Sequence record: KU686213.1
Length of the DNA stretch: 64,000 bases
Direction: 5' to 3' (one strand)
Positions within the stretch are counted from its first letter, which is position 1, and every line of letters begins with the position of its first letter. Shown here piece after piece: positions 1-64,000 of this stretch. A model generated the notes under the pieces. It worked only from the letters and a program-made list of their open reading frames with translations, ran no database searches and had not been told where the DNA came from. Position numbers and translations under genes: made by a program.

Positions 1-942
1 ATGTCATTCAAAGATCTAAAGAAGCAATCATCTCTCGGCGCTCTTACCCAGAAGCTCGTCAAGGAAGTAGAGAAGATGAATACAGCTGGCTCAAGCGGTG
101 ATGACCGCTACTGGAAGCTAGAATGTGATAAAGCCCAAAACGGTTATGCTGTGATCCGTTTCCTTCCACAGCCCGAAGGTGAAGATATGCCTTTCGTCAA
201 GATGTATTCCCACGCATTTCAAGGTAAAGGTGGCTGGTATATTGAGAACAGCTTGACTACACTAGGTCAGAAAGACCCCTTGTCTGAGTTCAACTCTGAG
301 CTTTGGAACAATGGTACTGATGCTGGTAAAGAGCAAGCACGTAAGCAAAAGCGTAAGCTCACATATATTGCTAACATTATGGTCGTCAAAGACCCAGCAA
401 ACCCCCAGAACGAAGGTGGAGTATTCCTCTACAAGTTCGGTAAGAAAATCTTCGACAAGCTTATGTCTGCTATGCAGCCTGAGTTTGAAGATGAAGAAGC
501 AATCAACCCATTCGACTTCTGGGAAGGCGCTAACTTCAAGCTCAAGGCAAAGAATGTAGCTGGCTACCGCAACTATGACTCTTCTGAGTTTGCGAAGGTA
601 GAAGCTCTTCTAGGTGGTGATGACGAAGCACTTGAAGGACTATACAATAAGTTGAACTCACTATCCGAGCTTGTTGCTCCAGATCAGTTCAAAGAGTATG
701 AAGTTCTTAAGAAGCGTCTCAATCAAGTCCTAGGCTTAGGTGCTCCTAGCAGCCGTCCAGCTGCCCAAGAGGATTCTGGTGATGAGGACATTGAAGAGCA
801 GCTACGGTCCGCTAGACCTGCCTTTAAGAAGGAAGTAGCAGCCTATAGTGAGCCTGAACTACCAACAACATCAACACCAGAGCCTGCCTCTAGTGAAGAT
901 GACGATGCTCTTAGTTGGTTCCAGTCACTTTCCGAAGATTGA
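1..942 (+). CDS. gp32: T4-type single-stranded DNA-binding protein
   Basis: GYAVIRFLP, YIENSLTTLG, KRKLTYIANI and YRNYDSSEF motifs plus acidic tail ending DDDALSWFQSL. Confidence 0.97.
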   Translation: MSFKDLKKQSSLGALTQKLVKEVEKMNTAGSSGDDRYWKLECDKAQNGYAVIRFLPQPEGEDMPFVKMYSHAFQGKGGWYIENSLTTLGQKDPLSEFNSELWNNGTDAGKEQARKQKRKLTYIANIMVVKDPANPQNEGGVFLYKFGKKIFDKLMSAMQPEFEDEEAINPFDFWEGANFKLKAKNVAGYRNYDSSEFAKVEALLGGDDEALEGLYNKLNSLSELVAPDQFKEYEVLKKRLNQVLGLGAPSSRPAAQEDSGDEDIEEQLRSARPAFKKEVAAYSEPELPTTSTPEPASSEDDDALSWFQSLSED

Positions 943-1311
943 TTAACTCTGATACAACTGCATCAGTGGTAAAGTCAAAGCAGCCTGAACTTCATTAGGC
1001 TTTAACATATACAGAGGCGTAGTATTGTTCCCAGTACTATAGTTCCTCTGTTTTTTTATGTGTAAATTTATTCCAGTCCAGCCCCACTCATAGACCCCCA
1101 ACACCTGCACAATAGGATACATATCCGTCAAGAAGTCTGGTTTCTCTGCAATGTAAGTATAGACATAAACCTTACCAGGAATAGGCATAGGAGCGATACT
1201 ATCAGAAAGAACCGCTTCTAGTTCTTTCATAATATCTTCAGAGTTTTCAGTACCAATAAGTTTGTCTAACAGAGGTCTAACTCTGTTGTTGCTCTTTTTC
1301 TTTTTAGCCAT
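943..1311 (-). CDS. gp2: DNA end protector protein-like
   Basis: IPGKVYVYTY...DMYPIV...GINLH resembles T4 gp2 core; adjacent to gp4. Confidence 0.65.
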   Translation of the reverse strand: MAKKKKSNNRVRPLLDKLIGTENSEDIMKELEAVLSDSIAPMPIPGKVYVYTYIAEKPDFLTDMYPIVQVLGVYEWGWTGINLHIKKQRNYSTGNNTTPLYMLKPNEVQAALTLPLMQLYQS

Positions 1312-1742
1312 TAGACCCCTAGCTCCTTTTCAGTCATAATTTTGAACTCCCACCCCTGATCCAGGCAGAACTCCCTAGCAGCTGCCCATTTAGCCTGATT
1401 CTGAGAGAACATAGCCTCTGCTAGGAGAGTATTTTTAGTTCTCCTCTTGTATTTGGGTGGTTGAGTCTCCTTATATGGCTTAACTTCAATTAATATCTTT
1501 TCCCTCTTATCATCCTTATTAATTGCTTCCATATAAAAGTCTGGGTAATACTTAGCCATCCTTTTTTTGACAGGATTGTAATATGGGATTACAATTTCTT
1601 CTGATGCCCACTTAATTATTTTACTGTTAGTATCACAATAACGCATAAGTTTGCGCTCCCATAACGACCTATAAACAATCATATTGGGATTACCAATATA
1701 TTTCTTGGGATTCTCTGGTTTATAGATTCCTTTATAGGACAT
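1311..1742 (-). CDS. gp4: Head completion nuclease
   Basis: YKGxYKPxNPKKY, YRSLWE, WASEE, YYPDF, IEVKP, GWEFKIMTE motifs. Confidence 0.95.
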   Translation of the reverse strand: MSYKGIYKPENPKKYIGNPNMIVYRSLWERKLMRYCDTNSKIIKWASEEIVIPYYNPVKKRMAKYYPDFYMEAINKDDKREKILIEVKPYKETQPPKYKRRTKNTLLAEAMFSQNQAKWAAAREFCLDQGWEFKIMTEKELGV

Positions 1743-1772
1743 AAATAGAGTAGGTAGTTCAATAGTATTTAG
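1741..1772. promoter_or_regulatory. Divergent T4-type late promoters
   Basis: ATAAATA on + (1741-1747) and CTAAATA on - (TATTTAG 1766-1772) between divergent gp4 and gp54. Confidence 0.7.
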
Positions 1773-1773
1773 T

Positions 1774-2520
1774 GTGCCTAGAGTATTAACGCTAGAAGAT
1801 GTAAAACCACTACTTGGTAATTTGTCAAGGTCAAATTACTATCAGGTGCAGTTTGGTGGATTATCACCTGCATTGCTTGGAGCACTATCTGCAAGGGGCG
1901 TGGATCCATTTTTTGTATCTAATGATTCTGGGTTGCTTTGCTATCAAGCACAGCTTCCAGGATCTTCATTAGCTAGAACAGAATCTACAAACTTTACTGG
2001 TATTACAGAAAACTTTGCCCATAGGAAAGTATTTACTCCATTGAGCTTAGACTTTTACTGTGATGATAGATATAGATCTCTAAAGTTCTTAGAGCACTGG
2101 ATGGAATATGCCGTCAGTGGTAATGGGCTTAGTGGATATGCTGACAGTAACTACACATATAGGATGCAATATCCTAACGATCCTCTAACTGGGTATAAGT
2201 GTAGTGGTTCTAAAATATATAAGTTTGAAGCCAATGTGAGTAGGATTATTGAATACTCTTTTATTGGATTATTTCCGATTAACTTATCATCAACTCAAGT
2301 TAGATATGGTGCAGATGGTGAACTCACCAGAGTCAGTTGTCAGTTTGGATATACGAGATATATTGCTGGATCTGTATTGTCTATAGATGAGGCTAGAGGT
2401 TTCTCGAATAATTTACAGTCTGGTCTAACTAATATTACGGGCAACATTAATACCGTAATAGATACTGTAGATAGACTTAGAGGAACAGCTGCAAACGTAC
2501 TAGATCTATTCACCAACTAA
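1774..2520 (+). CDS. gp54: Baseplate tail-tube initiator (tube-like fold)
   Basis: gp19/gp54-like motifs (LPGSSL, LDFYCD, FLEHWMEY, LFPINLS); GTG start; upstream of gp48. Confidence 0.65.
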   Translation: MPRVLTLEDVKPLLGNLSRSNYYQVQFGGLSPALLGALSARGVDPFFVSNDSGLLCYQAQLPGSSLARTESTNFTGITENFAHRKVFTPLSLDFYCDDRYRSLKFLEHWMEYAVSGNGLSGYADSNYTYRMQYPNDPLTGYKCSGSKIYKFEANVSRIIEYSFIGLFPINLSSTQVRYGADGELTRVSCQFGYTRYIAGSVLSIDEARGFSNNLQSGLTNITGNINTVIDTVDRLRGTAANVLDLFTN

Positions 2521-2523
2521 ATA
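2517..2523 (+). promoter_or_regulatory. Late promoter
   Basis: CTAAATA just upstream of gp48 ATG. Confidence 0.6.
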
Positions 2524-2528
2524 GTATT

Positions 2529-3467
2529 ATGGCTAAATCATCCCCCAAACCAAGCTTACAATACCCCACCAATATTGCTAATGGCAATAATGACTACTTT
2601 CATTTGCAAATTTTTGAATATAAACCACTGGGTCTTGGTGGGGGTGGTGATAATATATTTGATGTTCCGTCAAGTCAAGCTCAAAGACCTAAAGTAGACA
2701 AAGAAACTAGTGGTGATAACCAGTCATACTTAGGTCAAATTATATTGCCTATGCCAGACAACATTGGTGATAATAACTCAGTTTCTTGGGACACTGATAC
2801 ATTAAACTCATTGACCATTGCCGGTGCAGGTACGCTCAGTGATGCTATATCAAAATTAAATTTGAATAATCCTGATCCAGGAGGGGCTTTAGATACAGTA
2901 AAAGATAGTGCATCCAAATTTTTAGATGCACTAAAAGATATTGACGTAAGAGGTAGTTTAAAAAATGCGTTAATAACTAGTGCCATAACTGGGGGAAATG
3001 TTGATCCAAACTCAATAATTAGTAGAACAACTGGACAAGTATTAAATCCAAACTTAGAGCTTCTATTTAAGGGAGTTATTTTGAGACAGTTTAACTATAG
3101 CTTTACACTAACACCAAGAACCAGTGAAGAGGGAACTCAGATTAAGGGTATCATAAATACTCTTAAGAAAAGAATGTCAGCAAAAAATACCACAGGTGCT
3201 GCTGCTGGTATATTCATTAAGGCACCTGATGTGTTCCAGCCAAGATTCATGCAAGGTCAAAAACCACATCCATTTTTATATAGTATAAGGCAGTGTGCTT
3301 TAGTGTCTATGAATGTTAATTATGATGGCGCAGGAATATATGCAACATATGGAGACGGCACACCAGTTAAAATGTCTTTACAGATGTCATTTAGAGAATT
3401 GAGTCCGTTATACTCTGAAGACTATAAAGATGGTTTACCCGGTCCAGATGAAGGAGTTGGATTCTAA
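2529..3467 (+). CDS. gp48: Baseplate tail-tube cap
   Basis: IILPMP, NPNLELLFKG..LRQFNYSF, DGTPV...SFREL motifs. Confidence 0.9.
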   Translation: MAKSSPKPSLQYPTNIANGNNDYFHLQIFEYKPLGLGGGGDNIFDVPSSQAQRPKVDKETSGDNQSYLGQIILPMPDNIGDNNSVSWDTDTLNSLTIAGAGTLSDAISKLNLNNPDPGGALDTVKDSASKFLDALKDIDVRGSLKNALITSAITGGNVDPNSIISRTTGQVLNPNLELLFKGVILRQFNYSFTLTPRTSEEGTQIKGIINTLKKRMSAKNTTGAAAGIFIKAPDVFQPRFMQGQKPHPFLYSIRQCALVSMNVNYDGAGIYATYGDGTPVKMSLQMSFRELSPLYSEDYKDGLPGPDEGVGF

Positions 3468-4117
3468 TGACTTATTTCAGACAGCTGCCGAATATTGAAT
3501 ATCAAAACTTCCTAAATGATCGCACAGGATCACAGGACTATATTTTGATGAAGAATATTTTCCTTAGGGGAAAATTGAGAGAAGACCTAGAAAGTAATTT
3601 TACAGTATTTCAGAAGTATAGTATCAAAGGTGATGAAAGACCTGATGAGATTGCTTATGATATATACGGATCATCTCAATATGACTGGGTTGTTCTAATT
3701 ACTGCTAGAATCATTACTTATCAAAATGACTACCCATTAACGAGTCAAGAACTCTATGATTATACCTTAAATAAGTATGGTGTTGAGGGTATGAATGCTA
3801 TCAATCACTATGAGAGTGTTGAGGTTAGAGATAGATTGGATAGGTTGGTATATCCAGCAGGTATCGTTGTAGCTAAAGATTTTACTATACCCAATCCAGA
3901 TACCCCAACATCATTTATCAGCCCTGTAGTTGGTGTTAGTAACTTTGAATATGAGACAAATAAGAATGATAGAAAGCGTAATATCACTATTCTAAGACCT
4001 CTATACTTAAATCAATTCTTGAATGATATGAGAGAAATCTCTAAGTATGGATTTAACTCAGAATATATTAATTCAACTACGATTAGAGCGGAGAATAGCA
4101 AGACTAAGAGCCCCTAA
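3467..4117 (+). CDS. gp53: Baseplate wedge subunit
   Basis: YFRQLP start, ERPDEIAYDIYG...DWVVL, NFEYE..KND.KRNI motifs. Confidence 0.92.
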   Translation: MTYFRQLPNIEYQNFLNDRTGSQDYILMKNIFLRGKLREDLESNFTVFQKYSIKGDERPDEIAYDIYGSSQYDWVVLITARIITYQNDYPLTSQELYDYTLNKYGVEGMNAINHYESVEVRDRLDRLVYPAGIVVAKDFTIPNPDTPTSFISPVVGVSNFEYETNKNDRKRNITILRPLYLNQFLNDMREISKYGFNSEYINSTTIRAENSKTKSP

Positions 4118-4125
4118 TTAGCCGT

Positions 4126-4132
4126 CTAAATA
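4126..4132 (+). promoter_or_regulatory. Late promoter
   Basis: CTAAATA upstream of gp26. Confidence 0.6.
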
Positions 4133-4159
4133 ACTATAGCATTCTACAAATTCTTTATT

Positions 4160-4870
4160 ATGGCGCTTCCTAAGATTGCCAAAGTGACTCACGAGACTAT
4201 TATTCCCTCAACTGGGAAGAAGATTAAGTTTCGTCCGTTTCTTGTGAAAGAGGAAAAGGTACTTATTTTAGCTCGCGAGTCTAACGACCAAAACGAGATG
4301 GTTAAGGGTATCATTGATGTAATCAATGCTTGCGTTATGACGAAAGGATTTTCTACTGAAAATCTATCCACTTTTGATATTGAATATATTTTCCTTAGTA
4401 TTAGGGGTAAGTCTATTGGGGAAGATGTTGAAGTTGTTGTTACTTGCCCTGATGATGGAGTGACTAGAGTCAATCATACTATTTTCTTGGATGAGGTAAA
4501 AGTCATCTTTGATGATGAACACTCAATGCAAGTTAAGATTGATGATACATATTCTGTTCTGATGAAGTATCCTAGTATTGAAGCTGTTATGGCTGCTGAT
4601 TCTGAGAATGTAAGTGTTACTGATAGTCTAGAACTTATTGCATCTTGCATAGATCAGATTTATTCTGAGGAGGACTCCTGGTCTTCTAGTGATAGTACTA
4701 CAGCAGAATTGGTCGAATGGGTTGAAGAACTTGAACCAAAGCAATTTGAGGGAATTGAGAAGTTCTTTACTACAATGCCTAAACTAAGTCATACCATTCA
4801 GGTTACTAACCCAGAAACTAAGGTGACTAGTGATGTTGTACTTGAGGGGCTAGGATCTTTTTTCGCGTAA
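4160..4870 (+). CDS. gp26: Baseplate hub assembly protein
   Basis: MALPKI, FRPFLVKEEKVL, FDIEYIFLxIRGKSIGE, FFTTMPKL motifs. Confidence 0.92.
   Translation: MALPKIAKVTHETIIPSTGKKIKFRPFLVKEEKVLILARESNDQNEMVKGIIDVINACVMTKGFSTENLSTFDIEYIFLSIRGKSIGEDVEVVVTCPDDGVTRVNHTIFLDEVKVIFDDEHSMQVKIDDTYSVLMKYPSIEAVMAADSENVSVTDSLELIASCIDQIYSEEDSWSSSDSTTAELVEWVEELEPKQFEGIEKFFTTMPKLSHTIQVTNPETKVTSDVVLEGLGSFFA
4858..4864 (+). other. Candidate -1 ribosomal frameshift site T TTT TTC
   Basis: X XXY YYZ heptamer phased to gp26 codons; the -1 frame is open into the gp51 ATG at 4873. Confidence 0.55.
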
Positions 4871-4872
4871 GT

Positions 4873-5052
4873 ATGGCTCACGAAGACCTTGAGTCATACT
4901 ATAAAACAAACTTTGCTCTAATACAACATCATAAATACAGTTTAAGTGATATTGAAAATCTTATCCCTTGGGAAAGAGATATATACATTACACTACTTAA
5001 AAACTGGATTGAAGAAGAAGAGCAACGCATAGCACAACAACAGCAGCGCTAA
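4873..5052 (+). CDS. gp51: Baseplate hub assembly catalyst (59 aa, absent from ORF track)
   Basis: Translates MAHEDLESYYKTNFALIQHHKYSLSDIENLIPWERDIYITLL..., typical of this family. Confidence 0.85.
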   Translation: MAHEDLESYYKTNFALIQHHKYSLSDIENLIPWERDIYITLLKNWIEEEEQRIAQQQQR

Positions 5053-6896
5053 TGAACTTATTTGGAGCCGCCACTACGGGAGTTGATCCACAAACTGGAA
5101 CATACCTCTCCAAAGAACAAAGAGTCGCAATGTTCCGCGCATCTAGGGGACAGGGTGGCGGAACAGCTGGTGGCGGAAACAATTCTGCTGGGTCTCAAGT
5201 AACTCCAAAGACTGCTATTGTTGTAGCTAATAAGTTTTCTGAAATTACACAGACACTTAGTAATAACTATCAGACTGCTAGTGCTGGTGTTGCAGAGCAG
5301 GTTGTCGAAAATAGGGCACGTATTGAAAATCTTTATCGTATTGTATATGATAGAAGAAAAGAAGATTTAAAAAGAGAGAAGCAAGAAACTAGAAATACTT
5401 TAATTGGAGCTGAGAGGAGTAAGAGGGGACTTAAGGAGGGATTTGTAGAAGGCATCTCTTCCGCAGCAGCTGCAGCAGTAGCACCATTACAGAAAGCAGC
5501 AGCGGCAGTACAGAAGCCCATTATGTCCCTATGGGATAAAATAAGGAATGCTCTACTGTTATTGACTGCAGCTTGGGTTATTGATAATCTACCTGCAATC
5601 CTGAAGAAGTTTGATGAATTTTTTGGTAGTATAAAGAGCTTAAAGGATACATTGACAAAAGCTCTGGTTAATATCAGAGGTGTATTTGGTATATTTGATG
5701 GTATTATTAGGGGTATAGTACGTACAATTGGCGCAGTAATTAAAACTGCTTATAGAGTTGGTAAGGCTATTTTTCAGTCAGCATTTCGTTTAGGTAGAGC
5801 AGTATTTAATGCTATTAAAAAGGTAGTTGAGACCGTAGTTAGGACTATTTTTAAGGGTATTCGTGCTTTAGTGGGTGGTATAGGTAATGCTTATCGTGCC
5901 GCTAGGGGATTATTACCAGGTGGAAATAAGCCAACAACCCCAAAACTACCAGATAAACAGCCTAAAAATGTCTTCCAAAGGTTGTGGGGTAAGGTTACTA
6001 AAGCTGCTACAGGACTAAAAGAATTTGCTGGAAATCAATACGGCAAACTGAAAGAGGGTGCTGATAAATTTATGACGGGATTTAGTAATCTACGCTCCAA
6101 GGCAATGGAGAAACTGAATCCTTTAAAATCATATGCTACAAAGGAAGGTATTAAAGAGGGTAATACTGCTAGTAGGACAAAGGGTATACAGGACCTGTTG
6201 GGGAAGGTATTCGAGAAAGCGGGTATTGCAGGTAAGGGTATACTGAAAAATGCAGGTAAGATTGCAAAGAACTTATTAAGATTACCTGGTATTGGTCTTG
6301 CTGTTGACGTAATGCTCAATAAAGCAGGTGGGCAAGGGATGGGTGAGTCACTTATTAGAGGCTTGGCTTCTAGTATTGCTGGGATGGTTGGTATGAAAGC
6401 CGGTGCTGCTGTTGGTGCTGGTCTTGGTACAGTAATTCTTCCTGGTATTGGTACTGCTGCTGGTGGTATTTTAGGAGGTATTATAGGATCTATTCTTGCT
6501 GGCTCTGGTGGTGATGCTCTCGCTAAAGCAGGTATGGAGAGTGTTGGGATGGAAACCACATCTGATGCCGAGATGGTGGAGAATTATAAGCCAGTTGTAG
6601 AGTCTGTAATTGGTAGTGATAAGTCCAGTACCGCAGGACAGCCTAGTCCTGCTGCAGCCATCACTCCAAGCACTCCAAGCACACCAGATGGTATGCAAGT
6701 TCCCGAAGGCTCTAATACTACAAATAATGTTACTGTTGAGCAAATGCCCCCTATTATGGAAAATATAGAGAGAGAAAAGAAGGAAGTTATACCTGAACAA
6801 CCAGTTCCTACAATCTCTACTAGAGACCCTCAGACAGATCTTTATAGAGCTATGGCTAGTAAGAGCTATCAGCTTAATTTGGCGGGTACATTCTAA
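5052..6896 (+). CDS. Tape-measure-like tail protein
   Basis: Helical Ala/Lys-rich, Gly-zipper GAAVGAGLG..GGILGGIIG; directly follows gp26/gp51. Confidence 0.55.
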   Translation: MNLFGAATTGVDPQTGTYLSKEQRVAMFRASRGQGGGTAGGGNNSAGSQVTPKTAIVVANKFSEITQTLSNNYQTASAGVAEQVVENRARIENLYRIVYDRRKEDLKREKQETRNTLIGAERSKRGLKEGFVEGISSAAAAAVAPLQKAAAAVQKPIMSLWDKIRNALLLLTAAWVIDNLPAILKKFDEFFGSIKSLKDTLTKALVNIRGVFGIFDGIIRGIVRTIGAVIKTAYRVGKAIFQSAFRLGRAVFNAIKKVVETVVRTIFKGIRALVGGIGNAYRAARGLLPGGNKPTTPKLPDKQPKNVFQRLWGKVTKAATGLKEFAGNQYGKLKEGADKFMTGFSNLRSKAMEKLNPLKSYATKEGIKEGNTASRTKGIQDLLGKVFEKAGIAGKGILKNAGKIAKNLLRLPGIGLAVDVMLNKAGGQGMGESLIRGLASSIAGMVGMKAGAAVGAGLGTVILPGIGTAAGGILGGIIGSILAGSGGDALAKAGMESVGMETTSDAEMVENYKPVVESVIGSDKSSTAGQPSPAAAITPSTPSTPDGMQVPEGSNTTNNVTVEQMPPIMENIEREKKEVIPEQPVPTISTRDPQTDLYRAMASKSYQLNLAGTF

Positions 6897-8794
6897 TGGC
6901 TATACCACTTATTGCTGCTAAATCACTTAATATTGCTAAAACTCTTATTGCATCTAGTAAGAATGTAGCTAAAGGTGTATATTCTACAGCAGCTTCTACG
7001 GTAAACAGAACCGGCGAGAAGATTAAATCAACCAATGCAAAAATTACTGCAGAGAAAAAGAAGCAGGCAGATATTAATAGAAAAAAATCTGAGAATGAAT
7101 CTCGCGCAGCAAAAGAGAATAATGCAGAAAATACCAATAAGAAAAAGGGTGCCGTTCTTAGCTTAGTTGGTGTTGTTAAAAAATCTATAATGGGGTTTTG
7201 GAAAATAATTGGTGCTTGGCTTCTAGACAACTTGCCTAGAATTATTGAGGAAGTGCGAAAGTTTGTGAAAAAGATTAGGATTGTTGGTGCTGCTATTAAG
7301 AGAGCTGTTACTCTCGTGGGTAGTGTATTTTCTTCTATTGGTAAGATTGCTAAAGCTGTCGTAAAAAATATCCTAAACTTTGATTTTACTGATAAGTCGG
7401 GCGATATTAGAGAAGCTAGAGAAGAACTTGACGCCAGTGTCGATGGTATTGGATCATCTATAAGCGAGATTGGTACTGTTTGGGGTAGGGAAGAGGATGA
7501 GTTGGATTATATTTTGACCCAATTAACAAGTAATCAAAATCTTGAAAATATTCGTAAGAACATTCTTAGTGAGTTCCCCGAAGTCGAGAAAGGGACTAGT
7601 GCCGTTGGTGATGGTTCTTCTCCTTCTTCTGGTGGTGGATCCTCTAGGGGTGATGCACTATTCGATTTAATTGGTAGTGGTGAGGGTGATTACAACTCAG
7701 TCAATAGGGGTAATGCTGGAGATACTCCAGGTGGTGCCGAGGCTATTTTTGGGAAACCACTTACAGAGATGACTGTAGGTCAAGTTGCTAGTGCTCAACA
7801 GAGTGGTCAAGTATTTGCTGTAGGAAAATATCAGATTATCCCAGACACTATGGTGGAATTTTTAAGGAATAGTCCTGACATAAAACCCACTGATAAATTT
7901 GATTCAAGAACACAGGAGAAGTTTAAGGAGTATGTTATTAATGTAAAGAGACCTGCTATTGGTAAGTATCTTCGTGGTGAAAGTGATGATAGAGATGCTG
8001 CAGCACAGGCAGTTGCTAGGGAGTTTGCTTCCGTTGGTCTAACTAAGGCTGAAGCTGGTAGAGGTCGTGGTCAATCTCGCTATGCAGGTACTGGTAATAA
8101 TGCAGCTTCTATCAGTCCAGACCAGGTTGCTTCTGCATTGGATGCTGATAGATCTGCAACTCTATCTCCACCTCAACCACAGGCTCCCCAACCAGCTAAT
8201 GGGCAGACTCCTGCTCCAGGTAAACAAAATGCTGCATTAGCATCTAGTGCGGGTAGACTCAATAAGAGTAGACTTGATACTAGTAGATTTGGTCGTAATG
8301 GGTGCGTATTTGCAGTAAATCAGGCATATAAAGCAGCTGGTATGACACCTCCTTGGGGAACTACTAACTATGTCCCCGATGCTAGAGCTATGATGATTAA
8401 AAAGGGATATGTTCAAGTTGGCGTTAAGAATGCTCAACCTGGTGATATTGTTATTATGGCTGATAGAGGATCTCCTCCGTGGGTCCATATTGGCATTGTT
8501 TCAAATTCGGGCACAGTACTACACAATTCATCAACAAATCAGGCATTTACTAACAATGAATCATTTTCAAGTCTTATGAGAAGGTATGTTAAAATTGAAG
8601 TTTATAGAGCACCTTCAGTAATATCTAGAGAATCATCTAATGTAAGCAATGCTGTTAATGGTTCTAAGAATGGAAAAAATAACGTGAAGGCATTGAATGA
8701 TAGTATGACTATTGCTTCAAGAAGAACTGGCGGAACTCAAGTAGTTAATAACACAGTCGTCTTGAAGCAGGATCGTGTTGTTATGGTGAGCTAA
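6896..8794 (+). CDS. Tail/hub protein with lysozyme-like and NlpC/P60(CHAP)-like domains
   Basis: LIGSGEGDYNSVN...AVGKYQIIPDT (lysozyme-like); GCVFAV...PGDIVIM...HIGIV (Cys/His amidase-like). Confidence 0.7.
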   Translation: MAIPLIAAKSLNIAKTLIASSKNVAKGVYSTAASTVNRTGEKIKSTNAKITAEKKKQADINRKKSENESRAAKENNAENTNKKKGAVLSLVGVVKKSIMGFWKIIGAWLLDNLPRIIEEVRKFVKKIRIVGAAIKRAVTLVGSVFSSIGKIAKAVVKNILNFDFTDKSGDIREAREELDASVDGIGSSISEIGTVWGREEDELDYILTQLTSNQNLENIRKNILSEFPEVEKGTSAVGDGSSPSSGGGSSRGDALFDLIGSGEGDYNSVNRGNAGDTPGGAEAIFGKPLTEMTVGQVASAQQSGQVFAVGKYQIIPDTMVEFLRNSPDIKPTDKFDSRTQEKFKEYVINVKRPAIGKYLRGESDDRDAAAQAVAREFASVGLTKAEAGRGRGQSRYAGTGNNAASISPDQVASALDADRSATLSPPQPQAPQPANGQTPAPGKQNAALASSAGRLNKSRLDTSRFGRNGCVFAVNQAYKAAGMTPPWGTTNYVPDARAMMIKKGYVQVGVKNAQPGDIVIMADRGSPPWVHIGIVSNSGTVLHNSSTNQAFTNNESFSSLMRRYVKIEVYRAPSVISRESSNVSNAVNGSKNGKNNVKALNDSMTIASRRTGGTQVVNNTVVLKQDRVVMVS

Positions 8795-8800
8795 TAAATA
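8794..8800 (+). promoter_or_regulatory. Late promoter
   Basis: ATAAATA upstream of 8823 ATG. Confidence 0.55.
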
Positions 8801-8822
8801 GTAGTGGTGAAACTGTATTGTA

Positions 8823-10142
8823 ATGTCAACTAAGCCATCACTGTATAAAATACTTACTATTAAGAAGGGTGATAGAGATGCTGACTTTAGATTAGCTGCT
8901 GTATCAATCGATTTTTATGAGGACATTATGTGTCCGACAGTTTCGTGTACCATACAAATTGCAAACTCCGGTGGGGTTATCAAGAGTGAAGAGACGGGGG
9001 AGAAAGTTTCTCTTTACGAAGGTATGAAAATTCGTAGTGGAGAAGAGGTTCAAATTTTAATTGCTGCCAACTCACCTACAAATGAAGATCTTGATTATTC
9101 CACTACCAAACCTCTATATGTAAATCGTATAAGTGGTTTAATTAGAGATGATAACTCTGAGTTTTTTAAGATGCATCTCATATCTAGAGAAGCATACGAT
9201 AATGAGGTAACTTTTTTAGAAAAACAATATCCAGAAGGTGTACCTGCCAGCAACCACGTAACAGATATTTTGAATGATAGTTTTATTTTTCCTAGTGAGA
9301 ATGATATAGAACAAACGACCAATGAATTTGGCTTTTGGGGTAATCAAATGAAACCATTTGATGCCTTGTTAAAAATTGCTAGCAAGTCTACTTCTGGTGT
9401 TGGTTTAAATGAGAGTGCTGGGTTTTTCTTCTACCAGACTAGGAGGGGCTTCTCATTTAAGTCTATTGATACCTTAGTGTCTCAGTCTGTTAATGTTCCT
9501 AAGTATGTTTACACACAATATAATGTAAATTCTGTGGATTTTAAGCCCGTTGGTGATTTAGAGTCTCTGGATTATAAAATAACTTCATTTGTTATTAATG
9601 AGACGGGAAATATGATTGCAGATTTAAGGAAGGGCACTTTTTCATCATCGAGGAGAATATTTGATCCATTAACATTTAATATTCAAGTTGATGATAATTT
9701 TACCGGTAATGATTACTCAAGAGTAAAGACATTAGGTGAAGCATTTTCTGAAGGGCAGGACACTTCTATTGGTGGTGTTGATTTATCCAAATTTCCATCA
9801 CAAATTATTATGGATACTAGGGATATTGGGACAGCTAATGCTGGTGTTAGTAGAAAAGATAACCAAGATCCAAAATTGTTTGTATCACAAAGAAAGATGC
9901 GATACAACACACTCTTTAGCCAATCCATCACTATTCAAGTACCACTAAACACCCGATTACACGCTGGTGATTTAGTTGAATGTGTTTTTCCTAGTATTGG
10001 AGACTCTGAAGTAACACAGCCAGATAGGACCCAAATAAGTGGTATATATATGATAAAGGAACTATGTCATCACTATGATACACAAGCTTCCTACACATCT
10101 ATGATGTTAATTAGAGACACCTTTGGTGAAAGACAAAAGTAA
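8823..10142 (+). CDS. Baseplate hub protein (gp27/GpD-like)
   Basis: FFFYQTRRGFSFKSID, LHAGDLVE, SGIYMIKELCH motifs; precedes gp5. Confidence 0.7.
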   Translation: MSTKPSLYKILTIKKGDRDADFRLAAVSIDFYEDIMCPTVSCTIQIANSGGVIKSEETGEKVSLYEGMKIRSGEEVQILIAANSPTNEDLDYSTTKPLYVNRISGLIRDDNSEFFKMHLISREAYDNEVTFLEKQYPEGVPASNHVTDILNDSFIFPSENDIEQTTNEFGFWGNQMKPFDALLKIASKSTSGVGLNESAGFFFYQTRRGFSFKSIDTLVSQSVNVPKYVYTQYNVNSVDFKPVGDLESLDYKITSFVINETGNMIADLRKGTFSSSRRIFDPLTFNIQVDDNFTGNDYSRVKTLGEAFSEGQDTSIGGVDLSKFPSQIIMDTRDIGTANAGVSRKDNQDPKLFVSQRKMRYNTLFSQSITIQVPLNTRLHAGDLVECVFPSIGDSEVTQPDRTQISGIYMIKELCHHYDTQASYTSMMLIRDTFGERQK

Positions 10143-10144
10143 TT

Positions 10145-12229
10145 ATGAGACTCTATTTCGGCAGAATTGCTCCCACTAAACCACAACAACAGCAAGTAGC
10201 TGGTGGTGGATGGGCTTGGAGATATAAAGTTCGTATCTTTGATAAGCATCCCCCTGATAAAAATGTTTTACCTGATGAGAACCTTCCTTGGGCACAAGTT
10301 CTAATGCCCGTAACTGCTGGTTCTGGTGCCGCAAATTATGCCCAGACTCCATCACTAAATCAGGGTGATACTGTTAGTATCGCATATTATGATGAAGATG
10401 AACAGCAACCAATTATTACAGGCGTGCTACCGAGGACAGAATCTGTATCAACATCAGAGCCCGTAGATACTGGTAAAACTGGGTACACTCCATCAACAGG
10501 ATTCACGGAGAATAAGCCACAAAATAGTAAAATACCATCTGATGAGTCTAATGAAAACAATGTAAATAGTCAGCCATCAAATAGACCTGATCAACTAGCA
10601 GCTGCTGTTGGTAGTAGTGCTGCTTTGGCTGATACTTGTGATCCCAATGCATACAAGACAACAGCAGTAGCAACGGAGATTAACAACCTACTAAATGAGA
10701 TTGGTAAGTTTTCCGATCAAGCATCTCGTGTTGAGTCTATGATATCAGGCACAATTGATCGTGTTCATGCACTAGTCAATCCATATGTTGGAGAGATGTT
10801 CTTCAATCTATATGAAGCTCTTGTTCCTGTATTGAATGCTGGATTATCTGCTTTATATAAGAAAGTATATTCTATTGTATTGGCATCAACTGGGAGCCCG
10901 ATCAAAGCCAAACTAGCAGCAGAGGCAGCTCTAATTGCCCTTATACCACCTATTCAGGCACTACAAGAGGCAATTCAGTTACTAGCTAATGCCGTTGTTA
11001 CTGGAATGTTGAGTAAAGTTGAGGATTTGATTAGAGATACTATTGAAAATAACGATCAGTTTACTAGTTGTGCTGGTACACAATTTAACGGTGCTCTAGT
11101 CAATTCAATCATTAACGATATTGATGATGGTATCGGTCCACTTATTGCGGCAGTATCTGCTATTTTGAGTGGTGGATTTGCTACGGCAGACGCAATCAGA
11201 TCAAGCTTGGATATTATTAGAGACTTTGCTGGTGGACTACTCGGTAAAAATCAGGGTGGTAATAAGTGTGGAGGTTTGGTTAAAGAGTATGTTATTGGTG
11301 TTGGACCAAAGAAAGATGTTGGTGATATTTTGAGTAATGTATTAGCCCAAGCAAATATGGCTAATGCCGCAGTTAATAGTGCTATTGGAGTTATTGATTC
11401 TGTTGGGGGTATTGTAGATTCTACGAATAGCCTAACGAGACAGTTTGGAGACTTCCCATTCCTAAGTGAATTCTCCGAAGCTAATAGCCCACTAAAAGAG
11501 TGTTCCACAGAACCACCAAAAACTTGCTATGCCCCAGAAGTTTTTATTTTCGGTGGTAGAGGTGAAGGAGCAAAGGCAACTGCTTATGTTGGTCGCTATG
11601 TTGATAGTGATGATGGAAGGACCGTTACTAATAAGAGGGGTGGTGTTGTTTCTATCAAGGTAGATGATGGTGGGAGTGGGTATGTTTATCCACCATTCGT
11701 TGAGATTAGAGACAACTGCAACCTAGGTATTGGTGGAGTTGCTAGATCAGTTATCAAAAATGGTAAAGTTATCAAGATTTACATAGTTACTCCTGGTGAG
11801 GGATACCCATCTGCCGGTCAGGAGTTGTTTGTTGTTGATGATGTTGAGGTCATCAGTGGTGGATCTGGATATGTTCCTGGTATTGTGCAGGATCAATATG
11901 GTGGTGAATACGAAGTAATCGTTGATGATGGTAGAGTAGTTACAATATTACCAATAAACATTATCCAAGTCCCCGATATTCCAGTTATCAAAATACCACG
12001 GATCAGCCCTGAAATACCACCAGGAGGTATTCTAAATAATGGTAAGATTTATGATGCCTCTGGTGCATTCTTTGCTGATGCTGTTATTGGTAATGGACTA
12101 ACATTCAAGCCAGTTCTAGTTCCATTACCAACGGCAGAACAAATCGCATCGGGTGATGTATCAGATAATATCACCCCAAGACTTCTACAAACGGAAGTTG
12201 TCCAAGTTATTGATTGTGTGGAGGATTGA
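10145..12229 (+). CDS. gp5: Baseplate hub/spike protein, N-terminal OB-fold part
   Basis: RYKVRI..HP...LPWAQVLMPVTAGSG...QQPIITG; GGSGY repeats; no lysozyme motif seen. Confidence 0.8.
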   Translation: MRLYFGRIAPTKPQQQQVAGGGWAWRYKVRIFDKHPPDKNVLPDENLPWAQVLMPVTAGSGAANYAQTPSLNQGDTVSIAYYDEDEQQPIITGVLPRTESVSTSEPVDTGKTGYTPSTGFTENKPQNSKIPSDESNENNVNSQPSNRPDQLAAAVGSSAALADTCDPNAYKTTAVATEINNLLNEIGKFSDQASRVESMISGTIDRVHALVNPYVGEMFFNLYEALVPVLNAGLSALYKKVYSIVLASTGSPIKAKLAAEAALIALIPPIQALQEAIQLLANAVVTGMLSKVEDLIRDTIENNDQFTSCAGTQFNGALVNSIINDIDDGIGPLIAAVSAILSGGFATADAIRSSLDIIRDFAGGLLGKNQGGNKCGGLVKEYVIGVGPKKDVGDILSNVLAQANMANAAVNSAIGVIDSVGGIVDSTNSLTRQFGDFPFLSEFSEANSPLKECSTEPPKTCYAPEVFIFGGRGEGAKATAYVGRYVDSDDGRTVTNKRGGVVSIKVDDGGSGYVYPPFVEIRDNCNLGIGGVARSVIKNGKVIKIYIVTPGEGYPSAGQELFVVDDVEVISGGSGYVPGIVQDQYGGEYEVIVDDGRVVTILPINIIQVPDIPVIKIPRISPEIPPGGILNNGKIYDASGAFFADAVIGNGLTFKPVLVPLPTAEQIASGDVSDNITPRLLQTEVVQVIDCVED

Positions 12230-12231
12230 TC

Positions 12232-12870
12232 ATGGCTGCTAATTGGGAAAAGAGGTCACTACATAGTTTTGGTTCAAACTTTAGGTTGGACATATGTAAT
12301 CCGCAGACTACAACATCAGGTAATCAAATCTATGAGTTGTATGCTGTTACTGATGAAGAAGAGGATGTAAGTCTTATTGGTTTAGGTGAGGATGGTAAAT
12401 TCCACTTATATAATGATAAGACTATTGAGATCGTTGGTGGTCAAAAAGCATCATCAAATGGTATAGATATTCTCATTCAAGGTAAGAATGGTGATGTATG
12501 TATCAATGCCGATAGAAATGGTCGCATCCGTATTCGTGGTAAGGACATTGTATTACAGGCTGATGAGGATGTAGATATTGTTGCTGGTAGAAACATCAAC
12601 TTGAAATCCGGTTCTGGTCGTGTTCTTATTTCAGGGAACACCTTGGAGAAGACTGGATTGAAAGGTAATTTACTTGACCCATCCGCACAATGGGCATTTA
12701 GAGTATTTGAAGGAACAGGTCTCCCAGCAGGTTCATTTGCACAATTAGCGTCACCATTCTCCGGTATTTCTAATTTAGCTGGTGACCTAATCAAAAATCC
12801 CAATTTATTTTCTGGGTTCGTTCAAGGTGCTGTTAGTAACGCTATTGCTTCAGCATCCTCTTTTGTATAG
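12232..12870 (+). CDS. gp5 C-terminal-like beta-helix spike protein
   Basis: Alternating beta repeats (IRIRGKDIVLQADEDVDIVAGRNINLKSG); ATG at 12232 preferred over GTG 12214. Confidence 0.5.
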   Translation: MAANWEKRSLHSFGSNFRLDICNPQTTTSGNQIYELYAVTDEEEDVSLIGLGEDGKFHLYNDKTIEIVGGQKASSNGIDILIQGKNGDVCINADRNGRIRIRGKDIVLQADEDVDIVAGRNINLKSGSGRVLISGNTLEKTGLKGNLLDPSAQWAFRVFEGTGLPAGSFAQLASPFSGISNLAGDLIKNPNLFSGFVQGAVSNAIASASSFV

Positions 12871-12873
12871 TGC

Positions 12874-12880
12874 CTAAATA
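12874..12880 (+). promoter_or_regulatory. Late promoter
   Basis: CTAAATA upstream of first collagen gene. Confidence 0.6.
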
Positions 12881-12910
12881 TAGCAGCACCCGTTTTATTA
12901 TTGTTTAGTA

Positions 12911-15871
12911 ATGTCTATTCAATTTCCAGCAAATCCAACAATTGGTCAAACATTTACAGATCCTGTAACTAATATCACTTACTATTGGAGTGGTAGTTAT
13001 TGGTCTGCTCAAGGTCCCGGAACGGGTATTGGAGCCACAGGCGCTTCAGGTTCCGCAGGGGCTACGGGCGCTGGTGCTACGGGTGCTTCGGGTATTCCTG
13101 GTCCTAGGGGAAAGACTGGATCAACAGGTCCTAAAGGAGATAAGGGAGATAGAGGTTTTATTGGATTGACTGGCGCAACTGGTCCCGATGGATCACCTGG
13201 TGGTGCTACTGGTCCTCAAGGTGAGTTGGGTTCTACTGGTGCTACTGGTACTGTTGGACCTCTAGGTTCTACTGGTGCTACTGGTATTAGGGGTCTTACA
13301 GGTGATCCAGGTGGTGCTACTGGTGCTACTGGTATTGCGGGTCTTACTGGAAATCAGGGTGCTACTGGTATTCAGGGTCCTATTGGTGATCCAGGTGGTG
13401 CTACTGGTGCTACTGGCGTTCAGGGACCACAGGGAGCAACTGGATCTGGTGCTACTGGTGTCCGAGGAGCAACTGGTGAGCAAGGACTAACTGGACCACA
13501 GGGTGATCCTGGTGGTGCTACTGGTGCTACAGGTCCTCAAGGTTTTATTGGCGCTACTGGTATTGGTGCTACTGGAGCCACTGGTATTCAGGGACCACAG
13601 GGAGCTACTGGTGTTCAGGGTCCACAGGGAGATAGTATTACTGGAGCAACTGGTCCTTTCGGTCCTGGCGGACTACCTGGAGCCACTGGATTAACTGGTC
13701 CCACTGGTCCACAGGGTGCTACTGGTGTTGGTGCTAGTGGTGCTACTGGTATTCAGGGTGATCCTGGTGGAGCCACTGGTGCTACTGGTGTTCTTGGTTC
13801 TACTGGAGCAACTGGAATCACTGGAGCTACGGGTGAGTTGGGTGCTACTGGACCACAAGGACAGCCGTCATTGGTTCCTGGACCTGATGGCTCTACGGGT
13901 TCTACTGGTCCTATTGGTCCTGTTGGTGCTACTGGTGTTGGTGCTACTGGTGCTACTGGTATTAATGGTCCTCCTGGTCCAAGAGGGCTTACTGGTCCTA
14001 CAGGTGCTACTGGGGTTGTTGGTCCTTCAGGTGGTATTACAGCTCAATGGGACGCTAATGTATCTGTTCTAAATGCTAACAACGCTGCCCTTATCGCAGA
14101 CTCCACAGGTTCTAATCTAAAAATATTTAAAGTATCAAAATTTGATCAAGGTTTTGGTGATCAAACAGCATTCTTAAGTGGATTGGTGCGGGGAAATACA
14201 ATCACACTAGCTTCTGGTACTGGATCTTATATCTTTGAGGTCAAGGCTAATAGTGGTCTAGTCAATTCTGCTGGCGTTGAATGCTTCACCATCTTGGTTG
14301 AATCAACAGGTGGTAGTGGAGTACTTGATGCAGGTGCAATCACACTAACCAAGACAGTAACCAGCGCAACCTTCGCATTCTCTACAGCATCAATTGCATA
14401 TCCTAGTGCTGATGGTGATTTAACAATTGACTATAACTTTGAGTTCAACGGATATCCAAAGTATGTCGCATTCTCCCCAACAGATGTTTTAGGTGAAGAT
14501 GTATCACAATTCTTCTTTGATCCTTTAGCCAATAGCCCAAACTTCACAGAGTTCTACTTCCAAGCACAAATCAGTGGTTCTATTAACGACTTCAGGTTTA
14601 ATGTGAGGGGTGGTAATTACTATGCAGATATTAACTCTTGGTTATATGTTGGTGAAGTAGAGACTTTATATGAAGTTCCTGTAGGTAGTGCTGATAATAT
14701 CTCTGCTATTTGGAATGTTCAGGTTGCTGCTGTAGCTACGGGTGCTACTGGTCTTCCTGGTAATCCAGGTGGAGCCACTGGTGCTACTGGCGCTCAAGGT
14801 GTTGCAGGTTCTCCTGGTGGAGCCACTGGTGCTACTGGTGTTCAAGGTATTGCTGGTTTAGATGGAGCAACAGGTCCACAAGGTGCTGCTGGTCTTCCTG
14901 GTATTCAAGGTGATCCAGGTGGTGCTACTGGTGCTACTGGATTTACTGGTGCTATTGGAGCTACTGGTATTGATGGGATAGTTGGAACAACTGGAGCCAC
15001 TGGTCCTCAAGGCGATCCTGGTGGTGCTACTGGTGCTACTGGTCTTCAAGGTTCAACTGGTTTAGGTGCTACTGGCGCTACAGGTCCTCAAGGTGATCCT
15101 GGTGGTGCTACTGGTCCTCAAGGTCTACAAGGAAATCCTGGTACAAATGGTATTCCTGGTGATCCTGGTACAAATGGATTGAACGGGTCTACAGGTGCTA
15201 CAGGTCCACAAGGTACATTTGGATTAACGGGTGCTACTGGATTAACTGGTCCCACGGGTCTTGGTGAGCTTGGTGGTACAGGTGCTACTGGTGCTACAGG
15301 TCTTCCTGGTGCTGGCGGTACTCCTGGTTCTGATGGTGAGATTGGAGCTACTGGTCTTCAAGGTACACAAGGTGTGGATGGTGTACAAGGTACTGAAGGA
15401 TTGGTTGGGGCTACTGGTCCTATTGGTCCACAAGGTCCAGCAAGTGGTGCTACAGGTGCTACTGGCTCTATTGGTCCACGGGGTTCTACGGGTGATCAAG
15501 GCGAGCCTGGTCCTCCTGGTCCTTTCGGTGGTCCTGCTGGTCCTCCTGGTCCTCCTGGTCCTGGTGGCGGTCCTACTGGTGCTGATGGCGCTACGGGTGC
15601 TACAGGCTTAACTGGTCCTTCAGGTGAGAAAGGAGATGCTGGTTCAATTGGTGCTCCTGGCTCTACTGGTGTTGAGGGACCCAAAGGTGATGGTGGAGCT
15701 ACTGGTCCACAAGGTATTCAAGGTATTCAGGGAAACAATGGTGGATTGGGAGCTACTGGTGCTACTGGACCCGATGTGAGGGCAGTTGGTATCAACGCAA
15801 TCTTTACTACCGCAGATGGAAAGACTATAACTGTTACTGATGGAATTATTACTAATGTAGTTGACGCCTAA
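12911..15871 (+). CDS. Collagen-like fibre protein 1
   Basis: Two long interrupted Gly-X-Y blocks ([12 protein letters not shown]) around a globular domain; N-terminal FPxNPxxGQ...W motif. Confidence 0.85.
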
Positions 15872-15886
15872 TTTACCTTTTTTATT

Positions 15887-18715
15887 ATGACTTACGAGAA
15901 CAAAAAAATCCCAGCTAACGGTTCTTTACTAGTTACCAGTAATGGTGCCGTCTCATATGCAGGCGCACCAACTGGAGACAAGAACCAAATTGTTACCTTT
16001 GATAAATTAAGGGCTGAACTACAAGCAACTAACTTGGGAGAACTTTTGTCTCTGGCTGGTATTTCAAGTGGTGGTGGTACTGGTGTAGCTTTGACTGTGA
16101 GAGAATCACAAGGGCTCGGCGGTACTGTTGGTAATAGTCTTGCTAATATCAATACTCTTACCTTTGACCAAAATACTGGTTTTAATGTAGAAGAGACTGG
16201 TGAAGATGGTGAGGCATTCATTAGGTTGGGTTCAGCATTCGCACCTTGGTTTGTAGCTGATTCCGAGACATTGAGACCAGAAGGTGAGGAATCAATTGCA
16301 TTCCTAACTGGTCCAGGTATTGCTATTACCACAAAAACTACGCGGACAGGTATTGGTACAACATTATCAAAAGCCATTATCTTTACTGGTACTTCTGCAT
16401 TTGCCCCTTGGCTTGTAGATGGGCAAGATACACTAACTCCAGATGGTCAAGAGCCCATTAAGTTTGTTGGTATAGGTATTACTATCCTCACTGGTGCTAC
16501 GGGTATTGGTAGCACTGAAGCCGAAGCTATTGGTATTGGTAGCACTGATGTAGTCAAAACTATTACATTCATTGGAGAAAAGGGTGCCCCTGGTGAGGGG
16601 GGCGGATCTACTGGTGCTACTGGTGTATTTGGATCTACTGGAGCAACTGGTCCTACGGGAGCTACTGGAAGTGATGGTGCTACTGGACCTATTGGTTCAA
16701 CAGGTGCTACAGGAATACCTGGGGCTGATGGTTCTACGGGTGTGGAGGGTCCCATTGGCGCTACTGGAGCCACGGGTCCTCAAGGTTCCACAGGAGCCAC
16801 TGGACCAATTGGGGCTACTGGATTTAGAGGATTTATTGGGTCTACAGGTGCTACTGGACTACAAGGAACGACTGGACCTATTGGCTCCACTGGTGCTACT
16901 GGCGTATTTGGATCTACTGGGGCAACTGGTCCTGTAGGAGCCACGGGGATAAGTGTAACTGGCTCAACTGGTGCTACTGGACCCCAAGGTTCTACGGGTA
17001 TATTTGGTTCTACTGGTGCTACTGGTGTATTTGGTTCTACTGGGGCAACTGGTCCTTCTGGTCCAACGGGTGCTACTGGTGTATTTGGTGCTACTGGTTC
17101 TACTGGTGTAGCAGGTGCTACGGGTTCTCTTGGCGCTACTGGAGCAACAGGAGTTCTTGGTTCCACTGGCGCTACTGGTATAGATGGATCAACAGGTGCT
17201 ACTGGCTCTCTCGGTGCTACTGGAGCAACAGGTGTTCTTGGATCCACTGGGGCAACAGGTCCTCAAGGTGCTACTGGTTCTCTTGGTGCGACTGGTGCAA
17301 CGGGTGTTCTTGGATCTACAGGAGCTACTGGTTCTCAAGGTGCTACTGGTTCTCTTGGCGCTACTGGACCCATAGGTTCTACAGGAGCTACTGGAATTGG
17401 AGCTACAGGATCCACAGGAGTTCCTGGTGCTACAGGTTCCACAGGACCCATAGGTTCCACAGGAGCTACTGGTATAGGTGCTACGGGAGCCACGGGAGTT
17501 CCTGGTGCTACAGGTGCTACTGGTCTTCTAGGTTCCACAGGAGCTACTGGTATCGGAGCCACTGGTCCTACAGGAGCTACTGGTCCTACTGGTTCTACTG
17601 GTTCTACGGGTGCTGGTACGACAGGCGCTACTGGTGTTGCGGGTGCTACTGGGGCTACTGGAGCTACTGGAATGTTGGGTTCCACAGGAGCCACTGGTAT
17701 TGGAGCTACTGGACCCATTGGATCTACTGGTGCTACTGGTCCTCTTGGAACAACTGGTGCTACAGGTGTAGGTTCTACTGGTGCTACTGGACTTGCGGGA
17801 TCCACTGGAATTGATGGTGCTACTGGTCCTCTTGGGTCCACTGGTGCTACTGGTCCTGTTGGTGCTACTGGTATTCCTGGTCCTCCTGGTCCTGGTGGTG
17901 GAGATCCTGGTCCCCCAGGTCCTGGTGGCGGTGCTACTGGTGCTACAGGTCCCGCAGGAGCTACGGGTATTCAGGGGGCTACTGGTTTAGGTGCTACTGG
18001 TGCTACTGGCGTATTTGATAATACTAGTGATATCAATACTAGTGGGAACATTACTGCTGCTACTATCACTGCTACTGTTAAGTTTGATGGTGATCTAGAA
18101 GGTAATGCTGATACTGCTACGGTATCAACTAACTCTAATATTATTACCGCTACTGGCTCTAACGAGCATAGGGTGATTATCGTTGATGGTGATACAGGAG
18201 ATCTTGGATTGGAGAGTGATAGTAATCTCACATTCAATCCAAATACAAATACTCTCACCGCTGGTAGTTTCGTTGGCGGTGGTGTTATTTCTGGCTTCGT
18301 ACAGAACAGCACTACTACAAGAGTTCAAACTAGTAGTACTAACTGGGCAAGTACTACATTATCTGCCACCATCAATAAAAAAACTGTAGATAGTTCTATT
18401 CTTATTATGGTGAATCAGAATTACTTGATCAGTAACGTTATTGGTAGTTTTAGGATTATGAGGGGGACAACTCCAATTTTCGCTGTTGATGGTGATATTG
18501 GTTTAATTAACAATACAACTGGAAATCCAATTGTTTCAACAACAGCAGTTGCTTCTAGGTGGGCAGCTACCTTTATCGACACAACTCTAACTTCTGGTAA
18601 TATCACATACTCAACAGAGTTTAGAAAGAGTTCTGGCGGTAGTGGAGCAACAGAATACCTTGTTGTTCAAAGTGCGAATATTGAGAGTTTGATTCAGGTG
18701 ATTGAAATCTCATAG
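15887..18715 (+). CDS. Collagen-like fibre protein 2
   Basis: Long (GATGxx)/(GSTGAT) block and a beta-rich C-terminal domain. Confidence 0.85.
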
Positions 18716-18754
18716 GAATATGGTATAATAGATACTATAATATAGTTGTTTATT

Positions 18755-19828
18755 ATGCGATTTCATATTCTGGGTTTGCCCCACACAGTATCCAGTAAAG
18801 AATATGTTGCCTGTGCTTATACCCAAAAGGTAGTAAAGTTCGGCAAAATGATGAAGGAACGTGGTCACGAGATAATTCACTATGGTCACGAAGATAGTGA
18901 TCTAGTATGCGATGAGCACGTCACTGTGACCACTAATGCCGACTTGGAGAAGGCATATGGTTCATATGATTGGAGAAAGAACTTCTTCAAGTTCAATACA
19001 GGCGATCACGCATATCAAACATTTTATAAAAACGGGATTGAAGAAGTTGGAAAACGTAAGCAGAAGAATGACTTTATTCTCCCTTTTTGGGGATCAGGTA
19101 CTCGCCCTATTTGTGATGCTCATCCTGACCTTATCACAGTAGAGCCTGGTATTGGCTACGCAGGAGGTCATTGGGCTAACTGGAAGATCTTTGAGAGCTA
19201 CGCTATTATGCACGCTTATCAAGGTCTTGAATCTGTTGGTACTTGTAAGCAGAGCTGGTATGACGTTGTTATCCCAAACTATTTCGATTTAGAGGACTTT
19301 GAGTATGCGCCAGAGAATAAAGAGGATTATTTTCTATTTTTGGGTCGTGTATATGCTGGTAAAGGTATTGATATTGCCGTCCAAGTAACCGAGAAGATCG
19401 GAGCGAAGCTAGTAGTAGCTGGACAGAACCCAGAGAACAGAACATTCCCCCCACACGTTGAGTTTGTTGGTTATGCCGACGTAGAGACCCGTAAGCGCCT
19501 TATGAGCCGCGCCAAGGCATCCTTTGTAGCTTCCACATACTTGGAGCCATTTGGTGGCGTACAGGTGGAGAACTTGCTCTCAGGCACCCCTACGATCACT
19601 ACTGATTGGGGAGCATTCGTTGAGAACAACCCACACGGACTAACGGGATTCCGTTGCCGCACTTTTGCTGACTTTGTAGATGCCGCTAAAAACATTGATA
19701 GCATTGCTCCTAGCGTATGTCGTACTTATGGCGAGCAGTTCGCCTTAGAGAATGTAGCACCACGATATGAGAAGTTTTTCCAAGATGTTCTCAATGTATA
19801 TACTGGTGAAGGCTGGTATCAACTATGA
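18755..19828 (+). CDS. GT-B (GT4-like) glycosyltransferase
   Basis: FLFLGRV...[33 protein letters not shown] (EX7E); ATG 18755 preferred over TTG 18746. Confidence 0.9.
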
Positions 19829-20727
19829 AGAGAATAGCATTCTTTACATATAATGAATGGGCTTTCGGGTCCATTCATAAAGCATTGATAAAGGAGCTAT
19901 ACAAAACTGGTATTGACTCTAATATCATTGACTGGAATGTCTCTTATAGTAGAGAAGAGTTCAATGCTTTTATGGATACATATGATGTATTTGTTACAGT
20001 ACCAGGAAACGCAGTAACTGCTCTGCTATCCTATGGTGTTCCTTATAATAATATCATTGCTATTGCCCACGGTAGGTATGATATACAATTTGGTTTAGCG
20101 GAATGTAATGACTTTAATGCCTTCCGTGCTTATGGTGGGGTTAGTTTAGATTTAGCTGATTTTTCACATAAGAATGGAATAACCAAGGACTTCTATGTTG
20201 TCCGTAATGGTATTAACTTTGATGAGTTCTATCGTCCAGTAGCAGAACAACTAAATGTTATTGGTTATTCGGGTGTTATTGAAAAGGAGAATCCACACTC
20301 CAATATAAAAGATTGGAAGCGTGGTTATCTAGTCAAAGAAATAGCATCCAAAACAGATACCAAGTTACTTCTACCATCACAGAGGAGTCATCTAGCTATG
20401 GCTGCCTACTATAAGAATGTTGATTGTCTTATGGTATCATCCACAGAACAAGAATCTTGTGGTCTTCCACTATTAGAAGCTGCCGCAGCAGGTAGGCTAC
20501 CCATATCAACTCTCACTGGTATCAATAGAGACTTTGAAGTTCCTACTGGCGTTATACTACCGATGGAAGAAGACCGTTATTTGTTTGCTGGTACAAATGC
20601 TATCAATACACTCAAAGAAAACCCCAAGTTCTTTAAGCAGCTATGTACAAATGCCCAAGATTTTGCTAGAATACATTACGATTGGTCAGTTGTTATAGAC
20701 GGCTGGATTACTCTACTCACACAATAA
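19825..20727 (+). CDS. GT-B glycosyltransferase
   Basis: [25 protein letters not shown] (EX7E-type); start overlaps previous stop. Confidence 0.85.
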
Positions 20728-20731
20728 TATT

Positions 20732-21328
20732 ATGCTTACCGATTTAATACAAGTTGTAGATTGCCTTACACCAGAACAAACTCAAAGGTGTTTGGAATTG
20801 CTGGAAAATTATGAATGGACTCCAACTACCGTATTTGGTATGAGTGGTTGTGAAGTAAATCCTAATATCCGTCTCAATGATAGAGTTTGTTTGAGTGATG
20901 TAGACGAGTGTGCTAAAATTATGCACGAGGGAATGAATGCATCTCTTCTTACATACAAAGATATTGTGGGTGGTATTAATCAGGAGTTCCAAAAGTATCC
21001 TGTCCCAGGCACATATAGAACAAATTGTTATAGGGAATCCATTCAAGTCCTCCGATATACAGAAGGTCAATACTATAAATGGCACTCTGACGAAGCCACT
21101 GATAGGACTATAAGCGAAGCTAATAGAACTATTTCTATGGTTCTATACCTAACAGATGACTTTGAGGGTGGTAGAACCCACTTTATCCACCGCCACTATA
21201 AGCCAAAAGCTGGTCAGGTATTAGTATTCCCATCTAACTGGTGCTTCCCACACGAGTGTGAGGTAATCACCAAAGGAACTAAAATCGCAGCAGTTACTTG
21301 GTATCATTCACATTACAATTTTGACTAA
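20732..21328 (+). CDS. 2OG-Fe(II) oxygenase, prolyl 4-hydroxylase-like
   Basis: YYKWHSD, RTISMVLYL..DFEGGRTHF, PHE, GTKIAAVTW. Confidence 0.88.
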   Translation: MLTDLIQVVDCLTPEQTQRCLELLENYEWTPTTVFGMSGCEVNPNIRLNDRVCLSDVDECAKIMHEGMNASLLTYKDIVGGINQEFQKYPVPGTYRTNCYRESIQVLRYTEGQYYKWHSDEATDRTISEANRTISMVLYLTDDFEGGRTHFIHRHYKPKAGQVLVFPSNWCFPHECEVITKGTKIAAVTWYHSHYNFD

Positions 21329-21519
21329 TGAGTAAAACTACACCCCAGACCGTCCACGAAGCACATCTAGCATCATTCAGTGGACGCTTAAATATGATTG
21401 CTGCCGCAGCACATTGTGGCTTAACATTACGAGAGTTTAAGATGACTTTCCGAGAGTTTTTGAAGTATAATCCACCTTCATATAGCCCAGAAACCACTCT
21501 ACAACTTGATCTATTTTAG
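21328..21519 (+). CDS. Small protein with HTH-like segment ending QLDLF
   Basis: 63 aa, translationally coupled to the oxygenase. Confidence 0.7.
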   Translation: MSKTTPQTVHEAHLASFSGRLNMIAAAAHCGLTLREFKMTFREFLKYNPPSYSPETTLQLDLF

Positions 21520-21523
21520 CCTG

Positions 21524-21530
21524 CTAAATA
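21524..21530 (+). promoter_or_regulatory. Late promoter
   Basis: CTAAATA upstream of the 1958-aa gene. Confidence 0.6.
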
Positions 21531-21560
21531 TAGTAACAGTTTTATTATGGGTACGGAAAA

Positions 21561-24500
21561 TTGCCACTTAATAAGTTAGAAAATTTCATTAAGAACGTTG
21601 ACGGTCGCACTCTGTATGTGAATCCAGCGGATTTGAATGCGACCGACAGTATTACAAACGAAGGCACTTCTCTCACAGAGCCCTTCCGTACTCTTCAAAG
21701 GGCACTCATAGAGTCAGCTCGTTTTTCCTATGTTCAGGGAGATAATAACGATTTAATCGAAAAAACTACGATTATCTTATATCCAGGTGAGCACACTATT
21801 GATAATAGACCTGGCTATGGTATTAAGGTTGATGGTAGTGGTGATGCTATTGCGGTAGCTCCTAATGGTCAGCAAGTTACACCAGCACCAGTATTCAACC
21901 TAGCTTCTGATACAAACTTTGATATTGAGTCCCCAAACAATATTTTATGGCACTTCAACTCCATTTATGGTGGTGTTGTAATTCCTCGTGGTACTTCTAT
22001 CGTAGGTATGGATCTACGTAAGACAAAGATCCGCCCCAAGTATGTACCAAACCCAACAGACCCATCAGTACCATCCTCTGCAATTTTCCGTGTTACTGGT
22101 ACCTGTTACTTCTGGCAGTTCACAATTTTTGATGGTGCTGAAAATGGTCTAGTATTCACTGACCCACAAGATTTCTCTGAAAACAATCAGTGTCGCCCAA
22201 CATTCTCACATAATAAGCTAACCGCATTTGAGTATGCTGATGGTGTAAATCCTGCTATTGCTAATGGATTTGAGCTAACTGACTTGCAGATGTATTATAG
22301 TAAGCTATCAAATGCTTATAATGAAGCATCTGGTCGTCAAATCAAACAGAAGTTCCCTGCACAACCAGAGGGATTTGCTCCAATGCTCCCCGAGTTTGAG
22401 ATTGTGGGTGCATTTGCAACAGATCCTATTCGCATTGCTTCTCTAATTTCTGGTGATGGATTTACCCCAGACGCTGTTATTACAGTAGACACTGTTGTCC
22501 CCAATGATTTAGCCGTTGGAACTCCCATTAAGATCCGTGGAGTAGCTGTATCCGATTATAATATTTCTGCGAAAGTTGCGACAGTCATTAGCCCAACACG
22601 TTTTACATACTTAATCCCATTCGTAAGACCTGAACTTCCAGCACGTCCATCTGTATCCTCTGCAACTGTAACCGTTGAGACTGATACTGTTACTGGTGCA
22701 TCTCCGTACATTTTTAACGTATCGATGCGATCCGTCTGGGGTATCAATGGTATGCATGCTGACGGCAGTAAGGCAACTGGATTCCGTAGCATGGTCGTTG
22801 CACAGTTCACCGCGATCAGCCTTCAAAAAGATGACCGTTCATTCGTTAAGTATAACGAACAGGCACGTAGATATGATGGTATTGATGTTAGTACCACAGT
22901 ACGTGGTGCTGAACTAGCAGCAGGCTCATCCTCCACAAATAGTGCTCGTGTTTATCATCTAGACCCACGAGCAATTTATCGTCCAGGTTGGGATACTACT
23001 CACATTAAGATGAGTAATGATGCTGTTATTCAGATCGTTTCAGTCTTTGCTATTGGATTCAACCAGCACTTCGCAGCACTATCTGGAGCTGACGCATCTG
23101 TCACCAACTCAAACTCAAACTTCGGTCAATTTGCCCTATTATCAGGTGGATTTAAGAATGATGCATTTGAGAAAGACGACCGAGGATTTGTAACACAAAT
23201 TGTTACACCAAATACTGCATACAATCCATCAGAAGATGCTATCTCCAATATTGGTTGGGTTAATATTGACTTTTCGTTGACTAACAGCCAATCATTACCT
23301 GGTCAGTTATATCTACTTGGTTATTCTAATAAAGAGGATATACCACCATACATCAATCAGGGCTTCCGTATTGGTGGAAACTATAATGAGACTTTATATC
23401 AACCACTTAGTGATGAATCACTGGAAAGTGCTTCAATTTGTATGGTTGATAACCTTATTGATGGCAATTCCAATGTTGCTACTGGTACTGATATTGCTCG
23501 CAAAACATATCCAGTAATTGCTGGTCCTGGTCAAGGTCCAACATCAGGCTCCACTCTAACTCTTCCATTCCACGGTCTATTAAATGGAGAAACTATTCGT
23601 ATCTTCTCTGGGACGGGTGATCTACCAGAAAATATCGATGCAGCTACATTATATTACGCAAACGTTGTTGATGCAGAGAACATTCGCATTTCAACCTCCC
23701 AGTCTAATGCTCTAAATGACCTATTTTTGGATATTTACGGCGGCACTGATCTGCGCATTGAATCTCGTGTAAATGATAAGACACCTGGTGATGCGGGTCA
23801 TCCAATCCAGTATGATGATACTATAGGTAATTGGTTTGTTCATACTAATGTAAATAGTGATATCTATCAGTATGTTAAATCAAATCCCACATCTACTGAA
23901 GGTCTTGACTCTGTTACTTTCTACCAGAGAGAGGGTGATAATAGAAGCCTTGACGATAAAATCTATAGACTAAGATATGTTATCCCCAAAGAAACTGTAA
24001 ATGCTAAGCCACCAACCCCAGGATATGTTATTCAGGAGTCTTCTTCTACTGGTGCTAGGGATAATGATGATTTCATCCTCAATGATTTAACATTCACTGA
24101 TTATGAATATGATAGAAACCCAAGATATATTGTTAGCTGTAACTTCATCTCTATCTCATCAGAGGTAGAGGTTCGCAGTGAAATCCCTCACCAATTATTT
24201 GTTGGTGATAAGATCAACATCATTAATGTTACTTCAACAAATAATCCTGACGCAGTAAATGGTAGAGGATATAATGGTGAGTTCTTAGTAACACGTATTA
24301 TAGATGCTAGAACTTTCTATTATAGTTCTACTGATGTTAATGGATTTACTAGAAACTTAATTGGTGAATTGTTTACCAATGATACAAACGATAGAAACAT
24401 CCTACTACCACGTTTTCAGCGTAAGGATAATCAAACCAATACTTTCGTCTATCGTGTAGAGGAAATTTCTCCATTCAGTGAGACGATTAGAGATGGTATC

Positions 24501-27437
24501 TATCATTTGTTCTGTGTTAATGGTTCAAATCAAGTAACCGAGACCTTTACCAATAGATTCTACAATCAGCCCATTGAAGATCTTTATCCTCAATTAGATA
24601 CTGATAATACTAATAACAATGTTGAGTCATCAACAACTTTCGCCAATAGTTCACCACTAGGTAAAGTCGTTATTGATAGCCTACAGTCCTCTATCACTAG
24701 AGAGACTATTGATAAGCTATCAAAGAGTTCAAGTACAAATATAATCAAAACAGTTACTATTGGTGCTTCAGAAACTACATTAGAATTTGAGCGTGAGCAC
24801 AACTTCAGTGGAGTATATGGTTACACTACATTAGCCGGTGGTAGTGGTTATGTTGATGGTACTTACTATAATGTAAGGTTGCTATCTGGTGCTGCCTGGA
24901 AAGGTGCATCTGCCGAGGTTGTTGTTATCTCAGGTCAAGTTAATTCACTAACCATTATGGACCCAGGTTCTGGGTATAGTGGTGGAGAAACATTGAATAT
25001 TGATCCATCTGGCTTGGGTGGTGGCGTAGGCGCAAGTATTACTATCACTTCAGATGATATTGAAAGTTCTGCTGGATTCGTATTACAACTCACTGGTGGT
25101 GGTCTAACAACACCTGACTCATACGCACCTATTGTAACAGTAGATAGCACAACATCAGTATCAATTGCTAATTCTTCTATTGTTTCTGGTATCTCAACTA
25201 CCGGAATGTATGCTCTACCTACTGATAGTGGAACATCTATCGCAGCATATAGTTTTGATAGTACTACTGGAGTATCAACATTCACTGCAGACCCAACAAC
25301 TGGCTTTGGTATGCAGAGAGGTAATAGCTTCGTAGCATTTGACTCTAATGGATATCCATTAGGTAAGTATTACGTGTCTTCTGTTCCATCTCCAAACATT
25401 ATTGAAACTAAAACTAATTCAAATCTAGTAGATGTAGCATTGATTGGTAAGTGTGGTTATGAAGATAACGATGCTAATACTGGTTCTAGTGGAGAAAATA
25501 TTGGTATCCGTGGTACCGCAGCATTTGATTTAGGTGTATTCTACTTAGAAACCAATTCAGGCACTGAAAATGTATTGACTCTATCAGCCAGAGATGGCGG
25601 CGTAACTGGTAAAGTCGCACAGAAACTACCTCTTGGAAGATACCTACAGATTGGCTCTGAAATTATTCGTGTTGCTAGTACTACATTTGGTGGACTAAAC
25701 CTCAATGAAGTAACTGTTATCCGTGGTGCTCTTGGTACTAATATCATCAACCACCCACAGTTCTCTAAACTCAGGGCTATCAATCCTCTAGCGATTGAGC
25801 TACGCAGACCTTCTATTCTCCGTGCATCTGGTCACACTTTTGAGTACCTAGGCTATGGTCCTGGTAACTACTCAACAGCACTACCACAGCTACAAGTAGA
25901 ACAGCTCCCTGATGAAGAAGTATTCTTGGTACAGGCACAGGAACTATCTTGTGGTCAGGTTGTATACACTGGTATGTCCGATAATGGAGACTTCTACATC
26001 GGCAACACCAAGTATTCTGCTACTTCAGGCACACAAACTACATTTGATGTACCCATTCCAACAGTAGCAGGTCAAAATGCTTCCAGTAATAACGTAGTAT
26101 TTGATGAAGTTATAGTCAATCAGAGATTATTCGTTGCTGGCGGTGAGACAAATCAAGTTCTATCACAGTTTGATGGACCTGTTAAGTTTACTCAATCAGT
26201 TAACATAGAAAATACTTTAGGTGTAACTGGTAATAGTTCATTCAATACTGTAGATATTCTCTCACAGGAGAATGCTATTTCTCTAACTGATGGTGGAGCA
26301 CTTACTATTCGTGGTGGGGCATCCGTTGGTAAGGATTTGTATATTGGAGGCACACTATACTCAACTGGTGATTTCTCTACTAATATTGTTTTAGCAGCTG
26401 AGCCAGATTCTCCTATTAGCCTATTTGAGAATCAGAATAATGGTTTGCTTGGTATTGGTAGTCAACCAGGTAAAGTTGTTTTCAACACAACAGTACCTGC
26501 TACTGGTGATGGTGGAGATGACATTGCTGATGCTGATGCTGGTGTTGTTGTTGAGGGTGGTTTAGTTGTAAGGGGCACTCTACTAGCAGGTGAAGTTAAG
26601 GCTAATGGTCTTGGTAAGCCTGGTACCGTTATTATGTGGGGTGGTACTGTTGATAATGTCCCTGAGGGATACTTATTGTGTAATGGTGCAGCATATGATA
26701 GAACCACATACGATAAGTTATTCGCTTCCATTGGGTATGTTCATGGTGGTTCTGGTAATAACTTCAATGTTCCTGACCTAAGAGACAAGTTCATTACTGG
26801 TGCTGGTTCTCAATATAATACTTCTGATGAAGGTGGAAGCAATACTGTTGTTTTAACTGAAGCGGAACTTCCCACGCATACTCACATCATAGACAATACG
26901 GATATATCCCATACACACGCTCTTGATGCGGGGGCAACTGCAAGTGTTGTAAATGATAATACTCCATTATCTGTTAGTGGTTCTACTGATGATGATACAG
27001 GAAAGCATATACACTCTTCTGGTGCTACCAGTGATCCTGGAAATCATACCCATTCTATTACTGATGTACAACATGCACATAGTATGGCAGGCTTTAATCA
27101 AGAGGACAGTGCAGAAAGAAGTGCTGGACTCATTGTCGATGATGATCGAAGACCTAATGAGAATACTGGGTGGGCTACAAGGGGAGCATTCACTGGAATT
27201 ACTGGCACGAATGGAGGTGGGAGTCATACCCATACTATTTCTGTAACTAATCTCAACTCCGAGCATAATCATACATTGACTGCTAGTGGTAATGCTAACC
27301 ATAACCATGATCTTGAGGGAAATACTGCAAGTTCTCTTGGTGATCATGATCATACTGCACAAACCACTGGTGCTGATGTTGCTCACGAGAACCGTCCTCC
27401 ATATTACGCTCTGGTCTATTTGATCCAGTACAAGTGA
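21561..27437 (+). CDS. Large virion structural/tail fibre protein with tail-collar domain
   Basis: C-terminal PGTVIMWGG..VPEGYLLCNG...FNVPDLRDKF collar, nine HxH motifs, AHENRPPYY; TTG start. Confidence 0.85.
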   Translation: MPLNKLENFIKNVDGRTLYVNPADLNATDSITNEGTSLTEPFRTLQRALIESARFSYVQGDNNDLIEKTTIILYPGEHTIDNRPGYGIKVDGSGDAIAVAPNGQQVTPAPVFNLASDTNFDIESPNNILWHFNSIYGGVVIPRGTSIVGMDLRKTKIRPKYVPNPTDPSVPSSAIFRVTGTCYFWQFTIFDGAENGLVFTDPQDFSENNQCRPTFSHNKLTAFEYADGVNPAIANGFELTDLQMYYSKLSNAYNEASGRQIKQKFPAQPEGFAPMLPEFEIVGAFATDPIRIASLISGDGFTPDAVITVDTVVPNDLAVGTPIKIRGVAVSDYNISAKVATVISPTRFTYLIPFVRPELPARPSVSSATVTVETDTVTGASPYIFNVSMRSVWGINGMHADGSKATGFRSMVVAQFTAISLQKDDRSFVKYNEQARRYDGIDVSTTVRGAELAAGSSSTNSARVYHLDPRAIYRPGWDTTHIKMSNDAVIQIVSVFAIGFNQHFAALSGADASVTNSNSNFGQFALLSGGFKNDAFEKDDRGFVTQIVTPNTAYNPSEDAISNIGWVNIDFSLTNSQSLPGQLYLLGYSNKEDIPPYINQGFRIGGNYNETLYQPLSDESLESASICMVDNLIDGNSNVATGTDIARKTYPVIAGPGQGPTSGSTLTLPFHGLLNGETIRIFSGTGDLPENIDAATLYYANVVDAENIRISTSQSNALNDLFLDIYGGTDLRIESRVNDKTPGDAGHPIQYDDTIGNWFVHTNVNSDIYQYVKSNPTSTEGLDSVTFYQREGDNRSLDDKIYRLRYVIPKETVNAKPPTPGYVIQESSSTGARDNDDFILNDLTFTDYEYDRNPRYIVSCNFISISSEVEVRSEIPHQLFVGDKINIINVTSTNNPDAVNGRGYNGEFLVTRIIDARTFYYSSTDVNGFTRNLIGELFTNDTNDRNILLPRFQRKDNQTNTFVYRVEEISPFSETIRDGIYHLFCVNGSNQVTETFTNRFYNQPIEDLYPQLDTDNTNNNVESSTTFANSSPLGKVVIDSLQSSITRETIDKLSKSSSTNIIKTVTIGASETTLEFEREHNFSGVYGYTTLAGGSGYVDGTYYNVRLLSGAAWKGASAEVVVISGQVNSLTIMDPGSGYSGGETLNIDPSGLGGGVGASITITSDDIESSAGFVLQLTGGGLTTPDSYAPIVTVDSTTSVSIANSSIVSGISTTGMYALPTDSGTSIAAYSFDSTTGVSTFTADPTTGFGMQRGNSFVAFDSNGYPLGKYYVSSVPSPNIIETKTNSNLVDVALIGKCGYEDNDANTGSSGENIGIRGTAAFDLGVFYLETNSGTENVLTLSARDGGVTGKVAQKLPLGRYLQIGSEIIRVASTTFGGLNLNEVTVIRGALGTNIINHPQFSKLRAINPLAIELRRPSILRASGHTFEYLGYGPGNYSTALPQLQVEQLPDEEVFLVQAQELSCGQVVYTGMSDNGDFYIGNTKYSATSGTQTTFDVPIPTVAGQNASSNNVVFDEVIVNQRLFVAGGETNQVLSQFDGPVKFTQSVNIENTLGVTGNSSFNTVDILSQENAISLTDGGALTIRGGASVGKDLYIGGTLYSTGDFSTNIVLAAEPDSPISLFENQNNGLLGIGSQPGKVVFNTTVPATGDGGDDIADADAGVVVEGGLVVRGTLLAGEVKANGLGKPGTVIMWGGTVDNVPEGYLLCNGAAYDRTTYDKLFASIGYVHGGSGNNFNVPDLRDKFITGAGSQYNTSDEGGSNTVVLTEAELPTHTHIIDNTDISHTHALDAGATASVVNDNTPLSVSGSTDDDTGKHIHSSGATSDPGNHTHSITDVQHAHSMAGFNQEDSAERSAGLIVDDDRRPNENTGWATRGAFTGITGTNGGGSHTHTISVTNLNSEHNHTLTASGNANHNHDLEGNTASSLGDHDHTAQTTGADVAHENRPPYYALVYLIQYK

Positions 27438-27440
27438 TAA

Positions 27441-27448
27441 TATAAATA
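27441..27448 (+). promoter_or_regulatory. Late promoter
   Basis: Perfect T4 consensus TATAAATA. Confidence 0.75.
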
Positions 27449-27478
27449 GCTAAAAGCACTTACCAGCATTAACTAATA

Positions 27479-29533
27479 ATGGCTAATTTTAATAAGTCCT
27501 TCAATTTTAGAGGTGGATTCCAGGTCGATGAAACAACTTTCATCGTCCGTGGAGAGAAGGTGGGCATTGGTTCCAGTGTCCCCGATACTCTCCTAGATGT
27601 AAATGGAACCATCACAGCTAAAGGACTGGCTATTGATTCTAGTGCTGATGTTATTATAGAGAGTGCGAATGTAGGCTTCTTAAGTGCTACAACTATTCAC
27701 GTTGGTGTTGCTTCTATTAGTGCTGGTATTATTACATCAGCAACTCCAACTGGAATCGTCACATACTATGGCGATGCAAGATTTTTACAAGGACTACCAA
27801 CTTCGCAGTGGATTGATACTGATGTTGGGTTAGGCTACACAAGTATCTACGCAGCTGGTAATGTTGGTGTAGATACAACAGATCCCCGTTATGCCTTCCA
27901 GGTTGGTGGTGTTCCTTTCCCCACCATAGATGGACCACCACTACCCGCACAGGATGGCGTAGGTATTGAGAATGGTAATGTATATGCTTCTGGTATTGTA
28001 TCTACCCGTGGTGAGTTTATTGGTTTAGGTAGTAATATCACTGCTATTGATGGTAGTAATATTACTGTTGGTGCTATTGGTTCTATGGCTTATGGTCCTC
28101 TAATTGTAACAGAGGAAGTCATTGCTGATAGGTTCACTGGTATTGCTTCTACAGCTATTAGTGTAACTCCTGATGCTACACTAGAGTTTGATACTGCAAC
28201 AGCTAATGAGTTTAACGCAGTAAATAGATTCGTATCTACCACAGGTAAGCTACAGATAGGTGATGACTCAACATCTTCCGCTGTAGGTGATATTGATGTA
28301 TTTAAGACTGGTTCTAATTCATCAGTATATTCACTATCAAATCAAGTATCCAAGCTATTTGTAGGGGCACAAAGACAATCTGGTCAGGCTAGGCAGTTCG
28401 GTGGACTACGACACGGATTAGTTGGTAGCGACCCACTCACTCAAATTAATGACCTTGACCTAGTAAACTATGATATTGGTAATCTAAACTTTTATCTACA
28501 CTCTGGTAGTGGTGGTCCAGGTATTACTACTGGTGCTTTCCGCTGGATATATGGTCAGACTGGCTTCTCTCTAGCAGAACTATCCAAAGAAGGTGTATTT
28601 TCACTGAAAGGTAATGGTGTTTCTGGTTCTATTGTATTGGAAGTTGCTGGTATCTCTAGTTTTTCTGACGCAGTATATATTAACGGAGACTTAAACGTTC
28701 CCGCAGGGAATAATGTTGATATTGGTGCTGATATAACTGTTAGTGGTAATTTTGACTTTAGTGGTAGTACTATAACCTTCCCAGATCAAGTTACAATGGA
28801 AGAATTGATAATAAGTGATACTCTCACAGTTGGTAATCCATTATCAGATTTTGTAACTATTACATCAACGCAAATATCTAATGGAAATAGTATTATTGGT
28901 AATGGCACTATCAACTCTACTTCAATTCAGGGTGATACAATTAATGGTACATCTGTAAATGCAACAGAATTACAATATACCACATCTTTAGTTGGTCCTC
29001 AATTCTCAATAAATTCTCTGGGTGATCTACAGGCATCTTCAATAACATCTGCATCTGCATCATTATCATCAATTATATCCACAGATATTACTACTGGCAG
29101 TCTTTCTGTTACTAGCTCTTTATCTGCAATTAATGCAAATGTAACTACAATTACTTCGGATACGGTTAATTCCACTAATATTAATGGAACAACATTGGAT
29201 ATTTCGGGAACCAGTACATTAAATGATATATCTTCCAATTCTATAGATACCCCTTTAGCAAATATAACTGCGGTTAATACTAATAGTATTGCTCCACTTA
29301 GTTCATCATCTATCTCTATACCTGGAGATATTGATGGCGCTGGAAATGGAACTATCACAGATTTTAGTGAATTGAATTCTAGTTTAGTTAATTGTACAAC
29401 ACTTAGAGTTGATCAAATTGAGATCGCTCCAGGATTGTTTAGTTCAACTAGCGTTAGATTGACCTTCATTAGTGATTCAGTTCCCGACGGTGCTTATGTT
29501 GATCTTACATTGACCCCACTTCCATCTAACTGA
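27479..29533 (+). CDS. Virion fibre-like structural protein
   Basis: KVGIGSSVP / NVGVDTTDP repeats, Ser/Thr-rich beta C-terminus; under a late promoter. Confidence 0.7.
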   Translation: MANFNKSFNFRGGFQVDETTFIVRGEKVGIGSSVPDTLLDVNGTITAKGLAIDSSADVIIESANVGFLSATTIHVGVASISAGIITSATPTGIVTYYGDARFLQGLPTSQWIDTDVGLGYTSIYAAGNVGVDTTDPRYAFQVGGVPFPTIDGPPLPAQDGVGIENGNVYASGIVSTRGEFIGLGSNITAIDGSNITVGAIGSMAYGPLIVTEEVIADRFTGIASTAISVTPDATLEFDTATANEFNAVNRFVSTTGKLQIGDDSTSSAVGDIDVFKTGSNSSVYSLSNQVSKLFVGAQRQSGQARQFGGLRHGLVGSDPLTQINDLDLVNYDIGNLNFYLHSGSGGPGITTGAFRWIYGQTGFSLAELSKEGVFSLKGNGVSGSIVLEVAGISSFSDAVYINGDLNVPAGNNVDIGADITVSGNFDFSGSTITFPDQVTMEELIISDTLTVGNPLSDFVTITSTQISNGNSIIGNGTINSTSIQGDTINGTSVNATELQYTTSLVGPQFSINSLGDLQASSITSASASLSSIISTDITTGSLSVTSSLSAINANVTTITSDTVNSTNINGTTLDISGTSTLNDISSNSIDTPLANITAVNTNSIAPLSSSSISIPGDIDGAGNGTITDFSELNSSLVNCTTLRVDQIEIAPGLFSSTSVRLTFISDSVPDGAYVDLTLTPLPSN

Positions 29534-29536
29534 TCC

Positions 29537-29565
29537 TTGACAAGCCGTAGCAGCTGTGCTACAAT
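29537..29565 (+). promoter_or_regulatory. Sigma70-type early promoter
   Basis: TTGACA-17 bp-TACAAT at the start of the accessory region. Confidence 0.8.
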
Positions 29566-29587
29566 TCATCCATATAATGCAAGACCA

Positions 29588-29989
29588 ATGCTCAAGCCTC
29601 TTCTCGCAGCAATTATATTCTCTACGATGCCAGTTGCTACACTGGCACAGGAACAGGAACCATATGATTACACTGGTGCTACACTTAGACAGCAGCAGTA
29701 TCAGATCTATGAGCTAAACCGTCGCCTTCAGGTTCAAGGAAACCAGAGGGAGATTCAAATGCTCCAAGATCGTGTAGCGAATGGAGGTCAGCCACCCCAG
29801 CCAACTCAAGTTATAGTTGAGCAAAGAACTAACCCCATAGTACCTATTTTAGGTGCTGCTTTAATTGGTGGTGCTATCATCTACGGTGCTAATCAAAACA
29901 ACCGTAGCTATCACCACCACCACGAATACCACAGAAACGGTAATAGATACCGTATTTGTAGAGATCACAAACGTCGTTACTATTGTTAA
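29588..29989 (+). CDS. Hypothetical exported/membrane protein
   Basis: Signal-like MLKPLLAAIIFS..., later hydrophobic GAALIGG; the track's TTG start lies in the promoter. Confidence 0.65.
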   Translation: MLKPLLAAIIFSTMPVATLAQEQEPYDYTGATLRQQQYQIYELNRRLQVQGNQREIQMLQDRVANGGQPPQPTQVIVEQRTNPIVPILGAALIGGAIIYGANQNNRSYHHHHEYHRNGNRYRICRDHKRRYYC

Positions 29990-29991
29990 TT

Positions 29992-30201
29992 ATGGATTCC
30001 GTAGCACTATTCCTTTCTAGGGACTACACAATGAGTATCATTCAAGCATTACGTGAAGCAAAGGAGAGGTGTGATGGAGATGGGCGTAGGATTATGGCTA
30101 AACAATATGAAGAAGTTGAGACCATTATGCGTGCTCAACACGATATTGCCCAAAGCATTAGGGAAAATATGGATCGGAACGGCGGCGACTACTCAATCTG
30201 A
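29992..30201 (+). CDS. Hypothetical protein
   Basis: ORF in + strand gene run; start uncertain. Confidence 0.5.
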   Translation: MDSVALFLSRDYTMSIIQALREAKERCDGDGRRIMAKQYEEVETIMRAQHDIAQSIRENMDRNGGDYSI

Positions 30202-30283
30202 ACCACTTACCAAAGTGTCCACTAACCCACCCGGTGCTGCCGTGGTGGGTTATACTAGTTGTATCAACAGAGCAGAGAGCTAC

Positions 30284-31537
30284 GTGATCCAACTTCGTCC
30301 CCATCAGCAAGAAGCACTTAACAAGCTGACCGTGGCGAGCCGTGGTCAAGTGATCGTCCCTACTGGCGGCGGTAAGACTCTTATCGGTATTATGGATGCC
30401 TGTAAGCGCTTTGAGAGCGCTTCTGAGCCCATCTCCATCATTGTTGTGGCTCCACGTTTACTTTTAGCTAACCAGCTCTGTGAAGAGTATATGGAGGTCA
30501 TCAAGGATCAAGTTTCTACTCAAGTTGTTCCCGCTCATATTCATTCTGGGGACACCTCACATTTCTCTACCACCAAAGCCTGTGAGATCCGTAACTTCGT
30601 CTCTATGACTCAGGCAGCTGGTCTTCACCGCATTTTCTTTACCACCTATCACAGCCTTCATAGGATCGCTGAGAGTAGTGTTCAAGCGGACACCATCTAC
30701 TTTGACGAGGCACACAACAGTGTCCAAAAGGGCTTCTACCCAGCTGTAAAGTTCTTCTCAGAGACCACGCAACGCGCATTCTTTTTTACCGCTACACCAA
30801 AACATTCGGTGACCCCAAAGAAGCCTGGAATGAACGACAGCAGTGTCTATGGAAACGTCATCGTGAACGTAGAAGCAGGCAAACTTGTCCAAGGGGGCTT
30901 CATTGTTCGCCCACAGGTCGTAGCACGTGAGCTGCGCCTACTCCAAAAGGATGAGCTGACTTCTCACCGTGATTCTGAGCATATTATTCAGAGCATCGAC
31001 GAGAGTCGCGTTAGTAAGGTTCTGGTCTGCGCCAAGAGTGTAAAACAGATTGTTCGTATGGTTGCTGAGTCTTCCTTTGTGAATGACTTGAAGGCACGTG
31101 GCTTCTCCTATATGTACATTGCTGCTTCCACAGGAGCAATCATCAACGGACACAAAGTAACCCGCGAAGAGTTCTTTAAGACTCTCAATGCTTGGGGTGC
31201 CGATAACACGAAGCAGTTCGTTGTTTTACATCACTCTATCCTCTCTGAGGGTATCAATGTGAGTGGCTTGGAAGCTGTTATTATGCTGAGAGCTATGGAT
31301 GCGGTAGGTGTCGCACAAACAATCGGAAGAGTTATTAGGCTTCACAAAGATGATGCCGCTGGTCTGCGTGCGGGAACAATCACACCAGGTAACACTTCTG
31401 AATATACTAAAAGCTTCGGTCTTGTTATTGTTCCCGTATTCAACACTACTCAACAGGGTGTAGCGCGTTCCGTTGATAAGATTGTTGATACCATCTTCAA
31501 CAAAGGTGAGGCAGCTGTATCTGTTATCCGTCGCTAA
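30284..31537 (+). CDS. SF2 DEAH helicase (type III Res/ISP-like), copy 1
   Basis: VPTGGGKT, DEAH, FTATPK, LSEGINV, QTIGRVIR; GTG 30284 follows the promoter cassette. Confidence 0.9.
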   Translation: MIQLRPHQQEALNKLTVASRGQVIVPTGGGKTLIGIMDACKRFESASEPISIIVVAPRLLLANQLCEEYMEVIKDQVSTQVVPAHIHSGDTSHFSTTKACEIRNFVSMTQAAGLHRIFFTTYHSLHRIAESSVQADTIYFDEAHNSVQKGFYPAVKFFSETTQRAFFFTATPKHSVTPKKPGMNDSSVYGNVIVNVEAGKLVQGGFIVRPQVVARELRLLQKDELTSHRDSEHIIQSIDESRVSKVLVCAKSVKQIVRMVAESSFVNDLKARGFSYMYIAASTGAIINGHKVTREEFFKTLNAWGADNTKQFVVLHHSILSEGINVSGLEAVIMLRAMDAVGVAQTIGRVIRLHKDDAAGLRAGTITPGNTSEYTKSFGLVIVPVFNTTQQGVARSVDKIVDTIFNKGEAAVSVIRR

Positions 31538-31540
31538 ATA
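31534..31540 (+). promoter_or_regulatory. Late promoter
   Basis: CTAAATA overlapping the helicase stop. Confidence 0.5.
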
Positions 31541-31560
31541 CTAGAAAGAATGGCTATACC

Positions 31561-31713
31561 ATGGAACCAATCACACTAACAATACTAGTTGGCTTGATGC
31601 AAGTATCACCAACTCACTGTCAATTTGAATTGCTACATCCAAATGGAGTTATTGACACTCACGTTGTTAAGTGTGAGTATATCATCAATGGTGATATACT
31701 ACCAATCACATAA
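31561..31713 (+). CDS. Small hypothetical protein (50 aa)
   Basis: MEPITLTILVGLMQVSPTHC...; lies between late promoter and terminator. Confidence 0.55.
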   Translation: MEPITLTILVGLMQVSPTHCQFELLHPNGVIDTHVVKCEYIINGDILPIT

Positions 31714-31741
31714 ATATCATTACATTACCTTTAACCACAAT

Positions 31742-31764
31742 ACCTCCCGCAAGGGGGGTTTTTT
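31742..31764 (+). terminator. Intrinsic terminator
   Basis: ACCTCCC-GCAA-GGGGGGT + T run. Confidence 0.7.
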
Positions 31765-31829
31765 AATGGAATCTTCACAATTCAGCTGATCTGTGTTAGA
31801 ATACATATATTGTTACGATACTCTACACA

Positions 31830-32135
31830 ATGAAAGCATTTTTCTTAATCCTTGCTAGTGCAGTTCTAGCATCCCCCGTAGCTGCCGCTGAGGTAGGTGT
31901 GCGCCATACTCACGGTCATACCACTAGCAACACATACAACGGTCGCTCAGTCACCCGTAGCCACTCACAGGGCAGCTTTGCAGAGGTCTCTGGTGGTGGT
32001 TCCGCTGGTCATAATGGTGGTTCTGGCTATCGCCGCGTAGAGGCAGGCAGCTATGGTAGCCGCACCCGTGAAAGTTTTGATTTTAACAGCAGAACTACAT
32101 CAACATTCACTGAAAGTAGCACTTTTAGTCGGTGA
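31830..32135 (+). CDS. Hypothetical exported Ser/Gly/Thr-rich protein
   Basis: Signal peptide MKAFFLILASAVLASPVAAA. Confidence 0.65.
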   Translation: MKAFFLILASAVLASPVAAAEVGVRHTHGHTTSNTYNGRSVTRSHSQGSFAEVSGGGSAGHNGGSGYRRVEAGSYGSRTRESFDFNSRTTSTFTESSTFSR

Positions 32136-32198
32136 TCAGACCAATTCTTAGCGAGAAAGAAGAGATAAGCCCCAAAATGTCCTATTTTACCTACAACA

Positions 32199-32708
32199 AT
32201 GCTAAAACATTTGTTCGTGGGAGCACTTATCTCTTTTTCTTGCTCCCCTGTGCTTGCTAACGGTCAATCTACCGTGTCTTCCAGCAGTAATGCACAAAAT
32301 AACCAGAATAACAATGGAACTGTGAATCTTGCCCCTATGGGTGGTTCAAACTCCAACTATCAGATCAATTCTGTATCAAATAGCCAGTACCAATTCGGTC
32401 CTGGTATCTCTTGTCCCACACCTGAACTTGGTATTGGGGCTTTTGGGGGCAATAATAGCTCATTTGATTCTGATTATAGCAACGGTTCTAACAATATAGG
32501 TGCAACCTTAATGTTTACTACACCTTTGGGTGGTGATGTTGGTCGTTATTGTAAAGAATTGGTACAGGAGATCACCAAACAACGGCAATTGGACACAAAG
32601 GTGACTATGATTCGCCAATGTGCGCAGTTTGCTCGGGAAGGTGTTATACTAGACACCGAACAGTTCCCCGAGTTCGCTATCTGCTCTGCTGTAACAGTCA
32701 CTCGGTAA
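32199..32708 (+). CDS. Hypothetical exported protein
   Basis: Signal peptide, Asn-rich, CPTP motif. Confidence 0.7.
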   Translation: MLKHLFVGALISFSCSPVLANGQSTVSSSSNAQNNQNNNGTVNLAPMGGSNSNYQINSVSNSQYQFGPGISCPTPELGIGAFGGNNSSFDSDYSNGSNNIGATLMFTTPLGGDVGRYCKELVQEITKQRQLDTKVTMIRQCAQFAREGVILDTEQFPEFAICSAVTVTR

Positions 32709-32780
32709 ACTGTCCACTAATCCACGACAGCCTAGCCTAGTGGGTTATACTATTCACATACCACACAAGGTTATTCACAA

Positions 32781-32975
32781 ATGTCTGAAAACATGAGCTA
32801 CTCAGCAGTTCTTTATGAAATGCAAGAGATTAAAGATGAGTGGCGTCGCAATACCTATACATACCACGAAGGTCAAAAAGAACGTTATGCACTCCTTCTT
32901 GAGGTCCGCCGTATCCGCGTTGCTCAAATGTACGCAGATGGGCGAGTACACGATGGATCAATGCAGTCAGGCTGA
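32781..32975 (+). CDS. Hypothetical protein
   Basis: Follows cassette at 32710. Confidence 0.65.
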   Translation: MSENMSYSAVLYEMQEIKDEWRRNTYTYHEGQKERYALLLEVRRIRVAQMYADGRVHDGSMQSG

Positions 32976-33009
32976 AACACAGCCAACTGAAGTAAACAAC
33001 ACAATTATT

Positions 33010-33252
33010 ATGGAAAATCAACCCCTAGATCAGTACTGGACCACTCCTTATGGCGATTTTGCCATCCGAAAGACTCGTTTTGGTGTATTCACTTCATATG
33101 ATCGTGAGTTAGTTCAGTTAGTAACTGGTGGAACATATGAAGCCGTCTTCAAAATGACGCCATCACACCTACAATGGGCACGTGAAGGTTACATTGTCCC
33201 AGAAGGACAAGAAGTGGGCACCTATTCATCCTCTGTTGGAGTAAAACTATGA
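33010..33252 (+). CDS. Hypothetical protein
   Basis: MENQPLDQYW...; start shortened from track ORF 32815 to avoid overlap. Confidence 0.6.
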   Translation: MENQPLDQYWTTPYGDFAIRKTRFGVFTSYDRELVQLVTGGTYEAVFKMTPSHLQWAREGYIVPEGQEVGTYSSSVGVKL

Positions 33253-33584
33253 CACACGACTACAAAGAGACCCTTTACATCAATTTATTCAATATATTGC
33301 GGGAATTGACTGAGCACGAGTCTCCAGAAGTCATCTTTGATCGTATTGTAGAAGACTTTGCTATGAGTGCAGAGTATCATATGGGTCAAGCAGACACCTT
33401 CAAGTCAATGCTAGACACATTTAGGCACGACAATCCAACAGAAACTATCCCTGAGTTCAAAGTTACTGACCCCAAGGTAGTTATTGAGGACCTATATGGT
33501 GGAATTACCGATATCAATAAGCAGTATATGTTAGAAGATCGTGATAAATTGATGGACTTTCTTAATGGAAGAACCGATATCTGA
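33249..33584 (+). CDS. Hypothetical protein
   Basis: Coupled ORF. Confidence 0.65.
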   Translation: MTHDYKETLYINLFNILRELTEHESPEVIFDRIVEDFAMSAEYHMGQADTFKSMLDTFRHDNPTETIPEFKVTDPKVVIEDLYGGITDINKQYMLEDRDKLMDFLNGRTDI

Positions 33585-33627
33585 TATAATTATCCCATAA
33601 ATATCCACATCCACCCAACCTAATACA

Positions 33628-33783
33628 ATGCTAAACGACTATCAGGAAATTGATCCCTCGGCAATGGCTACTCAACAAGCCAAGTTCTTTGAAGAATTAG
33701 AAAAGAACAGTTGGAGAGCCCGATATGAGCGATTCTGCGAAGAGAATCCATGGGACCTAGAGTGCAAAATCTTTGATCTATAA
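33628..33783 (+). CDS. CP12 C-terminal-like microprotein (51 aa, absent from ORF track)
   Basis: Ends FCEENPWDLECKIFDL, matching the CP12 C-x3-P-x4-C motif; ATAAATA at 33597-33603. Confidence 0.55.
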   Translation: MLNDYQEIDPSAMATQQAKFFEELEKNSWRARYERFCEENPWDLECKIFDL

Positions 33784-33896
33784 TCATATGCTCCCATCTG
33801 GGAGCTTTTTTGTCCACTTTATTAAGTGGCACCTTCATCGACCATAAAAGCTCATACTGAGCTATATTAAATCCGTTGAGACAAGGACCTATTCCA

Positions 33897-34064
33897 ATGT
33901 TCATCACTAACGAGTACATCACCTTTGCTGATGCTGTTACCGAAGATGGAACAGACTACGGCACAGGCTACTATCTACTCCAAGAGTATAGTAGTGGAGT
34001 AACAGACATCTTTGGACCATATCAATACGAAGAAGATGTTCCCAACAAAACACGCATTTTTTAA
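33897..34064 (+). CDS. Hypothetical protein
   Basis: MFITNEYITF...; small acidic ORF. Confidence 0.5.
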   Translation: MFITNEYITFADAVTEDGTDYGTGYYLLQEYSSGVTDIFGPYQYEEDVPNKTRIF

Positions 34065-34066
34065 TT

Positions 34067-34198
34067 ATGAACAACATCATTACTGAAGACATCGATCTAT
34101 TTGAAGCACTTGGTATTGCCGAAGAATGGGAAGACCAAGAAGTTGCTGACGAATACGCAGAACAGGACGCTCGCACACTAAAAGAATATGGCTTTTAA
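34067..34198 (+). CDS. Acidic microprotein (43 aa)
   Basis: MNNIITEDIDLFEALGIAEEWEDQEVADEYAEQDARTLKEYGF. Confidence 0.5.
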   Translation: MNNIITEDIDLFEALGIAEEWEDQEVADEYAEQDARTLKEYGF

Positions 34199-34321
34199 TT
34201 TAGGCTATGCTGGAGAAGCATTCCCCTTCTTCAAGCTAGCCATTGGTGCTACACTTGTATGGATGGGACTAAACATCAGTATTGTTATTACTGATAGTCC
34301 AAAAGACGAATAGTTTACATT

Positions 34322-34344
34322 AAGGGGCATTAAGCCCCTTTGTT
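34322..34344 (+). terminator. Probable intrinsic terminator
   Basis: AAGGGGC-ATTAA-GCCCCTT followed by TGTT. Confidence 0.5.
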
Positions 34345-34514
34345 ACAATATCAAAACATTTAAGCCAAATTTAGCAAAAATTATGCTATACTTGGTGAGG
34401 CAATACAGAGAGACTTCTTAAAAATCACTGATAGCCACTAAATATCATCAATGGTTGTATTTCAACCTGATGGTTTGTTACTTATATCTACACACAGAAA
34501 AAAAAAAACATATT

Positions 34515-34901
34515 ATGACATCATTCAACAAGAGCCTTTTGCGTCAAATTGCCCAGAAAAAAAATAAAGCACAAAACGGATTTACATTGATTGAACTAAT
34601 GGTCGTTGTTGCGATTGTTGGCGTTCTATCTGCCGTAGGTCTACCTCAGCTATTGAAAGCACAAGACCGAGCAAAGATTTCAGTGGCACAACAGGAAGCA
34701 GTCAACTACGCTAAAGAGTGTTCTATCTCCCTCCTTACAGGTGGTGCTGGTCCTGACGCTGGTGACTTTGAAACAGTTCCTGCCGCACAGACATGCGTCG
34801 CTGGTACAAGTGTAACCGGTGTATCTGATACTGACCCAGCAGTAACCTGGACAGTAACAATGGAAGGCGGCATCCCTGGCGTTCCTTCTTCCGATGAGTA
34901 A
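34515..34901 (+). CDS. pilA: Type IV prepilin-like protein
   Basis: Basic leader then G|FTLIELMVVVAIVGVLSAVGLP class III signal with Glu5; Cys pair in head. Confidence 0.88.
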   Translation: MTSFNKSLLRQIAQKKNKAQNGFTLIELMVVVAIVGVLSAVGLPQLLKAQDRAKISVAQQEAVNYAKECSISLLTGGAGPDAGDFETVPAAQTCVAGTSVTGVSDTDPAVTWTVTMEGGIPGVPSSDE

Positions 34902-34907
34902 TCTATT

Positions 34908-35471
34908 ATGAACCTAATGTCCACCATGGTGGGACTTAGCGTTATGGGAGTTATGGCTCCCTCCATAATGCAAATGTCCATCGCACCATACGAAGCAAAT
35001 CTAAGGGCAAAAAACCTTGGAACTGCCGAAGCTGCTGCTACAGTTTTTGCTGCTACATATGAAGGTGGACTCGACACTCCACCAACAGTTGAAGGTCCCT
35101 GTACATCAGAGGCTAGAGAAAATACAGATAACGCATATAGCGTCACCTGTACCTATGGATCTGGTAAGTATGTTCAGTCTGTTATGCGTGCCTTTCGTAC
35201 TGCTGTCCCCGATAAAGGACTAGATGGTACAGGCGCTAGAGGAGGGAGAGAGTTTCAATTTGAGACACCCACACGCTACTCAGGTCACCAATGTCCTATC
35301 CACGACCCCTGGGGTGTTTATGGTTACAATGACCAAATGTATACAGCTCTAGGTGGTGCTTGTATGCCACATGATGCTTGGACTCCGACCAAATATCAGT
35401 TCTCTGACCCTACTGCCTGGCTCTACGACATCAACAACATCAAAGGTTACGGAGATCATCCAGACTATTAG
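34908..35471 (+). CDS. Pilin/pseudopilin-like protein without canonical leader
   Basis: N-terminal hydrophobic helix with Pro followed by an Ala-rich helix; 6 bp after the pilin. Confidence 0.45.
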   Translation: MNLMSTMVGLSVMGVMAPSIMQMSIAPYEANLRAKNLGTAEAAATVFAATYEGGLDTPPTVEGPCTSEARENTDNAYSVTCTYGSGKYVQSVMRAFRTAVPDKGLDGTGARGGREFQFETPTRYSGHQCPIHDPWGVYGYNDQMYTALGGACMPHDAWTPTKYQFSDPTAWLYDINNIKGYGDHPDY

Positions 35472-35475
35472 TATA

Positions 35476-35664
35476 ATGATTAAAAAACTGATTGAATCTT
35501 ATAAAGATTATCTAAATTATTTGAGAGACTTGTCTCACCGATCATCACCAATATATCGTGAATTAGCTATTGAGCGATTAAAAGCTCATAGAGAATATAT
35601 GGATAATCGCAGAAGATACAACCCATATCTTCATCCAGACGAATGGGATGCTGAAAATATCTAA
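35476..35664 (+). CDS. Hypothetical protein
   Basis: MIKKLIESY...; followed by terminator. Confidence 0.5.
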   Translation: MIKKLIESYKDYLNYLRDLSHRSSPIYRELAIERLKAHREYMDNRRRYNPYLHPDEWDAENI

Positions 35665-35673
35665 AATAAATAG

Positions 35674-35697
35674 AGGGGAGTGATGCTCCCCTTTTTT
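35674..35697 (+). terminator. Intrinsic terminator
   Basis: AGGGGAG-TGATG-CTCCCCT + T run. Confidence 0.7.
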
Positions 35698-36000
35698 ATG
35701 GATTTTATAGTAACAGTTAGAACATACACTGGTGCTGTTAAGTCAGTAGAAGTCAAGAACATGCCCGATGAGGATGCTGCCCGTGCTGAAGCGGTTAGCT
35801 TAACCTTCGGGCGTGTTCTTTCTATTGAGAGGACAGATACTGAGGAAGTTGTAGTAGCTACTACACCAAAGAAGAAAAAGCGGAAACTACCTGAAATTGA
35901 AAGAGAACTGATGCCTGGTGAGACTGAAACTATCGTCACAGGATACGATAACAACCCACTAGCAGTTTTCACATATCTAAATGATGATGGGTTGGTGTGA
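35698..36000 (+). CDS. Hypothetical protein
   Basis: MDFIVTVRTY... Confidence 0.6.
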   Translation: MDFIVTVRTYTGAVKSVEVKNMPDEDAARAEAVSLTFGRVLSIERTDTEEVVVATTPKKKKRKLPEIERELMPGETETIVTGYDNNPLAVFTYLNDDGLV

Positions 36001-36075
36001 CGGCTGATATAGTGTCCACCTAACCCCCACAGGGGTGGTTTTTTATTATATGATGACTTCATACGAAACGAACTG

Positions 36076-36282
36076 ATGACTTCTCTCTTTTCAGTCAAAT
36101 GCTTCAGTCCATCTCAAGTTTTTTATACTTGTCAAACTGAACTTTGGGTAGAAGCAGTTGCTATGGCACATCTTCTGGCAGAAACATATGGACATCGTGC
36201 TAATGTGTATAAACCCAATGAGGTTCATCACGCATATTCTGCCACAGGGAACCCCGATATCACTGATCGTATCTTTACCTGA
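36076..36282 (+). CDS. Hypothetical protein
   Basis: Follows cassette at 36012. Confidence 0.55.
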   Translation: MTSLFSVKCFSPSQVFYTCQTELWVEAVAMAHLLAETYGHRANVYKPNEVHHAYSATGNPDITDRIFT

Positions 36283-36367
36283 TAAGATAACCACTTCCTA
36301 AACTGACCACTGAACCCCCACAGGGCACCCAAATGCCCTATACTAATTACATCAACACAGCACTACT

Positions 36368-36799
36368 ATGGCTCGCCACTCCGAAGTTCTTATCCAAGGC
36401 GTCAACGTTCCAGGCGGAAACTTCAAAGTAACAGTTCCCGTAGACTCCTCCTATGCTTCCGATGCTGCTCGTAACATCTATCCATACGATGGAGCACAAT
36501 ACATCTGGATGAAGTCTTGGGAGGTTGGTCAGTCCTCTCGTGGCGGTGGTGGCTCCTCCTCTGGGGCAGGAATGGGTCCAGGCACCATCGTAATGGGGCT
36601 TATTGGTCTTATCCTGGTTGCTGGTATTGGTTCTGCCTTTGAGGATGATACATCACCTGTTGAGACCCCCCAGGCTGCCCCTGTAGAGCGTGTTCAGGCA
36701 GCTCCTGCTCCCGTTGCACCTGCTGCTGAACCACAGTTTAGGGACTATGCTAGCCCTCCTCCTTCCTACTGCATCACTGAAAACTTTGAGCCTTGCTGA
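36368..36799 (+). CDS. Hypothetical membrane protein
   Basis: One TM segment (GTIVMGLIGLILVAGIG), Pro/Ala tail; follows cassette at 36303. Confidence 0.7.
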   Translation: MARHSEVLIQGVNVPGGNFKVTVPVDSSYASDAARNIYPYDGAQYIWMKSWEVGQSSRGGGGSSSGAGMGPGTIVMGLIGLILVAGIGSAFEDDTSPVETPQAAPVERVQAAPAPVAPAAEPQFRDYASPPPSYCITENFEPC

Positions 36800-36800
36800 T

Positions 36801-36974
36801 ATGATTGACTTCCGTCCCCCGCATCACATCACCACACAAGAAGAGTGGGATTTTATATTCAAGACACAGATCGAAAACTGTGCTAAACTAAAGAATACCG
36901 AGGCACAATACTATACCTGTATTGATTCCACTGGTAAGACTACCCGTAAAGTTGTTATTGAGTTTGATGACTGA
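36801..36974 (+). CDS. Hypothetical protein
   Basis: MIDFRPPHH... Confidence 0.5.
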   Translation: MIDFRPPHHITTQEEWDFIFKTQIENCAKLKNTEAQYYTCIDSTGKTTRKVVIEFDD

Positions 36975-37116
36975 ATCCGACATCACAATCTTCTTCCTAA
37001 AAACAATATCATTATTCTTTGTTCTTGGATGTGCTTATGCCGTATCTTTGATGGAAGAGGATGATGATGACGATGATGATGAGGGAATGTATCAACCTGC
37101 ATACAATAGAATCTAA
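36967..37116 (+). CDS. Small membrane protein with poly-Asp
   Basis: TM segment then EEDDDDDDDE. Confidence 0.55.
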   Translation: MTESDITIFFLKTISLFFVLGCAYAVSLMEEDDDDDDDEGMYQPAYNRI

Positions 37117-37418
37117 TGACTGAAAAAGAAATTGAAATGAACTTTGGTAGTGAGTATGAGTCCGGCATTGATTATGGTGAGACTGCAATCCTAGACTATA
37201 CCGAAGAAGTAAGTGTCACACTATCACGTTCTGATTGGAACTGGTTTGTTACACTTATGAGTGACTCCGTTGATAAAATGGAGCTAGCAGTTGCTGCTGC
37301 TGGTAAAGACTCTGCCGAGTTCCTAGCTATTGAGACCCTACGCACTATTCGTAATGAAATTGCCCGACAATCTGGACTTGACCAATTTATTGAAGGAGAT
37401 GCCCGTCAAAGCTCCTAA
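37116..37418 (+). CDS. Hypothetical protein
   Basis: Coupled ORF. Confidence 0.6.
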   Translation: MTEKEIEMNFGSEYESGIDYGETAILDYTEEVSVTLSRSDWNWFVTLMSDSVDKMELAVAAAGKDSAEFLAIETLRTIRNEIARQSGLDQFIEGDARQSS

Positions 37419-37671
37419 AGGGTATCACTATGAGATTACAGAACATAAGCGGAATGTAGCGGCTATTTGGTTATGTGGTGGTCCCACATACCTCTATAAT
37501 GGCGGAGAAACTGCTAGAACTATTCACTCATTCTATGACTATAAGAAGAAGGTATGGTTCTCTCCAATTAATAGTAAGAAGGTAGGTCAAGAAGTTCACC
37601 CTAGCAATATTCGTCCATATTCTTCTATGCCGTTGAACCTAAATCCACTGATGGCAGCTCTTATGTCTTGA
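37399..37671 (+). CDS. Hypothetical protein
   Basis: MPVKAPKGYHYE...; AAGGAG ribosome site upstream. Confidence 0.65.
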   Translation: MPVKAPKGYHYEITEHKRNVAAIWLCGGPTYLYNGGETARTIHSFYDYKKKVWFSPINSKKVGQEVHPSNIRPYSSMPLNLNPLMAALMS

Positions 37672-38188
37672 TACAGTACATAAGAGCTACGTTACGTGGT
37701 CGATATGATATCCAGTTGTCAACGTTAGGGGCAGCATTGTCCTGCGCACCCCTTGATACATTGTCTTGAGTAGAATTTGCCACACCACCATTAGACTGTA
37801 GTCTAGTCCCAGTTAGCTGATTACCATCAGCCTCTGCATATTGTTGACCAATATTGAAAGTGGGAGATGTTACATTACTATCACTGCCGAAAGCATCATT
37901 CATTGCCTGCCTTGTGGATGTAGCTGCTTGACTACTACCCAAAGCACGACCAGTATCAACACCAGCACCGTTATCCCAACCCCTAACAAACTCACCACGA
38001 AGATCTGGAGTGTTGGAACCAATTAGGGTCTCTAGGTCATCAAAGCCAGAAGTTGACTGACCATTACATTCCAAGTACCCAGTGGGAGGAACAGCACCAT
38101 AGTACATAATAACAGTACCTGTTGGATTGGTTCCTTGGGATACTCCACTTCCACTTTCTATTGTATCTACAACTAAAGTTCCTGCCAT
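37661..38188 (-). CDS. Short tail-collar domain protein
   Basis: TGTVIMYYG..PPTGYLECNG...PDLRGEFVRGWDNG..VD.GRALGSSQ and RPRNVALMYCIK. Confidence 0.88.
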   Translation of the reverse strand: MAGTLVVDTIESGSGVSQGTNPTGTVIMYYGAVPPTGYLECNGQSTSGFDDLETLIGSNTPDLRGEFVRGWDNGAGVDTGRALGSSQAATSTRQAMNDAFGSDSNVTSPTFNIGQQYAEADGNQLTGTRLQSNGGVANSTQDNVSRGAQDNAAPNVDNWISYRPRNVALMYCIKT

Positions 38189-38209
38189 GATAAATAAGAG
38201 ACTTTTTAC

Positions 38210-38221
38210 TATTTATAAATA
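38210..38221. promoter_or_regulatory. Palindromic bidirectional late promoter
   Basis: TATTTATAAATA contains TATAAATA on both strands. Confidence 0.7.
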
Positions 38222-38245
38222 GAATTGTAAACATACGAACAACAA

Positions 38246-38407
38246 ATGACTTACGCACCTAAGCGTTGTCATGAATGTGCTCAAATTATTGTACCAAAGC
38301 GACCCTTAGAAATTATTGAGATCATTAAACAGTCAGATGCTCTCCTGGAGGCAGAGATTCAAAGAGTCGAACAAGAACTTGTAGACAAGTACGGTCACAA
38401 GTGGTAA
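38246..38407 (+). CDS. Small hypothetical protein (53 aa, CxxC)
   Basis: MTYAPKRCHECAQ...; lies between late promoter and terminator. Confidence 0.5.
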   Translation: MTYAPKRCHECAQIIVPKRPLEIIEIIKQSDALLEAEIQRVEQELVDKYGHKW

Positions 38408-38415
38408 GCTAAATA

Positions 38416-38445
38416 ACCTCGTAGGGCAACCTACGGGGTTTTTTT
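38416..38445 (+). terminator. Intrinsic terminator
   Basis: CCTCGTAGG-GCAA-CCTACGGGG + T run. Confidence 0.75.
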
Positions 38446-38459
38446 GTTGGATTGAAGAT

Positions 38460-38699
38460 ATGTCCTTTAAGAAGAGTAAGGAACAGCTTAATTCTGAGTT
38501 CAAACTAGTTATTGAACGGGCACGGGTATGTGGTAAGGGAGCTGCTAGGGCAGACAATCTACACAAACTATCCACTCAACTAGGATATATCGATGCTGCT
38601 CTCACAGGTGGTAAGCTGACCAATAAGCAGGCAGCACAGCAAGTTAAAGATTTGTATAAAGCTTGGAAAGAAACCAATAGAGCCATCGACCTGGAGTGA
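38460..38699 (+). CDS. Hypothetical protein
   Basis: ORF in gene run. Confidence 0.55.
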   Translation: MSFKKSKEQLNSEFKLVIERARVCGKGAARADNLHKLSTQLGYIDAALTGGKLTNKQAAQQVKDLYKAWKETNRAIDLE

Positions 38700-38720
38700 T
38701 TCTGTGCTATAATCTATGGT

Positions 38721-39107
38721 ATGGAAAGCTTTATGTCCCTAGCCATTGAGGTCGCCAAGACCTCACCATCACGCAAGCCTGTTGGGGCAGTTCTCTTACG
38801 GAAAAACAAGGTGATTGCTACGGCAACCAACCACGACTGTAAGACGCATCCCATTCAAGCCAAGTGGGCAGAGCGTGTGGGATTATCTGAAAAGATCTAC
38901 CTACACGCCGAAATATCTGCTATGATAAAGGCTAGGGAAGAGGCAGACAAGATCGTTGTGGTCCGCCTAGGCGGTCATTCAGGCAACGAACTACGCCAAG
39001 CTCGCCCCTGTAAGATCTGTGAAGCATACTTGCGTCACACATCTAGTATCAAACACGTCTACTATTCAGAGTGGACAAACAAGTTCTCCTATGAGTATTG
39101 GGGTTAA
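38721..39107 (+). CDS. Zn-dependent cytidine/dCMP deaminase-superfamily protein
   Basis: HAE...PCKIC signature. Confidence 0.85.
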   Translation: MESFMSLAIEVAKTSPSRKPVGAVLLRKNKVIATATNHDCKTHPIQAKWAERVGLSEKIYLHAEISAMIKAREEADKIVVVRLGGHSGNELRQARPCKICEAYLRHTSSIKHVYYSEWTNKFSYEYWG

Positions 39108-39125
39108 TCCCACTAATTTATTATT

Positions 39126-39332
39126 ATGAGTATCCAAACAGGCGACACAGTTATCTTCCGTGGTGGTGTAATCCCCGAGCAAGTTAAGTATTCTGGTTCG
39201 GACTATCCATCAGACCTTACTATCGGCAAGACATATGTTGTTGCTAGTGTAGAGAAGACTAGCTCATACACCAACTTAACATTGGAAAATACCGAAGGTA
39301 GGTTCAACTCAAATCAATTCCAAGTAGCATGA
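39126..39332 (+). CDS. Hypothetical protein
   Basis: Small beta-rich ORF. Confidence 0.55.
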   Translation: MSIQTGDTVIFRGGVIPEQVKYSGSDYPSDLTIGKTYVVASVEKTSSYTNLTLENTEGRFNSNQFQVA

Positions 39333-39535
39333 GTTCCATTAAAACATTCACACAAACAAGCGATGATCTCTATGATCGTCACAACTATAAAGTTGTATTC
39401 AAAGGTGGTCGTAAAGAGATCTACTGTGAATCTTGGGAAGGTGTCCAATCTATTTGGTTTCAATGGGCACAGATGCAAGCTATAGATTACATTGAAGTCT
39501 GTGATATTAAGAAGTACAAGCCGAAAGGATTTTAA
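39329..39535 (+). CDS. Hypothetical protein
   Basis: YDRHNYKV..., ends KGF. Confidence 0.65.
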   Translation: MSSIKTFTQTSDDLYDRHNYKVVFKGGRKEIYCESWEGVQSIWFQWAQMQAIDYIEVCDIKKYKPKGF

Positions 39536-39537
39536 TT

Positions 39538-39726
39538 ATGATTCCACTTGCGTTAGCTTGTGTTCTTGGTGGTTGTTTAGATGTACCTATTGGTACTACT
39601 AGTGATACTCTACCGGAAACTATTGTAAAGGAGTTCCGTAGACAAAACCCCAAACAAACAACAAACCCATCCTGTTATGTGATGGGTACATTTTATGTAG
39701 AATGTCCAGAGGTTAATTATGACTAG
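39538..39726 (+). CDS. Hypothetical exported protein
   Basis: Hydrophobic Cys-containing N-terminus. Confidence 0.5.
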   Translation: MIPLALACVLGGCLDVPIGTTSDTLPETIVKEFRRQNPKQTTNPSCYVMGTFYVECPEVNYD

Positions 39727-39970
39727 AAGTATTATTCATCCAGAACTACAAATCCCCGAGTGGGGAACAGAAGAGTATCGTATTTGGTGGGAATCACAAT
39801 ATGATCAACACGAGAGCCACGAACTACAGCGGACACCGCCAATGGAAGTTTTAGAATGGGCTGATGGTTTCGTAGGTAAATAATAGACAGTTCCAATAGT
39901 GTCCACTGCCCCTTGCTAGGGGCTTTTTTGTTGTTATACTATGTTCAACCAACCAAACCAACCCAACCAA

Positions 39971-40318
39971 ATGGCTTCCTTCGCTGACTACGTTGACTCC
40001 AAGCCTGCTGCTGATAAAGCTGAGGCTGATGTGCTACGCTACACCGAGGTGCTTATTGAAGCACTGACCCAGGATGCCCCTGACGACTACACCTATGCCA
40101 TTGACGGTGGTCGTAAGTTCCATAAGGTGTGGATGTATCGCTATGGCAAGCGTGACTCCATCCACGCCTTTGTGGACAAGAAGACTGGTGAGGTTTACAA
40201 GCCTGCCAGCACCAAGGCACCAGCCAAGGGTGTTCGCTTCAACCTCCTAGACGAAGCAAGCCGTGAGGATATGCTCTCTCGTGCTGGCTGGTCCGGCGGC
40301 TACCTCTACATTCGCTAA
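39971..40318 (+). CDS. Hypothetical early protein
   Basis: GRKFHKV...IHAFVDKKTGEVYKPAS.KAPAKGVRFNL; follows cassette at 39899. Confidence 0.75.
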   Translation: MASFADYVDSKPAADKAEADVLRYTEVLIEALTQDAPDDYTYAIDGGRKFHKVWMYRYGKRDSIHAFVDKKTGEVYKPASTKAPAKGVRFNLLDEASREDMLSRAGWSGGYLYIR

Positions 40319-40478
40319 AATACTATGTATATTCTCCCTCTCATTTTCATTGCCTGCCTGACTACTGGTGAGTGCTTCAGCTCTAACAGAGCACCCGAAG
40401 TACGTGAACCAGTACCATACGGCACAGACCTAGAAGCTCCCCGTAGAGGGATGCGTGACCCCCGAGTGAGGACAACTA

Positions 40479-40673
40479 ATGATTGATTATTACAGCGAAG
40501 ACCACATAGACTCGTTTGACTTTGAAAAAGCCGAACAACTTGAACAAGACATTTTAGAGATGATTTCTAACCCCAACAAAGAGTATTATCACCACAGCTC
40601 TCCCGCTTGGAATATTGCTGCACTTCTTGTATACTTGGAGGATATGGTGGACAAACTAGAGGAACTAAACTGA
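40479..40673 (+). CDS. Hypothetical protein
   Basis: Acidic small ORF. Confidence 0.5.
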   Translation: MIDYYSEDHIDSFDFEKAEQLEQDILEMISNPNKEYYHHSSPAWNIAALLVYLEDMVDKLEELN

Positions 40674-40906
40674 TGAATCAAGCAAAGCAACTAGCAGAGA
40701 ACCTTGCCTTTGATGCCTATATGAGGTATCACCGCAACAGAATGACTCTCCCCTGCCCTGATGTGGACCAGCTCCGCACCTATGATGTGGTTGACCGTGG
40801 TGAGAGCTATGTTATACTGTATAAGAACGGTATGGATGCTGGTAAGTCCTGTATCTATGCTACAATAAATAAGGAGACCTGTAAGGTATGCTCGAACTAT
40901 CTCTGA
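40673..40906 (+). CDS. Hypothetical protein
   Basis: MNQAKQL..., coupled. Confidence 0.5.
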   Translation: MNQAKQLAENLAFDAYMRYHRNRMTLPCPDVDQLRTYDVVDRGESYVILYKNGMDAGKSCIYATINKETCKVCSNYL

Positions 40907-41057
40907 TTCTAGGGCTCGCTCTGACGCCCCTAGAAGCCTCTGAGAAGGTCAATGAGTTCTGTTCATATGTCGTTGGTATCCCCTACGCTAGCGACAACTT
41001 CACAGACGAAGAGTGGGGGAGATTTGTATATTGTAGAGAGTCCATAAGAGTACCACA

Positions 41058-41702
41058 ATGAATAAGATATTTGCATTATTGGCTGCTGTCGTAGCAGCTA
41101 CACCCGCACAAGCTGGGTTCATTATCCCTGATGATATTGTTCCACTAAGTGGAGAAAGAGCCAGTAGAATGTTCTGGCGTGGATGTATTGATGAGAAAGG
41201 TGAGATTACTAAGATAACTGTTAAGTGTGATAGAATCTTTAAGCCTAAACCAACCCAAGCAAGGGTAGAATGGAAGAACGCAAAGAAGTGTGAGGAATAT
41301 ACTCCTGGTTGTGTATCTGTTGATGCTAGTATTCAAGTTGGGGGCTTTCAGCTTTCAGTTTTATCAGCTAGAACTAGAAGACGCCGTGGTCCTGGTGGTG
41401 GTTGGGAGTCATATTCTCAACTAGATATGGCTCCATCTAAGAAAGGTTTTGAGCAATATTCTATCAACTGTACTGATCCTGATAGTGATATTAGAGTGCT
41501 AGATTTTGATGGTAAACCTAAGCATATGTATAGAACAACACAGTTTAGACTTGATCTATGTAATAGTGTATTCCCTGAGCTTGAGCGTGATACAGCATAC
41601 CAGTTGAAAGAGTTAGCTTGTAGGCTTACGAAGGACCCAAAAAAGAATAGAGAGTGTTGGATAGACTTTAAGGAGTGGAAAGCAAACAGGAGGTACAGAT
41701 AG
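41058..41702 (+). CDS. Hypothetical exported Cys-rich protein
   Basis: Signal peptide MNKIFALLAAVVAATPAQA. Confidence 0.65.
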   Translation: MNKIFALLAAVVAATPAQAGFIIPDDIVPLSGERASRMFWRGCIDEKGEITKITVKCDRIFKPKPTQARVEWKNAKKCEEYTPGCVSVDASIQVGGFQLSVLSARTRRRRGPGGGWESYSQLDMAPSKKGFEQYSINCTDPDSDIRVLDFDGKPKHMYRTTQFRLDLCNSVFPELERDTAYQLKELACRLTKDPKKNRECWIDFKEWKANRRYR

Positions 41703-41780
41703 ACCACCTTGAGTAGTGTCCACTGCCCCATCACAGGGGCTTTTTTATGCTCTATAATAATCACATACACACAGAAACAG

Positions 41781-42392
41781 ATGAAACTCAACCACAAATT
41801 CAATAAGCGAGCCAAAGTTGAGGATCGTATCATTCTATCTAAGTCTGGCACACTATCAAAGTTTACCAAAAACCTCCAGACTATTGCGGGTTATCAGAAT
41901 CCTGATAGATATGACCCAGATAAGTATAAAGGTGATGCCTTTGAGTGGTTTGCTGAATACTTCTTTAAAGTATTCTCATGCGACAAAATGTTCTTATATA
42001 TTACTGATTATGAACCCAACCAGGGGTCTGATTATGGTGTTGATGGTTTGGGTAAATATGTTCTTGATACTCTCAAGCAGGTAGCGTTGCAGGTCAAGTT
42101 TAAGTCAAATCAATCTTCAACATTATCTGCAAAAAATGACAGCCTCTCTAATTTTGGAGTACACGCATATACTAAGCATGGTATTGAAATTAAGAGTGAG
42201 TATATAGTCATATTTACCAATTGTAGTGGTATTGAGCAATCAACTTATAAAATTTATTGTGATCAAATTCGTTGTATTGATAAAGAAATTATTTCTAGGT
42301 ATGTGGATAATAATGAATCATTCTGGGGGGGTTTAGAGGAGTATGTCACTCCAAAGACTGTCACATCACAGTCCACATCACCCACCACCTGA
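41781..42392 (+). CDS. Mrr-like (D..QxK) restriction endonuclease domain protein
   Basis: GDAFEWFAEYFF...DYGVDGLG...ALQVKFKS. Confidence 0.7.
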   Translation: MKLNHKFNKRAKVEDRIILSKSGTLSKFTKNLQTIAGYQNPDRYDPDKYKGDAFEWFAEYFFKVFSCDKMFLYITDYEPNQGSDYGVDGLGKYVLDTLKQVALQVKFKSNQSSTLSAKNDSLSNFGVHAYTKHGIEIKSEYIVIFTNCSGIEQSTYKIYCDQIRCIDKEIISRYVDNNESFWGGLEEYVTPKTVTSQSTSPTT

Positions 42393-42421
42393 TCTATACT
42401 ACATACATCAACGAACCACCA

Positions 42422-43576
42422 ATGGATTTTCAATTTTCTCTAGACCTATGCCGACATATTCGTGATAAATGGAATAGTGCAAAAAATAAAAAGGTAGATA
42501 AACTACATCTGCCCATATCAGAAGACCTTGCTATTGATCTCTGTTCGGGCTATAATAATAATACTAAATTTGCATTATTTGATGCGGGTTGTATCCTTGC
42601 AATTACCCTCATTGGCATGGGACATGAGCCATCAAATATTTATGTGGTGGAGAGTCCCGAGTTTGACTATCATTATAGTATTGCAAAAGATCTGTCAACT
42701 AAACTTGGATTTAGTATCATTGAATATCCCCTCCTCCAAAAACCAGATTTTAATATGAACTTTACCGCAACTCTCGGCAATCCCCCCTATAGTGGACAAC
42801 TTCATCTTGAGTTTCTTCTGAAGTGTCTTGAGATATCTGATGAGGTTAAACTAATTCATCCATCTGGTTGGCTGACACGTAGTGATCGTTCAATTGAGAA
42901 AGATGTGAAGAATGCTCTAGATGGTAGAGTAAAGTCACTGAAGATATTCAATGGTGTTCCAGTATTCAATGCCGAGTTTCAAGCTCCTTTAGTTATTACA
43001 GAGGCGGTGAAGAGTTGGGATGGTCCAGTAACAGTAACATATGATAATACAGGTAATACCTATGAAATTGATTCTATCTGGGACTTCCCTACTGGTTATT
43101 GGGAACCAACTGAGATCAACCTCACTCTCAGAGATTTAATTTTTAGTGAAGCAAAGAAGTCTAACCTACTTTCACTAAGAACTTCTAATATCAATTCAGT
43201 TCCACTTAATCTCCCCACGATTTGTGGTCATCCCGTAGTAAACGACAGTAAAAAGTTATTTGGTGATGACTTTCACACGTTCTTCTATCATAATAGTAAC
43301 ATCTATACTCACGAGAACAATGAAGGTAGATTTTACTCACTCAAGAGTGAAGAAGAGAGGGATAATCTAGTTTCATATCTCAAGACTAAGTTTGCTAGAT
43401 TTGCTCTTGCCCTGAATAAAGCAACTAATAGAAATAACGTTATTAGGTATATTGAGAATGTACCACTACCGCCACTTGATGTTGAGTGGACTGATGAGAG
43501 TGTATATGAATATTATGGTCTAAGTTCGGAACAGATTGATTCGATTGAATCGTTTATTCCAACATACTATAAGTGA
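42422..43576 (+). CDS. Eco57I/TaqI-like adenine methyltransferase, NPPY + target recognition part
   Basis: TLGNPPY, LIHPSGWL, C-terminal YLKTKFARF...VP...WTDE.VY.YYGLS; motif I degenerate (FDAGCILA). Confidence 0.8.
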   Translation: MDFQFSLDLCRHIRDKWNSAKNKKVDKLHLPISEDLAIDLCSGYNNNTKFALFDAGCILAITLIGMGHEPSNIYVVESPEFDYHYSIAKDLSTKLGFSIIEYPLLQKPDFNMNFTATLGNPPYSGQLHLEFLLKCLEISDEVKLIHPSGWLTRSDRSIEKDVKNALDGRVKSLKIFNGVPVFNAEFQAPLVITEAVKSWDGPVTVTYDNTGNTYEIDSIWDFPTGYWEPTEINLTLRDLIFSEAKKSNLLSLRTSNINSVPLNLPTICGHPVVNDSKKLFGDDFHTFFYHNSNIYTHENNEGRFYSLKSEEERDNLVSYLKTKFARFALALNKATNRNNVIRYIENVPLPPLDVEWTDESVYEYYGLSSEQIDSIESFIPTYYK

Positions 43577-43668
43577 TCCAATAATTAACCAATTAAAATA
43601 GTGTCACACTACACCAAAACGGGGTAGTGTGGTTTGCTATACTATATTCATACAAACGACCCCCCACA

Positions 43669-45114
43669 ATGAAAGCATATCCACACCAGTCCCGCACCCT
43701 TACTGCTATGGATGAGAATGATCGTGGTCTCATTGTCATTCCCACTGGTGGCGGTAAGACATTTGTGATGGCAGAAAATCTCCGTCAGAACCTTTCAGGT
43801 GTGTCTGTAGTGGTTGCTCCTAGGATCCTTTTGGCACAACAGTTATTCGGTGAGATTGACTCCATCATCGGTAATAGTGCTACCTTCCAGCACATGTTTG
43901 CATATAGTGGAGAAGCAATTGAGCGTGAGATGGATGAGTTGAGTCCAGAACAGATTCTTGATGTTAACTATGCTAATTGTAGTTCAGATAATGTTAAAAG
44001 TGAATATGTAAGATCTCTATCCAATAATTTACCCCTAATTATCTTTACAACATACCATTCACTTAATAATGTTGTTGGGGCTAATATTCCTATCGACAGA
44101 GCATATCTAGATGAGGCACACAATGCAACATCTATTCAGTTCAGTAATTCGGTTAAAGAGCTCAGTGATGTTGTTACGAAAATGTATTCTTTTACTGCAA
44201 CACCCAAGTTAGGTGAATCTACTACAGGCAGAGGAAACAATGTAGTAAAGACATTTGGTGAGAAAATTATCGAAGTTCCTGCTAAGGAGTTGGTTGAGAA
44301 TGGTATTATTGTTCCCCCTATGCCAGTCACTGTGTATACTGGTTTGTGTAGAGAAAAACTTGATGAGACTATGCTCTCCCGCGATAGTATTATTCGCGCA
44401 TACTCCCATTGCAAAGATAATCATCCAGGTATCAATCATAAGATTCTAGTTGCTGCTGATGGTACTAAGACTATCAATGATATGAGAACATCCACTAATT
44501 TAATCAAAAGTCTTAATGCTGACGGATGTGATGTATTCATGGTAACTTCAGCTCATGGTAGTTGGATGAATAATACTGAAATTAAGAGTAGAAGTGAGTT
44601 CTTAAATCTTCTCCGCGAATATGGATCCAATCCCACTAAGAAGATTGTTGTTATTCACCATTCTATTCTATCTGAAGGTATTGATGTGCCAGGTATGACT
44701 GGTGTTCTTGTCCTTAGAAATATGAATGTTAGTGTCTTAAGGCAGACTATTGGTAGGGTATTGCGTATGCTTAAGACTGACCGCAATGCTATTGCTAATG
44801 GTGACATTGATGCTGGCGATTACATGAACTACCATAAATCATATGGTCTGGTTATGGTTCCTGTTCACAAGGATGATGGTTCTGATTTGGATTCTACTGT
44901 TGGTATAGTATATAATTCAATTATGGGTATGGGCTTCACCCCTGAAGATGTGATAAATGAGGAGAATGTGCGGGGTGAGCATAAACTAGAACTGCCAGAT
45001 GATCTAAAGAAGTCTATTCAGCAGAAGATTAAAGAAGTGGACAATAACTGGAAATGGATGTATAATACGACTATCATAGAGAGAGACTTTTCCTCTCTTT
45101 TACATCTGCTATGA
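43669..45114 (+). CDS. SF2 DEAH helicase (type III Res/ISP-like), copy 2
   Basis: IPTGGGKT, DEAH, FTATPK, LSEGIDV, QTIGRVLR. Confidence 0.9.
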   Translation: MKAYPHQSRTLTAMDENDRGLIVIPTGGGKTFVMAENLRQNLSGVSVVVAPRILLAQQLFGEIDSIIGNSATFQHMFAYSGEAIEREMDELSPEQILDVNYANCSSDNVKSEYVRSLSNNLPLIIFTTYHSLNNVVGANIPIDRAYLDEAHNATSIQFSNSVKELSDVVTKMYSFTATPKLGESTTGRGNNVVKTFGEKIIEVPAKELVENGIIVPPMPVTVYTGLCREKLDETMLSRDSIIRAYSHCKDNHPGINHKILVAADGTKTINDMRTSTNLIKSLNADGCDVFMVTSAHGSWMNNTEIKSRSEFLNLLREYGSNPTKKIVVIHHSILSEGIDVPGMTGVLVLRNMNVSVLRQTIGRVLRMLKTDRNAIANGDIDAGDYMNYHKSYGLVMVPVHKDDGSDLDSTVGIVYNSIMGMGFTPEDVINEENVRGEHKLELPDDLKKSIQQKIKEVDNNWKWMYNTTIIERDFSSLLHLL

Positions 45115-45120
45115 GAAAGT

Positions 45121-45522
45121 ATGTCTAAGAATACGCATAATGAAAACGTAGGGTCTAATATTATACGTTCTAATGAGCGCATTGATCAGACTGGTGAGGT
45201 ATTCACTCCAATGGAACTATGCCGTGAGATGGTCAACGAACTACCACTAGATGTACTACAGAATCCTAAGAGCACCTTTTTAGATAATTCTGCTGGTCAC
45301 GGTAACTTTATCATCGCTCTCCGCGATAAGCTACTAGAATATCACGAGTTATCACATATCTTAGACAATATGCTCTATGCTGTTGAGTTTATGGAGGATA
45401 ATCACGCCGAGTTGTGTGAGAGAATAGGTGTGCCTGTTACTCACCCACATTATGTTAGAGCTGATGCTACCACATATGATTATAGCTTTGGTGAGCCTAT
45501 AGGATTAGAGGCATTCTTCTAG
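45121..45522 (+). CDS. Methyltransferase SAM-binding module (motif X-I-II, no NPPY), copy 1
   Basis: GEVFTP, FLDNSAGHGNF, LYAVE; no catalytic motif. Confidence 0.8.
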   Translation: MSKNTHNENVGSNIIRSNERIDQTGEVFTPMELCREMVNELPLDVLQNPKSTFLDNSAGHGNFIIALRDKLLEYHELSHILDNMLYAVEFMEDNHAELCERIGVPVTHPHYVRADATTYDYSFGEPIGLEAFF

Positions 45523-45597
45523 CCACTTTGAGTAGTGTCCACTGCCCCAACACAGGGGCATTTTTAATGTTATGATTTATCCATCAGCTTAACGCAT

Positions 45598-45915
45598 ATG
45601 ATCGAAGCTATCGCAGCTCCAAACACACAGGTCACTGAAGAGGGTGGACTCTTCTACATCTCTATGAGCGTTGGTGCTGATGAGGTATGCACTGCTTGTT
45701 ATATGCGCGACAAGGCGCAGAGAGTGGTCATTATCCAATTAGATACACCAGTGGAGTATAGAGGCAATGGCTACGCCACAGCCCTCCTGGAGGGCATACA
45801 GAGGCGTGAGAAGACTGGTCCTATCCGTGTGATTAGTACTAGCCATGCCGTTGGTTTCTACAATAAGCTAGGATACATTGAAGTATCACCATACGTGTTC
45901 CAAAGCTCAAACTGA
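45598..45915 (+). CDS. GNAT family acetyltransferase
   Basis: YRGNGYATALL and AVGFYNKLGY. Confidence 0.8.
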   Translation: MIEAIAAPNTQVTEEGGLFYISMSVGADEVCTACYMRDKAQRVVIIQLDTPVEYRGNGYATALLEGIQRREKTGPIRVISTSHAVGFYNKLGYIEVSPYVFQSSN

Positions 45916-45976
45916 CCACTGAACCCCCACAGGGCACCTAAATGCCCTATACTATTCACATAAGCAACGGACACCA

Positions 45977-46870
45977 ATGACCAAGAACCTACACCTTGAG
46001 CACCCAGAAGACCTTATCTTGTCTGGTGACCTATCAGTGCTTGACTGGTTCTCTACTATCTCCACCACCAGTGTGAAGATGGACGGCAGTGTAGCCATTG
46101 TATGGGGCATCAACCCAGAGAATGGTAAGTTTTTCGTAGGTAAGAAATCAGTATTCAATAAGAAGAAGGTTGAGATATGCTATACACCACAAGATATTAG
46201 GAAGTTCTACGGTGACCGTGAGGAACTAGCAGACATTCTCCTCACTTGCCTTGACTTCTTGCCCCGCACTGGTGGTATCTATCAAGGTGACTTCATTGGG
46301 CTGGGTGGTAACTCAAAATACACACCCAACACCATTACATATGACTTTGGCTCTCCTGTTGAGGAAGTCATTATCATTGCTCCTCACACATACTATGTTG
46401 GTGATACTATCAAGGGATGTGTTGCTCACCCACTATCACACCAATTAGAATCAACTGGTGATGTTCTGTTTGTTCAGCCTACCGTTGATTGTAAGTGTAC
46501 CTTCTATGATTCTGTTGATGCTATCCGCACATCAGTGAAGAAGTCCAAGTTCTTGACGGATAAATCAGCCAAAGAGGTTCGTGTTATACTTAACGCATTC
46601 GTTCGCGAAGGTAAGTCCATCAGCCCACAACTACTAGAACAAGTTGTAGGTGACTGGAATCTCACTATGTCCTACTTCCAAATCATTGACCTAAAGGAGC
46701 AAATGATGGAAGCTATGATAGTATATGATGGACCAAAGGCATTTATTGGTGATATGCCCGTAGCTTGTGAAGGCTATGTTCGCACCAATCGCCACGGTTC
46801 TATGAAACTGGTTGACCGCTACCAGTTCGCACAGGCTAACTTCAACAACACACGATTCAGGTCAAACTAA
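45977..46870 (+). CDS. ATP-dependent ligase-like nucleotidyltransferase
   Basis: KMDG (motif I), QGDF, EGYV (IV), KLVDR (V). Confidence 0.65.
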   Translation: MTKNLHLEHPEDLILSGDLSVLDWFSTISTTSVKMDGSVAIVWGINPENGKFFVGKKSVFNKKKVEICYTPQDIRKFYGDREELADILLTCLDFLPRTGGIYQGDFIGLGGNSKYTPNTITYDFGSPVEEVIIIAPHTYYVGDTIKGCVAHPLSHQLESTGDVLFVQPTVDCKCTFYDSVDAIRTSVKKSKFLTDKSAKEVRVILNAFVREGKSISPQLLEQVVGDWNLTMSYFQIIDLKEQMMEAMIVYDGPKAFIGDMPVACEGYVRTNRHGSMKLVDRYQFAQANFNNTRFRSN

Positions 46871-47097
46871 TGGATTGCACTAGATGTCTACACTACTATG
46901 AAATACGTGGGAGAAAGATATGCCGCTCTCCCCATCTTGATGAGGAAGCACCTGTTGAACAGGAGAGATCTAGTTTAGGTCAATGCAATCAAGATGGAAA
47001 GAACTTTGAATTTTGTGTTTATAGAAAGGCACGTCACGTGTTTTTGGGCTCAATATATGATGAAAATGCAACTAGACTAGACCACTATCCAAACTGA
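46870..47097 (+). CDS. Small Cys-rich protein
   Basis: CxxC...C...C..C pattern; coupled. Confidence 0.5.
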   Translation: MDCTRCLHYYEIRGRKICRSPHLDEEAPVEQERSSLGQCNQDGKNFEFCVYRKARHVFLGSIYDENATRLDHYPN

Positions 47098-47162
47098 CCA
47101 CTAACGTTCCACAGGGCACACAGATGCCTTATACTACATACATAGCAAACGAGGCTTACTAA

Positions 47163-47492
47163 ATGCTTATCAACTGGACAGATGAAGAGAGAGCAGCCGC
47201 TACCCGTGGTGATGTAAACATCTTCATCCTCAACACCACTCCACAAGCTATCAAGGAGATGGACAAAGAACTACCCACTGATACACATATCATTGAGTAC
47301 GTTATTGATGGTGAGACATCCTATGATGCTGTTAGAGGCTATAAGATGAGCGATATCTTCAATGTATACCACGATAAGTTTAGAAGAGACGACATCACTG
47401 CTCAAGTCATTAGTATCAAGAGTGGCTATGGTGTTATCAAACCCAAGCTTTATGGCTATCAAGCCGTTGAATCATCCAAGAAAACCAAGTAA
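47163..47492 (+). CDS. Hypothetical protein
   Basis: Follows cassette at 47094; YGVIKPKLYGY motif. Confidence 0.7.
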   Translation: MLINWTDEERAAATRGDVNIFILNTTPQAIKEMDKELPTDTHIIEYVIDGETSYDAVRGYKMSDIFNVYHDKFRRDDITAQVISIKSGYGVIKPKLYGYQAVESSKKTK

Positions 47493-47498
47493 TTCATT

Positions 47499-47876
47499 AT
47501 GACTAACACAACACCCGATCCAATAGACAATCTTCCTTATCAACCCGTTGCTCGTGATAGAAATGCTGAACAGCAACGCTTCCAGGAGCGCGTCCTAGTG
47601 CGCTCCACAGCCACTGGTTTCGAGCAGGGCATTGCTGCTATGGCTGGGCTGTTTACGGCTGGTCCTCTGGGCTCTCTGGCTGCCTGGGGGGCTCTCCGTG
47701 GTCTCCAAGGTAAGTGGGCACCCTGGTTCATCCTAGGCATCCCTGCTTCTGTTGCTCTCAACGTAGTTCAGTTGCTTATTATTGCTGCTATCTTTGGGGC
47801 AGTTGAGCCAGAAGCTGGAACAGACTATGAAGCACACCACATACAGGAGCAGCAAGAGCAAGTAACGAACATTTAA
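47499..47876 (+). CDS. Hypothetical membrane protein
   Basis: Gly-rich hydrophobic segments. Confidence 0.65.
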   Translation: MTNTTPDPIDNLPYQPVARDRNAEQQRFQERVLVRSTATGFEQGIAAMAGLFTAGPLGSLAAWGALRGLQGKWAPWFILGIPASVALNVVQLLIIAAIFGAVEPEAGTDYEAHHIQEQQEQVTNI

Positions 47877-47912
47877 GTTTGTCTTGATTGGAGCACAAAA
47901 GTCTGTTATAAT

Positions 47913-48107
47913 ATGTGTGTAAATACTAACAGAGTAATTCATATAATAATGAGACACAATAACACAGACGCACTGATAAATGATTGCGAAGACTACCTAC
48001 TACACAGATATATTCCAATACATTCATATACAGGAGATGAAATCATAAAGCAAGCCATTAAGGAAGGTTATATGATGGACCTATTTTATAGACACTACTC
48101 AAAGTGA
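47913..48107 (+). CDS. Hypothetical protein
   Basis: ORF before terminator; start uncertain. Confidence 0.45.
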   Translation: MCVNTNRVIHIIMRHNNTDALINDCEDYLLHRYIPIHSYTGDEIIKQAIKEGYMMDLFYRHYSK

Positions 48108-48111
48108 CTAC

Positions 48112-48135
48112 GGGGGGCAATATGCCCTCTTTTTT
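48112..48135 (+). terminator. Intrinsic terminator
   Basis: GGGGGCA-ATA-TGCCCTC + T run. Confidence 0.65.
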
Positions 48136-48145
48136 ATGATATAAT

Positions 48146-48934
48146 ATGGAAACCAATTCAGAAACTATGAACAAGCTACTCAATGGTGAATGTCTTGAAG
48201 TTATGAAGACACTAGCTGATAATTCAATTGATATGGTTTTCTGTGACCTACCTTATGGTACTACACAGAACTCTTGGGATACTATCATCCCATTCGATGA
48301 GTTGTGGGCAGAGTATCATCGTATCGTCAAGATTGATGGTGCTATTGTACTAACAGCACAACCACCATTTGATAAGGTCTTAGCTTGTTCAAATCTAAAA
48401 GACTTCCGTTATGAATGGATATGGGAGAAGAATAAAGCAACTGGGCACCTAAATGCTAAGAAGATGCCTATGAAGGCACACGAGAACATACTAGTATTTT
48501 ATAGAAAGCTTCCTACATATAACCCACAGATGACCACAGGTCATAAGCCAATGAATGCAGTATTGCCTAAGAGCAATATGCCTGCACCAAAGGAGAAGAG
48601 AAACTATAACCACGTAGAAGAGCGACTAGGTAATCCTGGTGGTGGAACTAGTAGGTATCCAAGAGATACTGTTAGGTTCCCCGTTATCAACAATGATGAC
48701 CCAAAGAAGTTCCACCCAACACAGAAACCTATCCCCTTGATTGAGTACTTCATCAAGACATATTCTAATCCAGGTGATGTTGTACTAGACAATTGTATGG
48801 GCTCAGGTTCTACCTGTATTGCTGCATCTAATCTAGATCGACAGTTTGTTGGTATTGAGATGAGTGAGGAATATTACAACCTAGCAGTTGAGTGGGTCGA
48901 ATCCGAACGTAGACTCACCCAGTTCTTTAACTGA
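48146..48934 (+). CDS. Beta-class N4-C/N6-A DNA methyltransferase (orphan)
   Basis: CDLPYG (IV), HPTQKP, VLDNCMGSGST (I). Confidence 0.93.
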   Translation: METNSETMNKLLNGECLEVMKTLADNSIDMVFCDLPYGTTQNSWDTIIPFDELWAEYHRIVKIDGAIVLTAQPPFDKVLACSNLKDFRYEWIWEKNKATGHLNAKKMPMKAHENILVFYRKLPTYNPQMTTGHKPMNAVLPKSNMPAPKEKRNYNHVEERLGNPGGGTSRYPRDTVRFPVINNDDPKKFHPTQKPIPLIEYFIKTYSNPGDVVLDNCMGSGSTCIAASNLDRQFVGIEMSEEYYNLAVEWVESERRLTQFFN

Positions 48935-48995
48935 CCACTGAACCACCACAGGGCACCCAAATGCCCTATACTATATTCATCAACCAAAGGGAACA

Positions 48996-49163
48996 ATGAT
49001 CAAGTCACAAGTTCAGCGCATCGTTCGCGAAGTAGCTACTACTCAAGGTGCTACGCTCACACGTGATGAGAAGTGGTCCGTGTTCCTTAACGTCTGTGAT
49101 GGTCTCTATCGTGACGGGCGCATCACACTCAAGCAACACGACAACTGGACATCCCCTTTCTGA
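48996..49163 (+). CDS. Small early protein (55 aa)
   Basis: Follows cassette at 48931; DGRIT..Q.DNWT.PF. Confidence 0.6.
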   Translation: MIKSQVQRIVREVATTQGATLTRDEKWSVFLNVCDGLYRDGRITLKQHDNWTSPF

Positions 49164-49171
49164 GTATAACA

Positions 49172-49318
49172 ATGATCACCCAAGACGACCGCGATTTCGT
49201 AAACTTTCTGTTCGGTAAGTTGCTTACTGAGACAGATACTGATATGATTGATCTACACGATGACGATACTGCTGGTATCGACGCACTTGAATTTGAACAA
49301 CTCACCCTCGCTATTTGA
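49172..49318 (+). CDS. Acidic microprotein (48 aa)
   Basis: MITQDDRDFVNFLF...DLHDDD. Confidence 0.55.
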   Translation: MITQDDRDFVNFLFGKLLTETDTDMIDLHDDDTAGIDALEFEQLTLAI

Positions 49319-49320
49319 TT

Positions 49321-49668
49321 ATGAGCATCCTTACACAAGAGTCTACACAAAAACTTGCTGAGGCTATTGCACAAGATGTATTCGCATACATCTCCGAAGA
49401 TGGTCGCTACCTTGACGGTGTGATGAACACCATTGAGCCTGCTATTGTACACGTTATTGGTCAAACAAGCCCCGAGCTAGTTGGTGAGCTTGGTTGCGCT
49501 ATTATGGGTATGATTTGTATCCCTAGTGACCCAGATGTATACCAAGATGACCTATGGAAGACACGATATGAGCGACTCTATCGCTATGTGAAGCACACAT
49601 ATGCTGAGAGTTACATTGATGGTGCTGAGTATGGTATAATTGCTAGTGATGAAGTTTACGGATACTGA
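49321..49668 (+). CDS. Hypothetical protein
   Basis: ORF in gene run. Confidence 0.6.
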   Translation: MSILTQESTQKLAEAIAQDVFAYISEDGRYLDGVMNTIEPAIVHVIGQTSPELVGELGCAIMGMICIPSDPDVYQDDLWKTRYERLYRYVKHTYAESYIDGAEYGIIASDEVYGY

Positions 49669-49670
49669 TT

Positions 49671-49877
49671 ATGCCTGCACATAGTAATATGGGTCAATAT
49701 AGACTCACTGATATTCAGGTAGATCTTATTCTCCATTGTTTGGAGTATACAAGAAACCTTACTATTGAGGAAGACAATGAGAGGAGGAAGATTGTAGAAT
49801 CACTACAGTCTGGAGTATTACCACCACCACCTCATACCATAGAAGAAGACCCCTACGCCAACTATTGCGACATCTAA
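49671..49877 (+). CDS. Hypothetical protein
   Basis: ORF in gene run. Confidence 0.5.
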   Translation: MPAHSNMGQYRLTDIQVDLILHCLEYTRNLTIEEDNERRKIVESLQSGVLPPPPHTIEEDPYANYCDI

Positions 49878-50260
49878 TGCCTAAAACAAAGCAACCCAAA
49901 CTAACACAAGAAGAGCTATTCCCTCACGGTAGGGAGTTTGGCTATCGCCTACAACTTGAAGAGCGTATTGAAGGTCTAGGAACTATTGCTTGGTTTCAGT
50001 GTGAGTTCCACTTGACTAAACACGTAGAAAGATATAGAATAACCAAAGGTAAAATTGATGTGATGAAAGGGGCAACCCCCCTCACCAAAGACCCATTTAC
50101 CCCTAAACGTACTAGGAAGGCTAGTGGTACCAAGGCATCTCAAGCATCAAAAACCAAAAAACCTGTAAAAACAGCAGCCAAGACCAAGAGTACCCCTCGC
50201 ACATCTAAAACTGCTAAAAAAGAGGTTTTTAGTAATCTAGACACATTCTTTTCTAAATGA
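49877..50260 (+). CDS. Hypothetical protein with Lys/Thr-rich tail
   Basis: WFQCE.HL.K...RY motif; ends LDTFFSK. Confidence 0.65.
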   Translation: MPKTKQPKLTQEELFPHGREFGYRLQLEERIEGLGTIAWFQCEFHLTKHVERYRITKGKIDVMKGATPLTKDPFTPKRTRKASGTKASQASKTKKPVKTAAKTKSTPRTSKTAKKEVFSNLDTFFSK

Positions 50261-50402
50261 ATAACCCATTGAGTGCTATAAAGCACACTAGAACAACATA
50301 TAGTAGGCAATATCAGAAAAACTATGTTGAGGTATTAGTCCAATTTAAGGATGAGCCTGAAGCATGGATACCCCTTGAAACTTTACTAGCACTTAAAGAA
50401 CA

Positions 50403-50630
50403 ATGATTGAACTATTCAGTACAGTAAATTTTACTCCATTAGAAGCTTCTAAAGCAGCACTTTTAGCGTTGCTGATTGGTGGCATAGTCTACTACGCCAT
50501 ATTTTTTTTGCTTCAAAAATGGATTTCTTTATCTGTTAGACTTGAAAGTCCTTGGTCAGAAATTGTATTTTATGTTCCGCTTATTTTTGGAGCATGGCTC
50601 GCTGTTTTCTCCGCTTTAATTTCCAAATGA
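50403..50630 (+). CDS. Small two-TM membrane protein
   Basis: Two hydrophobic segments. Confidence 0.55.
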   Translation: MIELFSTVNFTPLEASKAALLALLIGGIVYYAIFFLLQKWISLSVRLESPWSEIVFYVPLIFGAWLAVFSALISK

Positions 50631-50863
50631 TTGAACTATCTCTTATCACACTACTCAATACAATGGCTCCACGCTATTGTGAATACAAGCGTAGTGGCTT
50701 AAATGATACAAAAGCAACTCTACTATCATACAGTGAGATGCATGACGAATACCCATCAGCTGCTATTAGAAAGGCAGTGCTTAATGGTAGGGGATTAGAA
50801 GCAATTGCTGTCGCTATGGTAGCAACAACTTGTCCACTTGATGCAATAAAAGACAATGACTAA
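50627..50863 (+). CDS. Hypothetical protein
   Basis: MIELSLITLL...; coupled. Confidence 0.55.
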   Translation: MIELSLITLLNTMAPRYCEYKRSGLNDTKATLLSYSEMHDEYPSAAIRKAVLNGRGLEAIAVAMVATTCPLDAIKDND

Positions 50864-51135
50864 ACCACTCAAAACATATCACGTTAAGGTAAAGTTCCTT
50901 GATGACCTAAAGTATGGTGAGTTTATCACAGCACCATCAGAAAAAGAAGCCCTCAAACTATTTGTAGAGGAGTATTTGTATGTTGCATCGGAGAGGGAAG
51001 AATGAACAATAAACTATATGAACAGCACGATGATGAGAGTATTGAAGCACTCAATACTATCGACACATTGAAGCGTAGGATTATTGAATTAGAAGCAGAG
51101 ATTGTAACACTTAAAGCACGAATGAGGGATATGGG

Positions 51136-51330
51136 ATGAGTTTTTCACCAGCACTAGGTATATTAGTTGAGTATAAGGGAAGCGTAGGTGAGATTAAGTT
51201 CATTGATGACGTATATCTCACCATATGCACAAAGAGTAAGACTGATGGGATGATAGGTGACCTATGTTTGGTTGTCTACAAGCCAGAATGGGACCTAATC
51301 AAGATGATTGGTGATCGTAATAGACAGTAA
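51136..51330 (+). CDS. Hypothetical protein
   Basis: Small beta-rich ORF. Confidence 0.6.
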   Translation: MSFSPALGILVEYKGSVGEIKFIDDVYLTICTKSKTDGMIGDLCLVVYKPEWDLIKMIGDRNRQ

Positions 51331-51335
51331 GTAAA

Positions 51336-52040
51336 GTGTCCACTGCCCTCAGTGGTATTCTTCCTATTCTCTTGAGACAAGAATTTCCAGATGCTGAAAT
51401 TTGCTGCCTTGAGTATAATAATATGTTTGTAAAACATCTAGAAACTCTTGGCTTTATCACTTATACATCTAAAGACACACTTCCTATGAATTTTGACTTA
51501 ACTATAGGCAACCCACCATATGGGAATAGAGCTTCATTAGCAATTAAGTTTGTTAATAAGGGGTTAGAGTTATCTGGTCGTGTTGATATGGTACTACCCC
51601 TATCATTTAATAAACCATCAATACAAAACTCAATTGACCCATATTCTGAATGTATATTCAGCGAAGAACTACCTGCCGATACATTCCCCAATGGAATTAG
51701 GGCAGTCCGCCAAATATGGGTAAAGTCAAAGACTAAGAGGGAGCTAGTTCCCCTACCAACTACACACTCAGACTTTGAGTTTATTAAATGGGAAGATAGA
51801 GACACTGCCGACCTAATGATTGGGGCAGTAGGCTCTGGTCCTTCTGGTAGAGTCTACACAGAGAACTTCAGTCATTATCAATGCAAGCATAGTTTCATTA
51901 AATGTAAGTCTCAGGAGATTATTGATAGGTTGGTTGAGATGGGACCTGAACTGAGAGAAACTTCTAAAGCTCAAAATGGTAGAGGTGGTGTATGTAAGTC
52001 TGATATTGTTACACTGTACATTAGTAAGTATGATTCATGA
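51336..52040 (+). CDS. Adenine methyltransferase NPPY + target recognition part (start uncertain)
   Basis: MNFDLTIGNPPYG, LAIKFVNK, VLPLSF, QIW; no intact motif I. Confidence 0.75.
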   Translation: MSTALSGILPILLRQEFPDAEICCLEYNNMFVKHLETLGFITYTSKDTLPMNFDLTIGNPPYGNRASLAIKFVNKGLELSGRVDMVLPLSFNKPSIQNSIDPYSECIFSEELPADTFPNGIRAVRQIWVKSKTKRELVPLPTTHSDFEFIKWEDRDTADLMIGAVGSGPSGRVYTENFSHYQCKHSFIKCKSQEIIDRLVEMGPELRETSKAQNGRGGVCKSDIVTLYISKYDS

Positions 52041-52438
52041 GTAAGAACAGGCACAACCTGGATGTTGGTTCATCCATTGATAGAAGCGATGAGCGTATTG
52101 CAGAGACACAAGAGGTATTCACTCCCATTTCTCTATGTGCATCTATGGTCAATGATATTGATGAAGATACACTCAAGAATCCATCCAGTAAGTTTCTAGA
52201 CAACTCTGCTGGTTCTGGCAACTTCTTGGTTGCCCTCCGCGATGAGCTATTGGAATATCACGAGTTATCACATATCTTAGATAATATGCTATATGCGGTT
52301 GAGCTTATGGAAGACAATCACGCCGAGTTATGTGAGAGGTTAGGTGTTCCTGTCACCCATCCACACTATGTCTGCCACAATGCACTCACATATGATTATA
52401 GCTTCGGTGAGCTTGTAGGATTAGAGGCATTCTTCTAG
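52037..52438 (+). CDS. Methyltransferase SAM-binding module (motif X-I-II, no NPPY), copy 2
   Basis: EVFTP, FLDNSAGSGNF; 100/133 identical to 45121-45522 by manual alignment. Confidence 0.8.
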   Translation: MSKNRHNLDVGSSIDRSDERIAETQEVFTPISLCASMVNDIDEDTLKNPSSKFLDNSAGSGNFLVALRDELLEYHELSHILDNMLYAVELMEDNHAELCERLGVPVTHPHYVCHNALTYDYSFGELVGLEAFF

Positions 52439-52520
52439 CCACTTTCAATAGTGTCCACTAATACACCACAGCCCACCTAGGTGGGTTATACTATATTCAA
52501 CAAGCAAAGCAAACTAGCCA

Positions 52521-52778
52521 ATGCGATCACTACTACTAGCGGGGGTCTTGATGCTCTCCACACTACCAGCACAAGCCCAGACCCGTGTGGTGTGTGGTTT
52601 TATGCTAGAATACAATGCCTGCCTAACGGACAACACCAACACCACTGATATTGTGCTGGTACTAGGACCAGATGGTGGAGAGAGAATCACTATTGATTGT
52701 AGTAACAGTCAATGGAACTCACACGGTCCTAACACACAAGAGTTCGTTCAGTCCATCGTAGATTCTTACTGTAACTGA
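52521..52778 (+). CDS. Hypothetical exported protein
   Basis: Signal peptide; follows cassette at 52451. Confidence 0.65.
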   Translation: MRSLLLAGVLMLSTLPAQAQTRVVCGFMLEYNACLTDNTNTTDIVLVLGPDGGERITIDCSNSQWNSHGPNTQEFVQSIVDSYCN

Positions 52779-52780
52779 TT

Positions 52781-53317
52781 ATGAAAGCATTTATCTCCGC
52801 ATTCCTTGCATCACTCGCTATTGCTGCTCCTGCTATGGCAGCACCACTCCCAGCAGATCATCAACGATTTGTAGACACAATGGTCAACGATGGTGTGATC
52901 TTCAAGGTTAATGAACCAGCAGAGCTATGTTATGGTGATAAAGACGTTGACGGTGGCTATGTTGTATATAAAGGTGATCGCTATCTAGTAGTATGTCAAG
53001 ACAATCGCACAACCAGTGATGTAACAAACTGGACTGCTAATGACCTTGATACTATCAGACACGAAGGTTTCCACGTCATTCAAGACTGTATGTCAGGAGC
53101 CAAGAATGATAATGTATTTGATACAGTATTCACTAGTCAAGAGGAGGTCATTGATGCTCTTGGTGTAGAAGAAGCAATGCGCATTACGAGTATCTATTCT
53201 AATAACTATAATAAAGATAGGCACGGTGATATTAAGATGGAGATTGAAGCATTCTATGCTGCTAGGGACTACTCTGCTACAGAACTAAATTCTTTGTACA
53301 CACAATACTGTAAGTAA
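52781..53317 (+). CDS. Exported putative zinc metallopeptidase
   Basis: Signal peptide; IRHEGFHVIQDC (HExxH) and downstream EIEA. Confidence 0.6.
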   Translation: MKAFISAFLASLAIAAPAMAAPLPADHQRFVDTMVNDGVIFKVNEPAELCYGDKDVDGGYVVYKGDRYLVVCQDNRTTSDVTNWTANDLDTIRHEGFHVIQDCMSGAKNDNVFDTVFTSQEEVIDALGVEEAMRITSIYSNNYNKDRHGDIKMEIEAFYAARDYSATELNSLYTQYCK

Positions 53318-53318
53318 A

Positions 53319-53606
53319 ATGAAACGCTACGGTCTTTATTGGTTACGAGCACTCACACTAGGTGCTGGTCTTAATGCTCTTATTGTAAGCTCATTGATGA
53401 ATCATAGGGATTGGAAGTTTCATCAAGCAGCACCTATTGGAGCTCTTGTGTGTGTTAATTGTTCCTTTGCTGCTGACCGTCTTATCTTTGGTAGAACAAA
53501 AAAGAAGGCAGTTGTACCCACCATAACACCTACCGAGACACCCCACAGTTGCCCTGTATGCTCTGACTACCCTTGTGTATGTGACGCTTGGAAAAGTGGC
53601 TCATAA
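53319..53606 (+). CDS. Hypothetical membrane protein
   Basis: Hydrophobic segments, C-terminal Cys cluster. Confidence 0.5.
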   Translation: MKRYGLYWLRALTLGAGLNALIVSSLMNHRDWKFHQAAPIGALVCVNCSFAADRLIFGRTKKKAVVPTITPTETPHSCPVCSDYPCVCDAWKSGS

Positions 53607-53691
53607 GAGCATACAGTGCCCACTCATAGACTATAATTACAGGAGTAGACACACCCCCACCTCAATCAAACAAACTACACACAAATAACAA

Positions 53692-53850
53692 ATGAAAACA
53701 TCACACACTGTATTAATTTCAGCTACAGCAGCATCTTCATTCGTCATTGGTAAGAACTATGCACCTCGAACAACTTGGGACATTTTTATTGTTTTGTTGC
53801 TAACTGCTATTATGAGTCTTATGATTCAATTTGTGAGGGAAAATAGTTGA
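53692..53850 (+). CDS. Two-TM microprotein paralogue A (52 aa)
   Basis: MKTSHTVLISATAASSFVIGKNYAPRTTWDIFIVLLLTAIMSLMIQFVRENS. Confidence 0.6.
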   Translation: MKTSHTVLISATAASSFVIGKNYAPRTTWDIFIVLLLTAIMSLMIQFVRENS

Positions 53851-53905
53851 GGTATATTCTAATTCCACCCCCACCTCAATCAAACAAACTACACACAAAT
53901 AACAA

Positions 53906-54064
53906 ATGAAAAACTTACACATTGCAGCAATTTCAGCGGTATTATCATTTACATTTATTATTGGATTAACATATGTACCTGAAACAACTGGTTATTTTAT
54001 TGCTGGTTCTGTATTAACTGCTGTTATTAGTCTTGTTATTGGTTCTATGAGGGAAAATAGTTGA
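53906..54064 (+). CDS. Two-TM microprotein paralogue B (52 aa)
   Basis: MKNLHIAAISAVLSFTFIIGLTYVPETTGYFIAGSVLTAVISLVIGSMRENS. Confidence 0.6.
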   Translation: MKNLHIAAISAVLSFTFIIGLTYVPETTGYFIAGSVLTAVISLVIGSMRENS

Positions 54065-54154
54065 GGTATATTCTAATTCCACCCATTGCAGCGCCTATTC
54101 ACCTGTCGCGCCACTAATTGTACTTGCAGTAATCTTTACTTTGGATAATAAACT

Positions 54155-54331
54155 ATGAAAACATCACATACTGTATTAATTTCAGCTACAGCAGCATCTT
54201 CATTCGTCATTGGTATGAACTACGCACCTATAATATCTTATAATATTTTTGCTGTTTTAGCACTAACTGCTGTATTTACTCTTATTGTTAAAGGAATCCA
54301 ATTCATTATTAAAAACCCAAATGAAATCTAA
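54155..54331 (+). CDS. Two-TM microprotein paralogue C (58 aa)
   Basis: MKTSHTVLISATAASSFVIGMNYAPIISYNIFAVLALTAVFTLIVKGIQFIIKNPNEI. Confidence 0.6.
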   Translation: MKTSHTVLISATAASSFVIGMNYAPIISYNIFAVLALTAVFTLIVKGIQFIIKNPNEI

Positions 54332-54488
54332 CTATCTACCATATATTGTTGTAGGGCTCACTATTGTTGTTGGTGTTAATCTATGGGTAATTGAGAGAGA
54401 TGCCGAATCATTTGAACGTTGGTGTTCTAGTGAATCAGCACAGACACAAAGTCTAGCTTGTTACCCACAGTTAAACCCAATGCCCTAA
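54321..54488 (+). CDS. Small membrane protein
   Basis: MKSNYLPYIVVGLTIVVGVNLW. Confidence 0.55.
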   Translation: MKSNYLPYIVVGLTIVVGVNLWVIERDAESFERWCSSESAQTQSLACYPQLNPMP

Positions 54489-55183
54489 TCAACATCAGCA
54501 TAGAACCACATATAACCTTTCCAACGTTGATTCCATTTGATAGAAGTACAAATGCCTTTACCTCTATCATCTTCACCCATAGCTCTCATTGCTTCACTGA
54601 TAGAGTCGAAGATAGGAGTAACGTGACCTTCTTTGTGTATGCCGTATACCTTACGTTTGTTACTACCAATTTGTTTATATACCCACCATTTGTATCCATA
54701 GGCAGTACCATCTCTAGCAATAGCATCTTTAATTTTAGTTATCTTACCATTAGCAAACTCAGCAGCAGCTTTCCATCCGTGATGAGTCTTAAGCTTGCCC
54801 GTTTTAGTACAACGTGATTTAATGGTATTACAAGGGTGTTTAGGTGATGGTTTCTTCTTTCTCTGTATGCCCCATTTACGCTTACTAGTAGTATGCCGTT
54901 CCCTTGTAATGTTATGCTCTAATACGTCTTGATTATACTCTGGTTTATATCTATCGAACCAGTATTCCATACGGTTAGCAATGTCACACTTATAATACTC
55001 TTCAAGTATAGATATCTTAAAATTAGAGGGATTGTAACGTCTCATAGACATAAATAGGGAGCTATTCTCAGACTCATATTTTTGTAACATTTCACGCCAC
55101 TCTCGATTGAGTGGTTTTTCCGTGTAATCAATGTACGAATGCCCTGTTTCAAGGTTTTTGATGACGTAGATGTTATAGAGCAT
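54485..55183 (-). CDS. GIY-YIG-like homing endonuclease, possibly degenerate
   Basis: NIYVIKNLETGHSYIDYT N-terminus; NUMOD-like C-terminal repeats (IFDSISEAMR, G.KW). Confidence 0.6.
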   Translation of the reverse strand: MLYNIYVIKNLETGHSYIDYTEKPLNREWREMLQKYESENSSLFMSMRRYNPSNFKISILEEYYKCDIANRMEYWFDRYKPEYNQDVLEHNITRERHTTSKRKWGIQRKKKPSPKHPCNTIKSRCTKTGKLKTHHGWKAAAEFANGKITKIKDAIARDGTAYGYKWWVYKQIGSNKRKVYGIHKEGHVTPIFDSISEAMRAMGEDDRGKGICTSIKWNQRWKGYMWFYADVD

Positions 55184-55248
55184 TTGAGGTGTTTCTCTCT
55201 TTTATTATAGTATGTATATTAAATATGTAAATAAACTAGGTTAGCTAC

Positions 55249-55278
55249 TTGACACCGATGAGTAGTATGCTATATAAT
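55249..55278 (+). promoter_or_regulatory. Sigma70-type promoter
   Basis: TTGACA-18 bp-TATAAT with no long ORF downstream. Confidence 0.6.
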
Positions 55279-55380
55279 AGTAACGTTCACGATGAATGTA
55301 GAAGATAAACCCAACCAACCTAAACGATTGATTGAGTTGTTAATATAATCACTTGTAAGCACATAGGAACCATCTATACC

Positions 55381-55460
55381 CATAGAGTACATAGAGCCTA
55401 TTAGCTCCATAGAGTCCATAGAGCCTATTAGCTCCATAGAGCCTATTAGCTCCATAAAGG
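55381..55460. repeat. Tandem repeat of CATAGAGCCTATTAGCTC
   Basis: Three exact 18-mers (55390, 55417, 55435) interspersed with 9-mer CATAGAGT(A/C) units. Confidence 0.9.
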
Positions 55461-55781
55461 TCCACAGGAACTGCAACCTTAGCCTGTTTTCTATCGAAAG
55501 TCAAGCGGAACCCCACGGGACACAAAAATTTCTGGGAAATACCTCGGAAAAGTCCTCTCAGGTTCTCTCATAGAACTCTCATAAAGGTCCCCTAAATAAG
55601 TGTGCTTACCGACACAGCAATACGCTATAAACCTTAAGGATACTAGCAATTGCTTGAAAGACTGCTATAATATATCCATAGGGGGAAAGCAATGCCCCCA
55701 CGTCAATCCCCCATATGGGGGAAAGACACTATGGTCATCTTCACAAACTGATGAACCTCTGATCCATTACTTCCTACTACT

Positions 55782-56033
55782 ATGGCAATGATCTACTTAT
55801 TTGAATCCAACCAAGACCTAGCTCAACGGGGCGGCGGTGTAATGTCATGGGATGGCGAACCCGAAGAGATGTGGGGTGAAGTCAATCCTAACAATATCTC
55901 TAATGGTGATATCGCTGATATCATTGAGATGATTGGTCGTCCCGCATCTGCCGAGGTTGCTGCTGCTGAATATGATGAGTATCGTGATGAGCGTGATAGC
56001 TCTGAGCGTATGGCTGATCGTTATGGTTGCTGA
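55782..56033 (+). CDS. Acidic hypothetical protein
   Basis: Asp/Glu-rich 83 aa. Confidence 0.5.
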   Translation: MAMIYLFESNQDLAQRGGGVMSWDGEPEEMWGEVNPNNISNGDIADIIEMIGRPASAEVAAAEYDEYRDERDSSERMADRYGC

Positions 56034-56039
56034 TGTAAT

Positions 56040-56244
56040 AATACTGCGCGGTAAATAACCTTCGCGTGTGGATATACTGCGATGCATATAACCTGTGTGC
56101 CTGCATACACTGCGCAGCATATAACATGCATTACGCAGCATATATCGCAGCATATATGCACACATTACGCAGTATATCTCGTACACGTACACGCAGTATA
56201 TAATAATATTGTTCACTGCGGGAGCTGTCACTCTCGCAGTATTT
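56040..56244. repeat. CGCAGYATAT direct/inverted repeat array (iteron-like)
   Basis: Direct copies at 56113, 56134, 56146, 56168, 56192 (near-match 56235); inverted at 56072 (near-match 56040). Confidence 0.85.
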
Positions 56245-56429
56245 TTGTGTGTCTCGCTGCGCCCCCTCTGATAAAGGCACAGCGGACTGCGGAATCTCTT
56301 AAGGATCCTGGAGATATTATAACATATGCGTATCATGCAGCGCAAGTGGGTCTCATAGTACTCTCATATATACTATTCTAGGTTTTTCCTAGATTATGTG
56401 CTATAATATATCTTCACCACCTTGGGCTA

Positions 56430-56597
56430 ATGAATACCTCGTACTCTCATAGAAAGTCTATTAGTATTACTTTAGACTTGGAAGTTTATGATGATTTTAA
56501 TTACAATGAAATTGATTTTAATTCTTTATTAGAATTAGAAGGTAATGAGACTGTAGAGGTTAGTATTACCGACCATTCTGATGTAGAAGTATATTAA
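56430..56597 (+). CDS. Acidic small protein (55 aa)
   Basis: ITLDLEVYDDFN...LLELEGNE.V.V motif. Confidence 0.55.
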   Translation: MNTSYSHRKSISITLDLEVYDDFNYNEIDFNSLLELEGNETVEVSITDHSDVEVY

Positions 56598-56739
56598 TAT
56601 ACTTTGTAATTATACTTTGAGTTAATTGTTATTACTTAATGAGGCATTATGTGCCGATAGGTGAAGTGTCCACAAAACCGAATATTTACCCCAGGATGCC
56701 TTATAGTTGATTCATCAACACAAAGGGGCATCCTTTTTA

Positions 56740-57021
56740 ATGAATACCGAGTATCAACTGGCAGACACAATTACTGAAACTTTAACAACAATTTCATCTC
56801 GTTGTAGTCAGTTAATCAATGAAGATCGCTTAGAAGATGTTACATCAATGCTCAATGAGTGGACACTTAATGATGACACAGTAGTGCTGACTCACTTCCT
56901 CAATGAGACTACTGATAGTATTGAAGATCAGCTGATGTATGTTACTATGAGTGAAACTCACATCACAGAGGGATCATTCTGGTTTGATCCCGAGGTTGAA
57001 CTCCCCACCGACAACATTTAA
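56740..57021 (+). CDS. Hypothetical early protein
   Basis: Follows cassette at 56666. Confidence 0.6.
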   Translation: MNTEYQLADTITETLTTISSRCSQLINEDRLEDVTSMLNEWTLNDDTVVLTHFLNETTDSIEDQLMYVTMSETHITEGSFWFDPEVELPTDNI

Positions 57022-57034
57022 TTTTATTAAAAAA

Positions 57035-57238
57035 ATGAATCTTACAAACGACCAGCGCCTAGCTCTTGCTCAACGTATCACTGACGAGTTTAAATTGTTC
57101 GTTAAAGAAGAACTAGTATATCAAGTTGATGATATGAAAGATAACGACCAGCTGAATCACGATTACTATATTACATCTAGCGACCAAGAGGATATCACAA
57201 AACTGGTAATTGACCTCATTGCTGTGCCAGTTAGCTAA
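57035..57238 (+). CDS. Hypothetical early protein
   Basis: MNLTNDQRL... Confidence 0.6.
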   Translation: MNLTNDQRLALAQRITDEFKLFVKEELVYQVDDMKDNDQLNHDYYITSSDQEDITKLVIDLIAVPVS

Positions 57239-57304
57239 GTGTCCACTAAATCCCCCACTGGTTCGCTAGTGGGTTATATTACATACATCAACACAAGAAC
57301 CCCA

Positions 57305-57493
57305 ATGACCTCCGATCTCATCGAACTAATGGAAGCACAGGGATCCGATGGAATCCTAGAAATGATGGCTGATAGAGATGGTTCAGCTTTCTTGCTTGAT
57401 AGGCTCTTTGCTTCAATGGATGAGACGGAAGTTGCCGAGTGGACCACCTGGTTAAAGACCAGTTTGAAAACCTACACATCAAACCAACCATAG
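57305..57493 (+). CDS. Hypothetical early protein
   Basis: Follows cassette at 57239. Confidence 0.6.
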   Translation: MTSDLIELMEAQGSDGILEMMADRDGSAFLLDRLFASMDETEVAEWTTWLKTSLKTYTSNQP

Positions 57494-57536
57494 GGTCCTC
57501 AATGCCCTATACTAATCACATCAACACAGGACCCCA

Positions 57537-57734
57537 ATGGACATCAGAGTATACTGTACATCTGAGGAGAGTTTAAACCAAGCAGTGGAGCTTATCCAAA
57601 TGCTAGACGATAATGCTAGCATCTCCACGTGGGAGCCTGATGGGGACGATGGGACCTATGGGGCATTCGTTGATGGTATTGACGATCAACTAGCCACCAC
57701 CTTGGGACAGTTGTACGAAGTGTCCACTGACTGA
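57537..57734 (+). CDS. Hypothetical early protein
   Basis: Follows truncated cassette ending TATACT near 57510. Confidence 0.6.
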   Translation: MDIRVYCTSEESLNQAVELIQMLDDNASISTWEPDGDDGTYGAFVDGIDDQLATTLGQLYEVSTD

Positions 57735-57785
57735 CCCACTGGGTCCTCAATGCCCTATACTAATCACATCAACACAGGAACCCCA

Positions 57786-57941
57786 ATGAAAAAGTCATTC
57801 AAGGTTTGTCTCTCAAAGATGGATAATCCAAATTTCCTTAATTTTATTATTGTTGAGGATTGTGTTGATATGGATGAATGTGTTGAACATATTCACTCCA
57901 CCGAAAGAGGATGGGTGATTGATTCTATCAAGCAGCTTTGA
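57786..57941 (+). CDS. Hypothetical early protein
   Basis: Follows cassette at 57720. Confidence 0.55.
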   Translation: MKKSFKVCLSKMDNPNFLNFIIVEDCVDMDECVEHIHSTERGWVIDSIKQL

Positions 57942-58023
57942 TGGGACACTTAGCTAAGTGACCACTGAACCACCCATAGGGCACTCAATGCCCTATACTA
58001 ATCACATCAACACAAAACAACCA

Positions 58024-58344
58024 ATGACCACTGCCCCACATTTCGTTCGTTCTACAATGAGCCTCGGACCTACTGAGAGCATCTGCTTCAAAGTGAGCTG
58101 TGACGCAAAAGCACAATGGGAGAATGGAATCTTCCACAACTCACGATATGGAATCTTCTTTCTTTGTGAGGAGGGAGGGAAGCTGAAGCTTGAGCTCACA
58201 TCAAAGGGACTCGACACCATTAAGTTCCGTAAGTGTACAGTCAAGAGTGAAGCAGGGGCAGTGAACCGCATCCTAAAATGGATGGGTGATATTATGGGAG
58301 ACAGTATCTTCCTTCCTATGCCTGAGTTTGAGGAAGCAAACTAA
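58024..58344 (+). CDS. Hypothetical early protein
   Basis: Follows cassette at 57958. Confidence 0.65.
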   Translation: MTTAPHFVRSTMSLGPTESICFKVSCDAKAQWENGIFHNSRYGIFFLCEEGGKLKLELTSKGLDTIKFRKCTVKSEAGAVNRILKWMGDIMGDSIFLPMPEFEEAN

Positions 58345-58372
58345 CAGCGCTCTATTTAACCTTCGCATCATA

Positions 58373-58478
58373 ATATACTGCGCAGCATATAACATGCACG
58401 CAGTATATAATATACATCACACACATTACTAATGAACAACTACATCGACGACGCAGCACTCTATGAAGATATACTGCG
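58373..58478. repeat. Second CGCAGYATAT cluster
   Basis: Inverted at 58373 and 58469, direct at 58381 and 58399; shares ACTGCGCAGCATATAACATGCA with 56109. Confidence 0.8.
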
Positions 58479-58599
58479 CGAGGACGAAGTATATAATGGG
58501 CTACGCAGGCTTGAGCTGCCTGTAAGGGATGGACGCAGGCAACAGCGTAGACGCAGGGAGCGCCAGCGTCAAGCTTGTTACAATAAGTATCACAACTAG
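58432..58599 (+). CDS. Small Arg-rich protein (55 aa)
   Basis: MNNYIDDAALYED...RRQQRRRRERQRQ. Confidence 0.4.
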   Translation: MNNYIDDAALYEDILREDEVYNGLRRLELPVRDGRRQQRRRRERQRQACYNKYHN

Positions 58600-58678
58600 G
58601 ACAGTATACTAACTGTCCACCAAACCAACACAGCGCAGCCATCTGCGCTATATTATATACATCAACACAAGGAACCCA

Positions 58679-58846
58679 ATGAACACATTCACACCCAATC
58701 CTATGCTTGAGATGTTAATGAGTCGTGAACAGTTAATGGAAGATATTGATGCGATTGTTGATAGTTTTGACCGTGATTCAGAAAGTAATGATGATTTAGT
58801 TTCTAGGCTATGTGATGCTGTATGTGCTAATTTCCCCGTTAAGTAA
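58679..58846 (+). CDS. Small early protein (55 aa)
   Basis: Follows cassette at 58613; REQLMEDID...LCDAVC.NFP. Confidence 0.6.
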   Translation: MNTFTPNPMLEMLMSREQLMEDIDAIVDSFDRDSESNDDLVSRLCDAVCANFPVK

Positions 58847-58873
58847 CACCAACTCAATTCACACTATCTAACA

Positions 58874-59101
58874 ATGAACCTCGGTCATCTTCAAACAAAA
58901 ATGTTGACGTTCGTCAATGAGCGTCCTGGTTTTCATCACATAAGAAAAGACAGAGATACACTTAGAGTGGCTAATTCACTCGCAAAGCGTAACTTAATAA
59001 TACTTGAAGAATATCTTGGAGACTATACTATTCGGGCTATTGATAGCGAACGTGTTGATGTAAATGATTATAACTACGCAGGGAGTAGGCATCACTATTG
59101 A
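58874..59101 (+). CDS. Hypothetical protein, winged-helix-like
   Basis: RVANSLAKRNLI segment. Confidence 0.5.
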   Translation: MNLGHLQTKMLTFVNERPGFHHIRKDRDTLRVANSLAKRNLIILEEYLGDYTIRAIDSERVDVNDYNYAGSRHHY

Positions 59102-59183
59102 GTGTGCCAGTTGCGCTAGTGTCCACTAAATCACCCACTGGGCTCCTGGTGGGTTATATTAATCACATCAACACAAAACCTCA

Positions 59184-59426
59184 ATGAACACCCTCAAAGA
59201 TCTCCAAGCTAGAGTTGCCGCACTAATTGAACAGCAAGGCGAAGATTCTGTATGTGCTGCGTGGATTTACACTGGCGAAGATGTTATTAGATATGACGAA
59301 AATTGTGATGCAATACGTCAGCCCAAAGAATTGAGTGATAAAGTAATAAATGGTTTAGATGCCTATGATTACATTTATCAAGTTATTGATGAGGCTATTA
59401 CTCAAGAAATGGATGAGTGCGTGTGA
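59184..59426 (+). CDS. Hypothetical early protein
   Basis: Follows cassette at 59119. Confidence 0.65.
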   Translation: MNTLKDLQARVAALIEQQGEDSVCAAWIYTGEDVIRYDENCDAIRQPKELSDKVINGLDAYDYIYQVIDEAITQEMDECV

Positions 59427-59506
59427 CGGTTGGGCTAGTGTCCACTAGGGCTAGCAGCTCCCCTCCTAGCTGCTACAATTGATTCATACCAAACAAGGGA
59501 ACTCAA

Positions 59507-59707
59507 ATGAGCACCGTTGAAATCAACTACGAAATCGCCAAGCTTCGTGAAGAGCGTCAGCAGCTGCTGAACCGTGCGAACGTAATCGGTGATTGTATCC
59601 AAGAGCTTGCGCAGCTGCGCACCAAACAGCAGCTTGCCTCAAAGCGTGAGCACGATGAGCGCTTCGAGTCCAGTGAGGATCTGTTCGCTGAGATGTTTGG
59701 CGGTTGA
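59507..59707 (+). CDS. Hypothetical early coiled-coil protein
   Basis: Single-gene cassette. Confidence 0.65.
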   Translation: MSTVEINYEIAKLREERQQLLNRANVIGDCIQELAQLRTKQQLASKREHDERFESSEDLFAEMFGG

Positions 59708-59781
59708 TTAAGTGGCACAAGGGGGCTAGGCAAGCCCCCACCACCTGCTACAATTGATTCATACCAAACAAAGGAACCCCA

Positions 59782-60048
59782 ATGACTTCAGTTTTTCTAG
59801 TATTTCATGTTGAGTATCCTTTCAACGAAGGCTGTGATAATGTTATTGGTGATGAATTCTCTAAAGTATTTCATACCAAAGAAGATGCTGAAGAGTATAT
59901 CAAGAAGACTGATGTTTCAGAGTCAGTTCGAGTTGCTAAGTGGGCAAAAGAAAAGTGTGATAGGTTGGGTTGGGGTGAGGACATGCTTAAGCGCCTGATT
60001 AAATCAAATGTCAAAGAATGGGAGATTAAAGAGATTCCATTCGGCTGA
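59782..60048 (+). CDS. Hypothetical early protein
   Basis: Single-gene cassette. Confidence 0.65.
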   Translation: MTSVFLVFHVEYPFNEGCDNVIGDEFSKVFHTKEDAEEYIKKTDVSESVRVAKWAKEKCDRLGWGEDMLKRLIKSNVKEWEIKEIPFG

Positions 60049-60088
60049 TGCCCTCTCGCTACAAATAAAAACCACTAAAAAACACAAA

Positions 60089-60355
60089 ATGATCTCAACT
60101 CAAATCACTATTACAATCAAACGTAGCGAGTGGGAATGTTACATCGACACCCCAGATTCAGTCATCGAAACTATTAACAACTACTTTGCCTTTGTATTAC
60201 AATCACGTGATACGGCATTAGAAGCACAAGCTGAAATCTTTAAGTTTATGTGCATGTTTAGTGAGTTTGGTTTCTATGATAGTGAGCCTAGGCAATGTGC
60301 AACAGATACTATTAACGATTTCTTCGGGACAAGCTTGAGCAGGTGGGACAGTTGA
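60089..60355 (+). CDS. Hypothetical early protein
   Basis: MISTQITI...; FGFYDSEPR motif. Confidence 0.6.
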   Translation: MISTQITITIKRSEWECYIDTPDSVIETINNYFAFVLQSRDTALEAQAEIFKFMCMFSEFGFYDSEPRQCATDTINDFFGTSLSRWDS

Positions 60356-60429
60356 GCTAGTGGCACAAGGGAGCCGCCACTGGCTCCCACAGCTGCTATG
60401 ATTACAAAGTAATCGAGGGAGACACCCCA

Positions 60430-60621
60430 ATGAACATTCAAGTCAACGGCTACGCAATCGACACCCTTAAGCAAGCGCTTCAAGAGTCTTCGATGCTATG
60501 GCAAGAGCGTATCGACCAAGCCGAGCGTGGCGAACGTCAGAACCTCAGCATCGAGGGAGCTCGTGCGATGCAAGATGACTTGAGGGACATCCTAGAGCAG
60601 ATCAGGTTGCAAGACGCCTGA
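60430..60621 (+). CDS. Hypothetical early protein
   Basis: Single-gene cassette. Confidence 0.65.
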   Translation: MNIQVNGYAIDTLKQALQESSMLWQERIDQAERGERQNLSIEGARAMQDDLRDILEQIRLQDA

Positions 60622-60694
60622 TCAACTGGCACACGGGAGCCACACAGGCTCCCACCACCTGCTACAATTGATTCATACCAAACAAAGGAACCCA

Positions 60695-60952
60695 ATGAAC
60701 GGCTGGACTAACTACGAAACCTGGAACGCATCACTTTGGATCAGCAACGAGGAGTTCCTCTACAACACCGCTCGCGCTTGCGTGACCTATTGTGACCCCA
60801 GCGAGCAGCCTTGGACCAAGTTCGTCCGTTGTATGACCGAGGGACAGATCGGCAGCTTCCTTGGTGAGACTGGCGATGGCGTCCGCTGGGATGATACCAG
60901 CATCAACGCCGATGAGATGAACGAGATGATGCTAGAGTTAGTCGCCGACTGA
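60695..60952 (+). CDS. Early phage protein
   Basis: MNGWTNYETWNASLWI motif, ...TGDGVRW. Confidence 0.75.
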   Translation: MNGWTNYETWNASLWISNEEFLYNTARACVTYCDPSEQPWTKFVRCMTEGQIGSFLGETGDGVRWDDTSINADEMNEMMLELVAD

Positions 60953-61023
60953 ACTGGCACAAGGGGGCTCGCAGCCCCCTCCCACAGCTGCTACAATTAC
61001 AGAGTAATCAAAACACAGCACCA

Positions 61024-61194
61024 ATGACCGAAATGACTTTCTACGTGATGTTCAGCTCCGAGGAGCTTACAGAGCCAGACTACATTGGTCCTTTCTACAA
61101 GCTAGAAGACGCCGAAGATTACGCAGATCACCAGAACCAAGGGCTTGCGAATAACGGCATCCCTGGCTGGGTTGCTTCTTACGGTGTCGTCTGA
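61024..61194 (+). CDS. Small early protein (56 aa)
   Basis: IGPFYKLEDAEDYA motif; single-gene cassette. Confidence 0.6.
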   Translation: MTEMTFYVMFSSEELTEPDYIGPFYKLEDAEDYADHQNQGLANNGIPGWVASYGVV

Positions 61195-61221
61195 ACCAAT
61201 CTCCAAACTGTCCCAATGGGG

Positions 61222-61250
61222 TTGACGGTTCCCCTCAAAACCGTTATATT
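61222..61250 (+). promoter_or_regulatory. Sigma70-type promoter
   Basis: TTGACG-17 bp-TATATT. Confidence 0.65.
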
Positions 61251-61312
61251 AGATTCATCGGTTGAGCCACACTCTACAGGCTCCCGATTATTCACCTCAT
61301 TTCTCTACAACA

Positions 61313-61615
61313 ATGAAAACCACACTTTCCACCATCTTCAGCCGCAATAACGTGATGAATGCCCTCCTGGCTCTCTGCACTGCTATCGAGTTCTGCTACG
61401 ATATGGGCGCACGCTTCGGTACCTGGTATCGCAACGGCGGCAACGCACAGATCCGCAATGCCTTTGTAATGACGGTAGCAGCTCTCCTATGGCTCGGTGA
61501 GACCGCTAGGCTAGGTTATGCCGTGGTTCGCCGTGATGGTCCCCAATGGCTCGCACAGGCTAACGCAACACGCCATCGTATCAGCCGCGCATTCAGCTAC
61601 GAGTATGCCGCCTGA
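61313..61615 (+). CDS. Hypothetical early membrane-associated protein
   Basis: Hydrophobic helices. Confidence 0.6.
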   Translation: MKTTLSTIFSRNNVMNALLALCTAIEFCYDMGARFGTWYRNGGNAQIRNAFVMTVAALLWLGETARLGYAVVRRDGPQWLAQANATRHRISRAFSYEYAA

Positions 61616-61692
61616 GGCACTGTCACAAGGAGGCTAGCAGCTCCCCCCCTAGCTGCTACAATTGATTCATACCAAACAAAGGGAGCCACCCA

Positions 61693-61923
61693 ATGTCCAG
61701 CACCACTTACACCCAGGCAGCTTACGCCGAAGCAATCCGCCGCCTCTCGGCTGGCTACGTTTCAGAGTTTGCTGAGTTTGCTGCAGGTGATGAGAGGATG
61801 CATGAGCTGATGATGGAACTTGCTTCTGAGTTCGTTGATGCCAATCTACCCATCGTCAGGGAGGAGGACGCAATCGACGTAGCTGCTGAGCTCCACTTGG
61901 GCATCACAATCCGTGCCGTGTGA
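61693..61923 (+). CDS. Hypothetical early protein
   Basis: Single-gene cassette. Confidence 0.65.
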   Translation: MSSTTYTQAAYAEAIRRLSAGYVSEFAEFAAGDERMHELMMELASEFVDANLPIVREEDAIDVAAELHLGITIRAV

Positions 61924-62005
61924 CGGCTGACCAACTATCACAAGGGGGCTTGCCTAGCCCCCACCACCTGCTACAATTGATTCATACCAAACAAAGGAAC
62001 CTCAA

Positions 62006-62320
62006 ATGCGCAAGATTGAAATCCAAATGAACCGCGCTGTTCAGTCTGGCACCAATTTCAGCCAAGCTAACACCTCAGTTCATCATCACGAGGGCGTAGC
62101 AATTGTCCGCCTACACGGTAGCAAGATCGCTGAGGTAGGCGACGATTTCATCACTCTCTTCGATGGTGGCTTCCAATCCAATACTACCAAGAGCCGCCTC
62201 AATGCCTTGATGGCTGAGTTCTGCTCACCCGGTGAGAACGTATTCCAGAAAGCTTACCAGTGGTTCATTCGCGCTAACGGCGTCACCATCCCATTTGAGT
62301 CAGGTGTGACACTCCGCTAA
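62006..62320 (+). CDS. Early phage protein
   Basis: LHGSKIA...DGGFQSNTTKSRLNAL motif. Confidence 0.75.
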   Translation: MRKIEIQMNRAVQSGTNFSQANTSVHHHEGVAIVRLHGSKIAEVGDDFITLFDGGFQSNTTKSRLNALMAEFCSPGENVFQKAYQWFIRANGVTIPFESGVTLR

Positions 62321-62387
62321 ACTGGCACACGCTCCCTAGCGGGAGCTCCCCCAGCTGCTACAATTGATTCATACCAAAGGAACCACA

Positions 62388-62957
62388 ATGAACACCTTTC
62401 TGACCTCCTCATTCCAAAACGTTCGCTCTTCAAAGCGTACTGACGAACTCCACACCGTCTTGCTAGCTGAGGTACTGGAAGCTAACCCCCAGTGGGCAGG
62501 CTACGACTGGCAGTTCGAATACCGCCTTCCCGTTGACGGCTTCGGTGGAACCTTTGATATTGATATCGCCGGTTTCGTCAACGGTGAGCTGAAGGTGGCT
62601 GTCCTGGCTAAGGCAATGAACTCAAACGTCAATAAGAATATCAAAAACTACGCTAACACCACCATTGGCGAAGCTGCCCGTCTGACCTATGCCCCTGGCT
62701 TAGACCTCGAGGCTGTGCTCTTCGTTTCAGTCCTTCCCCGCACTGCCCCCCGCTTCAATAAGGCAGGCGAGGTTGTGGGACTTGACAACGTGCTAAGCGC
62801 TAAGGCTCGCACCAACATCGGCAATATCATCGAAGCTCAGTACGGTGGGCTGGTTCAGGTCATCGACCTATTCTTCGATATCGACAATATCTCAGAGATG
62901 CTGACCTCTGCCGACTTTCAAACTATCACCGTATCGAACGTCGATAAGGTGAGCTAA
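62388..62957 (+). CDS. Putative PD-(D/E)xK restriction-endonuclease-like protein
   Basis: FEYRL...FDIDIAG...VAVLAK..NSNVNKNIKNY..TTIGE pattern. Confidence 0.45.
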   Translation: MNTFLTSSFQNVRSSKRTDELHTVLLAEVLEANPQWAGYDWQFEYRLPVDGFGGTFDIDIAGFVNGELKVAVLAKAMNSNVNKNIKNYANTTIGEAARLTYAPGLDLEAVLFVSVLPRTAPRFNKAGEVVGLDNVLSAKARTNIGNIIEAQYGGLVQVIDLFFDIDNISEMLTSADFQTITVSNVDKVS

Positions 62958-63039
62958 GCCAATTGAGCCACTGGCACAAGGGAGCGGCACAGCTCCCCCC
63001 AGCTGCTACAATTGATTCATACCAAACAAAGGAACTCAA

Positions 63040-63318
63040 ATGAAAATCTCACTCGATCAGCAAGTCGCTCAACTCGCAGCCGAAGGTCATCAAGAGATTG
63101 CAGTCATCAAACTCCCTAGTCAGGCAACCCGCAAGCGTCGCAAGCCTAGCAAGCGTCGCACTACCTCTACGAATGCGGTCAGCCAAACTGCCTACACTCA
63201 AACCGAGAGCCGCAACCTAGGCAAGATCAATTCAGCCTATGCGCGTCAGCATAGTGCCGATAGGAGGGCAGCAGCTCAACAGCGAGCAGCCGAGCTTAAA
63301 GGTCAGCCAATCTTCTAA
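63040..63318 (+). CDS. Basic early protein
   Basis: IKLPSQATRKRRKPSKRR; single-gene cassette. Confidence 0.6.
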   Translation: MKISLDQQVAQLAAEGHQEIAVIKLPSQATRKRRKPSKRRTTSTNAVSQTAYTQTESRNLGKINSAYARQHSADRRAAAQQRAAELKGQPIF

Positions 63319-63388
63319 GAGGCACAAGGGGGCTAGGCAAGCCCCCACCAGCTGCTACAATTGATTCATACCAAACAAGGAACCCACA

Positions 63389-63835
63389 ATGGCTACTCTC
63401 AACTATTCACCCGCTCAGCAGACTCAACTCATTGAGTTCTATCAGCAATGGCTGCCTAGAGTCAATGCCTTCGGATACGACAATCTCCCCGACGGTTATC
63501 ACACATACTACCGCCACGGCAAGAAGCTGGCTAAGGCAGCAGCAGCCGCTAAGATAGTCGAAGCTAAAGCAGCGCGTCGTCGTGGCAATCCATACCTCCG
63601 TCCCGAAGTTGAATTTATTGTGCATAGCTACGTTCGGACCGATAGTCCTTCTATCGTTGCCGACGAATTTAAGGCAGCTTTTATCGACTCTCCCCATAGT
63701 CGCGAGAGCGTCCGCTCTTGTGCTGGGCAGCTTCGCTCATTAGACAACCTCTGCCCCGACGATACGGGCTGGACTGTAAAAAGCCTAGTCGCAGAAGTAG
63801 CTAGCGAATTATACCCCGAGCGCTTCGCCGCATGA
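63389..63835 (+). CDS. Hypothetical early protein
   Basis: Single-gene cassette. Confidence 0.65.
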   Translation: MATLNYSPAQQTQLIEFYQQWLPRVNAFGYDNLPDGYHTYYRHGKKLAKAAAAAKIVEAKAARRRGNPYLRPEVEFIVHSYVRTDSPSIVADEFKAAFIDSPHSRESVRSCAGQLRSLDNLCPDDTGWTVKSLVAEVASELYPERFAA

Positions 63836-63906
63836 TTCTATCAAGGGGCTAGCCACCTAGCCCCGATCTATGGTACAATTCATTCATACCAAACCAGGAA
63901 CCGACA

Positions 63907-64000
63907 ATGCCTTTCTCACCTGCCTGCCGCCTTTCAGACCAGACCCGTGTATGGGTTGAGCGCTCAATCTATGAAGGGTGCGATTGGCAAATCGAAAAGC
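63907..64000 (+). CDS. Early protein, truncated by window edge
   Basis: ATG after cassette; open to the window end. Confidence 0.45.
   Translation, partial: MPFSPACRLSDQTRVWVERSIYEGCDWQIEK

What the first reader, a model, noticed from the sequence alone, without database searches (positions are those of the whole stretch)
4850..5052. Probable -1 programmed frameshift fusing gp26 to gp51
Seen: gp26 ends GGA TCT TTT TTC GCG TAA, which contains an in-phase T TTT TTC heptamer (4858-4864). The -1 frame reads TTT TTT CGC GTA AGT ATG GCT CAC, continuing without a stop into the gp51 ATG (4873). Both genes sit directly before the tape-measure-like gene. Known: lambda gpG/gpGT-type tail chaperones use this architecture and position. 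Inference: this phage makes gp26 and a gp26-51 fusion, making them G/GT equivalents in a T4-like virus, where I do not recall this being described.
Basis: partly seen in the sequence, partly recalled or inferred. Interest (0 to 1): 0.7.

Follow-up and report, generated by a model that had tools for sequence, protein, structure and literature searches.

The report
Tail chaperone frameshift in cyanophage S-CAM7
Phage S-CAM7 almost certainly makes a short and a long tail-assembly chaperone from one gene pair by a programmed -1 ribosomal slip, but this arrangement was already described for T4-like phages in 2022.

Summary
The window is Synechococcus phage S-CAM7. gp26 (4160-4870) ends with an in-phase T_TTT_TTC (4858-4864). 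The 59-codon "gp51" ORF (4873-5052) lies in the -1 frame, directly before a tape-measure-like gene.

Comparative evidence for a programmed -1 frameshift is strong:
- All 79 related IMG/VR loci keep the heptamer at the same place and phase.
- Of 138 conserved degenerate codon columns in gp26, only its two Phe codons never vary.
- The same signal occurs in distant T4-like phages of Pseudomonas, Aeromonas, Vibrio, Ralstonia, Xanthomonas, rhizobia and Nitratidesulfovibrio.
- Several relatives have no usable start codon for the downstream ORF.
- T4 gp51, a separate divergent gene, is colinear with gp26 plus the -1 ORF. T4-type gp26 genes encode the same Phe-Phe as TTC TTT, which is not slippery.
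- A hairpin is predicted 5 nt downstream.

Vladimirov, Gautam and Davidson (Virology 2022) identified gp26/gp51 as the tail assembly chaperones of T4-like phages, with frameshifting in some groups. I know that paper only through two citing papers and my own memory. No protein-level evidence exists here. The practical value is correcting an annotation.

The parts
4160..4870 (+). gp26 = short tail assembly chaperone (TAC-N), 236 aa
   Evidence: Pfam PF12322 T4_baseplate at 6e-67 and phrog_150 at 7e-72. Homologues of 236 aa cover the whole ORF. The AlphaFold2 model has pLDDT 96. GenBank starts this CDS at 4298, which looks too short.
4858..4864 (+). slippery heptamer T_TTT_TTC, in phase with gp26
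   Evidence: It is identical in sequence, phase and distance to the stop in 79/79 IMG/VR loci. Its two Phe codons are the only invariant codons among 138 conserved degenerate columns. T_TTT_TTY/G is present in 14 more distant phages.
4868..4870 (+). gp26 (zero-frame) stop codon TAA, one codon (3 nt) after the heptamer's last base
   Evidence: The stop begins 10 nt after the heptamer start in 79/79 loci.
4870..4900 (+). predicted 11-bp hairpin 5 nt after the heptamer; a candidate frameshift stimulator that contains the gp51 ATG in its 5' arm
   Evidence: -14.5 kcal/mol, z -3.98, 0/200 shuffles fold as well. 90% of cells are paired in 57 distinct relatives against 20-49% in slid controls, and 2 pairs show compensatory changes. 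RNAalifold did not recover it on the 150-nt alignment.
4846..5052 (+). -1 frame ORF; from 4858 onward it is the C-terminal extension of the long chaperone (TAC-C). It is annotated as the 59-aa 'gp51' from ATG 4873
   Evidence: phrog_634 at 1e-29, and it also matches the C-terminal positions 239-277 of phrog_150. BLASTP to T4 gp51 residues 207-244 gives 2e-5.
5052..6896 (+). tape-measure-like protein, 614 aa; the presumed client of the chaperones
   Evidence: phrog_3405 plus weaker hits to five tape-measure PHROG families, best 2e-10. There is no Pfam or NCBIfam hit.
6896..8794 (+). hub protein (gpD-like in GenBank) with a C-terminal Amidase_5/CHAP domain; a neighbour that completes the chaperone / tape measure / hub order

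Best explanation
gp26 and 'gp51' of S-CAM7 are one recoded gene pair that encodes the two tail assembly chaperones. Most ribosomes translate gp26 to its stop and make the 236-aa short form. A minority slip back one base on U_UUU_UUC. Both tRNA-Phe can re-pair perfectly there. The slip is probably helped by the hairpin 5 nt downstream. These ribosomes continue in the -1 frame to 5052 and make a long form of about 297 aa, which has the same domain order as T4 gp51. By analogy with lambda gpG/gpGT and with T4 gp26/gp51 genetics, both forms would act on the tape-measure-like protein encoded next and would be absent from the finished virion. Shown by sequence: the register, the heptamer, their conservation and the homology to T4 gp51. 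Inferred: the slip itself, its frequency, the role of the hairpin and the chaperone function.
For:: heptamer and frames; 79/79 IMG/VR loci (gp26 identity 49-82%) have TTTTTTC in phase, 10 nt before the stop, with a 56-64 codon -1 ORF after it. In 4 loci a -1-frame stop abuts the heptamer, so the shift can only occur on it. In 5 loci the first possible start codon lies 15-16 codons further downstream than the usual ATG, inside conserved sequence; in 72 distinct gp26 CDS, only the two heptamer Phe codons are invariant among 138 conserved degenerate columns. One of them is TTC, although C is only 6% of third positions. The preceding codon always ends in T across five different codons; the same signal and a phrog_634-homologous -1 ORF occur in P-SSM2, S-CRM01, pf16, SRB7757, Astolliot, Assk, phiAS5, CZ01, RSP15, phiM9, Atu_ph04 and X1. 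SRB7757 has no ATG/GTG/TTG anywhere in that ORF, and in Assk the first is at codon 33. T4 gene 51 is divergent from gene 26. Its residues 1-201 are a full gp26-family domain (PF12322, 8e-55), and residues 207-244 align with the S-CAM7 -1 ORF. T4, EcS1 and KPV15, which have a separate gp51, encode the Phe-Phe as TTC TTT, which is not slippery; a downstream hairpin; the literature describes this for T4-like phages.
Against: No protein, ribosome-profiling or RNA data were available, so the slip is inferred. 74 of 79 cyanophage loci keep an ATG 2 nt after the gp26 stop, so separate translation of the 59-aa ORF cannot be excluded as an additional route. Covariation in the hairpin is thin: 2 pairs, with one pair unpaired in 26 of 57 sequences. 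RNAalifold did not find it, and SRB7757 and phiM9 show no convincing structure. Vibrio phage D503 has the -1 ORF but no perfect heptamer. The structural link to a known chaperone is not significant (HK97 chaperone 2ob9 is the top PDB hit, but E = 0.53).
Confidence: 0.85

Rival explanations
1. Two separate proteins, as annotated in GenBank: gp51 is translated on its own from ATG 4873 by termination-reinitiation after the gp26 stop, and no fusion is made.
For: The ATG lies 2 nt after the TAA, and an ATG is kept at that place in 74/79 related loci. Several distant phages have an ATG overlapping or adjacent to the gp26 stop. GenBank records annotate two CDS.
Against: This does not explain the frozen synonymous sites of the heptamer. 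It does not explain relatives with no start codon (L077-L081, SRB7757, Assk, phiAS5, X1, Astolliot), where homology to the gp51 family begins at the heptamer. It does not explain T4 gp51 being a colinear fusion. The residue at the ATG position is Leu or Ile in some relatives, as expected for an internal hydrophobic residue. This route may still coexist with frameshifting.
Confidence: 0.05
2. The same long protein is made, but by transcriptional slippage: RNA polymerase changes the length of the U-run in a fraction of transcripts, rather than the ribosome slipping.
For: The signal is a homopolymer, T6 here and T7 in pf16, RSP15 and Atu_ph04. One low-coverage metagenome contig (L098) carries the two ORFs in a single frame, and its T-run differs in length from the run in all other loci.
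Against: From general knowledge, runs of 6 are short for efficient polymerase slippage. The run is always in the exact X_XXY_YYZ phase (79/79). A hairpin sits at the spacing typical of ribosomal -1 signals. phiM9 has T_TTT_TTG. Sequence alone cannot fully separate the two mechanisms.
Confidence: 0.08
3. The heptamer is a by-product of a conserved Phe-Phe motif, and the -1 ORF is just a neighbouring gene; there is no recoding.
For: Phe-Phe is conserved at the protein level even in T4 gp26. TTTTTTC is not over-represented in the window.
Against: Every other conserved Phe column in gp26 uses both TTT and TTC, and only these two are fixed. The preceding codon always ends in T whatever its amino acid. 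Phages that do not need the shift encode the same Phe-Phe as TTC TTT.
Confidence: 0.02

Closest known systems
TAC-N / TAC-NC genes of T4-like phages (Vladimirov, Gautam & Davidson, Virology 2022, doi 10.1016/j.virol.2021.11.003)
   Same: As reported by citing papers, T4-like phages have a short chaperone gene with a poly-T -1 frameshift signal, while T4 itself carries the short and the fused long form as two genes. The S-CAM7 locus fits this description in every tested respect.
   Different: I could not read the paper, so I cannot say whether S-CAM7 or Kyanoviridae were among the groups examined. The GenBank record of S-CAM7 still annotates two unrelated CDS.
T4 gp26 and gp51 (hub assembly chaperones)
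   Same: S-CAM7 gp26 and both T4 proteins carry the PF12322 domain. The S-CAM7 -1 ORF aligns with the C-terminal tail of T4 gp51. T4 gp51 is needed for assembly but is absent from the particle (PMC3004832).
   Different: In T4 the long form is a separate, divergently transcribed paralogue. gp26 there has no slippery heptamer and is followed by gene 25.
Lambda gpG/gpGT and P2 gpE/gpE+E' tail assembly chaperones
   Same: Two overlapping ORFs lie just before the tape-measure gene. The second is in the -1 frame, and a heptamer near the end of the first gives a short major and a long minor product (general knowledge). Position and register were tested here.
   Different: No sequence similarity was found. 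The only structural echo is a non-significant top hit to the HK97 chaperone 2ob9. From general knowledge, the N domain here is larger than lambda gpG and the slippery sequence differs.
E. coli dnaX -1 frameshift signal
   Same: A homopolymeric heptamer is followed after a short spacer by a stable hairpin (general knowledge for dnaX; here).
   Different: In dnaX the shifted frame ends almost at once and gives a shorter protein; here it adds about 60 residues. The upstream GAGGG at 4845-4849 resembles the dnaX Shine-Dalgarno-like stimulator. However, it encodes a conserved Glu-Gly, so no nucleotide-level constraint could be shown.

Membership tests
Frameshifted tail assembly chaperone pair (lambda G/GT type; TAC-N/TAC-NC) | Two consecutive ORFs immediately upstream of the tape-measure gene | tested here: met
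   4160-4870 and 4873-5052 are followed at 5052 by a 614-aa ORF that hits tape-measure PHROGs.
Frameshifted tail assembly chaperone pair (lambda G/GT type; TAC-N/TAC-NC) | Second ORF in the -1 frame, with an in-phase X_XXY_YYZ heptamer inside the overlap | tested here: met
   T_TTT_TTC at 4858-4864; the -1 frame is open from 4846.
Frameshifted tail assembly chaperone pair (lambda G/GT type; TAC-N/TAC-NC) | Heptamer and register conserved in relatives beyond what the protein sequence requires | tested here: met
   79/79 loci; the only invariant codons among 138 columns; 14 more distant phages.
Frameshifted tail assembly chaperone pair (lambda G/GT type; TAC-N/TAC-NC) | Downstream ORF not independently translatable in at least some members | tested here: met
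   There is no early start codon in L077-L081, SRB7757, Assk, phiAS5, X1 or Astolliot, while homology starts at the heptamer. S-CAM7 itself does have an ATG.
Frameshifted tail assembly chaperone pair (lambda G/GT type; TAC-N/TAC-NC) | Fold related to solved tail assembly chaperones | tested here: inconclusive
   The top PDB hit of the pLDDT-96 model is the HK97 tail assembly chaperone 2ob9_B, but with E = 0.53 and 66 aligned columns. There was no sequence hit in the PDB.
Frameshifted tail assembly chaperone pair (lambda G/GT type; TAC-N/TAC-NC) | Long fusion product actually made at a low ratio; both forms bind the tape measure and are absent from virions | not testable with these tools
   No expression or interaction data were available. 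Only the T4 homologue gp51 is reported as absent from particles.
T4 gp26/gp51 family (Pfam PF12322 plus gp51 C-terminal tail) | Full-length PF12322 domain | tested here: met
   6.2e-67, residues 10-236.
T4 gp26/gp51 family (Pfam PF12322 plus gp51 C-terminal tail) | gp51-type C-terminal segment following the PF12322 domain | tested here: met
   The -1 ORF hits phrog_634 at 1e-29 and aligns with T4 gp51 residues 207-244. T4 gp51 spans phrog_150 positions 13-280, while gp26 stops at position 235. In S-CAM7 the two parts lie in different frames.

The most novel reading that the evidence does not exclude
In cyanophages the locus may give three products rather than two: the short chaperone, the frameshifted long chaperone, and a free 59-aa C-terminal peptide. 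The peptide would be made by reinitiation at the conserved ATG, which sits 2 nt after the gp26 stop and inside the 5' arm of the hairpin. In that case the hairpin would both stimulate the slip and gate reinitiation.
Probability: 0.12. Interest if true: 0.45.

Novelty: already known. Interest (0 to 1): 0.25.

Why it matters
The result corrects the annotation of S-CAM7 and of hundreds of cyanophage and other T4-like genomes, which list a "baseplate hub subunit" and a tiny "hub assembly catalyst" as separate genes. It explains the old puzzle, noted by Sullivan et al. 2010 (PMC3037559), that cyanophage gp51 is only about 20% of the length of T4 gp51. It also places the T4 hub "catalyst" within the general tail assembly chaperone scheme of long-tailed phages. 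The concept itself was published in 2022. The contribution here is independent comparative support, a pinned shift site and a candidate stimulatory hairpin.

Tried and rejected
- **Literature:** searches for gp26/gp51 with "frameshift", "paralog" or "hub assembly catalyst" found nothing relevant. The key paper surfaced only through the PRFect paper, and it is not held in the library.
- **Annotation libraries:** Pfam and NCBIfam gave nothing for the 59-aa ORF or the tape-measure-like ORF.
- **Rfam:** only chance-level microRNA-shaped hits on the hairpin.
- **RNAalifold:** on the 150-nt alignment it returned a negligible structure that pairs the heptamer itself (-0.96 kcal/mol). I rejected that structure in favour of the hairpin found by single-sequence folding.
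- **PDB sequence search** with gp26: no relatives.
- **BFVD fold search:** returned only gp26-family models and no named tail assembly chaperone.
- **Upstream GAGGG as a Shine-Dalgarno-like stimulator:** considered but left open. It encodes a conserved Glu-Gly, and the Gly third position varies freely.
- **Second "hit" of the window-wide heptamer screen:** it lies antisense to a 942-aa gene and was dismissed.

Full report
**Observation.** The window is the first 64 kb of Synechococcus phage S-CAM7 (KU686213.1). One search shows gp26 ending ...GGA TCT TTT TTC GCG TAA, with the stop at 4868-4870. T_TTT_TTC therefore occupies 4858-4864 in the X_XXY_YYZ phase. The ORF 4873-5052 is in the -1 frame relative to 4160-4870. 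The -1 frame is closed by TGA at 4843-4845, so any shift must occur between 4846 and the stop. The motif alone is unremarkable, with 6 copies on both strands against 10 expected. Among 102 long stop-to-stop ORFs in the window, only this one and one antisense artefact combine an in-phase heptamer near the stop with a long open -1 frame.

**Genes and context.**
- The 236-aa ORF is a full-length member of the T4 gp26 family (PF12322, 6e-67; phrog_150).
- The 59-aa ORF hits phrog_634 ("baseplate hub assembly catalyst", 1e-29). It also hits the C-terminal positions 239-277 of the gp26 family profile phrog_150. That was the first hint that some family members carry both parts in one chain.
- Downstream come a 614-aa ORF with tape-measure PHROG hits and a hub protein with a CHAP/Amidase_5 domain.
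- The resulting order of chaperone, extension, tape measure and hub is the one seen in other long-tailed phages.

**Close and middle-distance relatives.** I fetched 80 IMG/VR loci with gp26 identity of 49-82%; 79 were usable.
- All 79 have TTTTTTC in phase, 10 nt before the stop, followed by a 56-64 codon -1 ORF homologous to gp51.
- In four loci a -1-frame stop abuts the heptamer, so the heptamer's own codons are the first sense codons of the -1 frame.
- In five loci the usual ATG is CTG or ATT. The next possible start lies 15-16 codons further downstream, inside conserved sequence.
- In 72 distinct gp26 coding sequences, 138 columns have a conserved degenerate amino acid. Only two of them use a single codon: Phe234 (TTT) and Phe235 (TTC). 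All eleven other conserved Phe columns use both codons. C is only 6% of third positions. The codon before the pair is AGT, TCT, AAT, GAT or GCT, always ending in T.
- This constraint acts on the nucleotides, not on the protein.

**Distant relatives and the natural control.**
- The same T_TTT_TTY/G sits 7-10 nt before the gp26 stop, with a 54-63 codon -1 ORF after it, in P-SSM2, S-CRM01, Pseudomonas phages pf16 and Astolliot, Nitratidesulfovibrio phage SRB7757, Aeromonas phages Assk and phiAS5, Vibrio phage CZ01, Ralstonia phage RSP15, Sinorhizobium phage phiM9, Agrobacterium phage Atu_ph04 and Xanthomonas phage X1. gp26 identity falls to about 23% in this set.
- I translated ten of these -1 ORFs in their own frame from the heptamer. 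All ten hit phrog_634, nine of them from residue 2 to 5.
- SRB7757 has no ATG, GTG or TTG in that ORF at all. In Assk the first is at codon 33 of 58, and GenBank annotates no gene there.
- In T4, EcS1 and KPV15, gene 51 is a separate gene transcribed divergently from gene 26. There gp26 encodes the same Phe-Phe as TTC TTT, which breaks the run, and it is followed by gene 25. The slippery sequence is therefore absent exactly where it is not needed.

**T4 gp51 has the architecture of the predicted product.**
- T4 gp51 (249 aa) matches the whole PF12322 model over residues 1-201 (8e-55).
- It aligns with T4 gp26 and with S-CAM7 gp26.
- Its residues 207-244 align with residues 4-42 of the S-CAM7 59-aa ORF (2e-5).
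- Against phrog_150, T4 gp51 spans positions 13-280 and T4 gp26 spans 14-235.
- This explains why cyanophage gp51 is "only ~20% of the length" of T4 gp51 (PMC3037559).
- One database protein (P0021, 300 aa, from a 1.9-kb contig at 1.6x coverage) carries both parts in one ORF. Its T-run differs in length from the run in all other loci. I treat it as a probable sequencing artefact.

**RNA structure.**
- An 11-bp hairpin (4870-4900) starts 5 nt after the heptamer: -14.5 kcal/mol, z -3.98, 0 of 200 shuffles fold as well.
- In 57 distinct relatives, 90% of cells pair, against 20-49% in slid controls. Two pairs show compensatory changes, but one pair is unpaired in 26 sequences. The stem is also coding sequence.
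- RNAalifold did not recover the hairpin.
- Distant phages often have a hairpin at a similar place (P-SSM2, pf16, Astolliot, RSP15). SRB7757 and phiM9 do not.
- I regard the hairpin as a plausible but unproven stimulator.
- Rfam has no matching family.

**Chaperone likeness.**
- The gp26 model is confident (pLDDT 96).
- Its best PDB match is the HK97 tail assembly chaperone, but the match is not significant (E 0.53).
- BFVD returns only gp26-family models.
- Membership of the lambda-type chaperone class therefore rests on position, recoding signal and the T4 genetics. T4 gp51 is required for hub assembly and is absent from particles. It does not rest on fold.

**What is known.**
- The PRFect paper states that some T4-like phages carry a short chaperone gene and a longer fused copy instead of frameshifting (PMC10885494).
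- The phage Adele paper states that poly-T sequences are known -1 signals in TAC-N genes of T4-like phages (PMC12846349).
- Both cite Vladimirov, Gautam and Davidson 2022.
- From memory, that paper's abstract says the frameshift is conserved in several T4-like groups while T4 uses genes 26 and 51. I could not open the paper.
- The phenomenon is therefore already described. S-CAM7 is an unannotated instance of it.

**Rivals.** Separate translation of gp51 from its ATG, transcriptional slippage on the T-run, and coincidence are weighed in the rival explanations. Only the first two survive, and only as possible minor or parallel routes.

**Verdict.** No expression evidence is available. The finding is not novel.

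Noticed in passing
window 4160-4297: GenBank starts the gp26 CDS at 4298. The ORF from ATG 4160 is matched over its full 236 aa by homologues and by PF12322 from residue 10. The deposited start therefore appears to be 46 codons too short.
   Followed up: partly
window 3467-4117: The gp53 baseplate wedge ORF matches phrog_232 from residue 1 of the ORF that starts at 3467. GenBank starts it at 3548, possibly another truncated start.
   Followed up: no
window 1774-2520: This ORF is annotated 'hypothetical protein' but hits Phage_TTP_2 and phrog_45 tail tube. In its position beside gp48 it resembles the gp54-type tail tube initiator annotated in Vibrio phage CZ01.
   Followed up: no
window 6896-8794: The hub protein (gpD-like in GenBank) carries a C-terminal Amidase_5/CHAP peptidoglycan hydrolase domain. 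This is a tail-tip lysin of a different enzyme class from the T4 gp5 lysozyme.
   Followed up: no
L089 3199-3399 (Vibrio phage D503, OZ195883.1): gp26 is followed by a 58-codon open -1 frame, but the Phe-Phe is replaced by CTT TTC. There is thus no perfect heptamer, and no tape-measure gene follows directly. How the long form is made there, if at all, is unexplained.
   Followed up: partly
L098 749-1651 (ENA contig, protein P0021): A single 300-aa ORF contains both the gp26 and the gp51 parts. The contig has about 1.6x coverage, and its T-run differs in length from all other loci. This is probably a homopolymer sequencing error, though a natural one-frame variant is not excluded.
   Followed up: partly
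window 15892-16377 (- strand): This was the only other ORF in the window with an in-phase heptamer (TTTTTTG) near its stop and a long open -1 frame. It lies antisense to the 942-aa gene at 15887-18715, so it is almost certainly not a gene.
   Followed up: yes
L086 3244-3412 (Aeromonas phage Assk) and L084 (SRB7757): The gp51-homologous -1 ORF is not annotated at all in these records, because it has no usable start codon. Gene callers systematically miss or truncate this segment in T4-like genomes.
   Followed up: yes

Follow-up and report, generated by a model that had tools for sequence, protein, structure and literature searches.

The DNA analyzed here (the window) is a stretch of 64,000 nucleotides from Synechococcus phage S-CAM7 (KU686213.1), a marine T4-like cyanophage. 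Five genes lie on its plus strand in the order Col1, Col2, GT1, GT2, and a 2OG-Fe(II) oxygenase, with the baseplate hub upstream and a giant tail-fibre gene downstream (Table 1). The existing database annotation of these genes is limited to hypothetical, glycosyl transferase, and 2OG oxygenase, while the oxygenase is named "putative prolyl 4-hydroxylase" in the record of a sister isolate. The first-pass annotation had described two Gly-X-Y genes followed by two glycosyltransferases and an oxygenase, tightly spaced on one strand; all five ORFs were confirmed at these coordinates, with an intergenic spacing of -4 to +40 nt. No further members of these families occur within the 64-kb window.

Table 1. 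Features of the fibre interval of S-CAM7 (positions in the window)
Feature	Position	Strand	Remarks
Hub gene	10145-12229		With the phrog_3363 protein, upstream anchor of the variable fibre interval
Small conserved protein	12232..12870	+	phrog_3363; part of the upstream anchor
Late-promoter-like motif CTAAATAT	12874..12881	+	37 nt upstream of the Col1 start
Col1, collagen-like fibre protein	12911-15871	+	986 aa; PF01391 E=4e-61; phrog_3420
Col2, collagen-like fibre protein	15887-18715	+	942 aa; PF01391 E=1e-49; phrog_36982
Sigma-70-like promoter match	18702..18729	+	Just upstream of GT1; 11/12 consensus match only, extended -10 TG
GT1, GT-B/GT4 glycosyltransferase	18755..19828	+	357 aa from the probable ATG 18755; PF00534 52.6 bits (cutoff 26.4)
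GT2, second GT-B/GT4-like glycosyltransferase	19825-20727	+	300 aa; start overlaps the GT1 stop; GenBank start 19885
2OG-Fe(II) oxygenase, prolyl-4-hydroxylase type	20732-21328	+	198 aa; PF13640 64.5 bits
Conserved 63-aa ORF	21328..21519	+	Between the oxygenase and giant fibre genes; phrog_1920 E=1e-28
Giant tail-fibre protein	21561..27437	+	1958 aa; annotated tail protein; conserved downstream anchor

The fibre interval is hypervariable, and the number and length of its collagen genes differ among sister isolates. The giant fibre shares 62% identity with its counterpart in ACG-2014f and 46% with that in P-SSM2. A small ORF occupies the position of the 63-aa ORF in both of these phages, and this ORF is a syntenic companion of the module. 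The motif CTAAATAT recurs at 21524-21531, at an equal distance before the giant fibre gene, and in the module region, motifs resembling it precede Col1 and the giant fibre gene only. ATAAATA-related motifs are present 29-37 nt ahead of other structural genes. Because the motif count is not above chance, we infer a late-promoter role for CTAAATAT from its suggestive position only. The canonical T4 late promoter TATAAATA was not enriched and did not occur in the region, and no terminator-like site was found at any gene end of the five-gene set.

Both fibre proteins score far above the PF01391 cutoff of 27.2 bits (Col1, 203 bits; Col2, 166 bits). In Col1, Gly-X-Y segments at approximately residues 41-376 and 611-955 flank a non-collagen middle domain, and in Col2, a Gly-X-Y segment (230-702) separates an N-terminal domain (1-229) from a C-terminal domain. 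There are 216 triplets in Col1 and 150 in Col2, with the longest unbroken run comprising 49. Thr at the Y position is the dominant feature (74 of 216 triplets in Col1 and 88 of 150 in Col2). Pro is a minority at Y (28 and 6, respectively) and occurs 42 times at X in Col1, and Lys is found at Y four times in Col1 and once in Col2. The Pro content of the S-CAM7 collagens is only moderate, at 0.27 per triplet. GPP runs had been claimed for both fibres; GPP is present in both, but "runs" overstates four and two isolated triplets with at most two consecutive. All of these triplets fall within the final quarter of the collagen segment in question. The repeat length of Col2 varies among S-CAM7 isolates. 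The position of the genes suggests that Col1 and Col2 reside in the virion.

Enzymes encoded downstream of the fibre genes

The ORF of GT1 opens at TTG 18746, and the GenBank start is 18776. Its best solved relative is a cyanobacterial alpha-1,2-glucosyltransferase (7fg9, E=8e-21, donor domain), and both Glu residues of the EX7E motif, E267 and E275, are invariant in the homologue alignment. The nearest solved relatives of GT1 act on small molecules, which counts against a collagen acceptor. Homologues of GT1 form more than 5000 clusters, and JGI names them "glycosyltransferase involved in cell wall biosynthesis". The proposed family spans T4-like cyanophages, lambda-like prophages, and spore-forming bacteria.

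GT2 scored 24.5 bits on PF00534, just under the cutoff of 26.4, and relatives of GT2 scored above it. A sequence search of GT2 against solved structures gave nothing significant. Its structural model (pLDDT 91.7) most closely matched BshA, PimA, and MshA, which are GT-B enzymes of the GT4 type, in Foldseek (E~1e-11, TM 0.65-0.73). In its EX7E motif, E210 is nearly invariant and E218 is invariant. GT2 lies directly downstream of GT1 in 18 of 78 GT1 loci on diverse viral contigs. An NCBIfam search with GT1, GT2, and the oxygenase returned far-sub-threshold matches only.

The oxygenase contains a His-x-Asp…His iron triad and a Lys (H118, D120, H174, and K184), all of which are invariant across 33 orthologs. 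The P4H-type Lys quoted in the first-pass annotation is K184 and proved to be one of these residues. It lies 10 residues after the distal His and is aligned with the Lys of the B. anthracis P4H. A Lys binding the C5 carboxylate of 2OG is a hallmark of collagen P4Hs. The best solved relatives by sequence are the P4Hs of B. anthracis, PBCV-1, and Chlamydomonas, and also P3H1; the match to the B. anthracis P4H is distant (E=2e-5, 27 bits). The best fold match of the model (pLDDT 91.8) is the EF-Tu prolyl hydroxylase PPHD, followed among the top folds by PHD2, CrP4H, and vCPH, with P4H matches at E~1e-12. No TET/JBP match was found by Pfam or fold comparison. Likewise, Pfam and solved-structure searches gave no PLOD-type match, and the hydroxylase and glycosyltransferases are separate genes. 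Many cyanophage 2OG oxygenases share the P4H-like fold, and S-CAM7 itself encodes such a paralog. A 2OG oxygenase from the virion proteome of S-SCSM2R (PMC12801897) was considered; however, it cannot be equated with the S-CAM7 ortholog.

Enzymes and collagen classes across loci

Among non-redundant collagen-bearing viral loci, Thr or Ser accounted for at least 45% of Y positions in 23/23 loci with GT1 versus 1/39 without it (Fisher 4e-16), and the median Thr fraction at Y of collagen ORFs was 0.55 in GT1 loci (n=29) versus 0.15 in GT1-less fibre loci (n=39; p=1e-9); these p-values overstate independence because the two samples were differently anchored, the giant fibre gene being the anchor for 80 loci, and because the loci are phylogenetically related. 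In an oxygenase-anchored marine sample, the Thr class was confined to GT1-bearing loci of the S-CAM7/ACG-2014f type. A collagen ORF was present in 13 of 46 loci of GT1 relatives in cellular genomes, and all 13 were of the Gly-X-Thr/Ser type with at most one Pro at Y.

The same arrangement recurs in unrelated contexts. S-CBWM1, an unrelated cyanophage (Aokuangvirus), encodes a 328-aa Gly-X-Thr fibre directly followed by a 33%-identical GT1, with no oxygenase. A lambda-like Kaistia prophage carries a J-like fibre, a Gly-X-Thr collagen, small ORFs, GT1, and an endolysin. In a Clostridia chromosome (locus L275), SpoIIE is followed by a collagen-like gene, which precedes GT1 and then a permease. 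The collagens adjoining GT1 belong to at least 12 families according to their non-collagen domains. Across three independent samples and in these unrelated contexts, the GT1 family showed a specific coupling to Gly-X-Thr/Ser collagen-like genes. A collagen gene was found within 8 kb in 9 of 17 GT1 loci with full flanks (approximately half). In a Gammaproteobacteria MAG of 3.3 Mb, a GT1 with 80% identity lies among other glycosyltransferases and has no collagen gene as a neighbour, and this locus speaks against an obligate link.

Collagen genes were present in 8/10 giant-fibre-anchored loci with the oxygenase versus 9/33 without it (p=0.007; p=0.001 when restricted to loci with at least 5 kb of upstream sequence), and all 13 loci with Pro-rich collagens had the oxygenase, whereas 0/32 loci without it were Pro-rich (p=1e-5); these figures represent few independent events because oxygenase clades track the collagen class. 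In P-SSM2, the oxygenase follows five collagen-like fibre genes, and no glycosyltransferase is present there. Collagens are poor in Pro at 17 oxygenase-positive loci, and orthologs are retained next to Thr/Gln collagens that nearly lack Pro (for example, 242 triplets with one Pro at Y). Nine oxygenase-positive loci have collagens rich in Lys at Y, and among 61 non-redundant oxygenase loci, approximately 12 lack a collagen gene within 8-10 kb upstream. Co-occurrence of the three gene types across cyanophage genomes had been named as a check on the module: GT1 does track Gly-X-Thr/Ser collagens, whereas the oxygenase link is moderate and its clades follow the collagen class.

A proposed fibre module with its own modifying enzymes, and the alternatives

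We propose, with a probability of roughly 0.55, that the five genes constitute a fibre module with its own glycosylating and hydroxylating enzymes. What we observed directly is the gene order, the folds, the catalytic residues, and, by comparison among loci, the coupling between enzyme and repeat chemistry; from these, we infer the acceptor, donor sugar, order of action, residence in the virion, and any benefit. The first-pass annotation had suggested that the phage hydroxylates and glycosylates its own fibres. Its glycosylation half is now well supported by the coupling of GT1 to Gly-X-Thr/Ser collagens. The hydroxylation half is moderately supported by the P4H fold, the collagen-P4H-type Lys, and the statistical link to collagen genes and Pro-rich collagens, and is weakened by orthologs that occur beside Pro-free collagens or without collagen genes.

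The proposed module occupies a hypervariable stretch flanked by the baseplate hub and giant tail-fibre genes. Col1 and Col2 would form putative trimeric collagen-like fibres in which Y is mostly Thr. Judging from the comparative sequences, GT1 probably acts on collagen Thr; as a retaining-type GT4 enzyme with an EX7E motif, it would take a sugar from a nucleotide sugar of the host and attach it to the Thr (or Ser) hydroxyl group of Gly-X-Thr triplets in the cytoplasm of the infected cell. There is an even chance that GT2, the frequent downstream partner of GT1, extends the resulting glycan by lengthening or diversifying it. More tentatively, and at odds that fall short of even, the P4H-like oxygenase may use O2, Fe(II), and 2-oxoglutarate to hydroxylate fibre Pro, the most plausible targets being X-Pro-Gly sites together with the GPP triplets that cluster toward the C-terminus of each collagen segment. 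Fibres assembled from the modified chains would gain stability or shielding, or would adhere differently.

Only the glycosyltransferases may tailor the fibres, with the oxygenase being one of many cyanophage 2OG-Fe(II) paralogs that has another substrate. This could be the giant tail fibre or a host protein (EF-Tu or a ribosomal protein, for example), or the enzyme could act on Lys instead of Pro. We consider this alternative unlikely, although it is the likeliest of those examined. The location of the oxygenase would then reflect the role of the fibre interval as an accessory-gene hot spot. Its gene usually lies directly upstream of the giant fibre gene (approximately 250-320 nt, with a small ORF between), one clade is located 54 nt upstream of that gene with no collagen nearby, and the gene is kept beside Pro-free collagens as well as the Lys-rich ones. 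GT1 occurs without the oxygenase in 75/80 GT1-anchored viral loci, as it does in S-CBWM1, and the top folds, PPHD (EF-Tu) and PHD2, together with the many paralogs sharing the fold, are consistent with another substrate. However, the C5 site for 2OG is Lys and not Arg, as in collagen-type P4Hs, the nearest solved sequences are P4Hs and P3H1, the oxygenase is present at every Pro-rich collagen locus, and 33 loci have the giant fibre gene without it.

The remaining alternatives dispense with the fibres as acceptors. During infection, GT1 and GT2 may remodel a glycan of the host surface, such as the LPS O-chain, which could serve to block superinfection, and their adjacency to the fibres may be coincidental. 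Glycosyltransferases of cyano- and pelagimyophages that lie in the hypervariable region are, as a rule, read in this way (PMC7029224, PMC12801897); GT4 enzymes are usually taken as LPS or cell-wall enzymes, and the JGI name, the cellular homologue among other glycosyltransferases, and the sigma-70-like promoter ahead of GT1 agree with this reading. We nevertheless regard it as improbable. It does not explain the constant Gly-X-Thr/Ser class of the neighbouring collagens, the two-gene collagen and glycosyltransferase cassette in the Clostridia chromosome, or the placement of GT1 between tail fibre and lysis genes in the lambda-like prophage; furthermore, the window has no genes for nucleotide sugars or polysaccharide export alongside the pair. 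Accessory and repeat-rich fibre genes may also simply accumulate in a recombination-prone interval. Its hypervariability and the presence of collagen genes in 17/43 giant-fibre-anchored loci (at least 3 kb upstream), whatever the enzymes present, fit such chance adjacency, which is nonetheless very improbable considering that enzyme-to-repeat matching recurs in T4-like, lambda-like, and cellular contexts with GT1 identity down to 33%. TET/JBP-type 2OG oxygenases make hydroxylated bases in some phages, and the three enzymes may hypermodify the phage DNA by base oxidation and then glycosylation. Phage glycosyltransferases whose fold resembles 7fg9 have been proposed as DNA glycosyltransferases in a DNA-glycosylation cluster of Rhizobium phage RL38J1 (PMC13326640). 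We rejected this as the main reading because the oxygenase is a PF13640 (P4H-like) protein that is not TET/JBP-like and because covariation with the collagen class would be unexplained; moreover, no thymidylate-synthase-like hydroxylase or base-modification genes adjoin the cassette in the window, and GT1 also occurs beside collagen-like surface-protein genes in bacterial chromosomes. We consider DNA hypermodification scarcely credible.

Returning to the fibre module, we speculate, at slightly less than even odds, that GT1 represents a large, previously unrecognised GT-B O-glycosyltransferase family for collagen-like proteins, and that phage collagens fall into X/Y classes (Thr, Pro, Lys, and Gln), some with a cognate enzyme, forming a modular "fibre modification code" with effects on fibre stability and the recognition of hosts. 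Tail fibres set the host range of phages among cyanobacteria, and cyanomyoviruses help control marine primary producers. If the present interpretation is correct, the receptor-binding surface is under-described by sequence alone, and glycosyltransferases in the hypervariable regions of cyano- and pelagiphages, which are usually read as modifiers of host LPS, need to be re-read. Thr in Gly-X-Thr would become a testable acceptor for a very large GT4 subfamily, and virus-encoded collagen modification would extend from giant viruses to bacteriophages. The chemistry of the Y position and the neighbouring enzyme would together provide a sequence-only predictor of modification, and the code would apply to the most abundant phages in the ocean.

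Comparison with known systems

Collagen-like tail fibres of phages were reportedly described by Smith et al. in 1998. Gly-X-Y proteins in the tail-fibre region of T4-like cyanophages were noted in 2005 (P-SSM2 orf23/orf28; PMC1079782). In our literature search, we found no earlier link of phage collagen-like fibres to dedicated modifying enzymes or to Y-chemistry classes, and no title or abstract on these genes among the literature on S-CAM7 and S-CBWM1. By analogy, the closest precedents of the module appear to be BclA3/SgtA, BclA, Mimivirus L230, and mycobacteriophage virion glycosylation. Mycobacteriophage glycosyltransferases decorate their own virion proteins (Freeman et al. 2023, as cited in PMC12619734 and PMC12801897). 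As far as these citing papers describe them, the targets are the C-termini of capsid and tail-tube subunits in phages of actinobacterial hosts, with no hydroxylase, whereas those in S-CAM7 would be collagen-like fibres.

Giant viruses encode collagen-like proteins together with modifying 2OG hydroxylases and glycosyltransferases, such as the Mimivirus lysyl hydroxylase/glucosyltransferase L230, along with R699, and the PBCV-1 prolyl 4-hydroxylase vCPH (PMC9614988, PMC9546862, PMC5802723), and vCPH is among both the fold and sequence matches of the S-CAM7 oxygenase. However, these are viruses of eukaryotes with other glycosyltransferase families, and their enzymes act via the glycosylation of hydroxy-Lys, whereas the sugar in S-CAM7 would be placed directly on Thr. 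The Mimivirus route of Lys hydroxylation is not applicable because Col1 and Col2 have a total of only five Lys at Y.

The analogy to Bacillus BclA was apt. In the exosporium glycoprotein BclA of B. anthracis, the collagen-like region carries rhamnose/anthrose oligosaccharide side chains (PMC6222408; Daubenspeck 2004, as cited in PMC9614988). Among solved structures, the P4H of this species is closest in sequence to the S-CAM7 oxygenase, though it is a distant relative, and it is not known to act on BclA. Furthermore, the Bacillus BclA and P4H genes do not form one cassette, and the glycan and glycosyltransferases differ from those of S-CAM7.

Clostridioides difficile SgtA, which is encoded beside bclA3, transfers O-GlcNAc onto Thr of GPT collagen repeats in vitro (PMC7157674). 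As in S-CAM7, the gene for a Gly-X-Thr collagen-like surface protein adjoins a glycosyltransferase gene, and a two-gene arrangement of this kind is also seen at the Clostridia locus. SgtA contains TPR repeats and belongs to the GT-A enzymes (PMC7157674), whereas GT1 and GT2 are GT-B/GT4 enzymes; because these folds differ, the likeness is an analogy and not homology. BclA3/SgtA belongs to the spore exosporium and has no hydroxylase partner, whereas the S-CAM7 genes combine a phage fibre with an oxygenase.

Organization of the locus

The window corresponds to the first 64 kb of Synechococcus phage S-CAM7 isolate 0910SB42 (KU686213.1; Kyanoviridae, Mazuvirus), with 100% identity and unchanged coordinates. 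The five ORFs described at this locus in the first-pass annotation exist, and are co-directional and almost abutting: two collagen-like fibre genes (Col1 and Col2), two glycosyltransferase genes (GT1 and GT2), and a gene for a prolyl 4-hydroxylase-like 2OG-Fe(II) oxygenase. They are preceded by a baseplate hub gene and a conserved small protein and followed by a conserved 63-aa ORF and a giant tail-fibre gene of 1958 aa. No other collagen gene, GT1/GT2 family member, or oxygenase of the same type was found within the 64-kb window. The genes of the module have already been deposited, with generic annotation.

Positions of features at the locus and in comparison records (window coordinates unless a comparison locus is named)
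Feature	Position	Orientation	Remarks
Col1	12911-15871	co-directional	986 aa; Pfam Collagen, E=4e-61
Col2	15887-18715	co-directional	942 aa; Pfam Collagen, E=1e-49
GT1	18755-19828 (from ATG); ORF opens 18746; GenBank start 18776	co-directional	PF00534
GT2	19825-20727; GenBank start 19885	co-directional	start overlaps GT1 stop
2OG-Fe(II) oxygenase	20732-21328	co-directional	PF13640
Variable collagen genes of S-CAM7 isolates	12911-18715; L002 4912-9549; L003 7891-9798		L002 and L003, sister isolates
CTAAATAT motif	12874-12881 and 21524-21531		37 nt before Col1 and giant fibre starts
CTAAATAT/ATAAATA motifs	12874-12881, 21524-21531, 1741, 8794, 27442		29-37 nt 5' of structural-gene starts
Second 2OG oxygenase of ACG-2014f	L004 22197-22769
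Clostridia MAG cassette	L275 6783-9125
Kaistia nematophila K-TC2 prophage tail end	L281 1252-10159

The ATG at 18755 is the probable start of GT1, given the conserved residues at the N-terminus and the 357-aa length of homologs. The GenBank starts of GT1 and GT2 in KU686213 appear to be too far downstream because homolog-invariant residues lie upstream of both; that of GT2 cuts off invariant residues. The longer forms of both genes are used in the sister record MT586120.

The families initially assigned to the three enzymes were correct, as indicated by profile matches, invariant residues, and models of GT2 and the oxygenase. GT1 clearly belongs to PF00534 (GT4, GT-B), and its EX7E residues are invariant. 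Among solved structures, its best relative is 7fg9, an alpha-1,2-glucosyltransferase of Thermosynechococcus that acts on sucrose; since the match spans the donor-binding half only, it does not indicate the acceptor of GT1. The Pfam score of GT2 was slightly below the cutoff and those of its relatives exceeded it, and the GT2 model (pLDDT 91.7) matched BshA, PimA, MshA, and 7fg9. In the oxygenase, H118, D120, H174, and K184 were invariant across 33 orthologs. Its nearest solved relatives by sequence were the prolyl 4-hydroxylases of B. anthracis, PBCV-1, and Chlamydomonas, and P3H1, while the top matches of its model (pLDDT 91.8) were all protein prolyl hydroxylases (PPHD, PHD2, CrP4H, and vCPH).

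The CTAAATAT/ATAAATA motifs may represent the late-promoter -10 element of S-CAM7; canonical TATAAATA was rare in the window. From Col1 to the small ORF, neither a CTAAATAT/ATAAATA motif nor a terminator-like site at any gene end was found, and a sigma-70-like match (11/12, at 18702) precedes GT1. Since the motif counts were not above chance, the co-transcription of the enzyme genes with the fibre genes is at most plausible.

Collagen-like repeats and the GT1 family

Col1 and Col2 contain 216 and 150 Gly-X-Y triplets, respectively. Thr dominates the Y position (74 in Col1 and 88 in Col2), and Pro is a minority there (28 and 6). The GPP runs previously noted in both fibres amount to just 4 and 2 triplets, each located within the final quarter of the collagen segment to which it belongs. 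The two proteins contain 34 X-Pro-Gly sites, and their six GPP triplets cluster toward the C-terminal end of each collagen segment. These features would be compatible with a role in stabilisation or nucleation, which we offer as a suggestion only. The collagen genes are a hypervariable part of S-CAM7: isolates share about 99% identity elsewhere, and the flanking enzymes stay at 99%. In one sister isolate, a single 1545-aa collagen gene replaces Col1 and Col2; in another, Col2 has 635 aa and 47 triplets, versus 942 aa and 150 triplets here. The GC content was 0.47-0.51 across the collagen genes (12000-18000) and about 0.40 elsewhere, with a strongly negative AT skew, which is attributed to the abundance of Gly, Ala, Thr, and Pro codons in the repeats and not to a foreign origin.

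In the fibre intervals of marine cyanomyoviruses (L007-L086 and L167-L243), the residues at X and Y divide the collagens into discrete classes. One is rich in Thr, a second in Gln (as much as about 85% of Y residues), a third in Lys (about 40-55% of Y residues), and a fourth in Pro at X as well as at Y. No obvious cognate enzyme was found for the Gln and Lys classes in these intervals.

The gene order in ACG-2014f (Atlauavirus) is hub, small protein, one collagen gene, two small ORFs, GT1, oxygenase, small ORF, and giant fibre, without GT2. GT1 is 86% identical between this phage and S-CAM7, versus 51-65% for the hub, small protein, oxygenase (58%), and giant fibre. In P-SSM2 (Salacisavirus), five collagen-like fibre genes, the ORFs of which were noted by its authors in 2005 (PMC1079782), are followed by the oxygenase (42%), a small ORF, and the giant fibre, without a glycosyltransferase. 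In the unrelated myovirus S-CBWM1, a gene for a 328-aa collagen-like fibre, in which 31 of the 67 triplets are Gly-X-Thr, directly precedes GT1 (33% identical), without an oxygenase. The enzymes are, therefore, separable, and each still lies beside collagen genes.

The GT1 family is very large (>5000 clusters) and unusually conserved. Among the best 80 of 470 confirmed viral IMG/VR stretches (L087-L166), GT1 identity was 72-97% and GC 0.28-0.51. A collagen-like ORF was present within 8 kb of GT1 in 32 of these 80 loci, and in 9/17 when only non-redundant loci with full flanks were counted. It was the immediate 5' neighbour of GT1 in 12/76 viral loci and never occupied the +1 or +2 position, which held GT2 (at +1 in 18 loci), a methyltransferase, or a small ORF; further neighbours were tail-fibre and baseplate proteins. 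In many GT1 homologs, a methyltransferase domain (PF13489, PF08241, or PF05050) is fused to the C-terminus, or a separate methyltransferase gene follows, which hints at methylated sugars.

The discriminating comparison was repeat chemistry. The median fraction of triplets with Thr at Y was 0.55 for collagen ORFs in GT1 loci (n=29) versus 0.15 in GT1-less fibre loci (n=39; Mann-Whitney p=1e-9). Among non-redundant loci, Thr/Ser made up at least 45% of Y in 23/23 GT1 loci versus 1/39 GT1-less loci (Fisher 4e-16). Within a single sampling frame, that of the oxygenase-anchored marine loci, Thr-class collagens were confined to GT1-bearing loci of the S-CAM7/ACG-2014f type. When grouped by their non-collagen domains, the GT1-adjacent collagens form at least 12 families and, thus, are not one co-inherited gene.

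The pairing extends to cellular genomes. A third sample, drawn from GTDB genomes, contained 46 GT1 relatives (33-80% identity) spanning Alphaproteobacteria, Actinomycetota, Acidobacteriota, Clostridia, Saccharibacteria, and others. A collagen-like ORF was located near GT1 in 13 of these loci, often abutting it, and all 13 were Gly-X-Thr/Ser collagens in which Pro was essentially absent from Y. Annotation was carried out for two of them. In cultured Kaistia nematophila K-TC2, the tail end of a lambda-like prophage encodes a J-like central fibre followed by a Gly-X-Thr collagen-like fibre of 677 aa; three small ORFs separate the latter from a GT1 homolog (35% identical), and an endolysin gene comes last. 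In the chromosome of a Clostridia MAG, a Gly-X-Thr collagen-like gene and GT1 form a two-gene cassette between spoIIE and a sulfate permease gene.

A Gammaproteobacteria MAG (L244/L245, 3.3-Mb contig) carries an 80%-identical GT1 in a low-GC island. Its neighbours are a GT25 gene and a gene for a 696-aa protein whose C-terminus resembles a beta-1,4-GT, and no collagen gene was found at this locus. It looks like a recent phage-bacterium transfer in a polysaccharide context.

The oxygenase and alternative readings

Among deduplicated, giant-fibre-anchored loci with at least 3 kb of upstream sequence, collagen genes were present in 8/10 loci with an oxygenase ortholog versus 9/33 without (Fisher p=0.007); with at least 5 kb, the values were 6/6 versus 7/28 (p=0.001). 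Across all samples, 13/13 Pro-rich collagen loci had the ortholog and 0/32 ortholog-less loci were Pro-rich (p=1e-5). The ortholog was also present in nine Lys-class loci, which raises the question of Lys hydroxylation. The link between the ortholog and (Pro-rich) collagens is weakened by three observations. The oxygenase clades follow the collagen class (Pro, Thr/Gln, Lys, Thr, or none), and independent oxygenase-collagen events are, therefore, few. The ortholog is also kept beside collagens with almost no Pro, and in one clade, which has no collagen within 10 kb, it lies 54 nt upstream of the giant fibre gene. Moreover, the fold is common among cyanophage 2OG oxygenases, and S-CAM7 itself has a paralog. 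ACG-2014f encodes a second, 23%-identical 2OG oxygenase a few kb downstream, adjoining a DNA methyltransferase, which illustrates the abundance of paralogs with this fold in cyanophages.

The proposal that the phage hydroxylates and glycosylates its own virion fibres thus fared unevenly in the co-occurrence check: GT1 and Thr/Ser collagens were paired across samples, whereas the oxygenase link was weaker. We consider glycosylation to be probable and hydroxylation possible. The most serious alternative is that the glycosyltransferases tailor the fibres and the oxygenase acts on another substrate. The remodelling of the host surface (LPS) by the glycosyltransferases is the usual reading in the literature (PMC7029224, PMC12801897), but leaves the matching of repeat classes and the cellular and prophage cassettes unexplained. 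DNA hypermodification by the glycosyltransferase/oxygenase set, considered in light of PMC13326640, is unlikely. Based on the distribution of the genes, the GT1 family most likely adds a sugar to Thr/Ser residues that occupy Y in collagen-like proteins, and GT2, often its partner, would perform a second glycosylation step.

Comparison with known systems

Collagen-like phage fibres are already known, as are virus-encoded collagen hydroxylases and glycosyltransferases in giant viruses (PMC9614988, PMC9546862) and Thr-glycosylated bacterial collagen-like proteins (BclA and BclA3/SgtA). Phage-encoded virion glycosylation has been reported for mycobacteriophages. We found no earlier report that couples a GT-B/GT4 family to Gly-X-Thr collagen-like proteins in both phages and bacteria, or that sorts cyanophage collagens into chemical classes accompanied by particular enzymes. 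In C. difficile, the glycosyltransferase encoded beside bclA3 (SgtA) adds O-GlcNAc to Thr of GPT collagen repeats (PMC7157674). SgtA is a GT-A enzyme, unlike the GT-B enzyme GT1, and, thus, is not a GT1 homolog. The layout of bclA3/sgtA matches that of the Clostridia cassette, which looks like a BclA-type exosporium glycoprotein system using a GT-B enzyme instead of the GT-A enzyme SgtA.

What the first reader, a model, noticed from the sequence alone, without database searches (positions are those of the whole stretch)
41716..45522. Four-gene cluster resembling a Type ISP restriction-modification enzyme split into modules
Seen, in order: Mrr-like nuclease (D..QxK), NPPY methylase with target-recognition region, DEAH helicase, and a motif-X/I SAM-binding module. 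The first three each have their own early cassette (41716, 42371, 43601). Known: Type ISP enzymes (LlaGI, LlaBIII) join an Mrr nuclease, SF2 helicase, gamma methylase and TRD in one polypeptide. Inference: a phage-borne, multi-subunit, rearranged ATP-dependent R-M-like machine that could degrade host or competing phage DNA while marking its own genome, with parts swappable by cassette recombination. I cannot place it in a described type.
Basis: partly seen in the sequence, partly recalled or inferred. Interest (0 to 1): 0.85.

Follow-up and report, generated by a model that had tools for sequence, protein, structure and literature searches.

The report
Split Type ISP-like restriction-modification cassette in cyanophage
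A marine cyanophage carries, as separate genes, the nuclease, motor and DNA-methylase parts that lactococcal Type ISP restriction enzymes join in one protein. Sister isolates hold quite different helicase-methylase gene sets at the same spot, so the phage appears to swap DNA-marking and DNA-cutting specificities.

Summary
The window is Synechococcus phage S-CAM7 isolate 0910SB42. Four + strand genes sit between two terminator/promoter cassettes:
- ORF1, 41781-42392: Mrr-type PD-(D/E)xK nuclease (F54-E55, D84xGxD88, Q104xK106).
- ORF2, 42422-43576: structurally complete gamma-class N6-adenine methylase with a TaqI-like recognition domain.
- ORF3, 43669-45114: DEAH SF2 helicase.
- ORF4, 45121-45522: half-methylase carrying only motifs X, I, II and III.

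The Type ISP reading is supported:
- All four map onto one 1251-aa phage protein ordered nuclease, helicase, SAM half, NPPY half.
- The helicase-family profile (11 sequences, five of them nuclease-helicase fusions) has LlaBIII (1.6e-28) and LlaGI (2.1e-25) as its best solved matches.
- Nuclease, methylase and helicase are adjacent in all 14 other loci that could be judged, in three gene orders.

Cassette swapping is real. Three S-CAM7 isolates with 97.7-99.7% identical flanks carry non-homologous sets between the promoter cassette and ORF4. ACG-2014f isolates show the same swap.

Two corrections: ORF4 belongs to the constant backbone, and ORF2 does not need it to complete its fold, so ORF4's role here is open.

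Cutting, methylation and complex formation are untested. I rate this a new variant of a known kind.

The parts
41704..41775 (+). PeSL-like terminator/early-promoter cassette upstream of ORF1: GTGTCCACT, hairpin at 41725-41740 with a T-run, and TATAAT at 41753-41758. It is the left border of the swapped segment.
   Evidence: Positions 41715-41775 are 100% identical in isolate 0910CC49 although the genes on both sides differ. A direct repeat of 41704-41747 lies just after the ORF4 homologue in the other two isolates, and window 45523-45566 after ORF4 is 100% identical to the cassette upstream of the 0809CC03 gene set.
41781..42392 (+). ORF1 (N), 203 aa: stand-alone Mrr-family PD-(D/E)xK nuclease.
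   Evidence: phrog_7683, E = 3.8e-102. The family has 309 representatives. E55, G86, D88, Q104 and K106 are invariant. 19 of 80 members hit Mrr_cat_2 and 8 of 80 hit Mrr_cat. The best solved match of the family profile is the LlaBIII nuclease domain, E = 0.022. The AF2 model has pLDDT 94.6 and an alpha-beta-beta-beta-alpha-beta core. Foldseek top hits are restriction-type nucleases and viral Mrr-like and helicase N-terminal domains.
42371..42400 (+). Early-promoter cassette upstream of ORF2 (TCCACA, 17 nt, TATACT).
42422..43576 (+). ORF2 (M), 384 aa: complete gamma-class N6-adenine DNA methylase with a C-terminal recognition domain.
   Evidence: NPPY at 120-123, with N120 and P121 invariant. 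AF2 pLDDT 90.6 with strands beta1 to beta4 all present. Foldseek matches CamA, M.TaqI, M.BseCI, BpuSI and HsdM at about 5e-9. The N-terminal part is shared with the ACG-2014f methylase and the recognition domain with Aeromonas phage Aeh1p090.
43601..43643 (+). Variant early-promoter/hairpin cassette upstream of ORF3 (GTGTCACACT, hairpin, TATACT).
   Evidence: It was not picked up by the strict pattern.
43669..45114 (+). ORF3 (H), 481 aa: SF2 DEAH helicase-like ATPase of the Type ISP-related kind.
   Evidence: ResIII, DEAD and Helicase_C. Walker A, DEAH and motif VI residues are invariant in the family. The family profile hits LlaBIII at 1.6e-28 and LlaGI at 2.1e-25, with the next best (XPBII) at 5.6e-16. 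ORF3 aligns to P0089 residues 217-635 at 3e-35.
45121..45522 (+). ORF4 (S1), 133 aa: stand-alone SAM-binding half of a gamma methylase (motifs X, I, II and III; no motif IV). It is a constant backbone gene next to the swapped segment.
   Evidence: phrog_4376 and phrog_21201. It aligns to P0089 residues 855-964 at 2e-19. The family profile hits the N-terminal halves of CamA, BseCI, BsaXI and HsdM. Motifs are conserved in 72 distinct homologues. It is 94-95.5% identical in all S-CAM7 isolates.
45523..45566 (+). Downstream PeSL-like cassette with terminator hairpin at 45543-45560. It is a direct repeat of the cassette upstream of ORF1.
41780..45116 (.). Swapped segment (ORF1 to ORF3). It is replaced by non-homologous helicase and methylase genes in isolates 0910CC49 and 0809CC03.
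51423..52438 (+). Second, paralogous pair: M' (NPPY half starting near strand beta4; its homology to P-SSM2_036 starts at 51486) and S2 (52037-52438, 133 aa).
   Evidence: P-SSM2_036/037 is the same split and Aeh1p090 is the fused, permuted form.

Best explanation
The cluster is a fragmented, phage-borne relative of the Type ISP (Type I single-polypeptide) restriction-modification enzymes.

Shown here:
- Its parts are an Mrr-type nuclease (ORF1), a complete gamma-class N6-adenine methylase with its own recognition domain (ORF2), an SF2 DEAH translocase-like ATPase (ORF3) and an extra SAM-binding half-methylase (ORF4).
- Relatives fuse these parts in one chain.
- ORF1 to ORF3 form a 3.3-kb segment, bounded by a promoter-terminator (PeSL-like) cassette and by ORF4, that is exchanged for unrelated helicase and methylase sets between near-identical isolates.

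Inferred:
- The proteins assemble early in infection, driven by the early-promoter cassettes.
- ORF2 reads a short asymmetric site and methylates adenine.
- At unmethylated sites ORF3 burns ATP to translocate along DNA, and ORF1 cuts when translocating complexes meet or stall.
- Phage DNA is protected by its own mark. Host DNA, or the DNA of a co-infecting phage with another allele, is not.

ORF4 is the constant partner. In M'-S pairs it supplies strands beta1 to beta3 and the SAM pocket to an NPPY half that lacks them. Beside the complete ORF2 its role is unresolved; it may be a shared subunit or a SAM sensor.
For: Domain fusion.
- ORF1 maps to P0089 residues 30-213 (1e-19), ORF3 to 217-635 (3e-35), ORF4 to 855-964 (2e-19) and ORF2 residues 107-150 to 960-1015 (1e-3).
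- Pfam on P0089 gives ResIII, N6_Mtase, Eco57I and MmeI_Mtase.
- P0016 is nuclease, helicase and a full methylase in one chain.
- Its relative P0017 is a nuclease-helicase fusion followed by separate 356-aa methylase and 168-aa half-methylase genes.

Family placement.
- The helicase-family profile, which includes five nuclease-helicase fusions, has LlaBIII (1.6e-28) and LlaGI (2.1e-25) as best hits; the LlaGI match lies in the helicase region alone.
- The best hit of the nuclease profile is LlaBIII residues 22-111.
- The Mrr motifs shown by mutagenesis to matter in LlaGI (E38, D74, D78, Q92, K94; PMC2790908) all have counterparts that are invariant or nearly so.

Folds.

Synteny.
- The genes occur as N-M-H-S here, S-N-M-H in ACG-2014f and H-M-N-S in Bellamy.
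- Apart from the window, 15 loci carry N: ACG-2014f, Bellamy and 13 IMG/VR contigs. One has N at the contig edge. In the other 14, M and H are adjacent.

Swapping.

PeSL-type cassettes are known to mediate modular shuffling in T4-type phages (PMC2839356, PMC4122927).
Against: - There are no biochemical data.
- The motif I position of ORF2 lacks the Gly-rich loop (FDAGCILA here, FDTFLTL in relatives), so SAM binding by ORF2 alone is uncertain.
- The ORF2 family profile and P0089 do not reach LlaGI or LlaBIII by sequence.
- Foldseek E-values for ORF1 against solved structures are weak (0.03-0.1).
- The alternative cassettes at the same locus have no detectable Mrr domain, so not every allele is visibly able to cut.
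- ORF4 is redundant with the N-terminal half of ORF2.
- PADLOC and NCBIfam have no model for ORF1 or ORF2.
- A lytic phage that restricts must also protect its own replicating DNA.
Confidence: 0.7

Rival explanations
1. The methylase is an orphan that shields phage DNA from host restriction. The helicase and nuclease serve replication, recombination or bulk host-DNA breakdown. The genes are neighbours without forming a site-directed restriction machine.
For: - Hyperplastic regions of T4-type phages pack unrelated small genes behind their own promoters.
- ORF1, ORF2 and ORF3 each have their own promoter cassette.
- The window holds further methylases (48146-48934) and a paralogous core helicase (30245-31534).
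- The alternative cassettes lack a recognisable nuclease.
Against: - N, H and M are fused in single chains in relatives.
- They stay adjacent through three gene orders and in all 14 other loci that could be judged.
- The closest solved relatives of the helicase are restriction enzymes, not replicative helicases.
Confidence: 0.13
2. ORF2 and ORF4 together make one split methylase: ORF4 supplies the SAM pocket that ORF2 lacks.
For: - ORF4 has canonical motifs X, I and II, whereas motif I of ORF2 is degenerate.
- In P-SSM2, and in the window's second pair, the NPPY protein starts at or near strand beta4 and is directly followed by S.
- Aeh1p090 fuses the two halves.
- ORF4 ends at P0089 residue 964 and the ORF2 match starts at residue 960.
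Against: - The AF2 model of ORF2 has its own strands beta1 to beta3 at high confidence, and its whole fold matches complete gamma methylases.
- Elsewhere, methylases with canonical motif I (0809CC03 353 aa; L096 356 aa) are also followed by an S-type gene.
Confidence: 0.1
3. It is a Type III-like system, with Mod as the methylase and Res as helicase plus nuclease.
For: - ORF3 hits Pfam ResIII.
- Aeh1p090 has the IV, recognition domain, X, I order of beta-class Mod proteins and carries a GenBank note 'similar to type III restriction system endonuclease'.
Against: - ORF2 has the gamma order with its recognition domain at the C-terminus.
- In fusions the nuclease sits at the N-terminus of the helicase, not the C-terminus as in Res.
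- LlaBIII and LlaGI are the best hits, and no Type III Res or Mod chain is among the 60 listed.
- N6_N4_Mtase (PF01555) is not hit.
Confidence: 0.04
4. It is a decaying remnant of a selfish restriction-modification element with no present function.
For: The genes are fragmented, the locus is variable, and ORF4 looks like a truncated gene.
Against: - All catalytic motifs are invariant across large families.
- All four reading frames are intact, and ORF4 is 133 aa in all three S-CAM7 isolates and 132-134 aa in ACG-2014f, Bellamy and P-SSM2.
- The AF2 models are confident.
Confidence: 0.03

Closest known systems
[quoted passage not shown]
   Same: - The set of modules is the same: Mrr-family nuclease with E, DxGxD and QxK; SF2 DEAH ATPase; gamma N6-adenine methylase; C-terminal recognition domain.
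- They are the best solved matches for the helicase-family profile and the nuclease profile.
- Recognition domains are swapped between close relatives, as between LlaGI and LlaBIII (abstract).
   Different: - Here there are four separate genes in the order N-M-H-S instead of one 1400-1600-aa chain.
- There is an extra stand-alone half-methylase.
- The carrier is a lytic T4-like cyanophage, not a bacterial plasmid.
- No coupler domain was identified.
- The methylase part is not detectably similar to LlaGI by sequence.
Classical Type I systems (HsdR, HsdM, HsdS)
   Same: - The nuclease lies N-terminal to an SF2 motor: the N-H fusions P0017, P0030 and P0150 resemble HsdR.
- The methylase is gamma-class, and HsdM structures are among the fold and profile hits.
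- The system is multi-subunit.
   Different: - There is no HsdS; the recognition domain is part of the methylase.
- The nuclease is Mrr-type, whereas HsdR has a RecB-family nuclease fold (PMC2790908).
- The profile match to HsdR is much weaker than to LlaBIII (4.9e-9 against 1.6e-28).
PeSL mobile regulatory cassettes of T4-type phages (Arbiol et al. 2010, PMC2839356; Comeau et al. 2014, PMC4122927)
   Same: - They are composite early-promoter and stem-loop motifs, repeated on one strand, that flank genes differing between close relatives.
- The borders of the swapped segment coincide with them.
   Different: - The motif sequence here (GTCCACT, hairpin, TATACT) is specific to this cyanophage.
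- I found no cyanophage example in PMC4122927.
- The cargo is a multi-gene enzyme system rather than single ORFans.
Genes in pieces and circularly permuted amino-methylases (beta-class order IV, recognition domain, X, I)
   Same: - Aeh1p090 has NPPY, a recognition domain and motifs X, I and II in one chain.
- The cyanophage M'-S pairs are the same arrangement cut in two.
   Different: - The motifs are of the gamma/Eco57I type.
- Next to ORF2 the half-protein is an addition to a complete methylase, not a completion of one.

Membership tests
Type ISP restriction-modification enzymes | Single polypeptide joining nuclease, helicase, methylase and recognition domain | tested here: not met
   There are four separate ORFs with three internal promoter cassettes. 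Fused relatives exist: P0089 (1251 aa) and P0016 (1076 aa).
Type ISP restriction-modification enzymes | Mrr-family nuclease motifs I (F-E), II (DxGxD) and III (QxK) | tested here: met
   ORF1 has F54-E55, D84YGVD88 and Q104VK106. E55, G86, D88, Q104 and K106 are invariant in 80 sequences. The motifs are as defined for LlaGI. The fold is PD-(D/E)xK.
Type ISP restriction-modification enzymes | SF2 helicase-like ATPase related to that of LlaGI and LlaBIII | tested here: met
   The A5 profile (six stand-alone helicases plus five nuclease-helicase fusions) hits LlaBIII at 1.6e-28 and LlaGI at 2.1e-25 as the top two hits; the LlaGI match lies in the helicase region alone. Walker A, DEAH and motif VI residues are invariant.
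Type ISP restriction-modification enzymes | Gamma-class N6-adenine methylase with NPPY followed by a recognition domain | tested here: met
   The AF2 model of ORF2 matches CamA, M.TaqI, BseCI and BpuSI over the whole fold. NPPY is conserved, with N120 and P121 invariant. No sequence-level match to the LlaGI methylase was found.
Type ISP restriction-modification enzymes | ATP-driven translocation, cleavage on collision of enzymes from head-to-head sites, one-strand methylation | not testable with these tools
   This needs ATPase, triplex-displacement and cleavage assays and a methylome.
Type III restriction-modification (Mod and Res) | Beta-class Mod (motif IV, recognition domain, motifs X and I) and Res with a C-terminal nuclease | tested here: not met
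   ORF2 has the gamma order. In fusions the nuclease is N-terminal to the helicase. PF01555 is not hit.
Type I restriction-modification (HsdR, HsdM, HsdS) | Separate specificity subunit HsdS | tested here: not met
   No HsdS-like gene is present. The recognition domain is the C-terminal part of ORF2.
PeSL mobile regulatory cassettes | Repeated early-promoter and stem-loop motif flanking genes that differ between close relatives | tested here: met
   There are 7 copies on the + strand and none on the - strand, against 0.47 expected. The segment borders lie at these motifs in S-CAM7 and ACG-2014f.
Split or permuted methylase (M' plus S) | The NPPY half lacks strands beta1 to beta3 and the partner supplies motifs X and I to III | tested here: inconclusive
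   This is met by anatomy for P-SSM2_036/037, and Aeh1p090 is the fused form. The window's second M' may keep a remnant of the N-terminal half upstream of strand beta4. It is not met for ORF2 plus ORF4, because ORF2 has its own strands beta1 to beta3. Physical complementation was not tested.

The most novel reading that the evidence does not exclude
ORF4-type proteins are a constant SAM-binding 'socket' subunit. Interchangeable helicase, methylase and nuclease cassettes plug into it, giving T4-like cyanophages a switchable restriction-modification weapon. That weapon would be used against co-infecting relatives: it would cut genomes lacking the same mark, and recombinational repair would then spread the cassette, as in homing. 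Negative frequency-dependent selection would explain why near-identical isolates carry different alleles.
Probability: 0.25. Interest if true: 0.85.

Novelty: new variant of a known kind. Interest (0 to 1): 0.65.

Why it matters
- Type ISP enzymes are known as single-chain bacterial defences against phages. Here the same machinery is taken apart into subunits and carried by a lytic phage.
- Natural fusion and fission series (N+M+H+S; NH+M+S; NHM) show where the chain can be cut. They offer a way to study how nuclease, motor and methylase are coupled.
- The allelic cassettes in otherwise identical cyanophages point to conflict between phages, or shifting host restriction landscapes, as a force shaping marine phage populations.
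- They also give a set of natural specificity variants to mine.
- The conserved stand-alone half-methylase is found in more than 80 viral loci and in P-SSM2, S-SKS1 and Bellamy. It has no described function.

Tried and rejected
- Single-sequence searches of solved structures were uninformative for ORF1, ORF2 and ORF4, and weak for ORF3. Profiles were needed.
- PADLOC and NCBIfam had nothing for ORF1 or ORF2.
- P0089 and the ORF2 profile did not reach LlaGI or LlaBIII by sequence.
- The scan of bacterial and archaeal genomes with the ORF1 alignment failed because no stretch was conserved enough. Presence of the split form in cellular genomes is therefore not assessed.
- The idea that ORF4 completes ORF2 was rejected on the AF2 model. 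hhalign of the ORF4 family against the ORF2 family gave only a weak collinear match (E = 0.011, probability 3.8%).
- An HMM of the ORF4 family finds no such half inside the neighbouring methylases, apart from a weak hit in 0809CC03.
- A Type III reading was rejected on motif order and on where the nuclease sits in fusions.
- The alternative cassettes have no Mrr domain and no match to a solved structure.
- Literature searches found no description of this cluster. A 2026 preprint reports mutations in an S-CAM7 'DNA methylase' during coevolution, but does not say which one.

Full report
**Identity of the window.** Positions 41000-46000 are 100% identical to Synechococcus phage S-CAM7 isolate 0910SB42 (KU686213.1) at the same coordinates. 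S-CAM7 is a T4-like cyanomyovirus (Kyanoviridae, Mazuvirus).

**Observation.** Four + strand ORFs fill 41781-45522.
- ORF1 (203 aa) has no Pfam hit but matches phrog_7683 at 3.8e-102.
- ORF2 (384 aa) has NPPY at residues 120-123.
- ORF3 (481 aa) hits ResIII, DEAD and Helicase_C.
- ORF4 (133 aa) hits N6_Mtase positions 21-87 only weakly, but hits phrog_4376 and phrog_21201 strongly.

**Promoter cassettes.** The composite motif GTCCAC, hairpin, TATA(A/C)T occurs 7 times on the + strand and never on the - strand, against 0.47 expected. Copies lie before ORF1 and ORF2, and a variant lies before ORF3. ORF4 starts 6 nt after the ORF3 stop and has no cassette. Terminator-like hairpins at 41725-41740 and 45543-45560 bracket the cluster. 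The generic sigma-70 scan is not enriched.

**ORF1 is an Mrr-type nuclease.**
- An exhaustive HMMER search found 309 family representatives.
- In 80 aligned members E55, G86, D88, Q104 and K106 are invariant, and D84 is nearly so.
- This is the F-E, DxGxD, QxK pattern defined for LlaGI and Mrr. In LlaGI, changes at D74, D78 and K94 abolish cleavage (PMC2790908).
- 19 of 80 members hit Mrr_cat_2 and 8 hit Mrr_cat.
- The best solved match of the family profile is the LlaBIII nuclease domain (E = 0.022).
- The AlphaFold model (pLDDT 94.6) has the PD-(D/E)xK core, with E55 on the helix, D88 at strand 2 and Q104/K106 on strand 3.
- Foldseek's top solved hits are all restriction-type nucleases, but with weak E-values.
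- In the viral library the model matches Mrr-like proteins and the N-terminal domains of giant-virus SF2 helicases.

**ORF2 is a complete methylase.** Its model (pLDDT 90.6) has strands beta1 (50-53), beta2 (73-77), beta3 (98-101) and beta4 (114-119) followed by NPPY. It matches CamA, M.TaqI, M.BseCI, BpuSI and HsdM at about 5e-9. The motif I position is not Gly-rich (FDAGCILA here, FDTFLTL or GDPxGxHS in relatives), although D54 is nearly invariant. Its N-terminal part resembles the ACG-2014f methylase and its recognition domain resembles that of Aeromonas phage proteins. Recognition domains have therefore been shuffled.

**ORF3 and Type ISP.** I built a profile from ORF3, its cyanophage relatives and five nuclease-helicase fusions. 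It hits LlaBIII at 1.6e-28 and LlaGI at 2.1e-25. The next hits are XPBII at 5.6e-16 and HsdR at 4.9e-9. The LlaGI match covers the helicase region alone.

**ORF4 is half a methylase.** Its family profile hits the N-terminal SAM-binding halves of CamA (5.9e-7), BseCI, BsaXI and HsdM. EVFTP, FxDxxxGxG, E89 and the YDY end are conserved in 72 distinct homologues. It stops just before strand beta4.

**Fusions link the four genes.**
- Some ORF1-family members sit at the N-terminus of ResIII helicases (P0017, P0030, P0097, P0131, P0145, P0150).
- P0089 (1251 aa) adds N6_Mtase, Eco57I and MmeI_Mtase domains.
- ORF1, ORF3, ORF4 and ORF2 map onto P0089 at residues 30-213, 217-635, 855-964 and 960-1015.
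- P0016 (1076 aa) is likewise nuclease, helicase and a full methylase.
- Its relative P0017 is a nuclease-helicase fusion followed by a separate complete methylase and a 168-aa half-methylase.
- These contigs look phage-like, with many small co-oriented genes and, in one case, Gp23.

**Synteny.** The genes co-occur in three orders:
- N-M-H-S in the window;
- S-N-M-H in ACG-2014f;
- H-M-N-S in Bellamy.

Apart from the window, 15 loci carry N: ACG-2014f, Bellamy and 13 of the 80 IMG/VR loci found with ORF4. In one, N lies at the contig edge. In the other 14, M and H are adjacent. ORF4 homologues are almost always directly preceded by one of three things:
- an NPPY-bearing gene, which may be a full methylase, a helicase-methylase fusion of 1015-1137 aa, or a roughly 190-aa half that starts at strand beta4;
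- the nuclease gene, with the methylase just upstream of it;
- in a few loci, only a contig end.

In Aeromonas T4-like phages the NPPY half and the ORF4-like half are one chain in permuted order (Aeh1p090).

**Cassette swapping.**
- Isolates 0910CC49 and 0809CC03 have 97.7-99.7% identical flanks.
- Between the promoter cassette (window 41715-41775) and ORF4 (from 45117-45120) they carry different genes. 0910CC49 has a 704-aa helicase-like protein and a 348-aa Eco57I-type methylase. 0809CC03 has 319-aa and 448-aa helicase halves and a 353-aa methylase.
- The cassette before ORF1 and the sequence after ORF4 are direct repeats.
- ACG-2014f isolates show the same exchange (N-M-H against a 691-aa plus a 337-aa protein). 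There it lies downstream of a constant ORF4 homologue and is again bounded by repeated intergenic cassettes.
- This fits the PeSL model of modular shuffling in T4-type phages (PMC2839356, PMC4122927).
- The alternative cassettes have no detectable Mrr domain.

**Interpretation.** The evidence places the cluster as a fragmented relative of Type ISP enzymes. It fails the single-polypeptide criterion, so it is not a member in the strict sense. It most likely works like one: site recognition and adenine methylation by ORF2, ATP-driven translocation by ORF3 and cleavage by ORF1. Assembly, activity, target and the role of ORF4 are all inferences. ORF4 is the least explained part. It clearly completes NPPY halves elsewhere. 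Here, and in L096, it accompanies a complete methylase.

**Novelty.** I found no paper describing this system. One database label already calls the ACG-2014f ORF1 homologue a 'restriction endonuclease', and another calls the 0910CC49 704-aa protein a restriction subunit.

Noticed in passing
window 51423-52438: A second, paralogous pair: an NPPY half-methylase (its homology to P-SSM2_036 starts at 51486) overlapping a second 133-aa ORF4-type gene (52037-52438). The 3' halves of the two ORF4-type genes are nearly identical in DNA while the 5' halves differ, which suggests gene conversion within the genome.
   Followed up: partly
window 30245-31534: A paralogue of ORF3 (32% identical) that is 49-52% identical to the 'core' helicase found directly after ORF4 homologues in P-SSM2, Bellamy and most metagenomic loci. 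In S-CAM7 it lies 14 kb away and is preceded by a promoter cassette at 30217.
   Followed up: partly
window 30217, 32712, 39901, 41718, 42371, 52453, 57722: Repeated GTCCACT, hairpin, TATACT cassettes (PeSL-like), all on the + strand and each about 20-25 nt before a start codon.
   Followed up: yes
window 42323-42421: GenBank starts ORF2 (AOV62245.1) at a CTG at 42323. That start overlaps ORF1 and lies upstream of the ORF2 promoter cassette. Homologue N-termini support the ATG at 42422.
   Followed up: partly
window 41058-41702: A 214-aa protein with a hydrophobic N-terminus and no family hit. It is present in 0910SB42 and 0809CC03 (99% identical) but replaced by other sequence in 0910CC49, so it forms a second small variable patch just upstream of the cassette.
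   Followed up: partly
L002 3852-7005 and L003 3581-6996; L099 5485-8570: The alternative cassettes (helicase-like proteins of 691-704 aa, or 319+448 aa, with methylases of 337-353 aa) have no detectable nuclease domain. In 0809CC03 the helicase is itself split into two genes.
   Followed up: partly
window 45598-46870 and 48146-48934: Conserved backbone genes downstream of the cluster: a small GNAT acetyltransferase, a DUF6267 protein and a beta-class N6_N4 adenine methylase.
   Followed up: no
window 12001-18000 and 60001-64000: G+C rises to 0.47-0.52, against about 0.38-0.42 elsewhere in the window.
   Followed up: no
L009 4001-5248 (Aeromonas phage Aeh1p090) and L008: A single-chain, circularly permuted methylase (NPPY at residues 9-12, then a recognition domain, then motifs X, I and II at the C-terminus). 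It has no helicase or nuclease neighbours and sits next to a glucosyltransferase gene.
   Followed up: partly
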